From: Takakia lepidozioides
Taxonomy: Eukaryota; Plantae; Bryophyta
Assembly: GCA_030704615.1 (NCBI GenBank)
Contig: CM060732.1
Location: 35,030,001-35,094,000, forward strand
Reading direction: 5' to 3'
DNA: 64,000 bases
The notes under the pieces: generated by a model
Told to the model about the DNA's origin: nothing
Databases searched by the model: none
What the model saw: the letters and a program-made list of their open reading frames with translations, nothing else
Made by a program: the position numbers and the translations under genes
Shown here: piece after piece, positions 1 to 64,000 of the stretch
Layout: each line of letters opens with the position of its first letter
Numbering within the stretch: the stretch's first letter is position 1

Positions 1-1595
1 GTATTGGCTGTGAATAGCCTACTCTCCGGATTTTCTCTCTCCAGCAGTAGTACAGTATTTTCTGCCAAAAATCTGTCTGCTTGGGTCTTAGTCTCCTGAA
101 GCACTACTTCCTCCTCTATGTTTCTGGATCTCTCCCTCTCTGCATCAAGATCTGCCTGTACATTTTGTATCTCCATCCTCTGTCTTTGTCATTTTTGCTC
201 TCATTCATCACGATTGCGTATTAGAGTGTTGTACTGGTCGAGCATGTGAGTATGTTGATTTTCCAATGCCGCAATTGTAACCTCATGGTTACAATTGGTT
301 CGTGCTGTTGTCAATTCCCTCTGATGTTTTTCCTTAAGGTGTTCCATAATCATGGTAAGACTCTCCGAGCTTATGTAATCTTTGGCCCTGTTCATCTGGA
401 TTGTTGCCTGGCTCAAGGCGTTGATTGCCTGGAGAATTGCATTGCCTGGTGCTTCCTCCAATTCAGTATCCCATGCTATTGTGTCTAAAACTTGTTGTTG
501 TTAGAGTAATAATTCCAAATTGGAAGTATTCTCTTGCTGCTGCTGCCCTTGTGTTGCCTGCACCGCCTGCTGGTGTTGCACGACTATGGCTCAGGCTTCT
601 GTTGCTGGTTGTGCGACCTCTGCAGGTGTGACTTGTTGGACTCCTATGCTGGCTGTGATAATCTCCATAGGTGTTGCTTCATTGGCCTGCTGTTTGTTCT
701 CTGCTGGCTGTTGATATTCTCCTTCTGGCTGTTGATTCTCTCATTGTCTATGTAACGTAGAGTCGGTCGTGGAGTTAAAGAAATCTTCACCCATTCTGCT
801 TGTTGTGGCTTTGTTGATTCAGGCTCTCTTTGCAAGTCCGCCCTCTTCCTCCAACTGTTGTTCTTCCTCCTCTTGCCCTGCTGCTGTCTTGCTTTCATCC
901 TCCTCTAATGTATCCGCCCGCTGCATGACTCCTAATGCTGCTTGCTCCTTTGGAGTCAATTGCATGGTGTGTCGGATCATTTGCAAAAGTAGAGGAGTTA
1001 CCATGGTGGTTGTTGGCTGGTTTTTCTTCTTTGTCAGTCAAGTTAGTTCTTGGATCAGCTTTTTTAGTAAAAAGCCTGCCCAATTCACAATCTGGCCGTT
1101 GAGACAACTCAACACCTGGTCAAGCAGTTCGTTGGTGCAATAGCTCTGGTTTTGCCTAAGGCAAAGCAATGTGCTAAGCACTGGGTTTATCTTCTGGAAG
1201 CCCGGGTTTTTGCTCATGCTACATGTGTAACCCTGATCTGTTTGCGTAAGGTCTTGGAACAGATCCGTGATGGTAAACCTCGGTGGTTTGCTGTTGTTTG
1301 CGGGGGCGTCTTGACTGGGTAGATGAAACACTTCTGCTAGGTACTGCTCCGTCAGTAGTATCTGCGTGCTGCGAACGTTGGTAGTTCGAGTATTATTGTT
1401 GTAATTTTCCAAGAACTCCCTGCACAGCTTGTCATGCTTCAAGTTCCAATCCAGGGTATTGATGAAATATTGTAGGCCAAGACTGTCGAGTATCTCTTGT
1501 GTGTCCACGTCCTGCTTGATTCTCCTAAAGGCGGAGTTGATCTTGAATCCCACCTGCGCATAAGGACTTGGTGTCTTCCGCTTAGTGCCTGCCAT
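1..1595 (-). pseudogene. Broken additional ORF downstream of Ty3/Gypsy integrase (Athila/Tat-type extra ORF with coiled-coil C-terminus); runs off the window edge
   Basis: ATG at 1595 (MAGTKRKTPSP...LCREFLENY...VRSTQILLTEQYLAEVFHLP) resembles plant retrotransposon accessory ORFs. It continues through stops/frameshifts into E/K/Q-rich helical segments (ORFs 819-1004, 201-461). Same strand as, and just 3' of, the integrase. Confidence 0.55.
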
Positions 1596-2097
1596 TTCCC
1601 TTAGTCTTGCTCTTGTCGTGAGGAATTGAATCACCAATTCCTGTAACAGCAACAGTAAAGCACACTGGAATTTGTGTATACAGCAATTTCCAGATTGCAG
1701 AAGAGAAAGTGTAGAAGGTATTTCGGGGTTTAAGTAAGGGTTCTGTCTTTTGGGTTTTCGTTTCCTCTTCCCGAGAAGTTTCCGCGGAGGTGATTCCGAT
1801 GAGCTGTCCTTTTGGTTTTAAAGCGCAGTTAGCTTTAATTGCCGGTCTGGCGCTTACCAAGAAGCACTTAGTTTTTGGTAACGGTTGTGGGTGAATTTCA
1901 TCCATTCTTTAGATGATTTTGCCTTTCTTTCTTCGGTGTTTTCGTCGGGCTTCATCCTGGTCTTGGATGACAATCGTTGATAATTGTCTGGATGATCTTG
2001 CTTGTGGTTCATCCGTCTTGGATGAACTAGGTAAATGATCTGTTTTTAGATGTGGCGCGTGTGTGTAGTACTTGTACATTGGCTTAATTGTTTTACC

Positions 2098-3340
2098 CTA
2101 ATCGTCAGCCGTCTTTTGACAATCCATTGGATTGCGCCGTCGTTCTCGCTCCATCTGATGAGTGTTAGATCGTGATGTACTGTTGTCACAGTCGGTGAAT
2201 TCATCTGGTTCGTTCATATCAGAGTTTAACACGATGAGTGACTCGTTGGCTGCTTCGTATTCGTTCATGGTGTTGTAGGGCATGTGTGATGGCCACGGCT
2301 CTCCATACGGTATACGTGGTGGTAGTGCCGACATCCAAATTAGTGGTGGTCTAAATGTAGCGGTGCCCTGAACTCGTACTGCCACCTGTCGTAGTACATG
2401 CTGATTCACCGTGTCGTGATGAATGTAGTATGCACTAGCGATTTCACGTTCTTCATCTGCGGTTTGGTCTTCCTCGTTGGCGTATAAGTCATGTATGAGG
2501 GCTCTGTCATGTATCCCTTTGTAGCCCTTTAACTTGTTGATATTCATTCGTCCCACGAACTCTTGTTCCAAAGTCTGCAAATCAACAGTTCCGTTGTTAT
2601 GTACCTTTTTTATTTGAAACGGTCCCATCCATGGCATTTTCAATTTGCCTCCCAGTTTGATCTTTTTGATCTTTGGTAGCCATAAGACAATTTCTCCATC
2701 TTGGAAAGATTTTACTTTCCCTTCTGATACTCTTTTTTTCCACTGCTCTTGAATTTGTGCCATATTATCTGCAACGTCTGCTCGAACTTCTTCCAAGTGG
2801 AACAATTCATGTTCCCTGACTCGTAGTGATTCCTCTAAACCCCATCGTTCATGAGTCAGGTTCTTAATGTGGGTACCATACACTCAATTGGTAGTAGTGC
2901 TTCTGCTCCATACACCAGTTGAAATGGTGTATGTTTCGTGGTCACCTTGTATGATGTCCTAAATGCCCATAGTGTCGTGTTCATCTTGGTATCCCAATCT
3001 GTGCGATTGGCATTTATTGTCTTTGTCAAGATAATGCATAATATTTTGTTTGTAGATTCTGCTTGGCCATTACCCTGAGGGTAATAAGCGGTACTCTTGT
3101 GGTGCACAATCATGAATTCTTCCGTCAGACATTTTATGGTATCATTCATAAAATGTGAACCTTGATCACTGACAAACGTCTCCAGTGGGCAACCGAATCG
3201 TGTGATTATGTTCTCATATAAGAACTTGGCTGTTGACTTGGCAGTGTTGTCTCTTAATGCCTTGGCCTCTACCCAATTGGTAGTGTAATCAGTGGTTGTG
3301 AGAATGTATTGGTTATGTGTATATCTTGCTGGAGGTTTCA
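2098..3340 (-). mobile_element. Ty3/Gypsy integrase core and C-terminus, frameshifted and 5'-truncated
   Basis: YILTTTDYTTNWVEAKAL, FVSDQGSHF, AYYPQGNGQAESTNK (D,E of DDE), TPFQLVYG, then WMGPFQI (GPY/F motif). Frameshift near 2870. Confidence 0.9.
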
Positions 3341-3351
3341 TGGTAGGGGTG

Positions 3352-4072
3352 TGTCGCGACCCTTTGCCAAGTGAGGGCGAGGGGTTGGGACACGAGAGGG
3401 GCTGCCCCTGTGGTGGGGGCAGTAGCAGCAATAGGAAAGGGGGCTGAAGCACCCTTGAGGGCCAAAGGCGCTCAAGGGAGCAGAGGCACTCACTAGGGGA
3501 GCCCCGCAAGCCGAGTTGCGGTGGGGGCTCCATGTGGGGGTGGGGGTAGCTTAGGGAGTCGTAGTGGGGGTGGCATAGGACTCGCCATGGGGCTGAGGCC
3601 TTGTGGTGGGAATCGTGGGGAGTCTTGGGGCTCACCATGGTTCATTGGGGCCGTGGTGGGTGGGCCAAGACTCACCGCAACTCATCACAGGGAATCGAGG
3701 GTTGTGGTGGTGGTTCACCATAAAAGGACTTGGTTGTTTGTGAGACCTCTACTGACACCTATGTACAGAAGTATATATATGGAGTAGTAACCCCGAGAAC
3801 GGTGCAAGCCCGTTATGTGACAAAATGCTAGTGGGTAAGCAAGCGAAAAGCAACCAAGGTGTGGGGAGCTATTCCGGACTGCCAACAACCAAAGGGAATT
3901 TCCACCCGATCTGTCGAGGGCCTGGTGGGGGAAGCGAGGGGGACCGTTATGCCCCGGTGAGCGGCTAAAGCTCTGAGTTGGCCCGGCGGTCAGTTTGGGA
4001 GTTAGGCGCGCGCATCAAAGCTAGTAACTATTACTTAAAGGGTCGGGAGCTACCAAAGTGAGGTGCGCGACA
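3352..4072 (+). repeat. Gypsy LTR (3' LTR with PPT remnant), same family as the element at 26965-33321
   Basis: Starts TGTCGCG and ends CGCGACA (terminal inverted repeat). Preceded by PPT-like GGTAGGGGTG (3342-3351). Aligns along its length with 26965-27644. Confidence 0.9.
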
Positions 4073-4259
4073 CCTTCCTAGAGCTCTACACTTTCACCAA
4101 TTTTTATCTCATATGCTGGACACCTGGTTCTGGTTACTCCAGATACCAAGCTGCCATTTGTATCACTCCTCTGCTCTTCACTTTTCTGGATGACTACACA
4201 AACAAGGAGTCGATGTCCTCATCAATTTGTTCTTTTTTGTGGAAACTAACATCCAAGTT

Positions 4260-4350
4260 GTGGCGTGTGCCAGCTTAGGAGCCCTGGAAAAGGGCAAAGA
4301 GGTCCATGTGGATATCATGAAAGGTGGAGGGTTGTTTTCCACCATGATGC
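4260..4350 (+). pseudogene. PLS-class PPR motif fragment
   Basis: ACASLGALEKGKEVHVDIMKGG matches the typical PPR L-motif pattern (ACxxLGALExGKxVH). No flanking PPR motifs. Confidence 0.55.
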
Positions 4351-5650
4351 CTACATCTTTGATGTTAGACAAAGAGATAAGAAGATTTGGGAAGAATTCC
4401 TTGAGGATATCATGAGTGACTTTTAAAGTGAGCTCACACTTTTTTTCTACCCCAATGTGGACTTGATCTCCACCCAAATCTAGCTATAATCCATGAACTG
4501 TCTGTTCAGATGCAAATTATTTTTTTGGCTAATGAAAGCATTGGGGGTCGGCAATAACATAAGGAGTTGGAAAGCAATTGAGGCCAAAATTGGGAAATTT
4601 GAGATAATCAAAACAATGTCGCTTAGATGTAATATGTGCCGAGGTGGACCAAAAACTTAGCGTCTCATTTAACTGCAAATTAGGCCAACTACGTAGTACG
4701 CTCATAATATCATTGAGTTTAGCCACTGGAGAGAATCATTGTAGCTTATGAAATCTGTGATAAAGAAATACATCTTTGCTTCCAAAAGGTTAGAGCATAT
4801 ACACTCTGATCATCCTCGATGTAATCATGAAATGAAATTTTGAATTGTCTTCATTGGAACATACATTGTTTAGTTCATCATAGCATTAAGGGGGGTGGTT
4901 TCCAAGGAAAGAGATCATTAAATTTGACAATTTTAGTACTCAATTGTATTTTTGATATCATAGATAAGGGCCTTCAATATAACCAAATTATTTGGAGGTA
5001 TTAATTAAATTGACAAGAATTGTGACAATAGACATGACCAAAGATTGTAGAATGGCCTAGCAAATAAGCAGCATGTACAAAATGGTAGAGGCAAGATTCT
5101 AAGGTTTATGACTAGCTGGCATTGCCTAAAGTGCTGTAGCCAAGCTTATGCTACTTCACTCAATTGAAGCATATAGTTTGCGAGTTTGTGAGCCTATTGG
5201 TTAGCGTGAATGACCATGCAAGATGTACATCTCATTCATTTCCACAACGATTCAAACAAAAGACAATACCTCGTTCCCATATTGATTTTGATTGGGTTGA
5301 CAAGAACCATGCTGCCCAACCAATCACCTCAACCGACTCTATTTTGGAAGCTTTTGAGCTAGAGATCAAAGATGTAGAGATCAACTTGTGCTCGCATTGT
5401 CTTCGTCCTCATCTGAGTCATGTACTTCTATCACTCATTTCACCTACTTCCAAACATTTGACCAAACAATATTGTTGGGTTTTTATCTAAGAATCCGTGT
5501 GTACATGACCGTATATATATCATAGTTGACGTAAAAGCAAGGTGAAAAGGGGTCGTAATGTTGGGGAAAGCCATAGGGAGTGGGCATTAAAAGTCTCATA
5601 TTTCAAAAGGTCTATGTTTTGCATGGAGAGTCGCTAGGCAAAGAGCTGAC

Positions 5651-7886
5651 CTCAGGCACATAATGCGTTAGCATATTCTCAATGCCAGATTTAAGAGTAA
5701 CTGCTGAGCTGGGGCATCCACTGCAAGCACCTTGCATTTTCAGCTTCACTATACCCGTGTTTCTGTACCACAAGCCACCTCTTAACAAGAGGATGAGTAC
5801 ACAAGAGCAAGTGGCCGAGCACAAATAATATTTGGCTGATTTCACCTCTCTTATCACACTAACAACCACATCTTCATTGGCATACAATAAAGAGCAAAAA
5901 TCACCATACATCCTACACATATAGACACTTGTATTTTACGATATGCATGTGGAGGTTCATGTATATCAATGTTGAAGAGAGCTTGCACCATGATGTAGTT
6001 CCATATGTTTAAGTGTCACCATGGATGACAACCTGTAAGCGCAACCTACCCTATGATGATACTTTTAAGATTCCTTCATAGCATTCTTGCAAAAAATGGC
6101 CAAATCAAAATAGAATTTAATCGAGGTCAAGGCAGACAGACTTACGCATCAAAGCCCATGTACTCAATGTCACCACCATCATCTTGCACAGCAGGCCGAA
6201 CTCGTGTCTCCAATATTTCATTAATCATTGCCACCGTTTCATCATCATCCTACACCAAATATCCAAGATCTTCCCTAATCAGTACCTTGGCCACTTCATC
6301 ACAGGTAATTGCAGCCCTTAAAGATTGAAATAAATATTTATTAAAAAATCTAGCACTAGGTCTTGTCAACTCATGTCCAAATCAAACAATCCAGACTTAT
6401 GATACATAACTTTTCTCACTACTTGAGAAAAAAAAGGATAGAACAACAAAAAATACTTATGATGTCGCCTATGGATGTTGCCTTGTCATAGCCTTATGGC
6501 CATTGATTTGGCGAGAAACTAACCCTCTCATAGTCTTTTGTGGGGTTTGCACCCACCATAGTTCAGAAAGAGAGAGAGAGAGAGAGAGAGCTGATGTGCC
6601 ATTCACTGCTAAAGTTTGGTTAGGAATAGGTGGGGCTGTCTTTTGAAGGGCCACAAAGCTAAATCCGTTCTAGCTTGCAACAGATGTGACACATATAGCT
6701 ATGGCATGGCATTAAAAGAGACTACAGAAAAAAAGAAGATAAAGAGTTGGGACGTGAGCAATTTGTCAATATGAGGTATCTTATTGATGAGATGAAAAAT
6801 TATACCACGTTGATATCTGTGTTAGAGACTTGGGAGTTGGCATCATAAAAGAGAGGTTGTTGATTGGAGTAGAAATCCATAATTATGGTAAAAATCTTAG
6901 GTTTCAGAACGTCCCATGAAACTTCTTCTGCCTTTGTGATTGTCACAAACTCAGCTCCAAAGAACACCCGTGTGACACCTGTGGTGGTGCAATGATTATA
7001 GCACTACACTTCCATTGTAAAAGCCAACTCGCACCAATTAAGTATCATATCAAGAGGCTGCTGTTATTTTCTCAAAACTCATGGGTTGTTGTACAACTTT
7101 ACACTACATATTAGCATGCACATGGCCACTAATACTTATCTTTGTTGGATCCTTGATAATCTTGCAGTTTCACTGATGTATCCAGACAAAAGAAGAAAGA
7201 TGACATCATTAATCATGGGAACAAAGTTTGCACTTACCATCTATGCCAAAAAGAGCCTTTGCTAGAGGAGATTGCATTGCAACACGTGCATTTGGAAAGT
7301 CGGAGCTGCCAGCCCCCATAACTGGTTTTCCCGGGTTGAACACGAGGGAATGAGGATTGGGCGTGGATAAAGTTTGTATGAACATCCTCCCTGCCGCACA
7401 TGGCTAGTATCCACCTTCGCCCAACACCCAATTTAGCTTCACCGCTAGAATTTAATTCTTGAATTAGATAGTCCATTAATTGGGTATCTCCCAGGATTGA
7501 GTGTATTGCCACTGGAATTGCACCATATAATGATGCAACAATAGTTCAAGATAGAATAGCTCAATTACACACTCCTTAAAAATGGACTACTTTCGCTGGA
7601 GATATGCAATCATAAATATCACCTATCAAATGTTTCCCAATTGACAAAGAAGGAGAATGACTAACTCACCGCTTGAATGAAGCACCAATGACAGCAGAGA
7701 AGGCAAGGGTGGAATCCTGCTCAAAGAAGACCAACCGTGCACAGTTCCGCCATCTCGAGCTGCAACATATACCTCTTTGCTTGCAGCAATTGCAAGCCAC
7801 CTTTGAGGAACGAATGACATATGAACATAAACTCTTAAGCCCAACATTTTGTGAAGAATCCGAGTTGCTCGCACTACTCTTGCCAT
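5651..7886 (-). pseudogene. NFU: NifU-like mitochondrial Fe-S scaffold (NFU1/NFU4-5 type), multi-exon, probably degenerate
   Basis: GT-AG exons 7886-7670 (transit-peptide-like MARVVRATR), about 7444-7238 ([22 protein letters not shown]...[11 protein letters not shown]), 6978-6806 (GVTRVFFGAEFVTITK...WDVLKP), 6249-6146 ([30 protein letters not shown]), 5762-5651 ([26 protein letters not shown], CxxC intact). The phase-compatible exon 2 contains an in-frame TAG (7404-7406). Terminal exon not found. Confidence 0.85.
6569..6590. repeat. (AG)11 microsatellite in NFU intron
   Basis: Direct read. Confidence 0.95.
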
Positions 7887-9999
7887 CTTAGGCCTCAAAT
7901 TGGATTTTGCAATAACAAAGCCCAAATCCAACCACAAAATGAATATGCTACTTGCAAAAGTACTGCAAAAGTACTGTTTAATACCACACATATAACAGCC
8001 CTAAAACAAAATTGATTTGTCCAACCCGGAAATGTAACAAATTTATGAAAGAGGTATCAGATCATATCTGTGACACTGAATACCAATGCTCAGATGTTTT
8101 GTGTGGACACTTATCAACTCTCTCATAAACCTCTATCTTGATATATAAGAGATTCAAGGTGTGATAATTAGTCAAGCACACTTTAGAGGATAAAATGATA
8201 GTGACGATTATAGCTTCTAAAAGGTAAAATATGTATTATCTGGTCAATAATCACCATTGTTTGATATCTGTTAAACTGCAGCCTTGACTTCTGGCTACCA
8301 TTCAGAGCAACTGTGGGATCAGAGAGAGGGGTCTATGAAGGCCTATGAGGAGGGAATGAAACCTCCCTTCCGTTCTTCTTACTTTCCTCCCATGCGTTCC
8401 GTCTTTTCCTGCCCCTCTTGATTCCCACCATGACCCTGGAAACCAGTTTCCCTTCACTTCCCATCTTCATTTTCCCTCTACGGTTCATACATTTTCCTAA
8501 AAGATGCATTACTTCATGGGAATGAGGAAGTTCCCTTCGACACCGGGGTCCAGAAAGGGGATAACCTCATATTTCCCCTTTTTGCTAAAGAGGGAAAAAG
8601 TTAAAAGCTCCTTGTGTTATAAGTCACATCCATTGAGATCAAATCCGATCTGTTAAACCACCAAAGCTAAATTTGCCAGTAGATTTATAAAAGTGTTGCT
8701 CACTAGGTTTGAAAAATCTCAGCTGTTCATTACAACTAGTGTATATTCTGTTGGATTTTTATCTATGAAAGATGGGTTTGTCAGATATTGCATGCCCATT
8801 TCAATTTTGTGCTGATCGGATACTAGCTCCAAGCTTGCTAGCAACTTCATTAATCATCTTTTCCATGCCAGTCTTAATCATACAAAACAGATTCTTCAAG
8901 TCTTTTACATGTGATGTAGGTCAGTTATTAGCCCGGATTCCATTAGTCATCAGTGGGATTTTCATCCGTACTAGAAGTCCAATGAAGGCGGAGTTTTTTT
9001 TTTTCCAATCTGTCTGACAAAGTTGCCCGGACACATGAAAAAACCTTATCAAAGGATTTTGATCGGAAATATAAAAAGAACTCCAATTGAATTTCATCTT
9101 TAGCTACCGAAGATGCCAACAGTCTATTTTTCAAATGATTTGAAGAACTCCATTAATGCAATAATATTCATAACCACAACTTAACAGGCAACCGCTAATT
9201 GAACGGGGTATCTTCGGCAACCAAAGATGCACCAAAATATTGATGTGCCATACACAATTCAGCCACCATTAGGCTATTTTAGGTTCCATAAATATCCAAT
9301 GAATATCCTATACCAATTAACCTTGGCTCCTTCATCCTTCTTAGTTTTGCAAGAAAAGGGTGCAAAGAATGGAACCTTGATATGCGGTTCGGCTCACAAC
9401 CCCTTGGGCCTTGCCCCAAGTTACGTATCTTGAAATTATGCTTTTATTTTGGTTCACCCTTCTATGTCTATTGTTCTTTTCTATACCTCTTTATTTTATC
9501 AATGTTTGAAATTATTAATTTTCTTATCTATTTCAACCTCTCCCAATCTGCCAAATATGTCACAACTTTCAGATTTGTAGATTCATACGTTGTATTTTTT
9601 CCCCTTCCGTTTTTTTCTATTGTGTAGCCCACCTCTTTCTATCTCTTCTAAGACTCTCTCTATCCCTTGACACATTAAATGTCTCTAACAATCTCTTCTG
9701 ACCTCTCTTCTCTAGTATCACGTGCCTTGTATCTTTTCACTCTTTCAGCTCTTTCTCTATTCTTTAGCCTCTACTCTTTGGCACACTCTAAGAAGATCAT
9801 AATTTGTCTCTCCTCGTTAGCATAGTGAACATTAGGAGTTGTCAAATAAGGTCTGTTTTATTTGTATTTTGGAGGATTTTTTTTGGTTTAATTGTTGTAG
9901 ATTGAAATACAAGTTCATTGCTTTTGTTAACATTTGCAAAGGAGATATATTCTAGATATTGTAGTTGTCCATACATTTGTGATAGTAAAGTTAGTGACA

Positions 10000-11277
10000 A
10001 TTGCGAGACCACGAGCAAAACCTACAAGCCGGCGACGAGGACCTTCAAAGGCCTCGTCGTCTAGGTCAAGATCAAAAGCTAAGAAAACAAAAAAAATAAT
10101 GAAGAAACGAAAAGATGAAAGACGTCCTAAACGGGCGTTGGCACCCTACATGTACTTCTGCAAAGAACAACGTGAGAACATCACCGGAGATAACCCAAAC
10201 ATCACTTTTGGTGATGTTGGTCGTGTTCTTGGTTCCCAATGGACTAGTATGTCTGAAAAAGACAAAAAGGTGAGTCTAATATTGTGCACATTAATTTATG
10301 TTGAAGGTCCCCAACACATTGATTCAACATCTATTTTCCTTCATGAAACTTTCTCTTAGCTTATAAAATCTGGATTGATCAACCAAATATTATGCCTACG
10401 AATTTAAGCCAAAATTCTCTTTATGGTAACTCTAACAATCATTCAAAGATTGAGATTTAAGCTTTATCATGTATAGTATTATTCATATATATAAAATATA
10501 CTGTGAAATCTCAGTAAATCACAATGGCATCAAAGAGTTAGTTGCATCTCGGTGTCACCAATGACTTTTATTATTATTTGTTTTCAATGTCTTTCCTATT
10601 TTGACTATTTATGTATCACATGTTGAGATGCTCTTAGTCACTAGAATATAAATGTTAATTTTACAAATAATATATATAACTATTGAGATTGTTGGGTTAG
10701 TCAAGAAAACCGGCCTATGGAAAATTGTATAAGATAGCCAAGTCTATAATAATGAAATCATGTTACAACAAAGTATTAGTTTACAAGTTGGAACTGACCC
10801 GAAATTTATAAGGTGGTAAACAATGTCTAATAACTTCAACAAACCTATTGTTCAATGTGTAATAGAAGGTAGTAGAAGTCCCATACATACTCTAGCATCC
10901 TTGGACTACAACAATAATAAATGCACATGGTTAGAAATATACACATTATGATCCATCCACACATCTTGCAAAACACTTGTAAATTAGACTATCATACTGG
11001 ACTAGGCTAGTTTAGCACTCCATAGTGGATAGTTTTATGAAACATCAATGTTAGATCGGTTATTGTGGGTATAGTGTTTGCACACTGAAAAGGTTCTTGC
11101 ATCAAGTTCTATAGAGGAATATATCCATGGCCCATTTATATCATTTTGAAATTCATCTCTAACCAAGTTGCTTTAGTTTGATCTTGGTTGGTGGGCATAT
11201 TGTAGCCATATATCAGGAAAGCAGAAGCTGACAAGAAACGGTACGCTAGGGAAATGAAGCGGTACAAGAATAACTAG
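10000..11277 (+). CDS. Small basic single HMG-box protein (NHP6/HMGB-like, Arg/Lys/Ser-rich N-tail, no acidic tail); exons 10000(or 10099)-10269 and 11206-11277
   Basis: PKRALAPYMYFCKEQRENITGDNPNITFGDVGRVLGSQWTSMSEKDKK, donor GTGAGT at 10270, acceptor TTGTAG ending 11205, then PYIRKAEADKKRYAREMKRYKNN* completes the HMG box in phase 0. Start uncertain (ATT at 10000 or ATG at 10099). Confidence 0.9.
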
Positions 11278-11449
11278 CATATCTCCATGGAAAAATTAAA
11301 GAGTATATTTATTCTCTTAATCATAAAGTGTTCATTTATTTCTCAATGTAGTGTAAGAAAAAACTTATTTTCAAAGTGAAATATCGAATAACTTGGTGGT
11401 GTTAATATGTATATTTCTGGATGCCTGACTATATTCAAAGTAATTTAGA

Positions 11450-11475
11450 ATATATATATATATATATATATATAT
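11450..11475. repeat. (AT)n microsatellite
   Basis: Direct read. Confidence 0.95.
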
Positions 11476-12946
11476 CTGTTTCTGAATCCGTGATCTTCAA
11501 TGTCATAACAAAATGATGCAATATTATTTATACCACAAATTTTCAGTAAGATGATTAGCTTTCAGCATGTACATGTAAAATGCTATTATTTGTATACTGT
11601 CTATAAGTTTTAATGGTATTTTAACATCTATATATTCATGATAGTATTCCATTTTAGCGCCTATTATTTTATTGTTGTTTGGTAGCTATTTTGTGATCAT
11701 CTATCTTTTGATACATATGTATGCATAGATATGTCTAATTGCGTAGTTCAAAAGTGATGAACAGTCCTCATCTCTTTCAAAAAGTGACTTGGAGAATCAA
11801 TCGAGTCACTCCCTGAAGTACAATTTACATTATACGAAGGTGTAACCTCAAATCAAACTCAACAATCTAGAAAAACAAAAATTTAAACATTGTTACTGCA
11901 ATGAAAATTATTATTGGGATTAATGGATACGTTAATCATCAAGACAATAAATGCTTCAAATAATTTAATAATTAAATATAATTCGATATTTTTAGTTTAT
12001 CAGTATTGTGACTGATACTGTAAAATCGTGCAAGCGGTTAATATTACTTAAATAACTAGATATGCTACCTATATTCTTTTTATAATGATTACTGAAATAT
12101 TATTCGATTTTAGTAAAGTCAGGCTATGTAAAGTCAGGCTATGTTAAATACATAGTTCATTTTAAATTCTATACTAAGAAGATGTTAATGGTACTTCATA
12201 ACATATGCGACTAATAACCAATCCGTGGCCAAACTTTAGTCTAAATCACGTTGAATTTATATACATATTTATAAAATAAAAATCTTATTGTAGATTTCTA
12301 ATTGGCATATCCAAAGGCTGGTTTATAAGGTGCTTATTTTGAGCACCTTTTGACTTGGTTAATCTGAAGAATATGTTCATGAATTATGATTAGTTATTTC
12401 TAAAAATTGAACTTGGCTTCTATGACAAATTTGTAATATGATCTACAGGCCGGTCTCCATCCCCTTTCTTTACTTAACTAATAAGAAAAAGGAAAAGATT
12501 GATAACTATGTGAATAAAACGTGGACTCTTGTAAATTAATTTTAACTACAGTTGGAGGATGCACACCTTAGAAAACTAATATCAATATCTGACTCCAGTT
12601 CAAGTGTGCTTATTTCAAGTCTTCAGAATCACCTCATTGACATGACAAAGCAAAGCTGAAAAATGTAATATTAAGCATACTATGGAAAACAAACACAGTG
12701 TACAAAATGACATATGTACCATTGGATGCAAATATACAATTCTATTAAAGTTTAGAAAGTTATAAAATTGTCCATATTCTCAATTAAACATATAAAGAGT
12801 AATTATATAAAATTAATTATTGTGTACGAGTAGAATATTACACAATGTAGTTACCAAAATAATTCCATGGTCCTTGTGAATTAATTCCATCACACATAAG
12901 TTAGTAAGAGACTTTTTAATGAAAATTGATAAATTGAGCATATATG

Positions 12947-12964
12947 TGGTGTCAAAAGACACCA
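12947..12964 (-). promoter_or_regulatory. 3'UTR stem-loop of protamine-like gene 1 (mRNA UGGUGUC-UUUU-GACACCA)
   Basis: Perfect 7-bp stem with 4-nt loop, 53 nt after the stop codon. Identical copy in the paralogue at 34747-34764. Confidence 0.65.
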
Positions 12965-13017
12965 GAGATGAAGCCTTATGTCATGCTCATTATTTAAGCA
13001 CTGACATTTCCTGGCCT

Positions 13018-13710
13018 TTATTTTGAAGTGGTGAGTGCAGGCGAATGACGAAGGGGGGTGTCAATGCCTGCATGCCCAGGATGGATTTGGTTGATATTCC
13101 GGCTGTGAGATTGAGATCTTGAGCGGCACCGATGTCGAAGTCCATGACTCTTACATACCTTATGCCTTCTGTGATGTGTGTGACAATATTCGTTCCGCTT
13201 ATGTCTTCTATGGTGTGTTTTACACCAAGTTGCTTTGCGAGAACGACGGCGGCGACGACGAGGAGTCCGTCTTCTCCTCCTCCTCCTTTTACGATGTTTA
13301 CGAGCTGGACGTCGTCTACGATGTGAACGACGGCGACGGCGACGACGTCGATGCTTCCGATGACTTCTACGACGGCGTCTGCGCCGACGTCTTGAATGTG
13401 AACGCCTCGGTCTTCTTCTGTGGTGACGTGAAAGAGAAGTCCCAAAATCATCGTCATTTGGGTCAGCTACTTTGCTCTTGTAGACACTCCCCGATTTTTT
13501 TATTCTGCCCGTTTTTGACAAATGTTTTAGGGCAGAAGCAAGAAGCTTTTTGTTCGTCCCATCAAGTTTTTCTCCATAGTTTTGCTCAAGGTCCTTCCGT
13601 ATTTGGGTCAAGCTAGCACCCCTACGTTGCTTAAGATGAACCATTGCTTGTTGGAGTATATTAAAATATGTGGGACGTATAGGCTTTTTTGAACTTGAAG
13701 TCTTCGTCAT
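13018..13710 (-). CDS. Protamine-like sperm nuclear basic protein 1 (histone H1 winged-helix plus Arg/His/Cys-rich tail), 230 aa, intronless
   Basis: H1 globular domain (PTYFNILQQAMVHLKQRRGASLTQIRKDLEQNY...LASALKHLSKTGRIKKSGSVYK) followed by poly-Arg runs. This is the architecture of the Marchantia PRM-type protamine precursor. Confidence 0.9.
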   Translation of the reverse strand: MTKTSSSKKPIRPTYFNILQQAMVHLKQRRGASLTQIRKDLEQNYGEKLDGTNKKLLASALKHLSKTGRIKKSGSVYKSKVADPNDDDFGTSLSRHHRRRPRRSHSRRRRRRRRRSHRKHRRRRRRRRSHRRRRPARKHRKRRRRRRRTPRRRRRRSRKATWCKTHHRRHKRNEYCHTHHRRHKVCKSHGLRHRCRSRSQSHSRNINQIHPGHAGIDTPLRHSPALTTSK

Positions 13711-13940
13711 TATTGCTAAACTTGGTGTTCAAAAGAAGTCTAAATGAAGATACAAATCCAACAAAAACGGTTCTTCCGGCACCAAAAGGGAAAAAAAGGT
13801 ACAAACTAGCAATGAACACGAGAGCGACACATTGAAGAAGTCCAAGAGTTATAATACAGAAAGATATGAGATCACGAGGGAAGGCTTCCCAAAAGGAAGA
13901 GTGAGAGAATATTGTGAGAAAAACTGGAGAGAAACGGCGG

Positions 13941-13971
13941 TAGAAATAGGCAGTGGATTCCTTCTCATTGG
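13941..13971 (-). promoter_or_regulatory. Core promoter of protamine-like gene 1 (CCAAT at 13967-13971, TATA-like CCTATTTCTA at 13941-13950)
   Basis: Both motifs recur at similar spacing upstream of the paralogue (35628-35661). Confidence 0.5.
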
Positions 13972-14939
13972 TGCTTCCCACCCTCACTTGGATCGATAGT
14001 TTTCTATTGGTTTAATTTTTGTGCACCCATTGATTATGGAGCTTTCCTCTCACACACGTCTCTAGGGCCAAACAGTAAGCCCCTTCATGTTAAAGGTCAT
14101 GGCTCTTGACCATTGATGCAAAGGGCACAACCCCTCACCTAGGGTTGCTGATCCAAAGTGATGAGATGTGTATGCTGGATGTATGAACACAAGCGGCTAG
14201 TCGCGCTCCTCCATCTACTTTCATCCAAAAAATCTTTGCATTGTCACCGCATACTTTTTCATCCTCTTCCATGGTTATGGCTTCATCCATTTCTTCGTCA
14301 TCAGTTATTATACATCCATTTCTTGGGGCAGGTACAATAGGATCAAACTCATTTTTGGCACTCATGCAGCAGAGTGTTTTTTTTTTCACTATTCCAAAAT
14401 CGCCATAAGGGCCACATGTAAAATTCTACCCAGCGCCCATGTGGCGAGAATGACGAGGTGGCAGGGTTAGAAAAGTGGCTATATAACAGCTGTCACATTT
14501 TAATAGGTCCACGTAGGAAAAATCTGGCTTCTGATATCTAACCAGTGGCGCTTTCTGGCGAATTTCTTGATTTTTACTCCCATAATTCCTTTGTAAAAGT
14601 AGCTGACCCATTTTTCCAGGTCGATTTTTCACCAGATTTAAAAACACTGCTGATGCCTAGCCAATAAAATGAACATGGTTCAGTTTAATCTTCTTCATGA
14701 ATTCCTATTGAAAAAAAATCATGTATGAATCCACATTGACTGTATTTTATTGGATAAATTTGTAATATTGTAGTAGTTAAAATGTCAAAATTATTTATTG
14801 TTGTAATATATAAGTAATAGGATAATACTAAACAAAATCAATGAGGTCCACAAATCAATGCTTCATATCAACCATATTCCATGCTGTATGAGTGTGTAAT
14901 AGGGTGTTGGAAATCTAGAATATATTTCCAGCTTTGTGT

Positions 14940-15445
14940 CTTGGTTTCACCTCAATTTGTGCAACACACAGTATGCAATTGTCACTGCACTTGCTCTATC
15001 AACCCTAGAATTCAAACATTTCAAAATGCGCCAACGATTTTTCAAAGATGCAAATGCATTCTCAATCACAACTCTCCCATTATTCATGTTAGAATCAAAA
15101 TGCAGCTTGTCTATTCCTTCAGGGTTTTGTGGTTTGTAATTCTTCATCAAGTATGTTCAGATTGGGTAAGCAGAATCGCCAATCAAGTATGGTGTGATTC
15201 TCATCCCCTGAACTGTAACCACGTATTCTTGTAGAATTGTTTGAGTTTTCAAATCTCTGTACAATCGTATTGACCTCCATCTGCACATCCCCCGGTTGGC
15301 TGACACAAACATTCCAAAACACCTTATCTACATCACACACAACTTGCAAAACAATGATATTGAATTTTTTGCGGTTTGTAGAAATCTGCAGCCCCAAGAT
15401 GACCCTCTTGTTCGGTTTTTTTGCAAGAGAAATATGGGTTCCATC
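14940..15445 (-). mobile_element. PIF/Harbinger (HARBI1-like, DDE_Tnp_4) transposase fragment, frameshifted
   Basis: DGTHI, IVLQVVCDVDKVFWNVCVSQPG, RVVIENAFASLKNRWRIL and CVLH motifs. Confidence 0.85.
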
Positions 15446-15488
15446 GAGCGGAAGAGTCGACCCTGTGTCAAGTTAGCACTAATCCATG

Positions 15489-15802
15489 TGTCAAGTTATT
15501 TTACCACTAGTGTGAAACTAGCTAGGAAATAGCTAGCTTTTACATATTGACATTTGGGATTGGCCCAAGTGTCAATCCAGGGGTCAAGGCAGATTTAGGC
15601 CCTGGAGTGGTTATCTTCACGGCAAGCGCGGAAGGCTCATCTTTCTCGAGTTGAGCCTCACCGTGCCTAGCTATGGCGCCGTAGTGTGGATTCCCCATGG
15701 CGTGGGGTGCACTTGGCTTGACTTGTATTTGAGTGATGAGGTTATATATGCATGAGTTTATGCTTCAGATTTGTGAGCTCGTGCTTGTATTCTTCTTCTT
15801 TA
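15489..15802 (+). repeat. Terminal direct repeat A1
   Basis: About 98% identical to 24148-24461. Confidence 0.95.
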
Positions 15803-16604
15803 TCACTAGAGAAAGATGAGCTCGTATCTGTGAGTGCCAGATACGAGTTAGTTGTAGCACTTGTGGTTTTTGCTTGAAAATGAGAGAAACCAAGTTGTTA
15901 TGCAAGGAGCACCGTGGAGCTCTTGGTTGTTAGAAGCGGAGGCGATGTGGGTTACGAGGTGGTAGACCTTGGCATTCGATCTTCAGCTTCAGAGATGAAA
16001 GCACCATGCTGCAGGTAATTCCAGAGCACCTTGATGGTTTCAGATTGTGTACATGCATGAGCAAGCACGATTGAGAAGAGGACCAGTCAAGAGCAGGTTA
16101 TAGTGGCTTTGGTGGCAAAGCTGAGAACTGGACTTGGGAATGCGTTGTGTGAAGGATTGCAAGACCAAGCGAAAGGGCTGATTTGGCTTGGGGCAAATCA
16201 GTGCACTTTGTGGAGTATGGTGAGATTGGGTTTCAATCTCGAGCTTCAGCATTGAGAGGGCTCTTGTCATGGCAAGAGCATGGAACAGGAGCTAAGAGGT
16301 GCGGCAAGGCCATGGAATGTGCACCTAGGGTTTCACAGCTTGGAAGAAGAGCTCTTGCACCACAAGAGAAGTGTCTTGTGGCTGGAAAATGTAAGCCTTA
16401 GGGTTTCAGGAGCTTGGCAAAGGCTGTGGAGTGCTTAGTCTTGTCTTAGAAAGCATCAAGGAGCCAAGGAGCCAAGATAGGGGGCTGATATATCTTGTGT
16501 GAAGAGGTTGCATGTGTGGAGCATGTATTCAGCTCATTGAAGCTTCCATCTTCAAGCTTGGAGGGCAAGCAAGGAAGAGGGAAGGGCTGATTTCCCTTAT
16601 GTGA

Positions 16605-17275
16605 GGGCCTGTGCCGGTGGCCTTCGGGGTCGTGACGGGCTGTGAGGGCCTGTGACGGGCTACGCCGGTGGCCTTGGGGGCTGTGATGGGCTGTGAGGGG
16701 TTGTGACAGGCCATGCCTGAGGCCTTTGGGGTTGTGAGGGGCTGTGTCAGGCCGTGCCTGAGGCCTGTGGGGCTGTGACGGGCTGTGACAGGCTGTGCCC
16801 AGTGGCCTGTGGGGTTGTGACGGGCTGTAAGGGGCTGTGACAGGCTGTGCCCGTGGCCTTTGGGGCTGTGTGGGGCTGTGACAAGCCGTGCCTGAGGCCT
16901 TTGGGGCTGTGACGGGCTGTGAGGGGCTGTGTCAGGCCGTGCCTGAGGCCTTTGGGGCTGTGAGGGGCTGTGGCGAGCTGTGACGGGCTGTGACGGGCTG
17001 TGCCCAGTGGCCTGTGGGGCTGTGACGGGCTGTGTCAGGCCGTGCCTGAGGCCTTTGGGGTTGTGACGGGCTGTGAGGGGCTGTGACAGGCTGTGCGGGG
17101 CTGTGACAGGCTGTGGCGAGCTGTGACGGGCTATGAGGGGCTGTGACGGGCTATGCCCAGTGGCCTGTGGGACTGTGACGGCTGTGACCAGTGAGCTGTG
17201 CGGGCCTGTGCTGGTCTGTGGTGGCCCGTGTTGACCTGTGGACAGCCTGTGCTGACTCGTGGAGGCACTGGTGGA
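16605..17275. repeat. GC-rich ~10-bp minisatellite (GGCTGTGACG/GGCTGTGAGG variants) in the element's 5' leader
   Basis: Dozens of degenerate units read directly. Confidence 0.9.
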
Positions 17276-20200
17276 CTGCCTAAGGACTGGCATGTGGTCT
17301 TGAAGGCCGAATTTTGAAGCTCGTGGAGGGCGGTTTGAGGAGTATCTTCATGATATTCCCATGGTCATGCAAGTGAGGGAAGAAAGGAGAGGAAGAGTGT
17401 TGGGATGAGGGCATGCTGGGGTTAGGCATTGCTTTAGCTTCTCTTCCTTGTAGTTTCCACCCTCTCATTAGGCCAAGACCTTTCCGTAGGTGGAGGCAAG
17501 AGTCAGTCCGGGTTTGGGCTGGGGTGTCCTTGCAGGAGCAACACCGTGGAGTTGTTTTTGGTGTGGGGGAGTTGTCGTTCTGATTTCTTGTGTTTGGATC
17601 CATTCCATACCTGCATGCTTGACTGTGCGCCATGCTAGTTTTGTGTGGGCGCTTGTTTTTATAGGTGATTGGTCCGGATTTGATCACCGGCCAGTCCTAG
17701 AGCATGCTGTCGATGGTGAGGCTGGGGTGATGACCAGCCAGACCATCATTGTTTCTCCTGTGGTGAGGTTGGAGGTGATGACCAGCCAACCATAGGAGTG
17801 CTTGCGGTGGATGCAGGTACAGGTGTAGGCTATGTTAGGAACTTAGTATTCCAAACCATAAGCCGCAACAGGTTCTCTACCCGGTTACCTTGTGGAGAGG
17901 GGGTTAGGGACATGTTCATGACCGGTTGAGTGTCAACACGGAGGTGCCACTAGTTGCTGGGGACAGTGCCAGTTCGAGCACTAGCGATACTAGTAGGTAC
18001 ACGAGACGAGGTGTGCGGTTTAGGCCACCTTCACCTCCTGTGTCTTCCACGGAAGGTTCTGATTCGGATTGTGAATCAGGAGGACTCATACCGGCGGTGC
18101 AAGTTGTTTCTTTGCCATTGTTGTGGGACACAATGGAGGAGATGTATGGAGCTACCAAGGGGCCACGAAGGTACTCTGGGGCGGTGGGCACCATCGAGTT
18201 GGATGATTTTATCCAAGAGTTTGATAGTTGGTGTGATTTGCAGCAAATGCGCAATCCACAACTATTTACGCCGTTCATGGCATGGAAAGGGCTGTTTCAG
18301 CACCTTGAGGGGCCGCCTATGGATGATTACCATGAGTTCAGGCGGGGGCATGAGGTTGAGATCGAGGAGTGGAGGATGTACTGGTCACCCGACTATATCT
18401 CCATCACTAGGGGCACTAGAGCCACGAGGGCAGTGGCTACACCTGCCGCTGCACCGGCAACTTCAGCAAGTAGCAGTGGAACTAGTGGGACTGGTGGTAC
18501 AGTAGCTATGATGTCCACCCAAGCCACTACCGCACCAGCACTAGCACCCGTGCCTGCCTTCAACCCTGTTGTGGAGTTCTTCGAAGACTTGAGAGGGAAC
18601 TACCAAGGGGTGAGGACAGAGAAGTTGCGGAGCTTGCAAGAGTTCCAACGGAAGCCGACCGAGAGCTTGAGGGAGGCTTTCACTCGCATGAGGCGCTTGA
18701 TAAATGTAACCCAAGGGGTTACGGAAGCTCAGGCAGTCCAATTCTGGTATGGGATATTGGACAAGGAGCTGAGGAGAAGGGTGCGGGATGCAACTCTCCT
18801 ACAAGCGGCCCAACCCACCTTAGCAAATGTGTTTTTGCTGGCAGAGCGGATAGAGCTCAACATGGTGGAGGAACGAGTGGTCATGGTGGGATTTGCTAAG
18901 GAGACACCACTGGGTAGTGGTGCTCCTAGCCAACCACTACCTCAACGTGCTCAAGACAACAAGGAGGCTCAGGTGAAGCTCAAGGAAAGGCAGAGAGGAC
19001 CTCAGATGCAGGGGTCTCTCCCTTCATTTGCTGGCCAACAACGGGCGGATGTGGTGTGCTGGACATGTGGAGGACCCCATGTCAAGAATGATTGCCCAGA
19101 GGGAGGCAAAGGGTCGGCACATGCATAGCCTGCACAGTTGCAGTGTGGGCATTGTGGCAAGCACGGGCATGGAGAGGCCCAGTGTTATGGTTTGCATCCT
19201 GAGTTGCGCCCAGGCCAGTTCTAAGGGAACAATGGTGGCTGGGGGCGAGGTGGAGCAGCCCAGAGAGGACGAGGTGGCCAGCCACGAGGCCAAGGGCAAG
19301 CTCAACGTGGCCAAGGACGCGGAGGTCAAGATGTTGACCAAGGCATGGCCAACCGGCTTCAGCAGCTAGAGCAGAGGCTCGCTGCCATGGCTACAGCTCA
19401 GGTGGTACCGGCTCTAAGGCCGGATGGTCCACCTCCTGCTCCTGAGGGAGGAGATATGGGAGGCATGGGATTCATGTGTGGAGCAACACTACCACTAGTG
19501 CAGGTGGAGTCTGCTGCAACCGTGACTCGAGGAGCAGCACGAGTTCCTGAGCCACAAGGTGCAGAGGTGGAGTTGGATCCACAGCGTGGGGAGGCAAGCC
19601 GTCAGGCTAGGCTTCCTCAGTCATTCACATTGGCGGAGACAGTGTCGACGCCATCCATGGCATCTAGTTCTCGCCCGACGGTTACCGAGGCAGAGGTTAC
19701 TATGCCATTGGGGAGAGCTACACGGGTAGCACCACTACCTAGTGTTGCCAAGGCTGCAGCAGCTAGTGTGCTGCTAGGAGCGGCCACATCTGTGTGCCAG
19801 GCTCCATTGTTCTCAACTACCATGATTGGAACGCCGGGGGTAAAACCAGCTGAGGTGTTCAGGCTGGCAGCTACACTCTGTGAGAGTGGGGAGGTTACTT
19901 CATCTTCTGCGGAGATAGTGGGAGGTGTAGTGCCGGAGGGATCCTCGGATTTGAGGGTCAAGACTGCCACGACGGCGCCATGGCAAGCTGCAGCTGCCAG
20001 GTTGATGGAGCTGTCAGCTAGGCCAGCCATTGAACGCGCCATGGTGACACCTGGAGTTGTCATGTTAGACAACCAGGATGGCATTTTCTGTTTGAGTGGA
20101 CCGGCAGGCAAGAGGTACCGGCCACTGCGGGTCTTGTTGGACTCGGGAGCTCAGCCATTGATGTTGGGCAGAGCTGCTATTGCAGGCTTGGGCTTCACGA

Positions 20201-20853
20201 AGGCGGATATGGAGCCTTGTCATTTCCAGATACAGACGTCTCTGGGAGGATCGGAGCAGGCTCGGGGCATGACACGGCGTGAGTTGGCTATCAGACTACG
20301 GCCGGATCACCCTACAGATGGCTCAGTGATGCGAACCAAGGCCATTGTGACAGACGCGGTCTTATACGATGTCCTGGTTGGTGGGGCAGTGTTGTACTCC
20401 ATGGGCTTCACCCTGGATTTTTGGGAGGAGTCAGCTTCCTATAGACCTGCATGGCAGTCAGGGGAGGGCCGGTGTGTGCAGCTCCCTGTGACGTTCATAG
20501 GAGGAGTTGCGGTTGCCCAGCGAGGCAAGATGCCGACACTAGCAGCATTCACAGCGGCAGTGAGTTGGCCTAGAGAGTTGCTTGAGGGCAACGCTCATTC
20601 AGAGGATGTGCCACCTTCGGGAGAGCAGGATGACATGTATGGTATGGCGGAGTTGCCTACCATGGTTGCTCAGACTCCATTGTGGGGCACGAGCAAGGAT
20701 TTGCAGCGGGATGCTGATCGACGGGTGCAACAAGCCTAGGTGGAGGCTTTTGTACCGTCAGGAGAGGAGGAGAGTGTGGGGATTGCACCAAGACCACCTC
20801 AATTGTCTCCATTGGACACCACACCTATTGTGTGGCAGTATCCGGATGAAGGC

Positions 20854-21228
20854 ATTTGTCTCCTGGACTTGTTTGGCGGGATCAGCACCGGATTGGCTGC
20901 TGTGTTACAAGCAGGTGTACGAGTTCGGCGTTACCTGTATGTGGAGAGGGATGAGACTGCACGACGCGTTTCACTTCGCCATGTTGCTCAGTTGGTGCAG
21001 CGGTACCCTGAGTTGTTGTCGGTGTCTGCAATTCGTGGATATCAGCAGGCCTTGCCAGCAGACATTTCGTTGCTGGGGGCGCAGGATTTGGAGCGGGTTG
21101 GCTCCATTGATCTGGTAGTGGCAGGTTGGCCCTGCCAAGGGCATTCATCAGCCGGGCATGGCAATGGATTGCGAGACTCGAGGTCGGGTCTGTTTTGGGA
21201 GATGGTGCGGGTTTTGCGCCACTTGCAG
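20854..21228 (+). other. C5 cytosine DNA methyltransferase N-terminal half (motifs I-V) embedded in pol between protease and RT
   Basis: Motif I LDLFGGIS (FxGxG-like), motif II YVERD, motif III ADI, motif IV IDLVVAGWPCQGHS with catalytic PC at 21130-21135, then GLRDSRSGLFWEMVRVL. Confidence 0.9.
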
Positions 21229-23552
21229 TGGATTCTAGCAGGGGTGGACTTTGCTCGGTGCTACATAGATGACATCATCATCTTTAGTGTTACGATGGAG
21301 GAGCATGAGAGACACCTTTAGGTGGTATTGGAGCGCTTGAGAGCGCATGGATTGAAGTTGCATCCGGGGAAGTGCAAGTTTTTCCACAACCAGATTGAGT
21401 ATCTGGGTCACATGATATATCCTGGAGGATTGGGGGTACAGCAGACTAAGGTAGAGGCCATTGCACAAATTCCACGCCCCACGGATGTGAGCCGAGTTCG
21501 AGCTTTCATGGGGTTGGCAAACTATTATAGACGGTTTGTCAAGAGATTTAATACCATTGCAAAGGCTCTAACCAAGCTGACCAAGGTGGACCAGGAGTGG
21601 CAGTGGAAAGATGAGCAGGAACGAGCTTTTCAAGAGCTCAAGGCGAGGTTGACCTCGGCGCCTATCTTGAGACGACCTATCAGGGGGCGTCCCTTTCAGC
21701 TGCATACGGATTGGAGCATGCTGGGGCTTGGAGCGGTGCTCACACAAGTGGATGATGAGGGAAGAGAGTTCGTAGTGGCTTACGCTAGCCGCTCGAACAA
21801 CGCTGCAGAGGCTAAGTACAGCTCATATGAGGGAGAGTGCTTAGCTGCAGTGTGGGCCGTGGCACACTTCAGGTGCTATCTATACGGCAATCTTTTCACC
21901 CTTGTCACGGATCACCAGCCACTCAAGTGGTTGATGGAGTCAGACAAGCTTACGTGGAAGCTTGCACGGTGGGCACTTATACTCCAAGAGTATGACTTTC
22001 AGGTTGTGCATCGACCGGGTTTGGTCAATCGGGATGCGGATGGATTGAGTCGCAATCCATGCATGAGCCAGCAGGATGACACTGGAGCTCGGTGGCATGG
22101 TGAGACGGACGAGGAGATGGTGCCGGGATAGCACGCATCTGCATTTTTGTGTATCTTGGCATCGGGAGGTCAGATTGGACCTACAACAGGGATGACTGTA
22201 GACGGAGTGTCTGAGAACCCTGAGGCTAGTGATGAGCTAGGTGGTGCCAGAGATATACATGAGGATTCGGCTGTGTTGGACTACCTCCGCACGGGAGACA
22301 CGGCAGCCACTATGACTGCCAAGGAGAGGGATCGGATCCTGCAACGAGCCAAGAGGTTCAAGTGGGAGGGGATACACCTACTTCGAGTGTGGGAGGATGG
22401 TCGGGTGAGGATTGTGCCTCACCCCACACAGCATGCACGGTTAGTGCGGCATGCCCATGAGGAGTTGGGGCATTTTGGAGTGCAACGCACTCACAGTTTA
22501 CTGCAGGGGCAGTATTGGTGGCGTGGTATGTATACAGAGGTGCAACAGTTCGTGGCTAGGTGCATGGTGTGTGACAGGGCGCGTGCTTCATTCAATGCCC
22601 CTACACCACAGTTGCATCCTTTACCAATCATGGATTGGGCTACAGGTGGAGTCTTGACTTCGCAGGACCGTTGCCACTGACTATGCGCCACCACAGATAT
22701 GTGTTGGTGATGGTGGAGCACTTCTCCAAGTGGATTGAGTTGGTTCCATTGCCTGACAAGGCTAGTGAGGGGGCTGCGTATGCATTCTTGGATCATGTGC
22801 TTAGCCGATTTGGTGCTCCAGCTGAGGTACTCACGGACCAAGGGAGAGAGTTCTTGGGGGAGTTTCAGGCTTTGTGTGATAAAGCCTTGATAGACCACCA
22901 CACCACTTCTCGGGATCATCCTGAGGCCGATGGCTTAGTAGAGAGAGTTGTTCAGACGGTGAAGAGGGGTTTGCGCAAGTATGGCTTGCAGAAGGGACAC
23001 CTAGGAGATTGGGATCTTCAGGTTCCTTGGTTAGCCATGGGCTACAGGTTCAGCAAACAAGCATCACTTGCCTCCTTCTCACCATATTTCCTTCTCTTTG
23101 GCCGAGAGCCGGATTTGCCTGCAGTCATTCGTAGGGACACTGCTCAAGTCCTTAACCTTGACGATCCGGACGTGTGGGTACGTGCATGTGATCAGCGTGC
23201 AAAGTTGTTCAAGAAAGTCATGCCCATGGCTTTTGAGAACCTTGCCATTGCATAGCACCGTGATACGTTGAGGTATGCCACTATACGTGGTGGAGGATAT
23301 TGTCCTGGGGTTCGGAGGTTTAGCCCTGGTGACTATGTTTATTTGCAGCAGACTGCTCCTACGACTCTGGATGTTACTGCAGGGCGTGTTATTCTGAGGG
23401 TTCGAGAGGTGTTGCCCTCAGGGGTCCTGATCTTGGAGGGTCGGGATGGCATGACTTGGAAGGACCATGTGCGTAATTGTGTGTCATGTCACCTTCCCAA
23501 TGTCGATGGCAGAGTTGACCCAAACTTGGCAGTGGTACCTGCAAGTTTGAGG

Positions 23553-23687
23553 TGCATGCTCTGTGGGTCTGCCAAAAGGGCAGCCATCATGCTGGTGTGT
23601 GATCGATGCTCAAGGGGTTGGCATATGGGATGCTTGACACCACCTCTTGAGAAGGTTCCTGACAGAGATTGGTTGTGTCCACACTGC
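23553..23687 (+). other. PHD finger (C4HC3) at integrase C-terminus
   Basis: CMLC-x11-CDRC-x4-H-x2-C-LTPPL-x7-WLCPHC: all 8 ligands and the conserved W are present. Confidence 0.92.
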
Positions 23688-24122
23688 TTGGGATAGTGGC
23701 AGTGGACATGACTGGAGGCAGCTAACAAGACATGGGAGGCCAAGCTCATAGGAGTCAAGACATGAGATCCCAAGCTCAAGTTCACAGGTTGCAAGACGGC
23801 GACTAACGATGGGGCAACTCTTGCACCCGGCCTCTTGATCTATCGAGTTCGAGTGTAGTAGAGATAGTGGTGGAGGACTTAGTGAGGCTATGGTCACTAT
23901 CACATCTTGTGGCTACCTGGACTTAGAGGGACCTAAGCACCAGCTAGGGGGGCGATTGTGTGGACTAGTGACTGTCATAGTGGGCAACATAGTGGCAGCC
24001 TAGTGACTGGCTAGTTGTAGCCTAGTGGTTGGACTAGTGGCTGGACTAGTGGTGGACTAGTGGTATACTAGTGTGTGGTGTGCACATTTGTTGTGTGGTT
24101 TTTGGACAACGATGTAGTTGTG

Positions 24123-24482
24123 TAGCGATATGTATGCGCACGACAGCTGTCAAGTTATTTTACCACTAGTGTGAAACTAGCTAGGAAATAGCTAGCTTTT
24201 ACATATTGACATTTGGGATTGGCCCAACTGTCAATCCAGGGGTCAAGGCAGATTTAGGCCCTGGAGTGGTTATCTTCACGGCAAGCGCGGAAGGCTCATC
24301 TTTCTCGAGTTGAGCCTCACCGCGCCTAGCTATGGCGCCGTAATGTGGATTCCCCATGGCGTGGGGTGCACTTGGCTTGACTTGTATTTGAGTGATGAGG
24401 TTATATATGCATGAGTTTATGCTTCAGATTTGTGAGCTTGTGTTTGTATTCTTCTTCTTTAGCGATATGTATGCGCACGACA
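24123..24482 (+). repeat. 3' terminal block B1(24123-24145)-GC-A2(24148-24461)-B2(24460-24482)
   Basis: B = TAGCGATATGTATGCGCACGACA, two identical copies. The B1/A2 junction forms the palindrome GACAGCTGTC. Confidence 0.92.
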
Positions 24483-24504
24483 TATGGAATAGGAGTATAG
24501 TATT

Positions 24505-24676
24505 ACATAACCGAGGTTTGGAGGCATTTTGCCTACGTGGTAGCGTTTAATTTGTTCTGGACAGGCCTGTCACCCGCCATAGCCCACCACCACCAGCTCT
24601 ACTACAACATTTGGATGACTGACAACCATCCTCAAGGATTGTTGTCATCCACCAACTCAAGAAACCTCGGTTATGT
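24505..24676. mobile_element. Small MITE-like element with 15-bp TIRs
   Basis: ACATAACCGAGGTTT (24505-24519) is the exact reverse complement of AAACCTCGGTTATGT (24662-24676). No clear TSD. Confidence 0.55.
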
Positions 24677-26189
24677 CCGGTAGACGGGAGCCGAGGCCGG
24701 GTCAGATTTTCATTGCTGAGTAGGCCAGCTACTCACTGTAACCAATGACCTTGCATACTACCTTCATACCTCTTTGGTAGGAAATTGGATGAAAGCAATG
24801 TTTGTGCCTTTGCATATCCAGTGCAAGCAGAAAGATCAATAACCGTAATCTGCTTTTCGCGTGATAGAATACCAAAATGATCAGAGCATTGGACAGAATT
24901 ACAGTGACTGCTCACATTATACTTAGTGAGAGGAAAATCTTTCAAAAGTATCCTCGCTATTAGGTGCTGAAAACAAGCCTGCCCCCCAAGGGAAAGGGGA
25001 GATGTGATAACACCCACCAAGGTAGCAGGATTTGAACCCAGAATCATCTCGGTGGCACTAGGCTGTGCACTACCCGGACTTTGATATATCCAAATGTTGA
25101 CATATTTGTGTTTCAATTCAAATAAAATAGATTATAATCACTTTTTATTGATTGTTATTATATTGGGCACAGTGATTTTATTTTATTTCCTTGGGGAATA
25201 CTGAATACCATAATGATGGTAGTACTCATAAGGAGGGTAGATCAAATTTACCTACGGGCATTCTGCGGCATTACTTCATAAATCAAACTCATACTACTAT
25301 TCAAATGTCCGTTTAAAGGTGGTGCATAATTTTCTCTTAAAAACATTGAAAGGGGAGGATGCCTTGGAAAGTCTTATTGAGGATTATTGAAGGGAAAAAA
25401 CATTTCATTATTTGTGCCACTCTAAAAAGTACCGATGTACCCAATGTAAGACCTAATTGTTCCATCACTCCTTGTAATTTGATGAAAAGAGCTTCCTTCC
25501 TTTTCTTTTCTTTTCTTTTCCTTTCTTTTATAAAATTATCTTGTAGAAGCGTAAGGAATTTTGGTGCCTTATATTTCTATCAAATAGTTCTAGGCGGCGG
25601 TACCTAGAGGATCTAATCCTGAAATGATGTGGAGGAATGTTTTTCATCCCTCTGCTTTACATCGAACAGGACAATACCTTGGTTGACTATCAATTTTTGC
25701 ATCCAAATGTTTGTTTGTGCATGGCTACACCTTATCCACTTTGGGTTCAACCTATACTTTGGGTGGGCTACCATCCATGATTTTATCATTCGTAGTATAT
25801 CCATAAAACTAGCTACCATAATTAGGTTAGAGTATTTTATTTATTTGTTTGATATATAGGTGAGAACATTTGGGAATCCAACCATTGAAATATGTGATTT
25901 CCCTGCTTTGCAAGTGTAGGTAATTTGTTGGGGTTCCATAAAGGCCACTTTGGCTGTCCAAGTGGTAATTGCAGCTTTTCTTTGCCAAACCTAGTTTTAT
26001 AATCCAAGACGGAAATACATGAAAAAAAATGACCATGAAAGAGGATGAAAAGATACATGCATACATTTATGATTTTAAAAATTAAATATGGAGGAGCCAG
26101 TATTCAGCTAGTAGTTGATTGTTATAGTATAAAAGTAAAGTATGATGCCTCCCGAAGGAAGCGTAACTTATGGAGTCACTTAACCCCGA

Positions 26190-26298
26190 AGGGCTACTGC
26201 CTTCCACTAGGAAGGTGGACACCTTCATGACACACCAGACCGTGGTTTGAACCCACAACCACATCCAACGTGGTATGTGCCCATTACCACTGGGCTAC
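26190..26298 (-). mobile_element. tRNA-derived SINE-like head
   Basis: Minus strand A-box-like TAGCCCAGTGG and B-box GGTTCAAACC (26244-26253). Does not fold as a complete tRNA by eye. Confidence 0.5.
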
Positions 26299-26799
26299 AT
26301 GCTGGTTGTCATTGTTATAGTAAAATAAGGTGAGTTTGATTTGTAAGCAAATTTTTTATTTGAAAGTATTATGTATTCAATTATTGTAGAAAGCTTTAAT
26401 GTTTTAACCGGTGTCGGTATGGTATGTGAAGTACTACGCACATGAGGGTGCACGCATGGCTCATCAGCCAGCGGATCAGCCCTGTGGGACCCAGCATATG
26501 TGGGGGGCGAACATCCGCCCTCACCACACACATGGGTGGATGAAATCCCACGATTCATCCACTAGGTGAACTCGGGCAAAATTCACCATAGCAATTTGGT
26601 CGTCTCTCTCCTCTCGACGGCACCCACGCCACTCCTCTTAGTAGAAAGCTTATTAGGGAGTGTTAAACCAGGTCTGAATAAAAGAGATTCATCATCTTTG
26701 CCACTTGTTACATATTACATATTGAAAAACCCACAAATCTGGTAGCATGAATTAGGTTCCTTGCAAAAAATGGAGAGGCTTTTCATTGGAAAGGTCATT

Positions 26800-29700
26800 G
26801 TGATATGGATGCTTATACATGTGACCTTAGGGAATTGTTTGATAGTCAAATCAAAGGCGAACCTATTTTGGGAGTGAAAGAGCACTCACTGCGATATCGA
26901 TACTTGCCGATTTTGGTGGCAATTTGTAGAAAGAAGAGAAGGCTTGCCCGCATATGGTGGAAGGTGTCGTGGCCCTTTGCCTTGAGGGCAGGGGGTCGGG
27001 ACGCAGAGGGGCTGCCCCTGTGGTGGGGGCGGTGGCAGCAATAGGTACGGGGGGCTGAAGCACCCTTGAGTGCCCAAGGCACTCAAGGAGGCGGAGGCAC
27101 TCACTAGGTGGAGCCCCGCACACCGGGTTGCGGTGGGGGTGGCATAGGACTCACCATGGGGCGGAGACCTTGTGGTGGGAGTCGTGGGGAGCCTTGGGAC
27201 TCACCACGGTCCAATGGGGCCGTGGTGGGTGGGCCAAGACTCACCGCTACTCATCACCGGAAATCAAGGGTCTTTGTGGTGGTTCGCCATAAAATGGTAT
27301 GGTTGTTTGTGAAACCCGCGCGGACAGTCACAGAAGTATATATAGGCAGTAGTAACCCCGATAACGGTGTAAGCCCGTTGGCGACCAAAAACTAGTGAGT
27401 AAGTGAGCGAGCCGGAAAGCGACCAAGGAGTGGGGAGCTATTCCGGACTGCCATCTACCAAAGGGAATTTCCACTAGGCCCAAATTGGTGGAGGGTCTGT
27501 TGGGAGAAGAAAGGGGGACCGTTATGTCCCGGTGAGCAGCCGAAGCTCCGAGTTGGCCCGGCGGCCAGGTTGGGAGTTAGGCACGCGCATCAAAGCGAGT
27601 AACTATGACTTGAAGGGGAGCTTACCGAAGTGAGGTGCGCGACACTTGGTATCGGAGCTTAGAGTTCAGTACGCGTTCGTCCTTGGGATCGGCCTCATCA
27701 TGGGGTCGGGCAAGCCAAAGCGAAAGCGGAACGGCCCGAAAGATGATGATCCTGGTGAGCCCGATGGGGGCGACGTGTCACCGAAGCGGCCATTTGAGGA
27801 AGCGATGCATGCTTTTGAAAACGAGGCCTCTCAAAAACGGGAGGAATCTGAGGAGTCGGAGCCCGAGGAATCCCTGAGAGCTCCGACAGACCAACAGATG
27901 TCTCCCATGCCAGCAGCCTTTTGGGAAGGGTTGTTGGCGCAGTTTGGCGGGACGTTGAAAGACGTGTTGAAGGCGGCTAATGCCACTTCCGCTAAGGCAA
28001 AGTTTAAGGTGAAGCCTAAGGAACCCAACACCTTCGAGGGCGTCCGAAATCAGAAGGCACTCAACACTTGGCTCTTGGAGCTAGAGCAGTACTTCCGGGC
28101 GGCCAAGTTGAGTGACGAGGATCGGGTGGAAGTGGCTCCCACCTATTTGAGGAGCTATGCTCAACAATGGTGGCAGAAACGCCTTCACGACTGAGGTCCA
28201 AACCCGGAATTCTTGAACTGGAGTGGGTTCAAGGAACTGATGAAGAGACAGTTTGTGCCCCTCAACGCGTCTTGGCTCGTCCGGGACAAGATGAGGAATC
28301 TGAAGCAAACGGATGACATTCGGGGATATGTTCAGGCTTTCAATGTGCTATTACTCGAAGTCGCAGACATGGCAGAACCAGAAACGGTCTTCAACTTTGT
28401 GGCGGGACTGGCCCCATGGGCCACACGGAAGTTGGAGGAGAAGCCACCTAAGACTTTGAACGAGGCAATTGAGAGGGCTGAATGTTTCTCGGATGTCCCT
28501 AGGGGCGAAAGACAAGGCCGTACGGAGCTGAACCACAAGAAGACCCGGTGGGAGGGTGACTCCTTTCGACTGGAAAAGAAGTGGGATAGGCCACGCGGTG
28601 ATAATGGCACGTGGAAATCGAAGGGAGGGCCTTCACACGCCAAGACGACACCCGGTGCTTCGAAAAGAAAATCAGGTGCGATGCCTTATGGCGGACAAAA
28701 GGTGATCTTCGATGGAGTGTGCTTCAATTGTGGGGAGCCCGGGCACATGGCCAAGAAGTGTACGAATCCCCGACAATTGAACTTGACTCGGGCAACCACG
28801 GAGTTGTCCGAAGCTTCCATCAGCCGCTTGGTGGAGGCGGTGGTCGCCAAGACTTGCAAGGTAGGCAACTACTCTTGTGAGTTGTATCAGGAAACTAGCG
28901 CCTTGCGTAAAGGGAGTTAGTTAATGTTGAGTGGGATAATTTCCGCAACTAAGGTGTCGTTGTTGGTGGACACTGGAGCGTCGCACTCCTTCATGACACC
29001 GGCAATGGCACGGAAGCTGGGACTCCCGACAAGTGATGTGGGGGCCTCTATTGAGATGCGTTATGCTAAATGAGAACAACAATTGACGACAAGGTTGGCG
29101 TTCGATGTTCCTCTTCAGCTTGGGAGTTGGGAGGGACGTGAAAACTTCACCATTTGCGAGATCGATGGAGTGGATCTCATTTTGGGGATGACCTTTTTGA
29201 GCAGATCCGGAGCGGTCATAGATGGCCGCAAGAGAGTAGTCACGCTACCGTGTGGGAATGGTGGCGAAGTTTTACGAGTGTCGGAAACGCCCAACCCCGT
29301 GGGAGGGCGAATAAACCTTCTGTCAGCAATGGAGTGGGCCGTGGAGGAGTCACACGAGCCCCAGTTTTTGCTTTATGTAAGACAAGTGAAGGGGAAGGCG
29401 ATGGGGAGCCGAGCCCAGATTGGATCAAGGGGATTTTGGAGAAATACCAGGATGTGATGCCGGAGGATTTACCAAGCGGCTTGCCACCGCGAAGGGGAGT
29501 TGACCACAAGATTGAGGTGATACCGGGATCGGAGCCGCCTGCCAAGGCGCCCTACCGGTTGAGCCACATAGAGTTGGTCGAGCTGAAGACTCAGCTCAAG
29601 GATCTAATGTCAAAGGGGTACATCAGGCCGAGTAAGTCACCTTACGGAGCCCCGGTGCTATTCGCAGACAAGAAGGATGGGACGCTGCGGATGTGTGTCG

Positions 29701-32700
29701 ACTATAGGGCTCTGAATAAGGTGACTATCAAGAACCGGTACCCTTTGCCAAGAATCGACGACCTCTTCGATCGGTTGGCAGGAGCGAAGTATTTCAGCCG
29801 GATCGATTTGCGCTCCGGCTACCATCAAATCCGAGTGGCGGAAGGAGATGAGGAGAAAACTGCATGTAGGACAAGATATGGTTCGTATGAGTTCTTGGTG
29901 ATGCCTTTTGGACTCACCAACGCACCCGTGACCTTTAGCACGCTGATAAACAGCCTTTTCTAGGAGTGGCTAGATGACTTTGTGATCGTGTACGTCGACG
30001 ACAACTTATCGTAGATTTGTATTGTGACACCACGAAGACCCTCGATTCTCGGTGATGAGTCGCGATGAGTCTTGACCCACCCACCACGGCCCCATTGGAC
30101 CGTAGTGAGTCCCAAGATTCCCCACGACTCCCACCACAAGGTCTCCGCCCCATGGTGAGTCCTATGTCACCCCCACTAAATCCCACTAAGCTACCACCAC
30201 CCCTTGTGGAGCCACCCCACCGCAACCGGTGTGCGGGGCTCCACCTAGTGAGTGCCTCCGCCTCCTTGAGTGCCTTGGGCACTCAAGGGTGCTTCAGCCC
30301 CCCGTACCTATTGCTACCACCGCCCCCCACCACAAGGGCAACCCCTCTGCGTCCCGACCCCCTGTCCTCAAGGCAAAGGGCCGCGACACACACCCCTACC
30401 AACAGGGAGTCGATGTCCTCATCGACTTGTCCATTTTGTAGAAACGAACATCCAAGTTGTGGCGTCCCACATCAAGGAGTTTGTTTCCGCACCATGGCGT
30501 CCCATGGCAAAGAACCAAACCCCACACTTGACTCTACTCTCCACTAGCTAGTTCGGCCGACTTCCTCCAAGTCTCGGCCAAGGGTGGAGCCTCTCAAGCT
30601 CCTCCCAGTGCACTCTTCTTGGCCCACTTCACGGCCAAGGAATGATCCTCCCCGATGATCGAATCGCCTTACTGCAACAACATTGCTTGCAACCGCTCAT
30701 GATGTCGCTTTTGACATCACCTTGAGCAAAGGTTCACCTTGAACCCTTTTTTGACTAGGAAAACCTTGAACCAACCGTGCGCCCCAATCACTACGATTGG
30801 GTCCGCCTTGGAATGCTGGCCTGAGGTACGGCAACACGCCGAAGCCGCACTACGACTTCGTCCCGAGGCTACACGATTATAGTACGTGAACGGAAGCACG
30901 TAGCTTCCGCGTTAGCCCGCACTACAAGGCAACCCCCTCGGTAGCGCAGTTATAGTACGCGCACGCGCCAGGTGCGCACTAGCACGTGAACTCCCAAAGA
31001 AGGCGCAAGTTTCCTTGCCCCTTGGATGGGAGTCACCCGATTTTGGCGCTGCGCAAACACACGATTAATCCAATTTACCTCTCCCACTTTTGTAAGCTAG
31101 CATTTTACACACTAGCCAACCATACCATGCATCACCATTCCAAATAAATAAGAGGCGCAACATTTGGAAACCATTTCATTTATAACAAAATTTGTACAAC
31201 ACAAGTTTTTGCAATCGGATTCATGAGCTAGCTAAGCCGGGCTAAGCATGCATTTCCTCCCCCACGATCCAAGGTTGATGTCCCCATCAACGCTTCTTCC
31301 GCTTTTGAGGTCGCCCTTCGAAAGCTGCAACCGCCTCGGATGCGTTTCCCATTTATGAGGCACTGTGCCTGCCTCAAACTTGACTTCCCTCCGCTTCCGA
31401 TTTGCCTGCCGTTCATACCGTTTCCCAGCTTTGGCGATGTTGTACTTTGCGAGCTTCAACAAGCGCTCGCGTTCCTCCAACACCGCTGCTGCTGCCGGTT
31501 CCTCAACGTCTTGGGCAGCCCAACTTGTCGGCACTAGAGGTGCTTTTCCATAGACCAATACGAAAGGGGAAACACCCGTTGCAGAGTGTTTTGTGTTATT
31601 ATAACAGAACTTTGCCGCGTCCAAGTGCTCCACCCAGTCCGATTGGTCCGCCGACACGTAATTCCGCAAGATCTGCTTCACCACGGAATTCACCCTTTTC
31701 GTTTGGCCGTCCATCGTAGGTCGGAAGGCAGTGCTCATCTTGAGCCTCGTCCCCATCTTCCTTCAAAGTGCCCTCCAAAATTTACTCGTAAACTTTGGAT
31801 CGCGGTCCGAGACAATATCCTTCGAGAGTCCATGATGCTTGAAGACGTGGGCGAAGTAAAGTCGCCCCGTCTCCTGTGCCGTTGCCGTCTCCTTGGTGGG
31901 GATGAAATGGCCCATTTACTGAACCTATCCACCACCACCACCATGATTGCATCGAATCCTTTTGATAGCGGCATAGCAGTCATGAAATCCATCGAGACAC
32001 TTTCCCAAGACCCCTCTGGAATCGGCAAGGGTTGTAACAGCCCCGCTTGCTTTTTGTACTCGCTCCGGTTTTGTTGGCATGTGGTGCATGTCTGACATAC
32101 TCCTCGGCCTCCTCCCTCAGTTTGGGCCAGAAATACTCTTTCTTCAAGAGTGTCGCGGTGCGCTTGGCTCCGCCGTGGCCCGCAAGCGGGCCATCATGAC
32201 ATTCTCTCAAGAGACTATCTCTGATCCCTTCCTTCGGCACGTAGAGACGTTTTTGCTTATACCGGAGCAGTCCATTTTGCAAATGGAACTGCGATTTAAT
32301 CCCCATCCTCAAGTCCCGCATCACGGACTTCGCCATCTCATCCTTCCGGTAAGCCTTCCGGATCTTCATTTGGGAGTGCCGTCTCGCCCCTGTACACCAA
32401 CATAAGCTGCTGCTTTCTACTTAAAGCATCGGCCACCACATTGTCTCGTCCCGGTTTGTACTGGATATCCACGTCGAAGACCACCAAAGTATCTTGTCAC
32501 CTAAGTTGTTTTGGGGATAATTTAGGCTGCGTGGCAAAATACTTCACCGTGATATTGTCCGTGAACACCTTCACCGGGTTGGAACCAACATAGTGGCGCC
32601 AAAGCTCAAGGCAATGCACCACCGCCTTCATTTCCTTCTCATGCGTAGGCCACCGTCGCTCTACTTCATTCAGTTTCTTACTTTCATAAGCCACTGGACG

Positions 32701-33755
32701 TCCATCCTTCATGAGTACACCCCTATGGCGAAGTCCGACGCATCCGTATGAATCTCAAATGGATGGTCGAACTCCGGGATTTTGAGGACTGGAGCTTCCG
32801 CCATCCGCTGCTTCAACTCGACAAAAGCTTGGCCACAAAAGGTGTTCCATACCCAAACTTTGGATTTACACAGAAGGTCTGACAGCGGCCCCGCGATCTT
32901 GGCGAAATTTCTCACATACTTCCGGTAATAGGAGGCGAGTCCTAGGAAGGATCGCACTCCCGGGATCGAAGTCAGAGGCTTCCAGTCCAAGATCGCTCTC
33001 ACCTTTCTGTCATCCATTTTGATCACATCCTGTGTAATCACATGCCCCAGGAACTCCACTTTTGTGACCCCGAATTCGCACTTTGAAGCTTTGGCATACA
33101 GTTTCCCTTCCCGCAATTTCCGGAACACCCTTTTGAGGTGCTCCAGGTGCTCCTCCTTTATTTTCGAGTATACCAAGATGGGGAAGAAAGGGGGACCGTT
33201 ATGTCCCGGTGAACAGCCGAAGCTCCGAGTTGGCCCGGCGTCCAGGTTGGGAGTTAGGCGCGCGCATCAAAGCGAGTAATTATGACTTGAAGGGGAGCTT
33301 ACCAAAGTGAGGTGCGCAACAGAAGGAGCCCAGACAGTACATGCACTGGGACTAGTTGATAGAAGCACAAGTTTGGCATATTATCCCTGAAGTCAGAGAC
33401 AAGAAATTTCTACAGAATTATAGAATGACCTATGAGGCTTTCAACAATTTGGTTGATGAGCTTATGCCACTTGTTAAGTCCACTACATTAAATTTTGTAA
33501 GACCACACTAGAGATCCGAAAGATTGTAGCAGTTGTTTCTTATCGATTCGCACATGGCATTTTCCCACCTATAATGGCAGATCGATTCAATGTTGGTCAA
33601 CCATACGCAAATATATTGACATTGTTTGTGTTGCTTTTACGACACCCGAATGTCTATTTAGCAAGTACATTGACACACCGACATGAGAAAGATTAACAAA
33701 ATAAAACATGTTTCAAGCAGATTACGGGGCTGCCTAACATCGTTGGTGCCATATA
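26800..33755 (+). mobile_element. PIF/Harbinger transposase relic split by the Gypsy insertion (parts about 26800-26964 and 33327-33755)
   Basis: RIWWK before the insertion. After it: NYRMTYEAFNNLVDELMPL, RKIVAVVSYRFAHG, ADRFNVG, ITGLPNIVGAI (HARBI1/ALP1-like N-terminal half). Confidence 0.75.
26965..33321 (+). mobile_element. Ty3/Gypsy (chromovirus-like) LTR retrotransposon, full length, with internal inversion
   Basis: 5' LTR 26965-27644 (TG...CA); Met-tRNA-type PBS TGGTATCGGAGC at 27647; gag from ATG 27700 with CFNCGEPGHMAKKC; protease LVDTGAS; [13 protein letters not shown]...YVDD; TSD GAAGG at 26960-26964 and 33322-33326. RH, INT, degraded chromodomain-like remnant and PPT lie on the minus strand in about 30027-33180. 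Confidence 0.93.
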
Positions 33756-33929
33756 CGTAAACATTGGCAGGAGCTGTGTGGTTTGGTGATAAAAACCTAG
33801 GGTTCGATCAGTAGAGAATAAAATACATTTTGATTTTCCTATGCTTTTGTTAGAAGATTTTTTGAATGGCTCCAGCATAATTATTTTCCACCATAGCACC
33901 ACACTACTCATGCCAGCTTGAAAAATAAG

Positions 33930-33985
33930 TATGTTAGCTCGGTAGGATGCCACCCAAGTGAGTGTGGGTTCAAACCCCGCTACCT
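33930..33985 (+). mobile_element. tRNA-like SINE head; related copy at 25021-25075 (-)
   Basis: Both share TGCCACC...GGGTTCAAA(C/T)CC(C/T)GCTACC with a B-box. Confidence 0.4.
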
Positions 33986-34130
33986 AGTTGTGTGTGGTAT
34001 TTAATTTATTATTATCTTCTCCCCCTCCCTTGGAGGTGTCCATGAGCTGTGTGCTTGGAGCCTCATGGCAAGGTTACTTAACAAGGCGTGAGATACACGG
34101 AGGCCCTGCCATTGTTTTATTGATATGAAT

Positions 34131-34457
34131 TGTAACATGTGCCCAACTAGGAACTAAAAACTTTCATGTTCCCATTAAGTATCATAGGAACAACCCATGA
34201 TATAAGGTTAAGGTCACTTTGACCAACTTGATGCGTAGTCCCTACCCTATGTGGCAGCATGAAGCGTAACATGTGCCCAATTGGGAACTAAAAAACTTTC
34301 ATGTTCCCATTAAGTCTCATGGGAACAACCCATGATATAAGGTTAAGGTCACTTTGGCCAACTTGATGCGTAGTCCCTACCCTATGTGGCAGCATGAAGT
34401 GTAACATGTGCCCAACTGGGAACTAAAACCTTTCATGTTCCCATTAAGTCTCATGGG
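34131..34457. repeat. ~135-bp tandem repeat, about 2.4 copies
   Basis: GTAACATGTGCCCAA...GGAACTAAAA recurs at about 34132, 34266 and 34401. Confidence 0.9.
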
Positions 34458-34746
34458 CTTGATATTATTATGATTAGCATAATAAAACCTGATGATGTCG
34501 AATCACCGCACCGCAACTCCTATTCTATTCTACTTAGCAGATACTATGTATTTTCAATTGTGTTTTCATGGACAACCCAAATGATGATATACAACATCCA
34601 ATATAAATACATAGATCATGTAAACTACATATTTATGCGACTTTCGAAGTCAATGCAATCGCTTACTTATGAAAATGGCTATTTTATATACGAAATAAAA
34701 TTTAAGTATAAAGAAGAGCGATAAATTGTAGATATATATATATATA

Positions 34747-34764
34747 TGGTGTCAAAAGACACCA
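34747..34764 (-). promoter_or_regulatory. 3'UTR stem-loop of protamine-like gene 2
   Basis: Identical to 12947-12964; 48 nt after the stop codon. Confidence 0.65.
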
Positions 34765-34812
34765 GGTTGTGTGATGTTGTGCTCAATGTTTAGCACCGGA
34801 CCGTCTTGGCCT

Positions 34813-35466
34813 TCATTTGGAGGTTGTAAGTGCAGGGGATGAACGGATGGGAGTGTCAAGACCCGCGCCGGTATGAAGTTGGTTGTTGTTCCGGCTATGG
34901 GATGCCGACCGCAACCGGCAGCACGTCTTATGCCTTTTGTGATGCGTGCGACAATATTTGTTGCGCCGATGTCGTCTATGATGGGTCTTACAATACGATG
35001 ATTTACGCTCGCGTGTTTTTTTAGTGCGACGACGACTCCTCCGTCTTCTTCTTCTCCTCTTTCGTTGTTGTCGACGATGACGTCGCTTGCGGTGGGACCG
35101 ACGACGACGTCGTCGACGTCGGTGGCTCCGACGACGACGGCGACGACGTCTTGAATGTGAGCGGCGGCGCCGGTGTCGTCTGTGGTGACGAGAAAGTGAA
35201 GATCCAAAATCGTCGGGGTCCTTTACGGAGGTCTTGTACATGTTTCCCGTCTTCTTAATTCTTCCCGTCTTCGAGAGATGCTTGAGAGCGGATGCAAGAA
35301 GCTTTTTGTTGGTGACGTCGAGCTTTTCTCCGTAGTTCTGTTCGAGGTCCTTGCGGATTTGGGTCAAGCTCGCTCCTTTACGCTGCTTAAGATGCACCAT
35401 GGCTTGCTGCAGCATGCTGAAATATGTGGGGTGCAATGGTTTCTTTGAGCTTGTAGTTTTCGTCAT
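34813..35466 (-). CDS. Protamine-like sperm nuclear basic protein 2, 217 aa, intronless paralogue
   Basis: H1 winged-helix nearly identical in protein to 13018-13710 despite many synonymous changes. Poly-Arg tail and the same C-terminus SPALTTSK. Confidence 0.9.
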   Translation of the reverse strand: MTKTTSSKKPLHPTYFSMLQQAMVHLKQRKGASLTQIRKDLEQNYGEKLDVTNKKLLASALKHLSKTGRIKKTGNMYKTSVKDPDDFGSSLSRHHRRHRRRRSHSRRRRRRRRSHRRRRRRRRSHRKRRHRRQQRKRRRRRRRSRRRTKKTRERKSSYCKTHHRRHRRNKYCRTHHKRHKTCCRLRSASHSRNNNQLHTGAGLDTPIRSSPALTTSK

Positions 35467-35627
35467 GGTTGTGCAATGTTCCTACCCGAAAACACAATCG
35501 GTTTAGAGAATAATGGAAGGAATAGAGGCCGCCAGTTTCTAAAAGAGAGAAAAAATGGGACCAAGAGAAGTTGCCTAAGGGAAGAGGGTGAGAGGGAGTG
35601 TGAGAAAGAGGAGAGGTAAATCGAAGG

Positions 35628-35661
35628 TAGATATAGGAAGGGGGATCAACGTTCTGATTGG
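35628..35661 (-). promoter_or_regulatory. Core promoter of protamine-like gene 2 (CCAAT at 35657-35661, TATA-like CCTATATCTA at 35628-35637)
   Basis: Conserved with the paralogue promoter. Confidence 0.5.
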
Positions 35662-35803
35662 GCGTTCTCAAGCCTGTAGGGATAGCTGATGTCTGATTCG
35701 TGCAGCCATTGTCACACGGATCGACTACTGCCCCCTTTCATCTCCTAACAAAACGGTTTTGCCCAAGCAACACGACCCTTCAGTTGCAGTGGTCACGACC
35801 TTT

Positions 35804-36140
35804 GCACCAAAGGTCGTGACCTTTACCTTGAGCTTGTCGATCCAAAGGGTGTAGATATAACCAATAGAGGCACGGATTCATTCTAAAGTGCAATTGAGCT
35901 TCAGCCGGTCCATGTAAGGAATTAAATGGGTATGATCGACAATTGCAGCGTCGGTGCTCCAGACATTCGCACCAAAGGTCGTGACCTTTATCCTGAGCTT
36001 GTCGATCCAAAGGGCGTGATACAACCAACAGAGGCACGGGTCCATTCTGAAGTGTGATTAAGCTTCAGCCGGTCCATGTAAGGAAAATGGGTATGATTGA
36101 CACCTGCAGCGCTCTTCTCGTCGGTGCTCCAGACATTCGC
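35804..36140. repeat. ~165-bp tandem duplication upstream of protamine-like gene 2
   Basis: GCACCAAAGGTCGTGACCTTTA...CGTCGGTGCTCCAGACATTCGC occurs twice. Confidence 0.9.
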
Positions 36141-37399
36141 GAATGCAGGTGAATCAAAAGCTGTGTAGTCCGTGCAAAGAGACATAGTATGGATACCTAG
36201 TGGCATCCTTAACATGGTTAGGCTTGAACATAATCTCTAGTCCATACCATATTTGTAGTTGGGATTATTTTCATGAACTCTCACTGCCACATTACATTAC
36301 GCGAGATAAAAACAGTAGATGAATTTCACGACGTAGACATCATATCTTTAAGCATTTCCCCTGCTTATAGGCGAGAGGTTGTAATTTGAATCGCAGTCTA
36401 CGGAGAAGACAACACTTTCTCATCGAGAGGCTCATTATCAGCATCTGAATAGATGTTTACCTTAAAAAATTTCTTTTGGCTTAGGATCTTCTTATCTGGG
36501 CGGCTTGCCACAAACACTAGGACATCTGAGATTCGAGTAATCTTCTTTAAAAATGCCTTTGTTTCATTACAATGCTGAATCGCATGGAAGCCAACTTTTG
36601 TGACTATCATACTAACATGCAGTCTTCACGGACACTGAAATACAGGAAAAACGGGTTGTCCAAGTTTTGATGGACTAGATAGTTTCACAAGGGTATGATT
36701 TGGAATTGCTGTTGACGTACTGCTTGATGACAGTGTCTTATCTTTCGGTTCCGCTTACTTAGTCGTTCATGGTTTTTTTTTGGGCAAACGTGTTTGGGTG
36801 AAGTGAGAGAGTGACATGGCTTTGTCATATTGCCAAGGTGTCCAAATTCTCCACCATGCACGTCATTCTGCACTGCATGCTTTACAGTTTGTACATCCCA
36901 CTGTTTTGTGCTTCGATTTTCTTGGGCAAGGAGTGATGCAAAATGACTTTTCCATCAGGATGCTTACCCATCAGAATAGATGAAACAGTAGATTGGTCAG
37001 CCATACCTTACAACAAATCGTAAGTTACACGAGGGCCATGCCATAATATTTAGATAAATTTAATTTCTTTAATGCCACGAGCAAAGATAAATCATGGTAA
37101 TGGAAACGTTGAATCTGTGTTAGGAAAATGGTAAATAGGAAGATGATCAGGTAATTTAAATGCAATGTATATGGATTTATGGTCTGTCCAATATGCTTCT
37201 GTGCATATTGATTGACAACCATTAACAATTTGCATTGGTCCATATGTGGTCTAATTGATAATCATAATTTGTTGTACTATTGGAAAAACTAAGTTTGACA
37301 AGATTATAGCGTTTCATATAATCTTGGAATAACCGATTTATCAACTTGATTTTTTTTTTATTCTAAACGATTTAACAAATACAAATTTTCTTTTGTGCG

Positions 37400-37725
37400 A
37401 ATCCTAGACAATGCGTATAGTGGTCATTTAAGATAATCAGATATCCAATATATTGCAGTGAAATCCCCCCACAAACCTCCTGAAGTAGCACTTAGCGACA
37501 TTTTCACGACATAATCATTCTCATTACAAGCGGCACCATTGTGTAAATCAAAGGAAAATTTGAGGTTCAATTCATTGAGTCGACATTGTTGAGCTTTAGG
37601 TGTATTTAATATTAGACATTGGTTTAAATATTGCATGCTATTTTGTCTTATTGATAATGAAGATTGTGCATATCCTAACAAATGTGAAATCGAATAAAAA
37701 AGACAATCATCAACGATATAGGGAT
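37400..37725 (-). pseudogene. OTU-like cysteine protease fragment (likely TE-borne)
   Basis: VDDCLFYSISHLL (catalytic Cys loop-like) ... YVVKMS...WGDFTAIYWISDYL. AT-rich with stops. Confidence 0.5.
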
Positions 37726-38826
37726 ATGAAGAATTACGTCGTAAATGCAGTTTTTTAAGAGCTATATATATATTAATTCATTATTAAATGCTCCCATTTA
37801 ATTAAGAAAGTTTTGTTAAATTAATATTACATATTTGTAGTTTGAAATATAATGTTACAAACATAAAATTCTTTAATTAATATATTCAAAATCTAAATTA
37901 AATTCTTCAAGCCAAATTTCACCATAGTTTGTCACTAAAATATCATAAATTGATCCATCAAAATTGTCACAAAACTTGTCACCAAAAATTGTCACCAAAA
38001 ATTGTCACCAAAGTACTTTAGACAATATGAAGCCAAAGTCCATCTCATAAAAAGAGATGGTTATGTACTTCAAATTTCTAAATCTCTCACTTATTTCAAC
38101 ACTGCCTTCTCCTGGTGTCTCCAAATCTATAATTTTGAATCCCAGTACTTCTCCACTAATGCCGATATTGAATACCCCAAAGACCTTTGTATTTCTGAAT
38201 TTCCTGGTGTAAAAAGCCCTTTTATTACACAATTTTTACTATTATTTTTAATACAAAATAAAAAACCAATTAATTGAAAACATACATATTACCTCTCTTG
38301 TTAGGCTAAAGCTGCCTCCGTTTGTGAGCTTCTTGTGTACTCTGTGTTGTTGTGAGAATCCTTGTGGTTGTGCACACAACATTTTTGACAAGAGCGGTGG
38401 CAGGTTTCTCAGTTTTAAAGACAGTCACCAATTGCTGATAAATAGAATAGAATTCAGGGTAGAATGACAGAACTTGGCTATCTTGATCGCAACAGGAACT
38501 ACAAGCACACTAAAAAGAAAACAAAGAACCTATGTTCACCGAGCTTACTGCAACGGACCGAGTTCAACCAAGTTCACGAGCTCATCTCCACAAATGGTTT
38601 AAATGCGTAGATGATAGATGATAACAACACAACTTGGTAGAAGAATTAAGAAGCTGTCAACTTTCTCTTACATCCAACAATTTATCAAATACATCTATCT
38701 TCACGTGTTGGATATAACGGTTTTAGACCATGATATGGAAGGAAAGGTATTTACCCTCAATTGAACCCTTTTTTCTAGATTGATATTTGTGGGTGGATAT
38801 TTATGGGCCACAATGTATAGGCAGAG

Positions 38827-39385
38827 ATTCGAACCCACAACCTCCTAAAGTCTAAAATGAACTACCTATTTCAAATCCAAAAAACATTTTAGCTTTGGAT
38901 TGAACCCACAACTTCCTGAACTCTAGAATGAACTACCTATTTCAAATCCAAAAATCATTTTAGCTTAAGGTCTAAGCTACTTTTAGCCTTAAGATACTTG
39001 TAGACCCAAGCGAATGCAAAGACCTGCCTTTTGGGATTGAACCCACAACCTCTAATCTTAAGGTCCAAGCTATTTTTTGCCTTAAGATACTTGTAGACCC
39101 AAGCGAATGCAAAGACCTTGCTTTTGGGGATTGAACCCACAACCTCCTAAACTCTAAAATGAACTACCTCTTTCAAATCCAAAAGACCTTAAGGTCCAAG
39201 CTACTTTTAGTTACTTGTAGACCCAAGCAAATGCAAAGACCTTGCCTTTGGGGATTGAACCCACAACCTCATGAACTCTAAAATGAACTACCTATTTTAA
39301 TCCAAAAGGCCTTAAGGTCCAAGCTACTTTTAGCCTTTTGTCCTTAAGGTACTTGTAGACCCAAGTGAATTCGAAGACGTTGCCT
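38827..39385 (-). repeat. Complex tandem array of a B-box-containing tRNA-like unit (5 copies)
   Basis: GATT(C)GAACCCACAAC at about 38827, 38898, 39035, 39129 and 39253, interleaved with a CTTAAGGTCCAAGCTA...TACTTGTAGACCCAAG unit. Confidence 0.8.
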
Positions 39386-41708
39386 GAAGGCATGGCCAAC
39401 AAATCACTGTAGGTCCAAGGGGGAGTTAGTCACAAGCTGTCAGTTACGGGTAATAATGTTTCCGTCCGAGTTGGGCCGTTTACTGTAAACGGGTACCATC
39501 TCATGACTTGGTGTTCAGCTGCTTCTTTACAAAGCATTCCTGTCATTATAATCACTGGTCTGGGTTTTTCATTTCATTGACGAAATTCATGGGAATTTGT
39601 CGCAAAGGTCGATGCTAAGCATCCAAACATGCAGTCTTACGGAATTCAGTTTTCTGTCTAGCACTCTGCTTTGTTTGACATTGAGAGCCCTTATGTGCTC
39701 TCTGGTCGATATGAAGTTGGGTAAATTTAGACGGGCTGCAGATAGAATGGGCCAAGCCCTCCGGCCAAGCCCAGTGATTGAGCTGTCTGCAAACGTGATA
39801 CTGACGAGCCACCTGAAAGTTCAGTTGATGTGGTGTGATGTGGCAGGGTAGACCACCCCACCAGATGTACCAGATGATCTTCAAACATTTAGAGGCCACC
39901 ACACTTCAATGTAGAAATTGTGGCATTTTATACACATCTAAGAACGGATTGTCATCTACGAAATGAGGATAAACATTCCAGACGCTACTTGCCGACTGCC
40001 ACATTCGACAGCTACCATCGTTCTCGAGGCAGTCGTAAACGTTTGAGAAGAGTTAGTCAAGAAATCAACGACGGCTTGCAATTGATTAGCATCTAGTCAA
40101 ATGTCAGACGTGGTCACCCCATGTTGTTCTCCATACCAATACAAGTTTCCAAACTAATTGCTGCGAAGGGGTCTTATTCCTCTGTTGGATTCACAAGAGT
40201 GTACGCGGCATCTAAGTGTGCGCCAATGACGGTACACCCAGTTCGTGTTGGTGAGGGTAGAATATGTCCGGCAGCCTTCAGACTTAAGACTGCCTCGACT
40301 GACCGTGAAGATTGTAACTTATATCGCTGCAATTTCCAACTGTACGTGAATTCTACAATCTAATCATCTTGTCATGCCTGGAAAGGATTTCGTTACTCGG
40401 GGAAAATTGTTACTCGAAATTTCCAGGATTTCATTCCTCAGTGCAATTTACTATTCGAAGTAAGTTATTCACCTAATTTCACTTCATGCTTTGCAGCTTA
40501 TAGCTTTGCCTTATTCGTAGGAAAGAAAGTCTACGATAGGTTCTCCTCCAGAGGGCAAAGCTCCTAGATCCTGCAGCCGTAAGCACCAGATAAGACCATA
40601 AATTCCCTACACACTGTATCTGCACCAACAAGTCAGACAATTAGGCCTCGGTGAAGATATCGCACTCCAAAACTGATCACATTGAACTTTAAACTTTCGT
40701 CTCTTCTGCATAAACATCTTTTGTACCACCAATGAGTGCCCATCCATGCATCATGAGACAAGCGGTTAGCAAAATAAAGCGCCTTACAGATTGGAATGAT
40801 CTGATAGAGAAATGTATAGTGACTAGGACGCAAATGTGCCAATACTGCATCAGTAGGAGACATGCGTTGTTCGGCCTTGCCTCTCCCGTTGTAGAGGACA
40901 TGCCAAGACCAGAATAACACCATGGATAACGACTAAGCACAGCGCTTCATACACAAGCTTTCTCCTGAGAACATTGTACATTCTTTAATCATGTGATCTC
41001 AAAGCCAGCCAATGACCCATTCAAAATTGGCGGCCATAGCTGGAAGTGTTATGAGCTCAGATCCACTAACTTTGGGTCCCTAGTTCTCAATGTCAACAGA
41101 CACAAGCCTACTTGACAAAATTCATTTCTCCCGAGAGTGCTCGCATCTGAGGTCTGTCCAGACAAGGTCTGTTTGCCAGCCCGGAGGGGTTTTTGACAAC
41201 AACAAGAAGCAGTTTCAGAAAACAACGTCGAGTGCACGTCAACAATCCCTGTTAAACGGCAAAACGAGGCCAGACCCAAAACTGTTGGCAGGGTTCAGGC
41301 AGATCCCCCTCTTCCTCTATGGTACCTGATCACCTCTCGATCAACTTCGCACTCAGCAAGTGTAATACAAAGTTGGTCTAGGTTTTCATCAACATTTCCA
41401 ACCCAGATAGCGCAGACATTCCGGCATTTTGTCCAGTTTCTGAAAAAAATCCCGACCCTGTCTGCAGCAGCAGACGGATGAAGACAGGAGAGGTTAGCAA
41501 GGCACCATCTTTTGGATCTAGAAGACCCTTGAACTCCAAAGCGATTGCAGAGAGAAAATGAGCTGACCGCTGATCTTGCGAATCCGGAAGACGACAATAA
41601 GAAAGATGTCGTTTTCACCATCAGTATGCTACCAACCAATCCATGGTAATCTTCCGCAGCTTCATCACCCCTAGAGATACCAACACTGTTGGTATCTCAA
41701 GTCAATTG

Positions 41709-42872
41709 TCAAGAGGGCTCAGAGGCACGAGGGGATGTGAGAGGAAAGAGAGTCAATAGTTCCGGCTGGGGCCGCGGACGCTCGAAAGTTGGAGAAGGGT
41801 GCAAGAAGAAGTGTGCATCCTTCTCTCTCCTCTCGTCAAAATCACGGGGACTGGGTTTCAAGCCTGTGTATCCCTCATACGTGGTGGGCGTAGTAGGGGC
41901 ATATGGGTTCTCGAACACATCCAACGGGGTAACAGGACTCGGCACCAGAGCTGGAAACTTCAGGTGTTTTGGGGACAAGCCCTCTCCTGAAGTAGGGGAA
42001 GCTAAGCCGCCGTACCCAGCATTCCCTCGTCTAAACGCCGCAGCTGGCCCCAGCCCCTTCACCTCGAGCTTCCGTAGATTGGACTGCCTTCTCTCATGCA
42101 GCTTGAACGAAGACCGGCGTGCACCCAGGTCCCCCACAGGCTTGGGGATCATGCCCCCGAAAGTGTTGTCCACAAGCTTGTGCGGTCCAGAACTCTCAAG
42201 ACTTCTGGATGCTTGCCTTGACGGTAAAGTGATAGGCAATTTTTCCCCATCAGTATCCGACGCACCTGTAAGCTTCTGCACCAACTCCCGGAAGCTGGAG
42301 GTATCCACTTGGACAAACGTAGTTGTTGACGTAAAATGCTGCTCCTTTTCTCTGTCGTGATGACTTGCCACATTTGGTATAGACCCGGGTCCTACACCAG
42401 AAGGGCTTTGAGGCTGCATCCTGGAAGAGGATGGAGACGACAATGACGGAGACACATTTGCAAAGCCCCCACCTCCAGCACCAGCTTTCTTCATCACCGC
42501 TGCGTTCACACAACTGGGACTCCGAATGGATTTGTCACGGGACCGTAAATCCCCCTTCTTACAATCCTCACTCGTGGAAGACGCTGCGTCACTGCCAATG
42601 CTTTCAACACAAGGAATAACCTGAGCTTGTGAACCACTAACGCTTGGAGGGGTTGGAGGGCGAAAGAAATAATCAAAACTGGGGCCTTGCTGCCGTATCT
42701 TGAAGTGAGGCTGGGAGGTACCTTCGCTATGGAAGGCGACGGGAATTAACTTTTGAGGTGCAGTAGACACCGGCTGATGCGAGAAGCCTAAGAGCTGCAG
42801 TACTGCATACGTCTGGCCATTACGGTCGGGAAGCGCAATGGGGACACAAACTCGAGGACCATCACTCTCCAT
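41709..42872 (-). CDS. VQ motif-containing protein (VQ4/MVQ-like), 387 aa, intronless CDS
   Basis: TTFVQVDTSSFRELVQKLTG (FxxxVQxLTG), FKLHERR, LVPSPVTPL, FFLHPSP and PELLTLFPLTSPR blocks typical of the MPK-substrate VQ subgroup. Confidence 0.93.
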   Translation of the reverse strand: MESDGPRVCVPIALPDRNGQTYAVLQLLGFSHQPVSTAPQKLIPVAFHSEGTSQPHFKIRQQGPSFDYFFRPPTPPSVSGSQAQVIPCVESIGSDAASSTSEDCKKGDLRSRDKSIRSPSCVNAAVMKKAGAGGGGFANVSPSLSSPSSSRMQPQSPSGVGPGSIPNVASHHDREKEQHFTSTTTFVQVDTSSFRELVQKLTGASDTDGEKLPITLPSRQASRSLESSGPHKLVDNTFGGMIPKPVGDLGARRSSFKLHERRQSNLRKLEVKGLGPAAAFRRGNAGYGGLASPTSGEGLSPKHLKFPALVPSPVTPLDVFENPYAPTTPTTYEGYTGLKPSPRDFDERREKDAHFFLHPSPTFERPRPQPELLTLFPLTSPRASEPS

Positions 42873-45800
42873 ACTGGTATTGCATGTCTCTTTGGTTCCC
42901 CTACTTGTCTCCAGTGTCTGTCTCCTCTTCCCCTCGAGCTCCAGAGTCCGTTTCTTAGCAGGATCTGATCACTAACACAGAGGCAACTCTATGCTGAAGC
43001 CAATGGCATAGACCAATTTCCTACCTCTGTCGACATCCCCTGTATGGTCAAGAATCGATGACTGTCACCGTTCCAGTTCGTGGCTTGTCTATCTCTGCAA
43101 ACCTGCTCCTCCGCTCACTCCGCTCCTTACAAGACGCCTTTCCGTGCTTGTGTCAGAACTGCAAGTATGCAGCTGCCGGCACTGAACCCGCAATCAGTTA
43201 GTTGCGCCGAAGGTGACCACGGTATAGGAAGCAGCAAGGAGCCCAATGCAGTATGAAGCAACACTTAGAAAGCCCACTACAACAAACCCACAGAGACGTT
43301 CGATACAAAGAGAGACGCGACAGAAGATGAGACAACGAATCCCACCAGCACAAACTAACAGCACCCAGTTGACTAGTGAGGGCAGACGCAGAGGGAGCAG
43401 GGACAAAAAACCGACTTCAGTGACTAGAGTCCAGCCTGCAAGGAAATGTATCCCAGTGGGGAAGACAGAAGAAACAGAAACCACGAGCACAGAAAGAACG
43501 AGTCCACAATCTAACACACGTACAGCGTTCGAAATGAGAAAAAAACGGAAGCAAGAGACCAAAACAACAAGACACAAGCTCTACTGGTCAACAAAGAATG
43601 CGCAGTGGAATGTGCAGGTATGGATTACAACAGCAAAATGCAAGCACCATCCAGCATGAGACTAAAAGCTACAAGAGTGAACAGAGAGCAGCCCCACGAG
43701 GGAGCAGCGCAACGTGATGAGAGATCGCAATGGCAGCGCGTGGGCTTAAGACAGGGAGTGTGAGAGTAGAAAACGGCCCGGCGGGTCTCTCGGAAAACGG
43801 ACGGGAACCTCGCCAGCGCGTTTAATCATCTTCCGGTCATTATACCGGCAGGCCCTAAAACCGTTAGCGAGACAATCAGCGACCCTAATTTAGAGTTTCC
43901 TCTCACCCCCGCCGACTTTCGTCGCCCCGCTTACTTTCTCTCTTACTCGGCCTGACTTTGAGCAGCCTTTGTCCTGTGAGCCATGGAGTCGACGGCATTA
44001 CTGTGTGTATTATATGGTGGAAAATGCCGATTCGAAGGTTGCAAGAGGTCAACACTGACTGCAGAGTCTACACAGTTTCAAATTTCAACGGGCCCACACA
44101 AAATGGAAACAACAGCCTTGACCATTTCCGTCTCAAGTCTCAAGTCCGCCGAGTGCGCACTATTTTACTGTTGGTTGGGAGGCCCCACATGGCCGCTGCA
44201 GACTACGTATATGTCTCTTGTCCCTTTGTGAATGCAAGTCTCCTCATGCTCAGAGGGGAATCGATGTCGGAGGAAGAATTTGGGGATGAATTTTATGGGT
44301 GTTGGACAAACTTGCTAACAGTGTTGCGTAAGTATGACTTAGGATGCCTCTGGAAGCAGCTGCCTCTGTTGAATGGCAAGGACACGCCACACGGCGTGCT
44401 CTTCCCCCGAATTCAACACATCACGGCCGGGCAAGCAGTGCTGCTTAGTTCTGATCCATGAATTTGGTTGGTTGTTGCCAGGATGGACCATATGGGTTCT
44501 GTCAGCTCTTTGAGTGTTGCTCCTTATTAGTCTTCCTCTGTTGGCTTGGCTTGCCAGTGCTGTCCTCTTCCTGTTGGTTGCTTGGGTGAGTCTCCTCTTG
44601 TGGAAGAGAAAGAAAAAGGAAGTTAAATATCAAACTGAAAACATATGTCATGGTTGGGTACTATGCGAAAGAAGTCACCGTTCATTTTGTTTCGCCCACG
44701 AAATTGTGGGATAATGATCTCAGAAGTTTTTATAAATAAGATAAGATTAAAATGGGTTGAAGGCTATTATGAAAGGCCCGAGATTCATGGCCCCGAATCT
44801 GGGTGGCCAGTTTAGTTATCATGTTATGGCCCCTTCCGTTGGAATTGCTGTGAGTTAACTTAGAACTTCACTAAGCTCTTACTACTACTACTCGGTTAGC
44901 TTAGGAGGTTTTTTTTTTAAGTGTTTGTCACCTATACTGGTTGCTGAAGCAGAGACCCAAATAGAGGGTTGGGCACTTTTTGCAAATTAGTCTCCAGGGA
45001 AGCTGCTAAGTACTGGACTTATCCCTGAGAAGCTCGGAGGTACGGGCCATGTGGAGTGGAGGTTTGCACTGTGAAGGACAAACTAGTGGGAAGATGAGAG
45101 CCAAATGTTATGCCAATGTTATTACTAGTAATGATGCTGGTTTGACATTTTGCTGTTATGGGCTTTTATGTATCATGCTTTTCAGCTGCCTCTTGGGCCC
45201 TTATAGCCAAGAGCAAGAGGGTGAGGGCATGACTCGTCATGATATACTGCTTTGACATTTTAGAGATGATAATTGCCTTCCAAGGAAAGAATACGTTGTG
45301 TGAGTAACAGCAGAGTGGAGTACCGGTGAAGGTAATGGAGGGAGCATCATTGACATTGCAGAAAATAGTGACCTAAGTTCTGGCCATGATGGGGGCCACA
45401 GGACCAGAGCATGATGACGCCAAGTCTCAAGGCTGCAGAGGAAAGCAGGCGCAAGGCGAAGGAACGCAGGAAGCAGGTGGAAGTCATCATCCTCATGTCG
45501 GTGCTCGCACTGCTCCCACCATGGATTTGGGGAAGACGACGACCTCCACACCCACCCGGTCTACTTACAGGCAGAGGACTCCAGCTTGGGTGACTAGCAA
45601 TTCTCGCCGGAGCAGCAGGTCTGCTGAGTGGTGGTCACAGGTCACCACCCTGCAACCAAGGACAAAAGGCTAGGAAACAACACTTCCACTCCCATAGGAG
45701 GTGGGAATGGTTCATGAAATTCAGTAAAAGTCACAAAAATCCATGAAATGCAGGGCCATCTCCCACTTCTTCCATTAAAAATCTGGTATTTGTTCCATCC

Positions 45801-48800
45801 TCTGGCTGAGAACCGATGCACCTCCATGAATACTTAAACGTACTTCCCAACCTGATGTCATTCACTTTCTGGCTTGGAAAGCAACCCCAGGAATGATGAA
45901 CTTCCCAATCTTCTCCATCCTCTGATCACGCAAGTGTCATGGATAGGCGCAGGCCTCTTACTTTCCCACCACAGCCATCCACCCCTGACAGACAAAGAAA
46001 GAAATATCAGTGAGCACTGTTACATATCATTTATCTCTGTGGCACGAACTGACAGCTGAACTTGGGCCTGCAACTAGACATGGATGTCAACCCACGTTTA
46101 CTGCAAACTCCCACATGCGGACAGACCCCCTTCCCCTTCTTTTCACTACCCACACAACTCATTCACTGCAGTGCAGCATGCTTCCTGTAGTGTGCGTTTT
46201 TTTCCTCTGTGCTGTCAGTGTGGATTGGCAGGTGCGCTCTGTCAGAGCCCTTGAGCCTAAATTCAGAGAAATGCAAATGATGGAACACAGGTAATGGCAG
46301 ACTGTGGGGACTTCGGCTCTTTAATTACTTATCATGATAAGTATCCCAGTTTCTTAATCTCGCCCTGGGTCACATAAAAGCACCAGAAATGAGAATAATG
46401 ATACCACCCACCAAATTTACAACCCTTCTTACTAAATCTTCTAAAAAAATTAAAAAAAGGTAAAACAAAGCTGTGGGGGCAAAAACTTGGCCACTAAATA
46501 GCCCTAGAAGAATCTTTATTGCTGTATTTATAGCCAATACGTTAACCCACTTTACAATACTTACAGTTTATTAAATGTTTCCAAGGGGACAAAAGCTGAT
46601 TGTGAATGATTACAAGGGGGGCAAGATAACTTATCATAATCAGTTTCTACTGTTTGATGCTAATTCAGAACTAAACTAAATTTGGGGGCAACTGAGTCTG
46701 GATCCAATGAAACCATAATAAGAAAAAACAAAAACAAAAAAGACAATACCTATTAGCCTTGTGGTTTGATGAATGAAAGATTCTCAACTATGAGGCTGAT
46801 GGATGAAAGATGGGGGTTAGCAGGCTAAATTTTGCATCAACCAGAGTTGAAAGGGTCCCATTTCCCCTGGCCAAGGAAATTGTTTGTGACGGTAACTATT
46901 TTTGGCCTCACCCAATATAGGGCCTTTGGATTCCCGGTCATGACTCATGTATAGATAACTTGAAGTTTATTCAGTTTCAGCAGCAGAACTTAGACTTGGA
47001 GTCAGTTTGCAGAAATGCCAGACCCAGCTTGATTTCTGTGTGAGGGAGACCAAATCCAGGTCATTACATGCTCCAAGGGGACCAGAGCTTCAGAAAGCTC
47101 TTACAAACCCCATATTATACATGTCCAGAGGCAATGATAGCCTTTGCAAAGCAATAAAAACAGAACTTCTTCAGGGCAAGTTCCTGGCAACAATGTTCCA
47201 TACAAGTAACCGTTGCCAGACCCAACAAGTTGATTATGAGAGCCCTGAGAGAGTTACCTGGATTTTGTCTCCCTGCAGAGGCAGAAATCCCGTGAAAAGC
47301 ATTCAATCGCAGACCCAGCAACACAAACAAAGATGTATGATTCAAAACGCTGAGGCAGGCTTGGTCTCATGGGAAACTTATGGCAGTCTATAATTAGCCT
47401 GAAAAGGATCATAGACTATGAGGAACCTGTTGGATGCAATTTGCAGTGCTCAAATATTTTACTCTAGGTGGTTTGGGTTGAACACAGCAGAGCCCAACTC
47501 ACATGGAGGAAAATAAACTATTAGGGTTCAGATCACCGAATAAACAGGTTTCTAGCAAAGAGGTAAAGCTTTGTGCAGTGGGTGGAAGAATGGGTGCTAT
47601 AGGTTGTTCCTGTGGCACATGACCTTCCCATGTTGCCTGCTCACCTACCCTCAGGGAAGCTTCACAGAACCAACGCGTCTTGCAAGTTGCTCTGCAATCT
47701 GCAGTCTTACAAAACTCCAATGAAAACTTAATCAGGCACTGGAATCTCAGCCCAATTAGTCCTCATATGTATTTTGTTGGCCAATTCGAAATAGTTGAAA
47801 CAGGTGGCCTAAGTGTTATCATGGTGTTATATGGTATTGATATCGCTGCTTATGCCAAGCAGCATAGTACAGGTGGAAATAGGTAGCCTAAGTTTTCTAC
47901 ATTAAAGGACACCTTCATATTAGTACTTACCTCGATGGTGATGGGTGGCCAGATAGGTGGCCAGATTCATCTCTTCTGCGTGCAAGTCATTTGCAACAAC
48001 TTAGTTTGTGTTGTTTTTTTTTAAGAGGGACGGAGGCTGTGTTGTTCAGATTGCACTGAGAACACTGCTCAATACAACACAGCCTCCGTCCCTCTTCAAA
48101 AAAAAAGAAAAAAAGAATACTGATCAGTGTTCCCACTGTTGCAAATGGTGTTTGAAATATATACCTATTGTCTGAAATGGATAGCCTGACCTCTCTCCTC
48201 GAAACTGAGGACAGGGGAGTGTGGCAACTTGCCAACAACACTTAACCCCTGAAGGACGAAATTTTGAATGGATGAAAAAACTGCAGATGAAGTAGGATGA
48301 AATCAAGCTCTGAATGAAAACTGTAGCTTATTAGATTCTGTGTGACACCCTAAAAAACCTAAAGGATTGCCTTCAGGAATTTTTGGAGTGCCAAGGGGTA
48401 CCCACAATCCGATGGTTTGAGGCCCTCCAGCAAGGTTGATTCACCATGTGGCAGGGCAGATGGGGGTGTGTGTGGGCATTTCTCCACGACGTGTGCCTGC
48501 ATGTCCGCCCGTGCGGACAACAGCAGCCCCCGGGCACGCACAAACGGTGACGGAAGATGATGGGGCAGGGCGCTCCTGTTTCTGCATCTCCTGTCCTCGC
48601 AACTACGATCAGCAGATGGTGAATCGTGATTTTAGTGTAGGGTGGGGGGGGGGGGAAGTGACTGAGCAGCAGCAAGCCTGAGGAGGGGGGGCTTCCTGGA
48701 ATGAGGGGCCCGGCACGAGGCGGTAGCCAGGTGCGTAGCCCCGAGTTTCAGGAAGGCCCCCCTCCCAGGGCCTCACCTTGCATAAAGAAACAGCCAGGAT

Positions 48801-50439
48801 TTTCTTACCCTCGATGGCTGGGATCATCGCAATCTGACGGCTCACAAGAGCAGGACCTTACGCGATGTAAGGTGCCTTCTTCTCGAGGAGAGGAGAAACC
48901 TTACGCGGCTTAAGGTGCCATGCTCACCTGGTGGGAAAATCCCTCCACGTAAGGCGCCATCCTCTCTAACTAAAAAATCCTGGCCGGGTCTTTATTTACT
49001 ATGGAATGGGCCGCCACATGACATTGTGGCGGGTAAGGTGGTGGCGAGCCGGAGGGCGAGCTGCCGCCGAAACTGCCATAATGGCATGTTGTGGCCCATT
49101 CTAGTACGTAAAGGATTGAGTCTGCCGCCCTCTCATTGGCCTGCCAGTCCTAATCAAACATATTATATTTCGTAATGTGCTAGTACAACTGGCATAATGT
49201 GCTAGTGGCATGAGGCGTAGATTTCTGCTTTTTAATCCTCCTGGAAATACGCCATATAGGGCAGGAAAAATCCTTTACGTTGGCGTTTTGCTTCTTGATC
49301 AGATTTTGAGTGCAAGCTGTTTGGTGTCATTTTTTGTGCGCTCATTTTGGGCTTTTCGCGAGTAGAATTTCTGGAGGACGCTATTGCGTTTTGTGCGATC
49401 TCTATCGTGTTTACCTTTAGAGCTCCCCGTTGTCTTTACGCCTGTTGCTTCACCTGCATTTACCTTTGCCTTAGGGCTTTGTAACCACAACCGTCTTGGG
49501 GCCTTATGCGCGCTGCGGTTCCATAGTGAAATCTGTCTTTTACATACTTTACGTTGTCTTGCATTGATTGGGTTGTGATTTGTGGGGTGCTAGGGAATCT
49601 ATGGGGCCTAAACGCAAAGTGTCAGACATGCACTTCCTCCACCCAAGCATGCAGTTGCGGCAGAAGTTGTAAGAGGCATGGGCGCAAGGGGAGTAGCATT
49701 GCACTCCCAAGCAATGCAAGGTAATCCTCGTTTGTCTTTGTCCTGATTTCCTTTGTGCTTTGCCTCCACCGCCGCTTGCCAAACGGTGGCATTGCCACCT
49801 CGTCCTCATAATTTTAGATTCTTGTGGCGTCGTCAAGTTGCCTCGGTGCTTGGTTGGAGAGAGAGAAGAGAGGAAGGGGAGAAAAAAAGTTTAAGTGAGG
49901 TTGTGAATTTGGTTTTGAGAGAGAATGTCTCGCCCCATGCCGTCAGTCAAGAATCTTAAGCAAATGGCTGGTGCGAAATGGTCGGTTCATGCAAGCGTGA
50001 CTTCGTCTCCCAAGGATGTAATGATGAGAACAACTGAGCTTGGAGAGAGAAATGATTTTGGGCGTCAGTCGAGTCAATGTGGTGTTACTCCATTCAATTT
50101 CGAAATTTGTAGGTTTGCTTTGGGAGTCTTGCATCCCAATAAGATGCATGGGGCACATGTCCTTGGTTCTTGTTTTGCTCCTACTGGCCAACACCATGGC
50201 CCCAAATATAAATTGGACAAATCATTTTTTTATGATGATTATTACTTTGGAGACTCAGCTGACGAGGCGAATTAGGAACTAATCTGCTCAAAGTAGAAGA
50301 TGAGGGTGACTCTGAACCAAACCTAGATTTTGAAAGATGTTCCAGCCTAACTCATGGAGAGAAAAAAATGACAATGAATTTATTAATGATAGGGATTCAT
50401 TCACCGGCCTGAACCTGGTCACTGCCTCCAGGATTAAGG

Positions 50440-51850
50440 GTTCTACTCCAATTTGGTATTTTCTTTTGTTTTGGAGGCAAAGTGTACTGCAGCGGGTACT
50501 ATGGACTCCAATTTGGATGGCTTTGAAGCATTGGGTGAATGCACACGTGGGGGGCCTCGGTGGAAGGAGTTGATGAGCTCCATGCTTCGATTGATGTCTG
50601 TGTTTTTATGGGGATCAAGAAGTTGCCTTAAACTAGATATAACTAGCAACACTTTGAAGTCTTGTTCTCTTGCTATGTCATCCACAAAATCATGATCCGA
50701 GATAGATATAAGGCCATACTTCGTTGTTTGCATCTTGTGGACAACGCGTGGTAGATTGCGGGAGTCCGAATTTTGATAAGCTTGGGAAGATTAGGTGGGC
50801 TTATGATAAAGTGGTTGGTAGGTGCAAGAGCTTGTGGAATCTCAACAAAAGTTTACGGTTGACGAGGTAATGATCCGTTACAAAGGGAAGTACTGTGCGA
50901 TTAGGATGTACATGCCTAACAAGCCATGCAAGTGGGGCATCAAGGTGTGGGCGTTGGCTGATTCGGAGACGAGTTATGTCTACGATTTCTCGCTTTACTA
51001 TGGAAAAAATGTTGGGGTGGGGGGAGGGCTAAGGGCGAGAGGCTGAAAAGTGGGAAGGGTGAGGACTATGATGTTGTGAGACATAGGCTTGCTATTGGAC
51101 TTCAGGTTTGGGGCATGCCTTTGTCAGTGATAATTACTTCACTTCTACTTAGCTTTTATATGACGTAGCCAAACTTGATACATGGGCCACTGGCATAGTG
51201 AGAGTCAACATGAAGGGTCTCCCTCCTTCTTTGTTATCTACGAAAAAATCTAAGACTGTCAATCAAAGCCAATCATAAAACAAGATGCATGTTTTCAAGG
51301 AGGTAAAAACAATGTTGTGGTAGGACAAGAATGAGGTATTTATGTTGTCATTTACAGCTAGGCCAGCTTGTAGGCCTTCATCTCCAGTTAGTGTGAGACA
51401 ATTTGTGTAACAACAGAGAGTATTGGTGTCATCTATGCCTGCACATATGAATATCTAACCTATATGCAAGAGGTAAATATACAAGACCAACTTCGAGGAG
51501 CTTACAGTGTGCAGCTGCGCATAAAGAAGTGATGGCATTGGCTGTTTTTTTTCCTTATGGACACAACATTGGTGAATGCATACATTTGGCATTCATGTCA
51601 TCAAGATGGCCCGGAGGCCCATGAACCATTTGGAGCTCAATCTGGCTATAGCATATGCTTTGACATCCTGTCAGAGCACTAATAACATAGACACCACGGG
51701 GGACTGCTCTTGCTCGTTTGTGCATCAGTATTTTCACACAATACATCGACAGTTGTGTGTTGTAAACCAGTTTTGGTGTCATATGTGTCGTAGATGTTTT
51801 ATGTTGGGATGTCCATGTGAGGTTTGGGGGCTGTTTCACAATTGGCCTGT
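50440..51850 (+). mobile_element. piggyBac transposase relic (DDE_Tnp_1_7), many stops and frameshifts
   Basis: DKLGKIR, TVDEVMIRYKGK...MYMPNKPCKWGIKVWALADSETSYVYDF, SDNYFTS, ATGIVRVN, QDQLR, W.LFF..MDTTLVNAYI, and a Cys-rich C-terminus. Confidence 0.88.
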
Positions 51851-52897
51851 TGCAGGGTTGAGTGGACCAAAAACAGCAGATCCTGCTCCATGAAAGTCCA
51901 TGACTAAACAATAAAAAGTTGATGATATTATTCAAAATATTTTTTTAGTTGTAGATAATGGTTTACTGAACATATTTAGTAAAGAGTCATATCCCAAATA
52001 TTAAAGATATAATTCATTAAATATTTTAGTATATTATTTAGAGAAATTATGAAAAACTAAAAATTAGAGTTTACAAAAACTTTTCAATATGCCACCTAGC
52101 CATTGAAGATTATAGGTTTTCATACTTCTAGAAAAAAAAATGACACCCAAAATCCAAAAAACAAGATGAGCTGTGGACTTTTCAAAAAACGCCTATTGTT
52201 TTTACATATATTAGTCCATATGAGTCAAATGACAAATGATTTTGTCACTTCAAATCCATACATATGATGTAGACCAAAATGGCCACCTTAAGTCCAAATT
52301 TCAATGGAATTCACCAATGGCACATAGGAGAACTTGAGTCCATTGTAATTCCATTCACTGGGGTAACAGTCCACAATGACGGTGTTATTTCTTATTGGAT
52401 TCATGATTGAGAGTTGTTATGGGTGCCTATTGAAGCTAGGAATCCAATGACATGTATATTTGCTGGTTTTAATGAGTTAATTCAAATTCAATTGATGACA
52501 CCATCAATTGCAGTCGTCTAAAACTGTGCCGGTAACGTCCATCTTGGTCCAGCCAACGCTGCATTCACCCAGTTGGTATCACATTTTGGGGGAGGGGTCA
52601 GTACAGCTTGTTTGTGAGGCTATGGATTATTGGGGTGATGCTTACTACTGGGAGGGGGGGTTATCAAGGGGTTGAACTCCCCCTCAGTTCTGGGACCAAT
52701 GAGGCATTTTATTTTACTTACCATGTTTTAGAATTGAATTGATAAAAATTATACTCTAAGTGTCATCATGTATATAATTTGTGGATGAGCCATACATATG
52801 TATGGTACATCTTGAAAGAGTATGTGCAAAATTTAATTTATTTGTTTTTTTTTTTTTTTTTTGATGAAACAAGGGACAAGGCCCTGGGTGAATGTAA

Positions 52898-53722
52898 CCC
52901 TTAAGTTCCCAAGCCTTTTCTTTGACATTTTACCAATTTTGGGTACCCAGTTGCAGTAAATTGCCCTTAGAAACCTACCGAAAATCATCCAGAGAGTCTA
53001 GCCTTATAGCAATGGGCCAGCTCATTTATGCATGACATACCAAAAAATGAGCCAAGTCCACCGTGGAAATTGTGAGATTTTAGCGTCAAATGGACTTGAC
53101 CTCAAATATCAGGTCCCAAAGAAAAAGTGAGAAAGAAATTGGTTTGACCAAATCAAAACCTAGCTTTATCCAATTTTGCCTGCCCCAAGACCCACCATTT
53201 CCAAATCAATAGTGGAGTGGCTATGACCCCACTAAATTGCAGGTCCAAATGATTTTTTCACCTATGGTTGTTATGCATGCAATTACATGGGGGTTGAAAT
53301 CTCAAAATTCACAAGAGAAAATGTGCCTCCAAATGAAGTACCTTTTTTCTACAAATTTCTTAAAAGCCAATGGTGGATGTGTGTATGTAATGCTCACACA
53401 CCACAAGGTGAAGTATTTTTTCCAAAATTGCTATTTTTCTGCCAAAAATGGCCTTTGGAGTGCAATGTTTTGGGCTTGTTTACCCGCCATGTCAGCGGTC
53501 AACAGCCCTTTTCAGGCCCCAAAACGTAAATGAGAGATCTAAGATATTTTTTTGTAGGTAGCAGCTTTTGTTTTTTTTTAACTTTGTTTTCTACATCATA
53601 CTTGAGACAAATCCCTTGTCATTAAAGCTTCAGGAGTGGGCCCCATCAGATTAGATCTGCAAAAACTAGGTCCAACTGCAAATTCAAAGTGACCCGATTC
53701 AGGTCGCTTGGGAACTTAAGGG
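52898..53722. mobile_element. Non-autonomous piggyBac-type element (825 bp)
   Basis: Perfect 17-bp TIRs CCCTTAAGTTCCCAAGC / GCTTGGGAACTTAAGGG. Flanks GTAA (left) and TTAA (right). Confidence 0.85.
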
Positions 53723-56700
53723 TTAATTTCCAGTCAGATATATTTTATTTCTAATCATTCTCAACTTTCTAATTTATTTAATAAATTAATTAGGACCCGG
53801 ACCGGACCCCAACCCGTGAAACCAGCTAAATTTTCCAACAACTATCCGGACCCCAACCCGGACCTGATTTTCCCAATTTCAAAAACCAGGATCCGGACCC
53901 GGACTTGGCTGTAGGAAAAAAAACCCGAACCCGCACAACACTCGTGGAATTACTTTCATACGGTTTAATCCCAAGGATGTTTGTCAAATGAAAGATATAC
54001 CCTTCTCATCCATGAGGGTTGGCTACAAAAAAAAGGTTCGTCCTCAAGGGATTAATGATAAGGATTAAGACAGATTTTAGACTACTGCTAAACACGGATT
54101 AGACGCCCTAACTCTGATGGGACTCCCGAGGTGACGGCGCCCTCATTACACTTACTGCTCTTACACTCACCCTCATTGTGCTAAGTACATGTACTAATAA
54201 CTATATCAGCATTCTCTTGTCCCTTACAATCCAGTGCAGTACTATTTACCGAGGCTCAGTTTCAGTGAGTGAATTGATTGCTTGGCTTTTGGAGTGAAAA
54301 CAACAGCTCAAATGACCCACATATAGCATGAATGAATTGTATTCAACAGGATTCCTATTACATAGCGACGAAGATCAGGATGGCCAAGCGTTCTCCGAAA
54401 AAATTTGTTAGACTTGAATGAGATGGCCAGGCCCTGCACAGTTTTCTAGAAAACAGAATGTCCTCAATGCTCGATCCCTGCAGCCTAAGGTACCTGCGGC
54501 CAAAAGAATCGTTTTGCCAGAGTATGTTTCTCTACTTTACAAATTGGGCTCATGGATCGAGGGTACAAAACCAGCTTTGAATTTGTCTTGCTTGTGTGTT
54601 TTTAAATGGGAGAAGGCTCTCAATCCCACGCTGAGAACATGGTTTTGTGCAATATCAAGTGCGTTCAAGTGAAGCCCTTGAGGATCCAAAGCGGCAGCTT
54701 GAAGGTTGTCACAGAAGTGAGTGCGATGGCCAAATCCCATGATATCAATTATTCTACCTATTCCTCCTCTCCCCTCTTCTTTTTGCCCACTTTAGTGCAC
54801 CTACACTCTCCCATCTCCATCGCCTCTTTTTGTTTCCGTTGTGCTTGAAATGGACTACTCCCGTGTGTGTGTGGAGCTTTCGGTTCACTTTTTCTACTTG
54901 ATGTACCTCCACCTCCTTTTCTTACACAGCTATAAAACGGCTTCATGAGCGGGAGGTGATGGAAGGGACTCTGATGGGATTGACAAGACTGCTGTGTAGG
55001 TAAGTATGTGTGTCTGCAGCTTTCTGCTCTTCGTAGACGAATTACGGAATGCCGACAGCTAATCAATTACATGGTAATTGTACAGCTCAACTTCTTTATG
55101 TTCACACCGGCAAACCGAAGCATAAGCTCTGCGTGCTTCCAGTGCAGTTATAAAAAGGCGTTAGTGTGTGAGGGGTGCCCTGGGCAAAGGAGGATGGCAG
55201 CAAGTAACTTACAGCAGGGGTGAGATGGACTGACCGCAGGAGTGGGGTCACGTGCCTGAAGCCGAGCAGCACGGGGGTTAGCAGCACTAATGTACGTGCC
55301 TTAATTACGCTTACTACTCCTGCTTATTCAGTCCTTTGCTGGCAGTCTACATGAAGCTCAGTGCGCAGTGCATTGCATCTGCCATGGCCTACCTAGGTCT
55401 TTTTCTTCACCATCATCTCTCCTGCCTTCCTCGCCCACAAATTGTACCCTATCCCTAATGTCGAACCCGTCTTCTTTCCCCGACCCGTACACTTTTCCTT
55501 GTTCATCTTTCTCATCTTAACCCTAAATATGTCGAAATCGTCTTCTTTCCCTTGGCTGCGTCCTCTCGTAATCGCATGGCCCGACCTCTTCATTCTTTTG
55601 GTCCACTTCTGGTCTACTATGATTTTCATTGTTGTTGTTTTTTTTTTTTTTTTTGGTCTTATTTATAGGAAAGGAAATCAAATGCTTTGTTCATTTGCCT
55701 CACTGAAGCTTCGTCCGTTTGTTTTCTGTTGATGATTAGATACATATGTGCAGGTAAAATACACAATTTCCCATCCCGAACAGTTCATTCTGTGTTCTCA
55801 ATTGGCATTTCTAGTTACTCCCTCAATGAAGAAAAACCAATATGTATACAGAGCAATGCACCAGGCTAGGACCTTGAACCAATTCTGGGAAACCTGATGT
55901 AGGTGCAACCCTAATCAATGCTACTTATTACAGGCTCCAATTTGGATTGGACCACGATTAGAATCAGTGACCGAGTGACATCATGTTGGTTCTCATTAGG
56001 ATTGAATTAGCTTTGATTAGAGTTCGGTTGATCAATGGATATATGGCGGCGCATTAGGGAGACACAAGTTGAGTTGATCAGGAGTAGCATATAGGAGTTT
56101 ATTCAATTGGATTGTGCTTGATTTGGTACCGATCTAATCAGATTTTGGTTGATTGCGGTATGCTTAATGAGCCCAATACCGTTGAGTTTCTGATTTGTGA
56201 TTTTATAAACTGCAAGTATTGTGAGAACTGCACCTTTACAATAAACAGAACCTGGGTCCACGCAATTTGTGCATCGGACAACATTCCATAGATACTTGGT
56301 AATGCCTCCCTGTGCAATTACTAGTTCCTACAAGTGCAAGTCATTATGTACAACAATTAAAAACTGAAGAACACTTTTAGTCTGTCCTGAAAGAGGTCTA
56401 TGCGTTCTGGTGTTAATTTACAGTTGACACACAGCCCTAGACTAATGTTTTGCTTACGAAAGATGGACGGACTTCACAAATACTATAATAAGGGCCCACT
56501 TTAGACTATTCCACAAGTACCTAATTCAATCTCGACTACAAATAGAGGTCACATAATGGAGGTGATTAAGGTGAAGTGTGGGTCAGTCTGTGCCAGCGAG
56601 CAGTGTCTCTTCTACGGGGAGCAACTGAAGTCCTCCGACCAAAGCAAGGCACAATAGAGGAGGCTCTTAAGTAAGCTCACAAAGCAAGGTAACGGTTTCT

Positions 56701-59256
56701 AGTACATGCATAATAATACATATTAGGTGCAGGCAAATCAGCACCAAAAGAAAGCTTCTCACAGGCAGCAGGCTTCATAAATGGAACTACAGTAATGCGT
56801 TTGTCTCTTCTTGTTCTGGAACAAAGCGATGGAGAAACAAAGGAAAGAGTGATGATGCTGCTCGCCTATGATTGCCTCTCTCCTGCTTGGATAGTATCTC
56901 TTGGAATGTGGGCGCAGCCAATTCTGTTTGATCTTGAGCAGGCTGCTCAGTAATTGCAATCTGGAGTCTGATCCTCAACGCGGGCTCTCCCAGACTAATA
57001 ATAAAACAATTTCCATATTTGATTGTCGATCAGTTCATTAATGTCACTCATCCGTAGGCCAGTGGCCGGATGGCAACGACAGAGGGATCGACCCTAGAAT
57101 CAGCATATCTCGTTGCTCCATCGGATGTACTTCCATCCAGAAATAAAAAGTGTCACCTTTTTTGAGATTTCATCACTCTCTTCATTGACGTCGGATGGAT
57201 GAAGTTTTCGGATGCCTGTAAGGTTCTGGTCACGTGGACAGGTTCTGGCTAAATTTAGGAGAGGGTAAGGCAGAAAATCTATTAATTGATGTTAAATTTT
57301 ATTTGTTTTAATACAATTAATTTAGTTGAAATGCCACGTCATCAGGTTCTGTCTACATGGTGTAGCCACAGATCAAAGAATATTTTCATATTATTTTATT
57401 ATTTTCCATTACTGTTTTAAAAATATGAATAACCGGCTAATAGGATAGGGCTTAGCGAATTGAAAGCAGAGAATTTATTATTTTATTTATTTATTTATTA
57501 AAATTTTATTTGATTATTTTGAGCGGTTTCCAAAATGACCATGTCCAACCTACATGCCATGTACATAGACATACTAAGGTACATGTATGATTTTCTACAG
57601 CCTATACAAGGGGTGCCTTGTGAGTTTTCCGCCACTACATCTGCCGCTCCGCTATCTCACCTAATAAGTGGTGTCAATGATCATATCCCATAGTTTCTTT
57701 TTTTTCCATCAAAGACTTTTATTGCAGATGGTGGAAAAAACAATATATCCCATACGCTATGACCACAACATCCAGCCAGAGATAATCCTGTTTGAATAAT
57801 GAGAAGCGATGGAGAGTGTGGAGATTCTCATGACAACTCTTCTAGTGATGGTGATGAATGAAGACTCGCAATTTCTACACGTCGGCGGCTTACATGCATC
57901 CAAGAATGCATGTTGGGTTGTGTGGGGGGGGGGCAATTTAGCATTCATGAGACTACAAAGGGTGACAATTTAGCGTTGTGGCATTTGTTCACCACTTTGG
58001 CCTACAAGCGAAGCCATACGTGGCCGGTCATGTTAGTAGGTTTGTTTCATGCTTGGGTCCGGACCATGTTGGATGGATATATTGATTCAAATATACCCTT
58101 AGGGTATAAGTAGATTATTTTTGTCAAATCATTTATCCTCCGGAAATGGATAATTTGAAATCTCAAAAGTTTATTTACCCTGGGGTATGGGTAAATTAAC
58201 TTATCAGATTTCTATATAACCCCCAGGTAAGGATATATATGCCAAAATATATCATGAGGGTATGGATAGTTTCCCGGTATGGATAATTATTTAAATCAAT
58301 ATACAATTTAATTGTTTTTAAAATTGTGATGTTTCCAATACAAAACAAAAGAACAATCTATCGTAAAAGAGAAAATTGATGAGATATTGCATAATATTTT
58401 GGCTTTGCCAATGCAAGAGGAAGGAGGCTTGAGATTCAAAAAATATATGCAGGATCTGAAGAAGTTTTCTTTGGGCCATATGACATTTTAGGAATGATAG
58501 ATATGAAACCTTTGTTTTAGTTGTGATTGGAGCTTTCTTACAGCTGAAGGCTCCCAACAACACAACCAAAAAGAGAGAAGACCTAGCACATAAAGGTCAT
58601 AGGGCACTAATCTTATGTCCCAAGAGAATCTCCCCCTTATTCTGCATAGACAAAAAACTACTAGATTTTTCTAGATGGGTGAGATCCCCTAAAAGTACCT
58701 CCATGCTAAATGTCACCTCAAATGCTACCGCCATGGCTATGTTACCTTATATACCCTGATTAGATATATCCTCATTTTAACATATACCCCTCAGAAAAGT
58801 AGGGTATATTGGACTTCTTGATGCAGGTAAATATAAGGATAAGGGTATATCATTTTTATAAAAAAATCTAATATAAGGGTATACATCCAAGTACCTAAAC
58901 TTGCCACAACAGGGTATATATTTATCAATATACCCTGATATACCCGGTGTTGTTTTTTGACAGGTAGCCCTACCTTTTTTTGTGACAGGTTAGTTTTTTT
59001 CTTGACTTTCCCTGTGACAGACAACTTTGAGAAAATGCCTTTCACATGATTGGTTGAAAGACTTTTGACCTTTCACATAACCATGTCATATGAAATTAAA
59101 ATGAAAAATGAAAAGGTATGTAGAATTTAGGATCAGGCTGGTCTGGTCCCTAATACCAGGGTTGGTACTCGAGTCTGACACCCATACCAGACCAACACTG
59201 GTTATGACACATCCCTACTTTTATTTTTATTTTTTAGTTTTTTGTAATAATAAACT

Positions 59257-59868
59257 AGGGTAGCCTGTGTCGTTGGCCCAAGTGTCCAGTGTCATCTAAG
59301 TCCAAGTGCAATCTCCTATGTATCCAAGTGTATCTCCTATGTTGAAGCCCATGTGTGAAGAATTGAAGTCTAAGCCCAAGTGCAATTGTTTATTCATGTA
59401 TCCAAGTGCATCTCCCATGTAGAGGCCCAAGTGTCGTTATCTAAGCTGAAGTACAATCTCCTATGTATCAAGTACGTCTCCCATGTCAAGGCCCAATTTA
59501 TTTTTTTTCCATGAATTTATTGAGTAGTAATATATCCAATCATTATTCATATAGGGTAGCCTGTGCCGTTGGCCCAAGTGTCAAGTGTCATCTAAGCCCA
59601 AGTGCAATCCCCTATGTATCCAAGTGCGTCTCCTATGTCGAGGCCCATCTAAGCCCAAGTGCAATCTTTTATTCATGTATCCAAGTGCATCTCCCATGTA
59701 GAGCCCCAATTGTCTACTGTCATCTAAGCGCAAGTCCAATCTCCTATGTATCCAGTGCAATTCCCTCTGTATCCAAGTGCGTCTCCTATGTCGAGGCCCA
59801 AGTGCAACCTCTAGGCCCTAAGGTAGCCTCTGCCGTTGGCCCAAGTATCTAGTGTCATCTAAGTCCAT
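59257..59868. repeat. Degenerate CCAAGTG-core minisatellite with a ~296-bp higher-order duplication
   Basis: AGGGTAGCCTGTG..GTTGGCCCAAGTGTC at about 59257 and 59553, partial at 59821. Many CCAAGTG subunits. Confidence 0.85.
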
Positions 59869-59944
59869 ATTGTGGTGCTAATGTGTGTTAATTATAAATA
59901 TATATTTTGTTTGAGGAAGGTTGGAGTTAGGCATTTGCCAGTTA

Positions 59945-60135
59945 AAGTCCGTTGGTCAGTCTACTCGCCGATAAGTCTGTTGGTGAGTCCGCTCGTCAAT
60001 TGTCAATCCGCTCGCCAGTCCGCCGGTCGGTCTGCTAGCCAATCGCTAGTCTGCTGGTCAGTCCGTTCGCCAGTTGGAGTCAGTCTGCTGGAGGAATCAG
60101 TCTGTTGGAGGGTCTGGCCGGTCCGCTAGAAGGTC
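59945..60135. repeat. Low-complexity GTCCGC/GTCTGC repeat
   Basis: Direct read. Confidence 0.6.
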
Positions 60136-60182
60136 CGCCGCTCCCCAATGGATGGCAATTTGTTCCAGTTCAATCCGAGCGA

Positions 60183-61531
60183 GGGGGCACCCCTGTCTGA
60201 CGGATCTGGAAAATAGGGAAAGAATATGAAATAACTCCATTGACCATGACCCGGCTGGATGCAAACCGAAGCAATATCTGGACCCATGCAAGGAAGTGAT
60301 CCCCAAGCCCTGCTTTTTCCAACACCTTGAACAAGAAATCCCAGTCTATAGAGTCAAATGCTTTTTCGAAATCCAACATGAGAAAAGCCAAGGGTTGATT
60401 ATTCAGGTGAGCTCTGTGGAGGGCTTCATGGGCGAGGAGAATGTTGTCCAGTATCATACGATCCTTAAGGAAACATGTTTGATCCTTCCTGATAATGTTG
60501 GGCAGCAGCGGTTGAAGCCTCAAGGCCAAGGCTTTCGCAATTATCTTGTACGTGGAGTTCAAAAGGGTGATAGGCCGGTAGTTGGCCTTGTTGTTTTTCT
60601 CCCCCTTTTTGTAGATTAGAGTGATAAGCCCTCAGAGATCTGGGAAGGCATAATTTTTTTTATGCTGGATGTCATTTGCCATGGACTAGAACTCCTCCCC
60701 TATGGTCTGCCAGAGCACTTTGTACAGTTCAATTGGAAGCCCGTCCAACCCTGGCGATTTCATTGAAGCCATGGACTCCACCGACACCCCGGCCAGTTCC
60801 TGCATGTTGAGAGGTTTTGCCAGGGCAGATTTCTCTGTGTTAGAGAGAACGCAAGGAACATGTCGAACTAGGGCTGCTGTGGCCTGCTCTTTTTGGTTAG
60901 AGTTGTCTCTCTTTTGAAAAAATGCCTAGAAGTAAGCGGCAGCAAGGGAGGCCATATTTTTTGGGTTGTCCACCATCAGTCCAGAGACGGGATCTTGCAG
61001 GGCTGGAACCATGGTTGCCGCTCTCCTGTGAGCCGCTTTGGCAAAAAAATATTTTGTCATTTCTCACCCTTCAGCGACCAATTAACCCATGCCTTGATCT
61101 TCATGAATTGCTCATTGGCATGCAGCAGAAAGGAAAGATTTCTTTTTGCGGTTCTGTATGCATCCATGGTGTAGGGGCCCTCATGACCAGTTTGCAGCTG
61201 ATACTGGCAAATTTCCAAGCATTTGGTTGAATGCTTTTACCCTGCGTTTGTTCTCTTCTGCTTTGGCCCTTGAGATCTCTTGACACTTGTTTCTGAGAAT
61301 TTTCAATTTTGCCAGGAAACGAATCGTAGGGGAGCTGAAGGGGATGACTGCAGATGTCCATGTCTCCTGCAGGGCTCGTACCACCTCCTGATCTTTGAGG
61401 ATGGATGGGTTGAGTTTGAAGCAGCCTCTTCCTCTGACCTTAGAGCCTGGGGCGGTCACCATAATCTGAACCGCCGAGTGGTCAAAACCTGGCAGGATGG
61501 GTTCAATAGGTGAGCATTTGGTCCAACCTAA
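60183..61531 (-). mobile_element. L1/Tx1-type LINE ORF2 fragment (end of APE endonuclease, linker, N-terminal RT)
   Basis: FDHSAV, FKLNPSIL, NYRPITLLNSTYKIIAKALALRL, LDFEKAFDSIDW, SVRQGCPL. Frameshifts present. Confidence 0.92.
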
Positions 61532-61719
61532 CAAGGAGATAGTGGTGTGCAGCTACGGCGTGAGCCTAGCCGCGCGAGCCCAAGAGCTCAGCTCACGCTT
61601 TGCCCTCTAAGCGTGAGCCCAGGGGTTTAGTGGAGGAAGAAGCAGGCCCCATACCCGAGTCCTCTGTTTAGAGAGGGTCCTATTGTCGTGGAAGTAGTTA
61701 TAGCGCTTAAGAAAAAAGG

Positions 61720-62870
61720 TATAGAAAGAATGGAATGGTCATTGTGAAACTTATTGAGGTTTTCTTATTGAAGAAGAGGTGGAAAAAAAAGGCTGGGTGA
61801 GTCATCATGAATCTTACTTAGGGATTCTTGCATGAACAAGAGGCAAGAAAAGTTTGGATGCTCATTGTCAAGCTATCTGACGTTTCCAATATTTCATCCA
61901 TGGTGGATGGATAATGGATGGATGAAATATTGAAGGAGAGGTTAAAAATAATGAGGATGGGCAAGAACAGGCCCCAAAATGGAACCCCTCATTGTGAAAC
62001 ATGCAATGGTTTTTGTTAATGTAGATGAGGTGAAAATTAAACAGATGGTCATCTTCAAGCTTATTTAGGCTTTGTTTGTGAAGAAGATGTGTAACAAAAT
62101 GAGCAGTTTATTGTGGAACTTGTTCAGGTTTGTGTTATTGAAGATGAGGTGAAAAAAAACACATGGTCATTGTGATTGAATATTTAGGGTGTCTTTGTGA
62201 AGAAGAGGTTAAAAAAAACATTGAGCTATCCTTGTGAAACTTGTTTAGGATTCTGTTATTGAAGAAGAGGTGAAAAAAAAAGTTAAGCTCTATCATTGTC
62301 AAACTTGTTCAGGTTTCTGTTATTGAAGAAGAGGAGAAAAAAAAAATCAGATGGTCATAATGAATGTTTATTTAGGGTTTGTTTGTGAAGAAGAGGTGAA
62401 AAAAAGGTGAAAAAAAAACTTGAGCTCTACCATTGTCAAACTTCTTCAGGTTTCTGTTATTGAAGAAGAGGTGAAGAAAATCCAACTGGTCATCATGAAT
62501 GCTTATTTAGGGTTTGTTTGTGAAGAAGAGGTGAAAAAAATTGAGCTCTATCATTGTCAATCTTGTTCAGGTTTCTGTTGATGAAAAAGAGGTGAATAAA
62601 AAATCAGATGTCATCATGAAGAAATTAGGGTTTGTTTGTGAAGAAGAGGTGAAAAAAAAATCATATGGTCATCATGAATGCTTATTTAGGGTTTGTTTGT
62701 ATAGAGGACGTGGAAAACAAATGAGCTGTCATTGTGAAACTTGTTCAGGTGCCTGTTATTCAAGAAGAAATGGAAAACCAAACAGATGGTCATCATGAAG
62801 CTCATTTACGCAATGCTTATGTAGAGGCCATGAAAAAATAAAATGAGCTTTCATACTGACACTTGTCCAT
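61720..62870. repeat. Satellite-like array, ~58-60-bp subunits in ~120-bp dimers
   Basis: Recurring GAAGAAGAGGTGAAAAAAA with alternating ATGGTCATCATGAATG and TGAGCTCTATCATTGTCAAAC spacers. Confidence 0.9.
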
Positions 62871-63149
62871 GTTTGGTAGGCCCTCGAACAAAAAAAAGAT
62901 TTTATTTATTTATTTATTTTTGGGCCCGGGGCAATATTGGGGGTGGGGGCAGAAGTGGTGTGCATTGACGCACTCAATTTTAGAGGCTCGTTAACCAAAC
63001 CCGATGAAAAAATAAATTACCTTTCATAACGAGACATCGCCTGCTTGTCCAGATTTAAAAACTGTGTATACATGTTCTACAAACAAGGCAGCCCTTTCCG
63101 ACATTGCGAAATATCGCAACATATGCAACACTACTCGATATTACCAATG

Positions 63150-63600
63150 TCTTGCTGCAAAAGTGTCCGTACCTCACCAGGACCTAGTGTCGCCTGGTGA
63201 ATGATTTGGTCTCTTTTGGGATCACAATACATCATGCGCAAAAAGATGTAGTAAAGATGCTTGCATGGATCTCATTTCCCTCTCTTTCCTAGAGCTTCCT
63301 CACGCATACACACGAAGTCGGAACAGGTACACCCCGGAAAATTTTCCACCGTCACCTGATAGGCCCTGTCGTGCAAAACAGACCCAGATGTGACCAAAGT
63401 ATAAACCCGTCCATACCCAGGTGAAGGTACTTCCATAGTTCCTGTTACCCGAGCCTGAAGTAGTCTGGCCGATTCCACCTTCGCATCGATCAGGCCCCGA
63501 AGCCACCGGATGCACTATTTTGCCATTCCTTCTCGTGGGATGCGAAGTATCGTCTAGAGGAGGCACCATAGTAGCAAGGCCACCAAGAGTCGACGCCACA
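63150..63600 (-). pseudogene. SWIM zinc-finger protein fragment (TE-associated), in-frame stop
   Basis: YQVTVENFPGCTCSDF...GK*DPCKHLYYIF (CxC-xn-CxH). Confidence 0.75.
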
Positions 63601-64000
63601 GATCGGTGCAGACGAAAGCCGGCGTCCTCCAACTTGCCAATCTCCAGTTCGTCAATGATCATCCTAAAATCATGATCATGAAAAAATTGAGTGTGTTGAC
63701 GCACTCGGTTCTTGGGGGGGGGGGGGGGGGTTCCCCCAAAACCCGCCGGGTACCCGAGGTGAAAATCCGGACCCGCACCTGTCGTCGATGATCATTCTGA
63801 AATCATGATCATGAAGAAATTGAGTGCGTTGACACACTAAGTTCTCCCGGGGGGGGGGGAGGAGAGGGAACCAAGATTATTTATTTATTTATTTATTTTT
63901 GTTATCATACAATCTGTCACGATGAGATGTCGCCGGGAGCTTGCAAGCTACTTGAAAGCCTCGGGGATGCGGATTATCAAGACCTGGAACTGTGTCAACA

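What the first reader, a model, noticed from the sequence alone, without database searches (positions are those of the whole stretch)
12947..12964. Histone-mRNA-like 3' stem-loop perfectly conserved in both protamine-like genes
Seen: mRNA-sense U-GGUGUC-UUUU-GACACC-A lies 53 and 48 nt after the two stop codons and is 18/18 identical (second copy 34747-34764), while flanking UTR and synonymous sites have diverged. Known: the replication-dependent histone stem-loop bound by SLBP has a 6-bp stem beginning GG and ending CC, a 4-nt U-rich loop, and lies shortly after the stop. It occurs in animals and some green algae, whereas land-plant histone mRNAs are polyadenylated. Differences here: G at stem position 4 and a C-G closing pair instead of U-A. 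Inference: a retained or convergent 3'-end or translational-delay element for spermiogenesis on H1-derived genes.
Basis: partly seen in the sequence, partly recalled or inferred. Interest (0 to 1): 0.82.

Follow-up and report, generated by a model that had tools for sequence, protein, structure and literature searches.

The report
Conserved hairpin behind moss protamine-like genes
Two old duplicate genes for sperm-type (histone H1 plus arginine-rich tail) proteins in this moss-like genome carry an identical small RNA hairpin about 50 bases after the stop codon; the same hairpin follows related genes in other mosses, so it is a real, selected control element that looks like a diverged histone-mRNA stem-loop, though that identity is not shown.

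Summary
U-GGUGUC-UUUU-GACACC-A lies 53 and 48 nt after the stops of two minus-strand genes that encode an H1 globular domain plus an Arg-rich tail.

It is not chance and not recent copying. Synonymous sites between the copies are saturated (pS 0.81), yet the 19-nt hairpin block is the longest identical run in the whole alignment.

New here: the same core (GGUGUY-UNNY-RACACC) lies 67-82 nt after the stop of protamine-like H1 genes in Ceratodon purpureus, Physcomitrium patens and one unnamed sample. It has one compensatory pair change (C-G to U-A) and a second conserved block, UUAUCAAYUU, 13-16 nt downstream. Sphagnum-like and liverwort relatives, and other paralogues, lack it.

Rfam Histone3 scores only the window copies, below threshold (24.7 and 23.6 bits; cut-off 34), and does not score the other mosses. 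In P. patens, contigs that look like transcripts run about 450 nt past the hairpin.

Verdict: a conserved 3'UTR hairpin, probably a diverged histone-type stem-loop. SLBP binding and a role in 3'-end formation are unproven.

Unchecked scan notes report SLBP genes and H4 stem-loops elsewhere in this genome; none reports this hairpin.

The parts
12947..12964 (-). Hairpin copy A: U-GGUGUC-UUUU-GACACC-A, 53 nt after the stop (7 bp if the outer U-A pair is counted)
   Evidence: RF00032 24.7 bits over 12923-12968; model R1 66.3 bits
34747..34764 (-). Hairpin copy B: identical 18 nt, 48 nt after the stop
   Evidence: RF00032 23.6 bits over 34723-34768; model R1 62.6 bits
13018..13710 (-). Protamine-like gene A: uninterrupted ORF of 230 aa, with an H1/H5 globular domain (residues 13-72) and an Arg-rich tail ending ...DTPLRHSPALTTSK
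34813..35466 (-). Protamine-like gene B: uninterrupted ORF of 217 aa with the same architecture; dN 0.097 and saturated dS against copy A
12922..12933 (-). Downstream block UUUAUCAAUUUU, 13 nt 3' of hairpin A. It matches UUAUCAACUU, which lies 14-15 nt after the hairpin in Ceratodon and Physcomitrium
   Evidence: alignment A4; L037 keeps UUGUCAACUU
34718..34728 (-). Weaker version of the downstream block (CAAUUUAUCGC), 21 nt 3' of hairpin B after a (UA)n run
12983..13001 (-). Proximal 3'UTR helix GUGCUUAAAUAAUGAGCAU between stop and hairpin. Its counterpart in copy B is at 34779-34796. It lies in the stretch that is 60% identical

Best explanation
The hairpin is a cis-acting RNA element in the 3'UTR of moss sperm-type (protamine-like, H1-derived) mRNAs. 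Most likely it descends from the histone mRNA 3' stem-loop that H1 genes carried in the green lineage, and it is still read by a stem-loop-binding protein of the SLBP type. Mosses are reported to keep SLBP, and scan notes report two SLBP-like genes in this genome.

Inferred mechanism: the invariant GGUGU/ACACC stem and the loop that always begins with U form a sequence-specific protein-binding site. Binding sets the fate of the mRNA in spermatids. It could give a poly(A)-less end just after the stem, with the conserved UUAUCAAYUU block 13-16 nt downstream playing the part of a downstream element. Alternatively it could store and time the translation of a polyadenylated message while chromatin condenses and transcription stops.

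Shown: the element exists, it is under purifying selection, and it is shared by several mosses at the same place in homologous genes.

Inferred: descent from the histone stem-loop, the binding protein, and the effect on the mRNA.
For: Selection:
- The paralogues are saturated at synonymous sites, yet the 19-nt block is the longest identical run of the alignment.

Conservation across species:
- GGTGTN6ACACC was found at five loci: the two window copies and one locus each in three other mosses. P. patens has two tandem copies, so there are six sites in all.
- Every site lies 48-82 nt after the stop of an H1-GH1 plus Arg-rich gene: Ceratodon L022 4569-4586, P. patens L027 3470-3487 with the extra copy at 3454-3469, and Logan sample L026 936-953.
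- A decayed copy sits in L037.
- All 35 pair cells are standard pairs. There is one compensatory change (C-G to U-A) and one U-A to U-G change.
- A second conserved block lies at a fixed distance downstream.

Likeness to the histone stem-loop:
- RF00032 hits at 24.7 and 23.6 bits, E 0.014 and 0.038 for the whole window against all 4227 families. These are the only two RF00032 hits in the window, and both lie just after H1-type genes.
- G at stem position 2, the only base-specific SLBP contact, and the 3' flanking A are present (PMC10388802).
- The host genes are histone H1 derivatives.

Lineage context:
- P. patens has SLBP and poly(A)-less core histone mRNAs with RF00032 stem-loops (PMC13130582).
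- Mosses keep SLBP (bioRxiv 10.64898/2026.10.14.759114).
- Unchecked scan notes report SLBP genes and H4 stem-loops in this same genome.

Precedent:
- Sperm-specific histone variants of animals keep the 3' stem-loop (PMC5011920).
Against: - Both RF00032 scores are below the gathering cut-off of 34. The Ceratodon, Physcomitrium and L026 hairpins get no RF00032 hit at E up to 10.
- Loop position 3 is A in those three species.
- Stem position 4 is a purine.
- The two 5' flanking A's needed for full SLBP affinity are replaced by C/A-U.
- No purine-rich downstream element is present.
- P. patens Logan contigs with transcript-like, gene-centred ends run from -108/-249 to +524/+553, past the hairpin to an AAUAAA-rich site. 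At least one mRNA form therefore keeps the hairpin internally.
- The element is absent from the Sphagnum-like relatives that share the window proteins' C-terminal motif, from other Ceratodon paralogues and from the liverwort Calypogeia.
- I could not obtain a moss core-histone or canonical H1 stem-loop for comparison, nor any RNA data for this organism.
Confidence: 0.45

Rival explanations
1. A conserved 3'UTR regulatory hairpin with no relation to the histone stem-loop. It would be the binding site of some other RNA-binding protein inside an ordinary polyadenylated mRNA. It would control storage, localisation or timing of translation, as the 3'UTR elements of mammalian protamine mRNAs do. The resemblance to the histone stem-loop would be coincidental.
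For: - P. patens contigs read through the hairpin to about +550, next to AAUAAA motifs.
- RF00032 does not score three of the five hairpins.
- The invariant core GGUGU/ACACC differs from GGYYYU. The loop varies at positions 2-4. The 5' A's are lacking.
- The U/G-rich spacer and the UUAUCAAC block could be ordinary plant far-upstream poly(A) elements.
Against: - It would be a coincidence that a 6+4+6 hairpin beginning GG, ending CC-A and with a U-first loop sits 48-82 nt after the stop of histone-family genes, in a lineage that still uses the SLBP pathway.
- The two window copies are the only RF00032 hits in 64 kb.
Confidence: 0.35
2. A DNA-level palindrome rather than an RNA structure: a binding site for a dimeric transcription factor, or another DNA signal placed just downstream of these genes (GGTGTY N4 RACACC inverted repeat).
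For: - The half-sites are invariant while the central 4 nt vary. This is typical of dimeric factor sites.
- The sequence is palindromic, so the strand cannot be told from the stem.
- Only one compensatory event supports pairing.
Against: - The Ceratodon U-A to U-G change keeps RNA pairing but breaks DNA symmetry.
- The loop is U-rich on the sense strand in all species.
- The position is fixed relative to the stop codon (48-82 nt), inside what are transcribed 3'UTRs in P. patens-type contigs.
- A one-sided conserved block follows it on the sense strand.
Confidence: 0.1
3. Chance or neutral leftover: a short palindrome kept by recent gene conversion, or hitch-hiking with the duplication, without function.
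For: The element is short, and only two copies lie in the window.
Against: - Synonymous sites are saturated, and the flanks drop to 36-45% identity on the far side.
- The same core recurs after homologous genes in three other mosses, whose proteins are only about 40-55% identical in the globular domain.
- Dinucleotide shuffles give 0.08 expected matches of the core in the window.
Confidence: 0.03

Closest known systems
Replication-dependent histone mRNA 3' stem-loop (Rfam RF00032) bound by SLBP
   Same: - 6-bp stem beginning GG and ending CC, with a 4-nt loop beginning with U.
- An A after the stem.
- Lies a few tens of nucleotides after the stop of a histone-family gene.
- G at stem position 2, the base SLBP reads (PMC10388802).
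- Sub-threshold but window-unique RF00032 hits.
   Different: - Purine at stem position 4.
- An extra U-A pair in place of the unpaired A/A flank, and no 5' AA.
- Loop position 3 is not U in three of four species.
- No purine-rich downstream element.
- Scores are below the Rfam cut-off, and the other mosses get no score.
- No evidence that the mRNA ends at the stem.
Poly(A)-less, stem-loop-ended core histone mRNAs with SLBP in Physcomitrium patens (PMC13130582) and moss SLBP/stem-loop surveys (bioRxiv 10.64898/2026.10.14.759114)
   Same: Same plant lineage. These papers show that the pathway the hairpin would need is present and active in mosses. [quoted passage not shown]
   Different: - Those studies covered core histones only. 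The first used PF00125 genes in vegetative tissue; the second excluded linker histones.
- Neither describes a GGUGUY hairpin or protamine-like genes.
Sperm-specific histone variants of animals that keep the 3' stem-loop (for example Hydractinia H2B.3/5/6, PMC5011920)
   Same: Male-germline chromatin-compaction genes of histone descent that keep a stem-loop in the 3'UTR.
   Different: - Those stem-loops are canonical, and the genes are replication-dependent.
- Here the host is an H1-derived protamine-like gene of a plant, and the hairpin has its own conserved sequence.
Germline SLBP paralogues that store silent histone mRNA (Xenopus/zebrafish SLBP2; PMC6239174), and 3'UTR translational control of mammalian protamine mRNAs (the latter from my own knowledge, not checked here)
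   Same: They offer a working model: a 3'UTR element bound in germ cells delays translation until chromatin remodelling.
   Different: No binding protein, storage or delay has been shown for the moss element.

Membership tests
[quoted passage not shown] | 6-bp stem with a 4-nt loop, shortly after the stop codon of a histone-family gene | tested here: met
   Lies 53 and 48 nt after the stops of two PF00538 genes and is the minimum-free-energy fold. In other mosses the distance is 67-82 nt.
[quoted passage not shown] | G-C, G-C at the base of the stem; G at position 2 is the base-specific SLBP contact (PMC10388802) | tested here: met
   GG...CC is invariant in all five intact hairpins.
[quoted passage not shown] | Pyrimidines at 5'-arm positions 3-6 and a U-A closing pair (GGYYYU/ARRRCC) | tested here: not met
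   Position 4 is G in all species. The closing pair is C-G in the window and U-A in Ceratodon, Physcomitrium and L026.
[quoted passage not shown] | U at loop positions 1 and 3 | tested here: inconclusive
   The window loop UUUU meets it. UUAU, UUAC and UAAU in the other mosses keep only U1.
[quoted passage not shown] | Two A's 5' of the stem and one A 3' of it (the minimal high-affinity SLBP ligand, PMC10388802) | tested here: not met
   The 5' neighbours are CU or AU, and the U pairs with the 3' A. A 3' A is present in 4 of 5 hairpins; Ceratodon has G.
[quoted passage not shown] | Covariance-model score at or above Rfam's gathering score (34 bits) | tested here: not met
   24.7 and 23.6 bits in the window. 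No hit at E up to 10 for Ceratodon, Physcomitrium or L026. Positive control: the non-plant H1 locus L019 scored 32.6 bits in the same kind of search.
[quoted passage not shown] | mRNA ends 4-5 nt after the stem without poly(A); a purine-rich downstream element pairs with U7 | tested here: inconclusive
   No RNA run exists for this organism. P. patens contigs read through to about +195 or about +550, but whether they are RNA is unverified, and poly(A) selection would hide stem-loop ends. The downstream block is conserved but not purine-rich.
[quoted passage not shown] | SLBP (PF15247) encoded in the same genome | not tested
   Known only from unchecked scan notes s1-461015 and s1-454897 and from literature on mosses (PMC13130582). 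The rest of the genome was not readable here.
H1-derived protamine-like sperm nuclear basic protein | Linker-histone globular domain followed by an arginine-rich tail | tested here: met
   PF00538 at E 2e-8 and 2e-11, with long Arg runs. Relatives occur in P. patens, Ceratodon, Sphagnum-like contigs and Calypogeia.
H1-derived protamine-like sperm nuclear basic protein | Expression in spermatids and presence in sperm chromatin | not testable with these tools
   No RNA data for this organism. By analogy only: MpPRM is DUO1-dependent in Marchantia (PMC6290024).

The most novel reading that the evidence does not exclude
Mosses run a second, germline branch of the histone stem-loop pathway. Protamine-like H1 mRNAs would carry a variant stem-loop (U-GGUGUY-UNNY-RACACC-A) plus its own downstream element (UUAUCAAYUU). 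These would be read by one of the SLBP paralogues, and perhaps by a U7-like RNA. The result would be poly(A)-less or stored messages whose translation is timed to sperm chromatin condensation. On a weak GH1 tree the window genes branch outside Sphagnum-like and Bryopsida proteins, so the element may date to the base of mosses.
Probability: 0.15. Interest if true: 0.8.

Novelty: new variant of a known kind. Interest (0 to 1): 0.6.

Why it matters
How plants with swimming sperm time the production of protamine-like proteins is unknown. In animals this depends on 3'UTR control of stored mRNAs. A short, strongly conserved hairpin behind these genes in several mosses, including the gene-targeting model Physcomitrium patens, gives a concrete handle. 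It can be mutated, used as bait for its binding protein, and mapped by 3'-end sequencing in antheridia.

If the binding protein is SLBP, the histone stem-loop pathway, only recently shown to be active in mosses for core histones, would extend to linker-histone derivatives and to male germline chromatin remodelling. It would also show how a stem-loop can drift in sequence while its gene changes function.

If the binding protein is something else, the hairpin is a new plant 3'UTR element.

Tried and rejected
- Exact look-up of both window proteins in public assemblies: not on record.
- RNA evidence for this organism: no run holds the stretch. The two small runs with the same species label gave zero depth.
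- Word-based homologue search with the globular domain alone: blank.
- Sphagnum-like metagenome loci L001 and L003-L018 (three or four protamine-like families), Calypogeia L002, Ceratodon P0015 and P0025, and the P0007 family: no RF00032 hit, no GGUGU hairpin and no R1 hit. The element is therefore not universal.
- Canonical moss H1 gene for comparison: the ten Lys-rich representatives I looked up were gymnosperm, angiosperm, algal or unnamed Logan proteins, none identifiable as moss. No core histone gene lies in the window or in any plant locus I fetched. The direct comparison with moss core-histone or H1 stem-loops was therefore not made.
- The scan's findings searched by sequence: blank.
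- Lopez and Samuelsson 2008, Tan et al. 2013 and the supplements of PMC13130582 are not held.
- A careful IQ-TREE run did not return. Only a FastTree of 70 columns was obtained, and I give it little weight.
- Rejected: that the hairpin belongs to the convergent HMG-box gene or to a mobile element. The only context shared by the two copies is the protamine-like gene.

Full report
**Observation**

The 18-mer TGGTGTCTTTTGACACCA, read on the minus strand, occurs exactly twice in the 64-kb window, at 12947-12964 and 34747-34764. No further match appears even with three mismatches. Each copy lies downstream of an uninterrupted minus-strand ORF: 13018-13710 (230 aa) and 34813-35466 (217 aa).

Both proteins match Pfam PF00538 (linker histone H1/H5) in their first 70-odd residues, and an arginine-rich tail follows. 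The hairpin is the predicted minimum-free-energy fold in both contexts. It has 7 pairs if the flanking U-A is counted, at -11 kcal/mol with z about -4 against shuffles.

**Is it more than chance?**

The two genes are old duplicates. Over 84 ungapped codons of the globular domain, pS is 0.81, which is saturated, and dN is 0.097. Only 13 of 31 fourfold-degenerate sites agree.

In the 1087-column alignment of the two loci, the longest identical run is the 19-nt block C-TGGTGTCTTTTGACACCA. It is longer than any run in the coding sequence. Identity is 60% between stop and hairpin, 100% in the hairpin, 36% in the next 50 nt and 45% beyond. Recent gene conversion and neutral survival are therefore excluded, and the hairpin is under purifying selection.

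**Related sequences**

The window proteins are not on record in public assemblies, and no RNA run holds this DNA. Homologue searches and a metagenome scan recovered a large set of moss proteins with the same build, a GH1 domain plus an Arg/His-rich tail. They come from Physcomitrium patens, Ceratodon purpureus, Sphagnum-like contigs from moss-associated metagenomes and unnamed Logan assemblies. Similar proteins also turned up in the liverwort Calypogeia.

I scanned the 3' flanks of these genes for hairpins. The second H1-type gene of Ceratodon locus L022 (4073-4501, 142 aa, protein P0156) carries A-UGGUGUU-UUAU-AACACCG-U, 67 nt after its stop. Two relatives of that protein have the same element:
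- P. patens (P0023, named 'histone H1-I' by NCBI; L027): U-GGUGUU-UUAC-AACACC-A at 3470-3487, 82 nt after the stop. An imperfect tandem copy lies just upstream at 3454-3469.
- A Logan sample (P0020; L026): U-GGUGUU-UAAU-AACACC-A at 936-953, 77 nt after the stop.

A fourth relative (P0136; L037) has a decayed copy, GGUGAU-UUAU-AACACU, which overlaps the stop.

Across the window and the distinct loci fetched, the core GGTGTN6ACACC occurs only at these places.

In an alignment of the five intact hairpins:
- all 35 pair cells are standard pairs;
- five pairs never vary;
- the closing pair changes on both sides (C-G in the window, U-A in the others);
- the outer U-A becomes U-G in Ceratodon.

This is one compensatory event, so covariation support is thin. 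The stronger signal is sequence invariance, which points to sequence-specific recognition.

A second block is conserved 13-16 nt after the stem: UUAUCAACUU in Ceratodon and Physcomitrium, UUUAUCAAUUUU in window copy A and UUGUCAACUU in L037. It is weaker in copy B and L026.

A covariance model built from these five (R1) finds no other copy in the window or in the other loci. The element is absent from:
- the Sphagnum-like families, including the one that shares the window proteins' C-terminal motif DTP.R.SPA.T.SK;
- the other Ceratodon paralogues (P0015, P0025);
- the P0007 family;
- Calypogeia.

A FastTree of the globular domain (70 columns, little weight) puts the two window proteins outside all Sphagnum-like and Bryopsida proteins. 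If that placement is right, the element predates the split of these lineages and was lost repeatedly.

**Is it a histone stem-loop?**

At Rfam's gathering thresholds the window has no hit. With E-value reporting, RF00032 (Histone3) matches 12923-12968 at 24.7 bits and 34723-34768 at 23.6 bits. E is 0.014 and 0.038 for both strands of 64 kb against all 4227 families. These are the only RF00032 matches in the window.

A non-plant H1 locus picked up by chance (L019) scored 32.6 bits in the same kind of search, so the method does see H1 stem-loops. But the Ceratodon, Physcomitrium and L026 hairpins give no RF00032 hit at E up to 10, even in very short searches.

Feature by feature:
- Present: the GG...CC base of the stem, with G at position 2. 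This is the only base that human SLBP reads specifically, through Arg181 (PMC10388802). A 3' flanking A is present in 4 of 5 hairpins.
- Absent or different: the two 5' flanking A's, which are also part of the minimal high-affinity ligand (PMC10388802). Stem position 4 is a purine. Loop position 3 is U only in the window. No purine-rich downstream element follows.

The element therefore has the outline of a histone stem-loop but its own conserved sequence. Membership in RF00032 is not met.

**Context from the literature**

- A 2026 preprint likewise reports SLBP and stem-loops in mosses (bioRxiv 10.64898/2026.10.14.759114).

Both studies looked at core histones only, and the preprint explicitly excluded linker histones. 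I found no paper that mentions a hairpin behind bryophyte protamine-like genes.

Unchecked first-reader notes of this scan report two SLBP-like genes and canonical stem-loops behind H4 genes elsewhere in this same genome. I could not read those places.

In animals, sperm-specific histone variants can keep the stem-loop (PMC5011920). In Marchantia the protamine-like gene MpPRM is a DUO1-dependent spermatid gene (PMC6290024).

**Where does the transcript end?**

There is nothing for this organism. For the P. patens gene, ten public contigs carry it.
- Four short contigs, from four runs with accession numbers in two separate ranges, begin 108-249 nt before the ATG and end 524-553 nt after the stop, next to AAUAAA motifs.
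- Two others end at +192 and +196.

Their gene-centred, non-repeat boundaries look like transcripts, but I could not verify that the runs are RNA. If they are, the hairpin (+82 to +100) is internal to at least the polyadenylated form. This does not exclude a stem-loop-ended form, which poly(A) selection would miss. It does lower the odds that the hairpin is mainly a 3'-end signal.

**Conclusion**

Shown:
- a short hairpin under strong purifying selection;
- shared by protamine-like H1 genes of at least four moss lineages;
- at a constant place in the 3'UTR, with a companion downstream block.

Most likely (0.45): it is a diverged descendant of the histone 3' stem-loop, still used as a protein-binding site of the SLBP kind for post-transcriptional control in spermatids.

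Rivals:
- An unrelated regulatory 3'UTR hairpin in a polyadenylated mRNA (0.35).
- A DNA-level palindrome (0.1).
- Chance (0.03).

The conserved variant on sperm chromatin genes appears undescribed in the papers I could search, and it is directly testable in P. patens.

**Limits**

- No moss core-histone or canonical H1 stem-loop could be fetched for comparison.
- The organism of the window is not identified beyond 'moss-like, and not Physcomitrium, Ceratodon or the Sphagnum-like source of the metagenome contigs'.

Noticed in passing
window 12983-13001 (-) and 34779-34796 (-): A second, proximal 3'UTR helix (GUGCUUAAAUAAUGAGCAU / GUGCUAAACAUUGAGCAC) lies between the stop and the hairpin. The whole stop-to-hairpin stretch is 60% identical, against 36-45% further out, so more of the proximal 3'UTR may be constrained.
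   Followed up: partly
window 13766-13772 and 35499-35503 (sense = minus strand): A MYB-core AACCG motif (AACCGTT / AAACCGAT) lies 55 and 32 nt upstream of the two start codons. It may fit DUO1-type control, since MpPRM is DUO1-dependent in Marchantia (PMC6290024). A motif this short could be chance.
   Followed up: no
window 13021-13065 (-) and 34816-34860 (-); L008 about 3100-3151: A conserved non-basic C-terminal peptide, (I/L)DTP.R.SPA.T(T/A)SK, ends the window proteins and one Sphagnum-like family. The Bryopsida proteins that share the hairpin lack it. It might be a processing or cleavage signal.
   Followed up: no
L027 3454-3469: Physcomitrium patens has an imperfect second copy of the hairpin (GGUGUA-CCGC-AACACC) directly upstream of the intact one.
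   Followed up: partly
L001 1555-1568; L008 3171-3184; L016: Sphagnum-like relatives that share the window proteins' C-terminal motif lack the GGUGU hairpin. They have another small hairpin, UGAUC-UUCA-GAUCA, 16-34 nt after a stop that runs into a (GAU)n repeat.
   Followed up: partly
L022 4073-4501 and 10001-10522; window 13018-13710 and 34813-35466: Protamine-like H1 genes sit in pairs on the same strand in both Ceratodon (5.5 kb apart, only one with the hairpin) and this window (21.8 kb apart, with Gypsy-type retroelement sequence between them).
   Followed up: no
window 48016-48102 (-): A long, nearly perfect hairpin gives weak hits to animal miRNA families (29.9 and 28 bits, far below their cut-offs). 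It may be an inverted repeat or a small-RNA precursor.
   Followed up: no
window 34100-34460: Three tandem copies of a unit of about 120 bp lie just 3' of copy B. A reverse-transcriptase fragment lies at 32497-33176 (-).
   Followed up: no
window 9934-10359 (+): First exon of a basic HMG-box gene about 2.6 kb from the 3' end of copy A. It has no hairpin of this kind.
   Followed up: no

What the first reader, a model, noticed from the sequence alone, without database searches (positions are those of the whole stretch)
17926..23696. Land-plant-type Gypsy retrotransposon encoding its own cytosine DNA methyltransferase inside pol
Seen: in the reading frame of gag and protease, and before RT, lie C5-MTase motifs I-V including the catalytic PCQ (20854-21228). 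Known: DNMT-carrying retrotransposons have been reported from dinoflagellates and the charophyte alga Klebsormidium, whereas ordinary land-plant Ty3/Gypsy pol has no such domain. Inference: this family may methylate its own cDNA or insertion site. The ~98% repeat identity suggests fairly recent activity, so intact copies may exist.
Basis: partly seen in the sequence, partly recalled or inferred. Interest (0 to 1): 0.88.

Follow-up and report, generated by a model that had tools for sequence, protein, structure and literature searches.

The report
Split-repeat bryophyte retrotransposon carrying DNMT3
This is a broken copy of a jumping-gene family, also found in liverworts and peat moss, that carries its own DNA-methylating enzyme domain and has oddly split ends; the enzyme likely marks the element's fresh DNA copies, and in the papers I could search such elements were described only from algae.

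Summary
Observation confirmed, with corrections. Window 15489-24482 is a decayed Ty3/Gypsy element: gag, protease, the first half of a C5 methyltransferase (PF00145, E 1.4e-10), RT/RNase H, integrase and a PHD finger. An in-frame deletion of about 1.48 kb removed motifs VI-X and most of RT, so this copy is dead. It is not a one-off capture. Relatives in Marchantia, Calypogeia and Sphagnum carry the domain, complete in Marchantia and Calypogeia. It folds like DNMT3A and is under purifying selection (dN/dS about 0.12). More distant relatives occur in Closterium and chlorophytes. The closest published case is KnitGypsy-Dnmt3 of Klebsormidium. Not in the texts I read: a conserved leaky-type stop that puts the methyltransferase in the gag-protease frame; a self-priming site; 4-bp target duplications; and A-ORF-B-A-B ends around an internal CA-GC-TG junction that integrase likely cuts. 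Methylation activity is untested. This scan found the same family earlier in other moss DNA (four notes). Verdict: a new variant of a known kind.

The parts
15485..15488 (.). Left target-site duplication (CATG; the right copy is TATG, one transition)
   Evidence: 4-bp duplications are exact in 6 of 7 related loci with both ends
15489..15805 (+). Repeat A1; starts TGTC, ends CA; likely holds the promoter and transcript start
   Evidence: promoter role inferred from a TATA box about 30 nt upstream of the priming segment in relatives
15635..15650 (+). Segment inside A that is complementary to the primer-binding site (predicted self-primer at the RNA 5' end)
   Evidence: 15 of 16 complementary; 0 of 2,060 control 16-mers do as well; RNA fold z -6.5
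15806..15821 (+). Primer-binding site directly after A1; does not start with TGG, so not tRNA-like
15822..17925 (+). Long 5' leader with a 10-nt-unit tandem array (about 16600-17190)
   Evidence: contigs of other copies cover it
17908..19221 (+). gag with two zinc-knuckle-like Cys/His motifs; first ATG at 18133; broken by stops
   Evidence: PF03732 E 0.0037, below its cut-off; 67% identical to Marchantia P0004
20050..20500 (+). Aspartic protease (LLDSGA)
   Evidence: PF13650 E 0.042, below its cut-off; matches the protease region of related loci
20848..21228 (+). DNMT3-like C5 methyltransferase, motifs I-V, catalytic PCQ at 21130-21138; truncated
   Evidence: 79% identical to Marchantia P0004
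21228..21231 (+). Junction of an in-frame deletion of about 1.48 kb (motifs VI-X, the conserved stop, RT N-terminus)
   Evidence: loose ends at 21228 in 46, 14 and 3 contigs of runs X1, X3, X5; spacing in relatives
21232..22060 (+). RT remnant (YIDD at 21262-21273), connection and RNase H
   Evidence: PF17917 E 1e-35; best solved match is Ty3 RT, E 1.5e-36
22250..23250 (+). Integrase (H2C2 and rve core), frameshifted near 22631
   Evidence: PF17921 E 1.2e-16, PF00665 E 1.2e-13
23553..23696 (+). C-terminal PHD finger and final stop
   Evidence: PF00628 E 1.3e-10; nearest solved PHDs include CHD4, KDM5B/KDM5A, PHF12, ATXR5, UHRF1
23946..23952 (+). Polypurine tract directly before B1
   Evidence: same position in related loci
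23955..24145 (+). Repeat B1, ending CACGACA
24142..24151 (+). Internal palindromic junction GACA-GC-TGTC joining the element's right-end and left-end sequences; predicted integrase attachment site
24148..24461 (+). Repeat A2, 309 of 314 identical to A1
24460..24482 (+). Repeat B2, here cut to its last 23 nt; ends GACA
   Evidence: contigs of other copies join the A end to the B start (joints 15803/15804 to 23953/23955)
24483..24486 (.). Right target-site duplication (TATG)

Best explanation
This is a dead, internally deleted copy of a Ty3/Gypsy family whose relatives in liverworts and peat moss carry a DNMT3-type cytosine methyltransferase between protease and RT, and the enzyme likely methylates the element's own new cDNA inside the particle. 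Shown: the domain order gag-PR-DNMT-RT-RH-IN-PHD; a complete DNMT3-like domain in relatives, under purifying selection; a conserved in-frame stop between DNMT and RT; A-ORF-B-A-B ends with TG..CA termini and 4-bp target duplications; a polypurine tract directly before B; and a primer-binding site complementary to a segment of A. Inferred mechanism: (1) The stop is leaky, so Gag-PR-DNMT would be made in Gag amounts and RT-RH-IN-PHD only by readthrough (about 0.8). (2) The RNA 5' end primes reverse transcription as in Tf1 (about 0.85). (3) The two primers would give a linear cDNA BA-ORF-BA. Integrase would then cut the internal CA-GC-TG junction rather than the free ends, which gives the short A-ORF-B form directly and the long, copyable A-ORF-B-A-B form after the right end is joined to a B start (about 0.6). 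(4) The methyltransferase would methylate the cDNA, likely at CG, so that it looks like host DNA or arrives pre-marked (about 0.55). (5) The PHD finger would steer integrase to chromatin with unmethylated H3K4 (about 0.5). The identity of the element is near certain (about 0.95); the confidence given is for the self-methylation reading.
For: PF00145 hit. 61 longer homologues, including Marchantia, Calypogeia and Sphagnum proteins; motifs I-X complete in named Marchantia and Calypogeia proteins. RT follows the DNMT in 54 of 80 loci; most of the rest end or break earlier. In the host's own runs the summed contig depth over the DNMT bins is like that over the other domains, and loose ends at the deletion read on into the motif V-VI linker. 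The model of a natural complete domain (P0002) has pLDDT 92.9; its best Foldseek match is DNMT3A, E 1.8e-18, TM 0.85 by target length. Catalytic Cys and motif VI Glu are invariant in 51 diverse sequences. Median dN/dS window-versus-loci is 0.115 for DNMT I-V and 0.084 for integrase. The DNMT-before-RT elements form one clade in the RT tree (support 1.0) and, apart from two long branches, group together in the DNMT tree. Stop TAG (31) or TAA (14) followed by CAA in 45 of 45 distinct loci; L025, L076 and L077 match the TMV-type CAR-YYA context (context from PMC2754532). The primer complement is kept with three different sequences: window, main locus group and L077. 4-bp duplications are exact in 6 of 7 loci. 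Related Symbiodinium retrotransposon DNMT3s methylate CG de novo in yeast (PMC5890265). Foamy virus integrase cuts a palindromic junction to give ends with 2-nt overhangs (PMC1180852).
Against: No activity has been shown; the Klebsormidium domain gave no methylation in yeast. Synonymous sites between window and loci are near saturation (pS 0.69), so dN/dS is approximate, and close decayed copies give 0.46-0.6 in all domains. The DNMT-tree node uniting the DNMT-before-RT group is weak (0.475) and P0119 and P0127 fall outside it. 42 of 45 loci have CAA-CCC after the stop, one base off CAR-YYA. A plain two-LTR circle predicts a mirror form (A-B-A-ORF-B) about as often as the long form, yet 0 of 21 left ends (18 distinct) show it, so step 3 needs an unexplained asymmetry. 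The primer complement was best or tied-best at the expected place in only 12 of 16 loci. The loci were selected by their DNMT, so they cannot show copies that lack it, and several are the same insertion assembled twice.
Confidence: 0.58

Rival explanations
1. The methyltransferase is active but works on host chromatin, at the insertion site or genome-wide, after release from the abundant Gag-PR-DNMT protein, and not on the cDNA in the particle.
For: It lies before the conserved stop, so it would be abundant and separable from integrase. The element also carries a chromatin-reading PHD finger.
Against: In the chlorophyte-type relatives it sits between RNase H and integrase in one polyprotein with RT, which fits action on cDNA. 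I saw no test of methylation near new insertions.
Confidence: 0.17
2. The domain is kept for nucleic-acid binding or particle structure (for example shielding the internal junction), or methylates RNA, and DNA methylation is not its job.
For: No activity of the Klebsormidium domain in yeast. 80 of 197 near-complete related domains read GWECQ instead of GWPCQ.
Against: The catalytic Cys and Glu are invariant and both motif VIII Arg are nearly invariant in 51 diverse sequences. The fold is DNMT3, a DNA enzyme.
Confidence: 0.17
3. For the ends only: the short A-ORF-B copies come from later recombination between B1 and B2, and the long form is rebuilt by a DIRS/Ngaro-like route (a circle whose ends are restored from the internal junction) and not from a BA-ORF-BA linear cDNA.
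For: The repeat layout is that of tyrosine-recombinase elements (PMC7192593; PMC5890265). B1-B2 recombination would also keep the target duplication. The mirror form is absent.
Against: A DDE integrase, TG..CA ends and 4-bp duplications are present, and no tyrosine recombinase was found by Pfam. The polypurine tract and primer site sit exactly at the B start and A end. Short forms outnumber long ones 9 to 5 among 15 distinct right ends, one unclear, which is many for a 115-bp homology.
Confidence: 0.3
4. A one-off capture of a host DNMT3/DRM fragment into a single copy, or a chance fusion.
For: In this copy the domain is cut short and fused abruptly to RT.
Against: The fusion is a deletion. 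The domain sits at the same place in relatives from several bryophyte genera and Closterium.
Confidence: 0.01

Closest known systems
KnitGypsy-Dnmt3 of Klebsormidium nitens (de Mendoza et al. 2018, PMC5890265; read: abstract, parts 1, 3 and 4 of the text, passages of the peer-review file; figures and the main supplement not seen)
   Same: Gypsy domain set with an unpermuted DNMT3-type domain under purifying selection, and a DIRS-like repeat layout (A-coding-B-A-B).
   Different: This family is in land plants. Its DNMT is separated from RT by a conserved stop, whereas the authors place it in one ORF with RT. PHD finger, self-priming, target duplications and the internal junction are not mentioned in the text I read. 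No Klebsormidium-named sequence came up in my searches, so shared ancestry is untested.
SymbioDIRS-Dnmt3 and other split-direct-repeat tyrosine-recombinase elements (PAT, Ngaro; PMC5890265, PMC7192593 passages)
   Same: A1-ORF-B1-A2-B2 layout; in SymbioDIRS a DNMT3 shown to methylate CG.
   Different: Here a DDE integrase, an aspartic protease, TG..CA ends and 4-bp target duplications; no tyrosine recombinase.
Tf1/Sushi group and the plant Tcn1 clade (PMC6317226 passages; the 11-nt Tf1 mechanism is recalled)
   Same: Ty3/Gypsy with a primer site complementary to the element's own RNA 5' end.
   Different: Those have ordinary LTRs and chromodomains. Here split repeats, a PHD finger and a DNMT.
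EpiLTRs and DAM-LTRs (bioRxiv 10.64898/2026.05.21.726589, passages)
   Same: Gypsy elements that carry a DNA methyltransferase together with a chromatin-reading domain.
Foamy virus integrase cleavage of the LTR-LTR palindrome (PMC1180852, passages)
   Same: A palindromic junction with two bases between CA and TG, cut to give integration-ready ends.
   Different: There the junction forms in circles from the LTR ends. Here it is built into the integrated element.

Membership tests
Ty3/Gypsy LTR retrotransposon | Order PR-RT-RH-IN with a DDE integrase | tested here: met
Ty3/Gypsy LTR retrotransposon | TG..CA ends and a short target-site duplication | tested here: met
   exact in 6 of 7 loci; one transition in the window
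Ty3/Gypsy LTR retrotransposon | Two complete, equal LTRs at the ends | tested here: not met
   split A/B repeats
C5 cytosine methyltransferase, DNMT3 type | Motifs I-X in unpermuted order with catalytic Cys, ENV and RxR (family level) | tested here: met
   motif numbering is recalled
C5 cytosine methyltransferase, DNMT3 type | Complete domain in this copy | tested here: not met
   motifs VI-X deleted
C5 cytosine methyltransferase, DNMT3 type | Nearest solved sequence and fold is DNMT3 rather than DRM, DNMT1 or bacterial enzymes | tested here: met
   P0002: DNMT3A E 6e-12 against HhaI 0.004; Foldseek top hits all DNMT3. The truncated window piece alone ranks a DRM-type entry (4onj) marginally first
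C5 cytosine methyltransferase, DNMT3 type | Groups with host DNMT3 in a tree | not tested
   no host DNMT3 sequence was retrieved for the trees
C5 cytosine methyltransferase, DNMT3 type | Methylates DNA | not testable with these tools
   needs an assay
KnitGypsy-Dnmt3 kind | Gypsy with a DNMT3 domain under purifying selection | tested here: met
KnitGypsy-Dnmt3 kind | DIRS-like A-coding-B-A-B repeats | tested here: met
   window, L059, L066, L071
KnitGypsy-Dnmt3 kind | DNMT in one uninterrupted ORF with RT | tested here: not met
   stop in 45 of 45 distinct loci; single ORFs do occur in more distant relatives such as P0062 and P0073
KnitGypsy-Dnmt3 kind | Same clade as the Klebsormidium elements | tested here: inconclusive
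   no Klebsormidium-named protein
DIRS/PAT/Ngaro (tyrosine-recombinase elements) | Tyrosine recombinase, no integrase or protease | tested here: not met
Chromovirus (Tcn1, Chlamyvir) | Chromodomain after integrase | tested here: not met
   PHD instead
Chromovirus (Tcn1, Chlamyvir) | RT phylogeny against reference lineages | not tested
   no reference RT set was available; the tree holds only DNMT-bearing elements

The most novel reading that the evidence does not exclude
A green-plant-wide Gypsy lineage has moved its integrase attachment site from the cDNA ends to an internal palindrome, so each round integrates a permuted, end-joined cDNA. It packs its DNMT3 at Gag levels to methylate that cDNA, possibly including the conserved CpG beside the junction, which would decide which junction is cut and protect the one left in the chromosome. 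Two domain orders (DNMT before RT in streptophytes, after RNase H in chlorophytes) would point to one ancient capture, not a Klebsormidium-specific one.
Probability: 0.3. Interest if true: 0.85.

Novelty: new variant of a known kind. Interest (0 to 1): 0.62.

Why it matters
The role of retrotransposon-borne DNMTs has been open since 2018, and the one plant-side case could not be shown active. Copies in Marchantia polymorpha put the question in a genetic model with methylation mutants that reactivate transposons. The ends give concrete, testable predictions for how an integrase element copies itself with DIRS-like split repeats. In practice, many Marchantia 'hypothetical' or 'DNA (cytosine-5)-methyltransferase' gene models are these elements and can inflate host DNMT counts.

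Tried and rejected
No whole genome is held, so copy number and intact copies in this host are untested; summed contig depth is not a copy number. Viral contigs: 13 pattern matches, none confirmed. Sequencing runs: no RNA holder listed; run X12 is only guessed to be RNA, so there is no expression claim. A closer look at the A|B joints in reads was not obtained; the few joints have short sides (22-27 letters) and differ only slightly, so they do not test joint heterogeneity. A first tree run returned nothing and was redone with FastTree; the trees are midpoint-rooted and lack host DNMT3 and reference RTs. B1 versus own B2 identity was no higher than versus other copies in 2 of 4 loci and about equal or slightly higher in 2; B1 and B2 differ as groups at 2 of 115 columns. 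This fits B2 being recopied from B1 but has little power. A terminal inverted repeat extending into the flanks was considered and dropped once the TG..CA ends and 4-bp duplications were clear. L059 was left out of the duplication count because its left end is truncated. The B-A-primer-site run at the end of L077 may be an assembly collapse and is not taken as evidence of circles. Atlas: no usable hit. ARAGORN: no tRNA genes. Look-up of earlier findings by sequence: none. Literature searches that showed no description in bryophytes: DNMT retrotransposons; split repeats with integrase; PHD. The library lacks most subscription papers, and two later papers say 'streptophytes' without naming land plants.
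Full report
Observation. One reading frame from 17908 carries gag, protease, methyltransferase motifs I-V and, fused to them, the RT stretch ILAG..YIDD, the connection and RNase H. Integrase follows with a frameshift near 22631, then a PHD finger ending at 23696. Pfam gives PF00145 E 1.4e-10, RNase H E 1e-35, integrase H2C2 E 1.2e-16, rve E 1.2e-13 and PHD E 1.3e-10; the gag and protease hits are below their cut-offs. Six premature stops and a frameshift break the copy.

The break. RT lacks its N-terminal part. In 6 of 10 related loci where both anchors could be read, motif V and the ILAG stretch lie 1,476-1,479 nt apart, against 3 nt here. Contigs of runs X1, X3 and X5 leave the window at 21228 in 46, 14 and 3 cases and read on into the motif V-VI linker seen in relatives; X5 contigs enter at 21230 from the RT stretch that precedes ILAG. 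The listed stop positions are not shared by most of the laid depth, and depth over the methyltransferase bins is like that over the other domains (this is not a copy number). So the domain is a normal part of the family in this host, and this copy lost about 1.48 kb in frame. The repeats differ at 5 of 314 sites; with a borrowed rate of about 1e-8 per site per year that would be under a million years (inference).

Relatives. The window's domain finds 61 longer proteins, named ones from Marchantia polymorpha, Calypogeia fissa and Sphagnum troendelagicum, many with motifs I-X. Identity to Marchantia proteins is 79% (DNMT), 78% (RT-RNase H) and 67% (gag), so the host is likely a bryophyte (inference). 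All 80 metagenome loci were selected by the DNMT; 54 show RT next on the same strand, and the long ones read gag-PR-DNMT-RT-RH-IN-PHD. Several loci are the same insertion assembled twice. Their motif V-VI linker reads like the Sphagnum protein P0017 (by eye). Wider searches reach Closterium, Monoraphidium neglectum and Hariotina reticulata, and 269 clusters at 50% identity score E 1e-30 or better. Among 295 proteins, 31 have the DNMT before RT and 62 have it after RT; in Monoraphidium P0106 it lies between RNase H and integrase. The before-RT elements are one clade in the RT tree (1.0) and group weakly in the DNMT tree (0.475, with P0119 and P0127 outside). A PHD pattern follows integrase in 44 of 50 after-RT proteins and 2 of 13 before-RT proteins that have an integrase hit, several of them cut short. 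No Klebsormidium-named or host DNMT3 sequence was retrieved, so a single origin is a lead and not a result.

The enzyme. A natural complete domain (P0002) matches DNMT3A best by sequence (E 6e-12; HhaI 0.004). Its model (pLDDT 92.9) matches DNMT3A/B best by fold (E 1.8e-18). Cys140 and Glu183 are invariant and Arg223 and Arg225 nearly so in 51 diverse sequences. In the decayed loci Cys is kept in 75 of 77 segments, Glu in 70 of 75, and the two Arg in 50 of 74 and 53 of 73; only 6 of 46 full-length domains lack a stop. Median dN/dS of the window against 64 loci is 0.115 (62 unsaturated; pS 0.69, so approximate), against 0.084 for integrase; close copies give 0.46-0.6 in all domains, as expected from decay after insertion. 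80 of 197 near-complete domains read GWECQ for GWPCQ.

Expression. Between DNMT and RT, 45 of 45 distinct loci have an in-frame TAG (31) or TAA (14) followed by CAA; L025, L076, L077 and L078 have a stop at the matching place. Many database proteins end about 80-115 residues after motif X. The 3' context is CAR-YYA in L025, L076 and L077 and CAA-CCC in 42 of 45; CAR-YYA is the TMV readthrough signal (PMC2754532, passages). I infer readthrough, which makes the DNMT part of the abundant Gag-side product. More distant relatives have one open frame (P0062, P0073).

The ends. The window and L059, L066 and L071 read A1-ORF-B1-A2-B2. Ends are TGTC..(G)ACA, with exact 4-bp duplications in 6 of 7 loci with both ends and one transition in L016 and in the window. 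B1 and A2 are joined by CA-GC-TG, also in the distant L076, and by CA-GT-TG in L077. A polypurine tract precedes B1. Directly after A1 lies a site that is complementary to a segment inside A: 15 of 16 in the window (0 of 2,060 controls; fold z -6.5), best or tied-best at the expected place in 12 of 16 loci about 30 nt after a TATA box, and a different perfect 15-mer in L077 (by eye). Self-priming is known for Tf1/Sushi and Tcn1 (PMC6317226, passages). The two primers define a cDNA BA-ORF-BA, which is not the integrated form. Of 15 distinct right ends, 5 are long (B-A follows), 9 stop after B and 1 is unclear; four of the short ones have both ends and a duplication. Cutting at the internal junctions explains the short form, and cutting after end-joining explains the long form. 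Foamy virus integrase performs such a cut (PMC1180852, passages). Against a simple circle, the mirror form is absent in 21 left ends (18 distinct), so an asymmetry is unexplained.

PHD. The nearest solved domains are those of CHD4, KDM5B/A, PHF12, ATXR5, BAZ2 and UHRF1. That most of these read unmethylated H3K4, as the ADD domain of animal DNMT3 does, is recalled and not tested.

What is known. De Mendoza et al. 2018 describe KnitGypsy-Dnmt3 with the same repeat layout and purifying selection, found no activity in yeast, and propose cDNA methylation. Marchantia does not occur in the main text or in the three supplements held; the main supplementary PDF and the figures were not visible and may show domain details. 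Sarre et al. 2025 (section 5 and passages; supplement search empty) and a 2026 preprint (passages; supplements closed) say 'streptophytes'. Passages of PMC11982613 and 10.1101/363937 do not mention such elements. Searches showed no bryophyte description, within a library that lacks most subscription papers. Earlier notes of this scan report the family three times and the self-priming once in moss DNA; I had reached these readings before opening them (notes).

Verdict. A real, dead copy of a real family; a new variant of a known kind. The land-plant range, the stop, the priming site and the internal junction make it worth following. Activity is untested. Interest 0.62.

Noticed in passing
window 26964-33321 (related repeat at 3341-4266): A second, ordinary Gypsy element with no methyltransferase between protease and RT. 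Its gag-PR-RT half is on the + strand and its RNase H-integrase half on the - strand, with inverted repeat arms (26964-27281 and 30028-30389): an internal inversion.
   Followed up: partly
window 13021-13728 (-) and 34816-35481 (-): Two paralogous linker-histone H1-like open frames, 69% identical in DNA, with repetitive tails; the element sits between them. They could be protamine-like H1 derivatives (recalled lead).
   Followed up: no
window 41712-42968 (-): A 419-codon open frame with a plant VQ motif (PF05678, E 1.1e-11).
   Followed up: no
window 16012-16153 and 17372-17817: Contigs of run X1 skip these stretches with GT..AG ends, as if some copies derive from RNA spliced in the 5' leader; the tool marks the letters between as not known.
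   Followed up: no
window 15466-15474: A second TGTCAAGTT, identical to the element's first 9 bases, lies 23 nt upstream of the left end; unexplained.
   Followed up: no
L010:6332-6517 and L012:6342-6527: An inverted right end (B plus polypurine tract) of another copy sits where A1 should be, so family members insert into or rearrange with each other.
   Followed up: no
P0106 (Monoraphidium), residues 2260-2407: PHD followed by a weak Tudor-like hit (PF21743, E 3.8e-05, below its cut-off), so possibly two chromatin readers on one integrase.
   Followed up: no
window 38780-39390, 59255-59890, 61720-62840: Three unrelated degenerate tandem arrays with units of about 60-150 nt.
   Followed up: no
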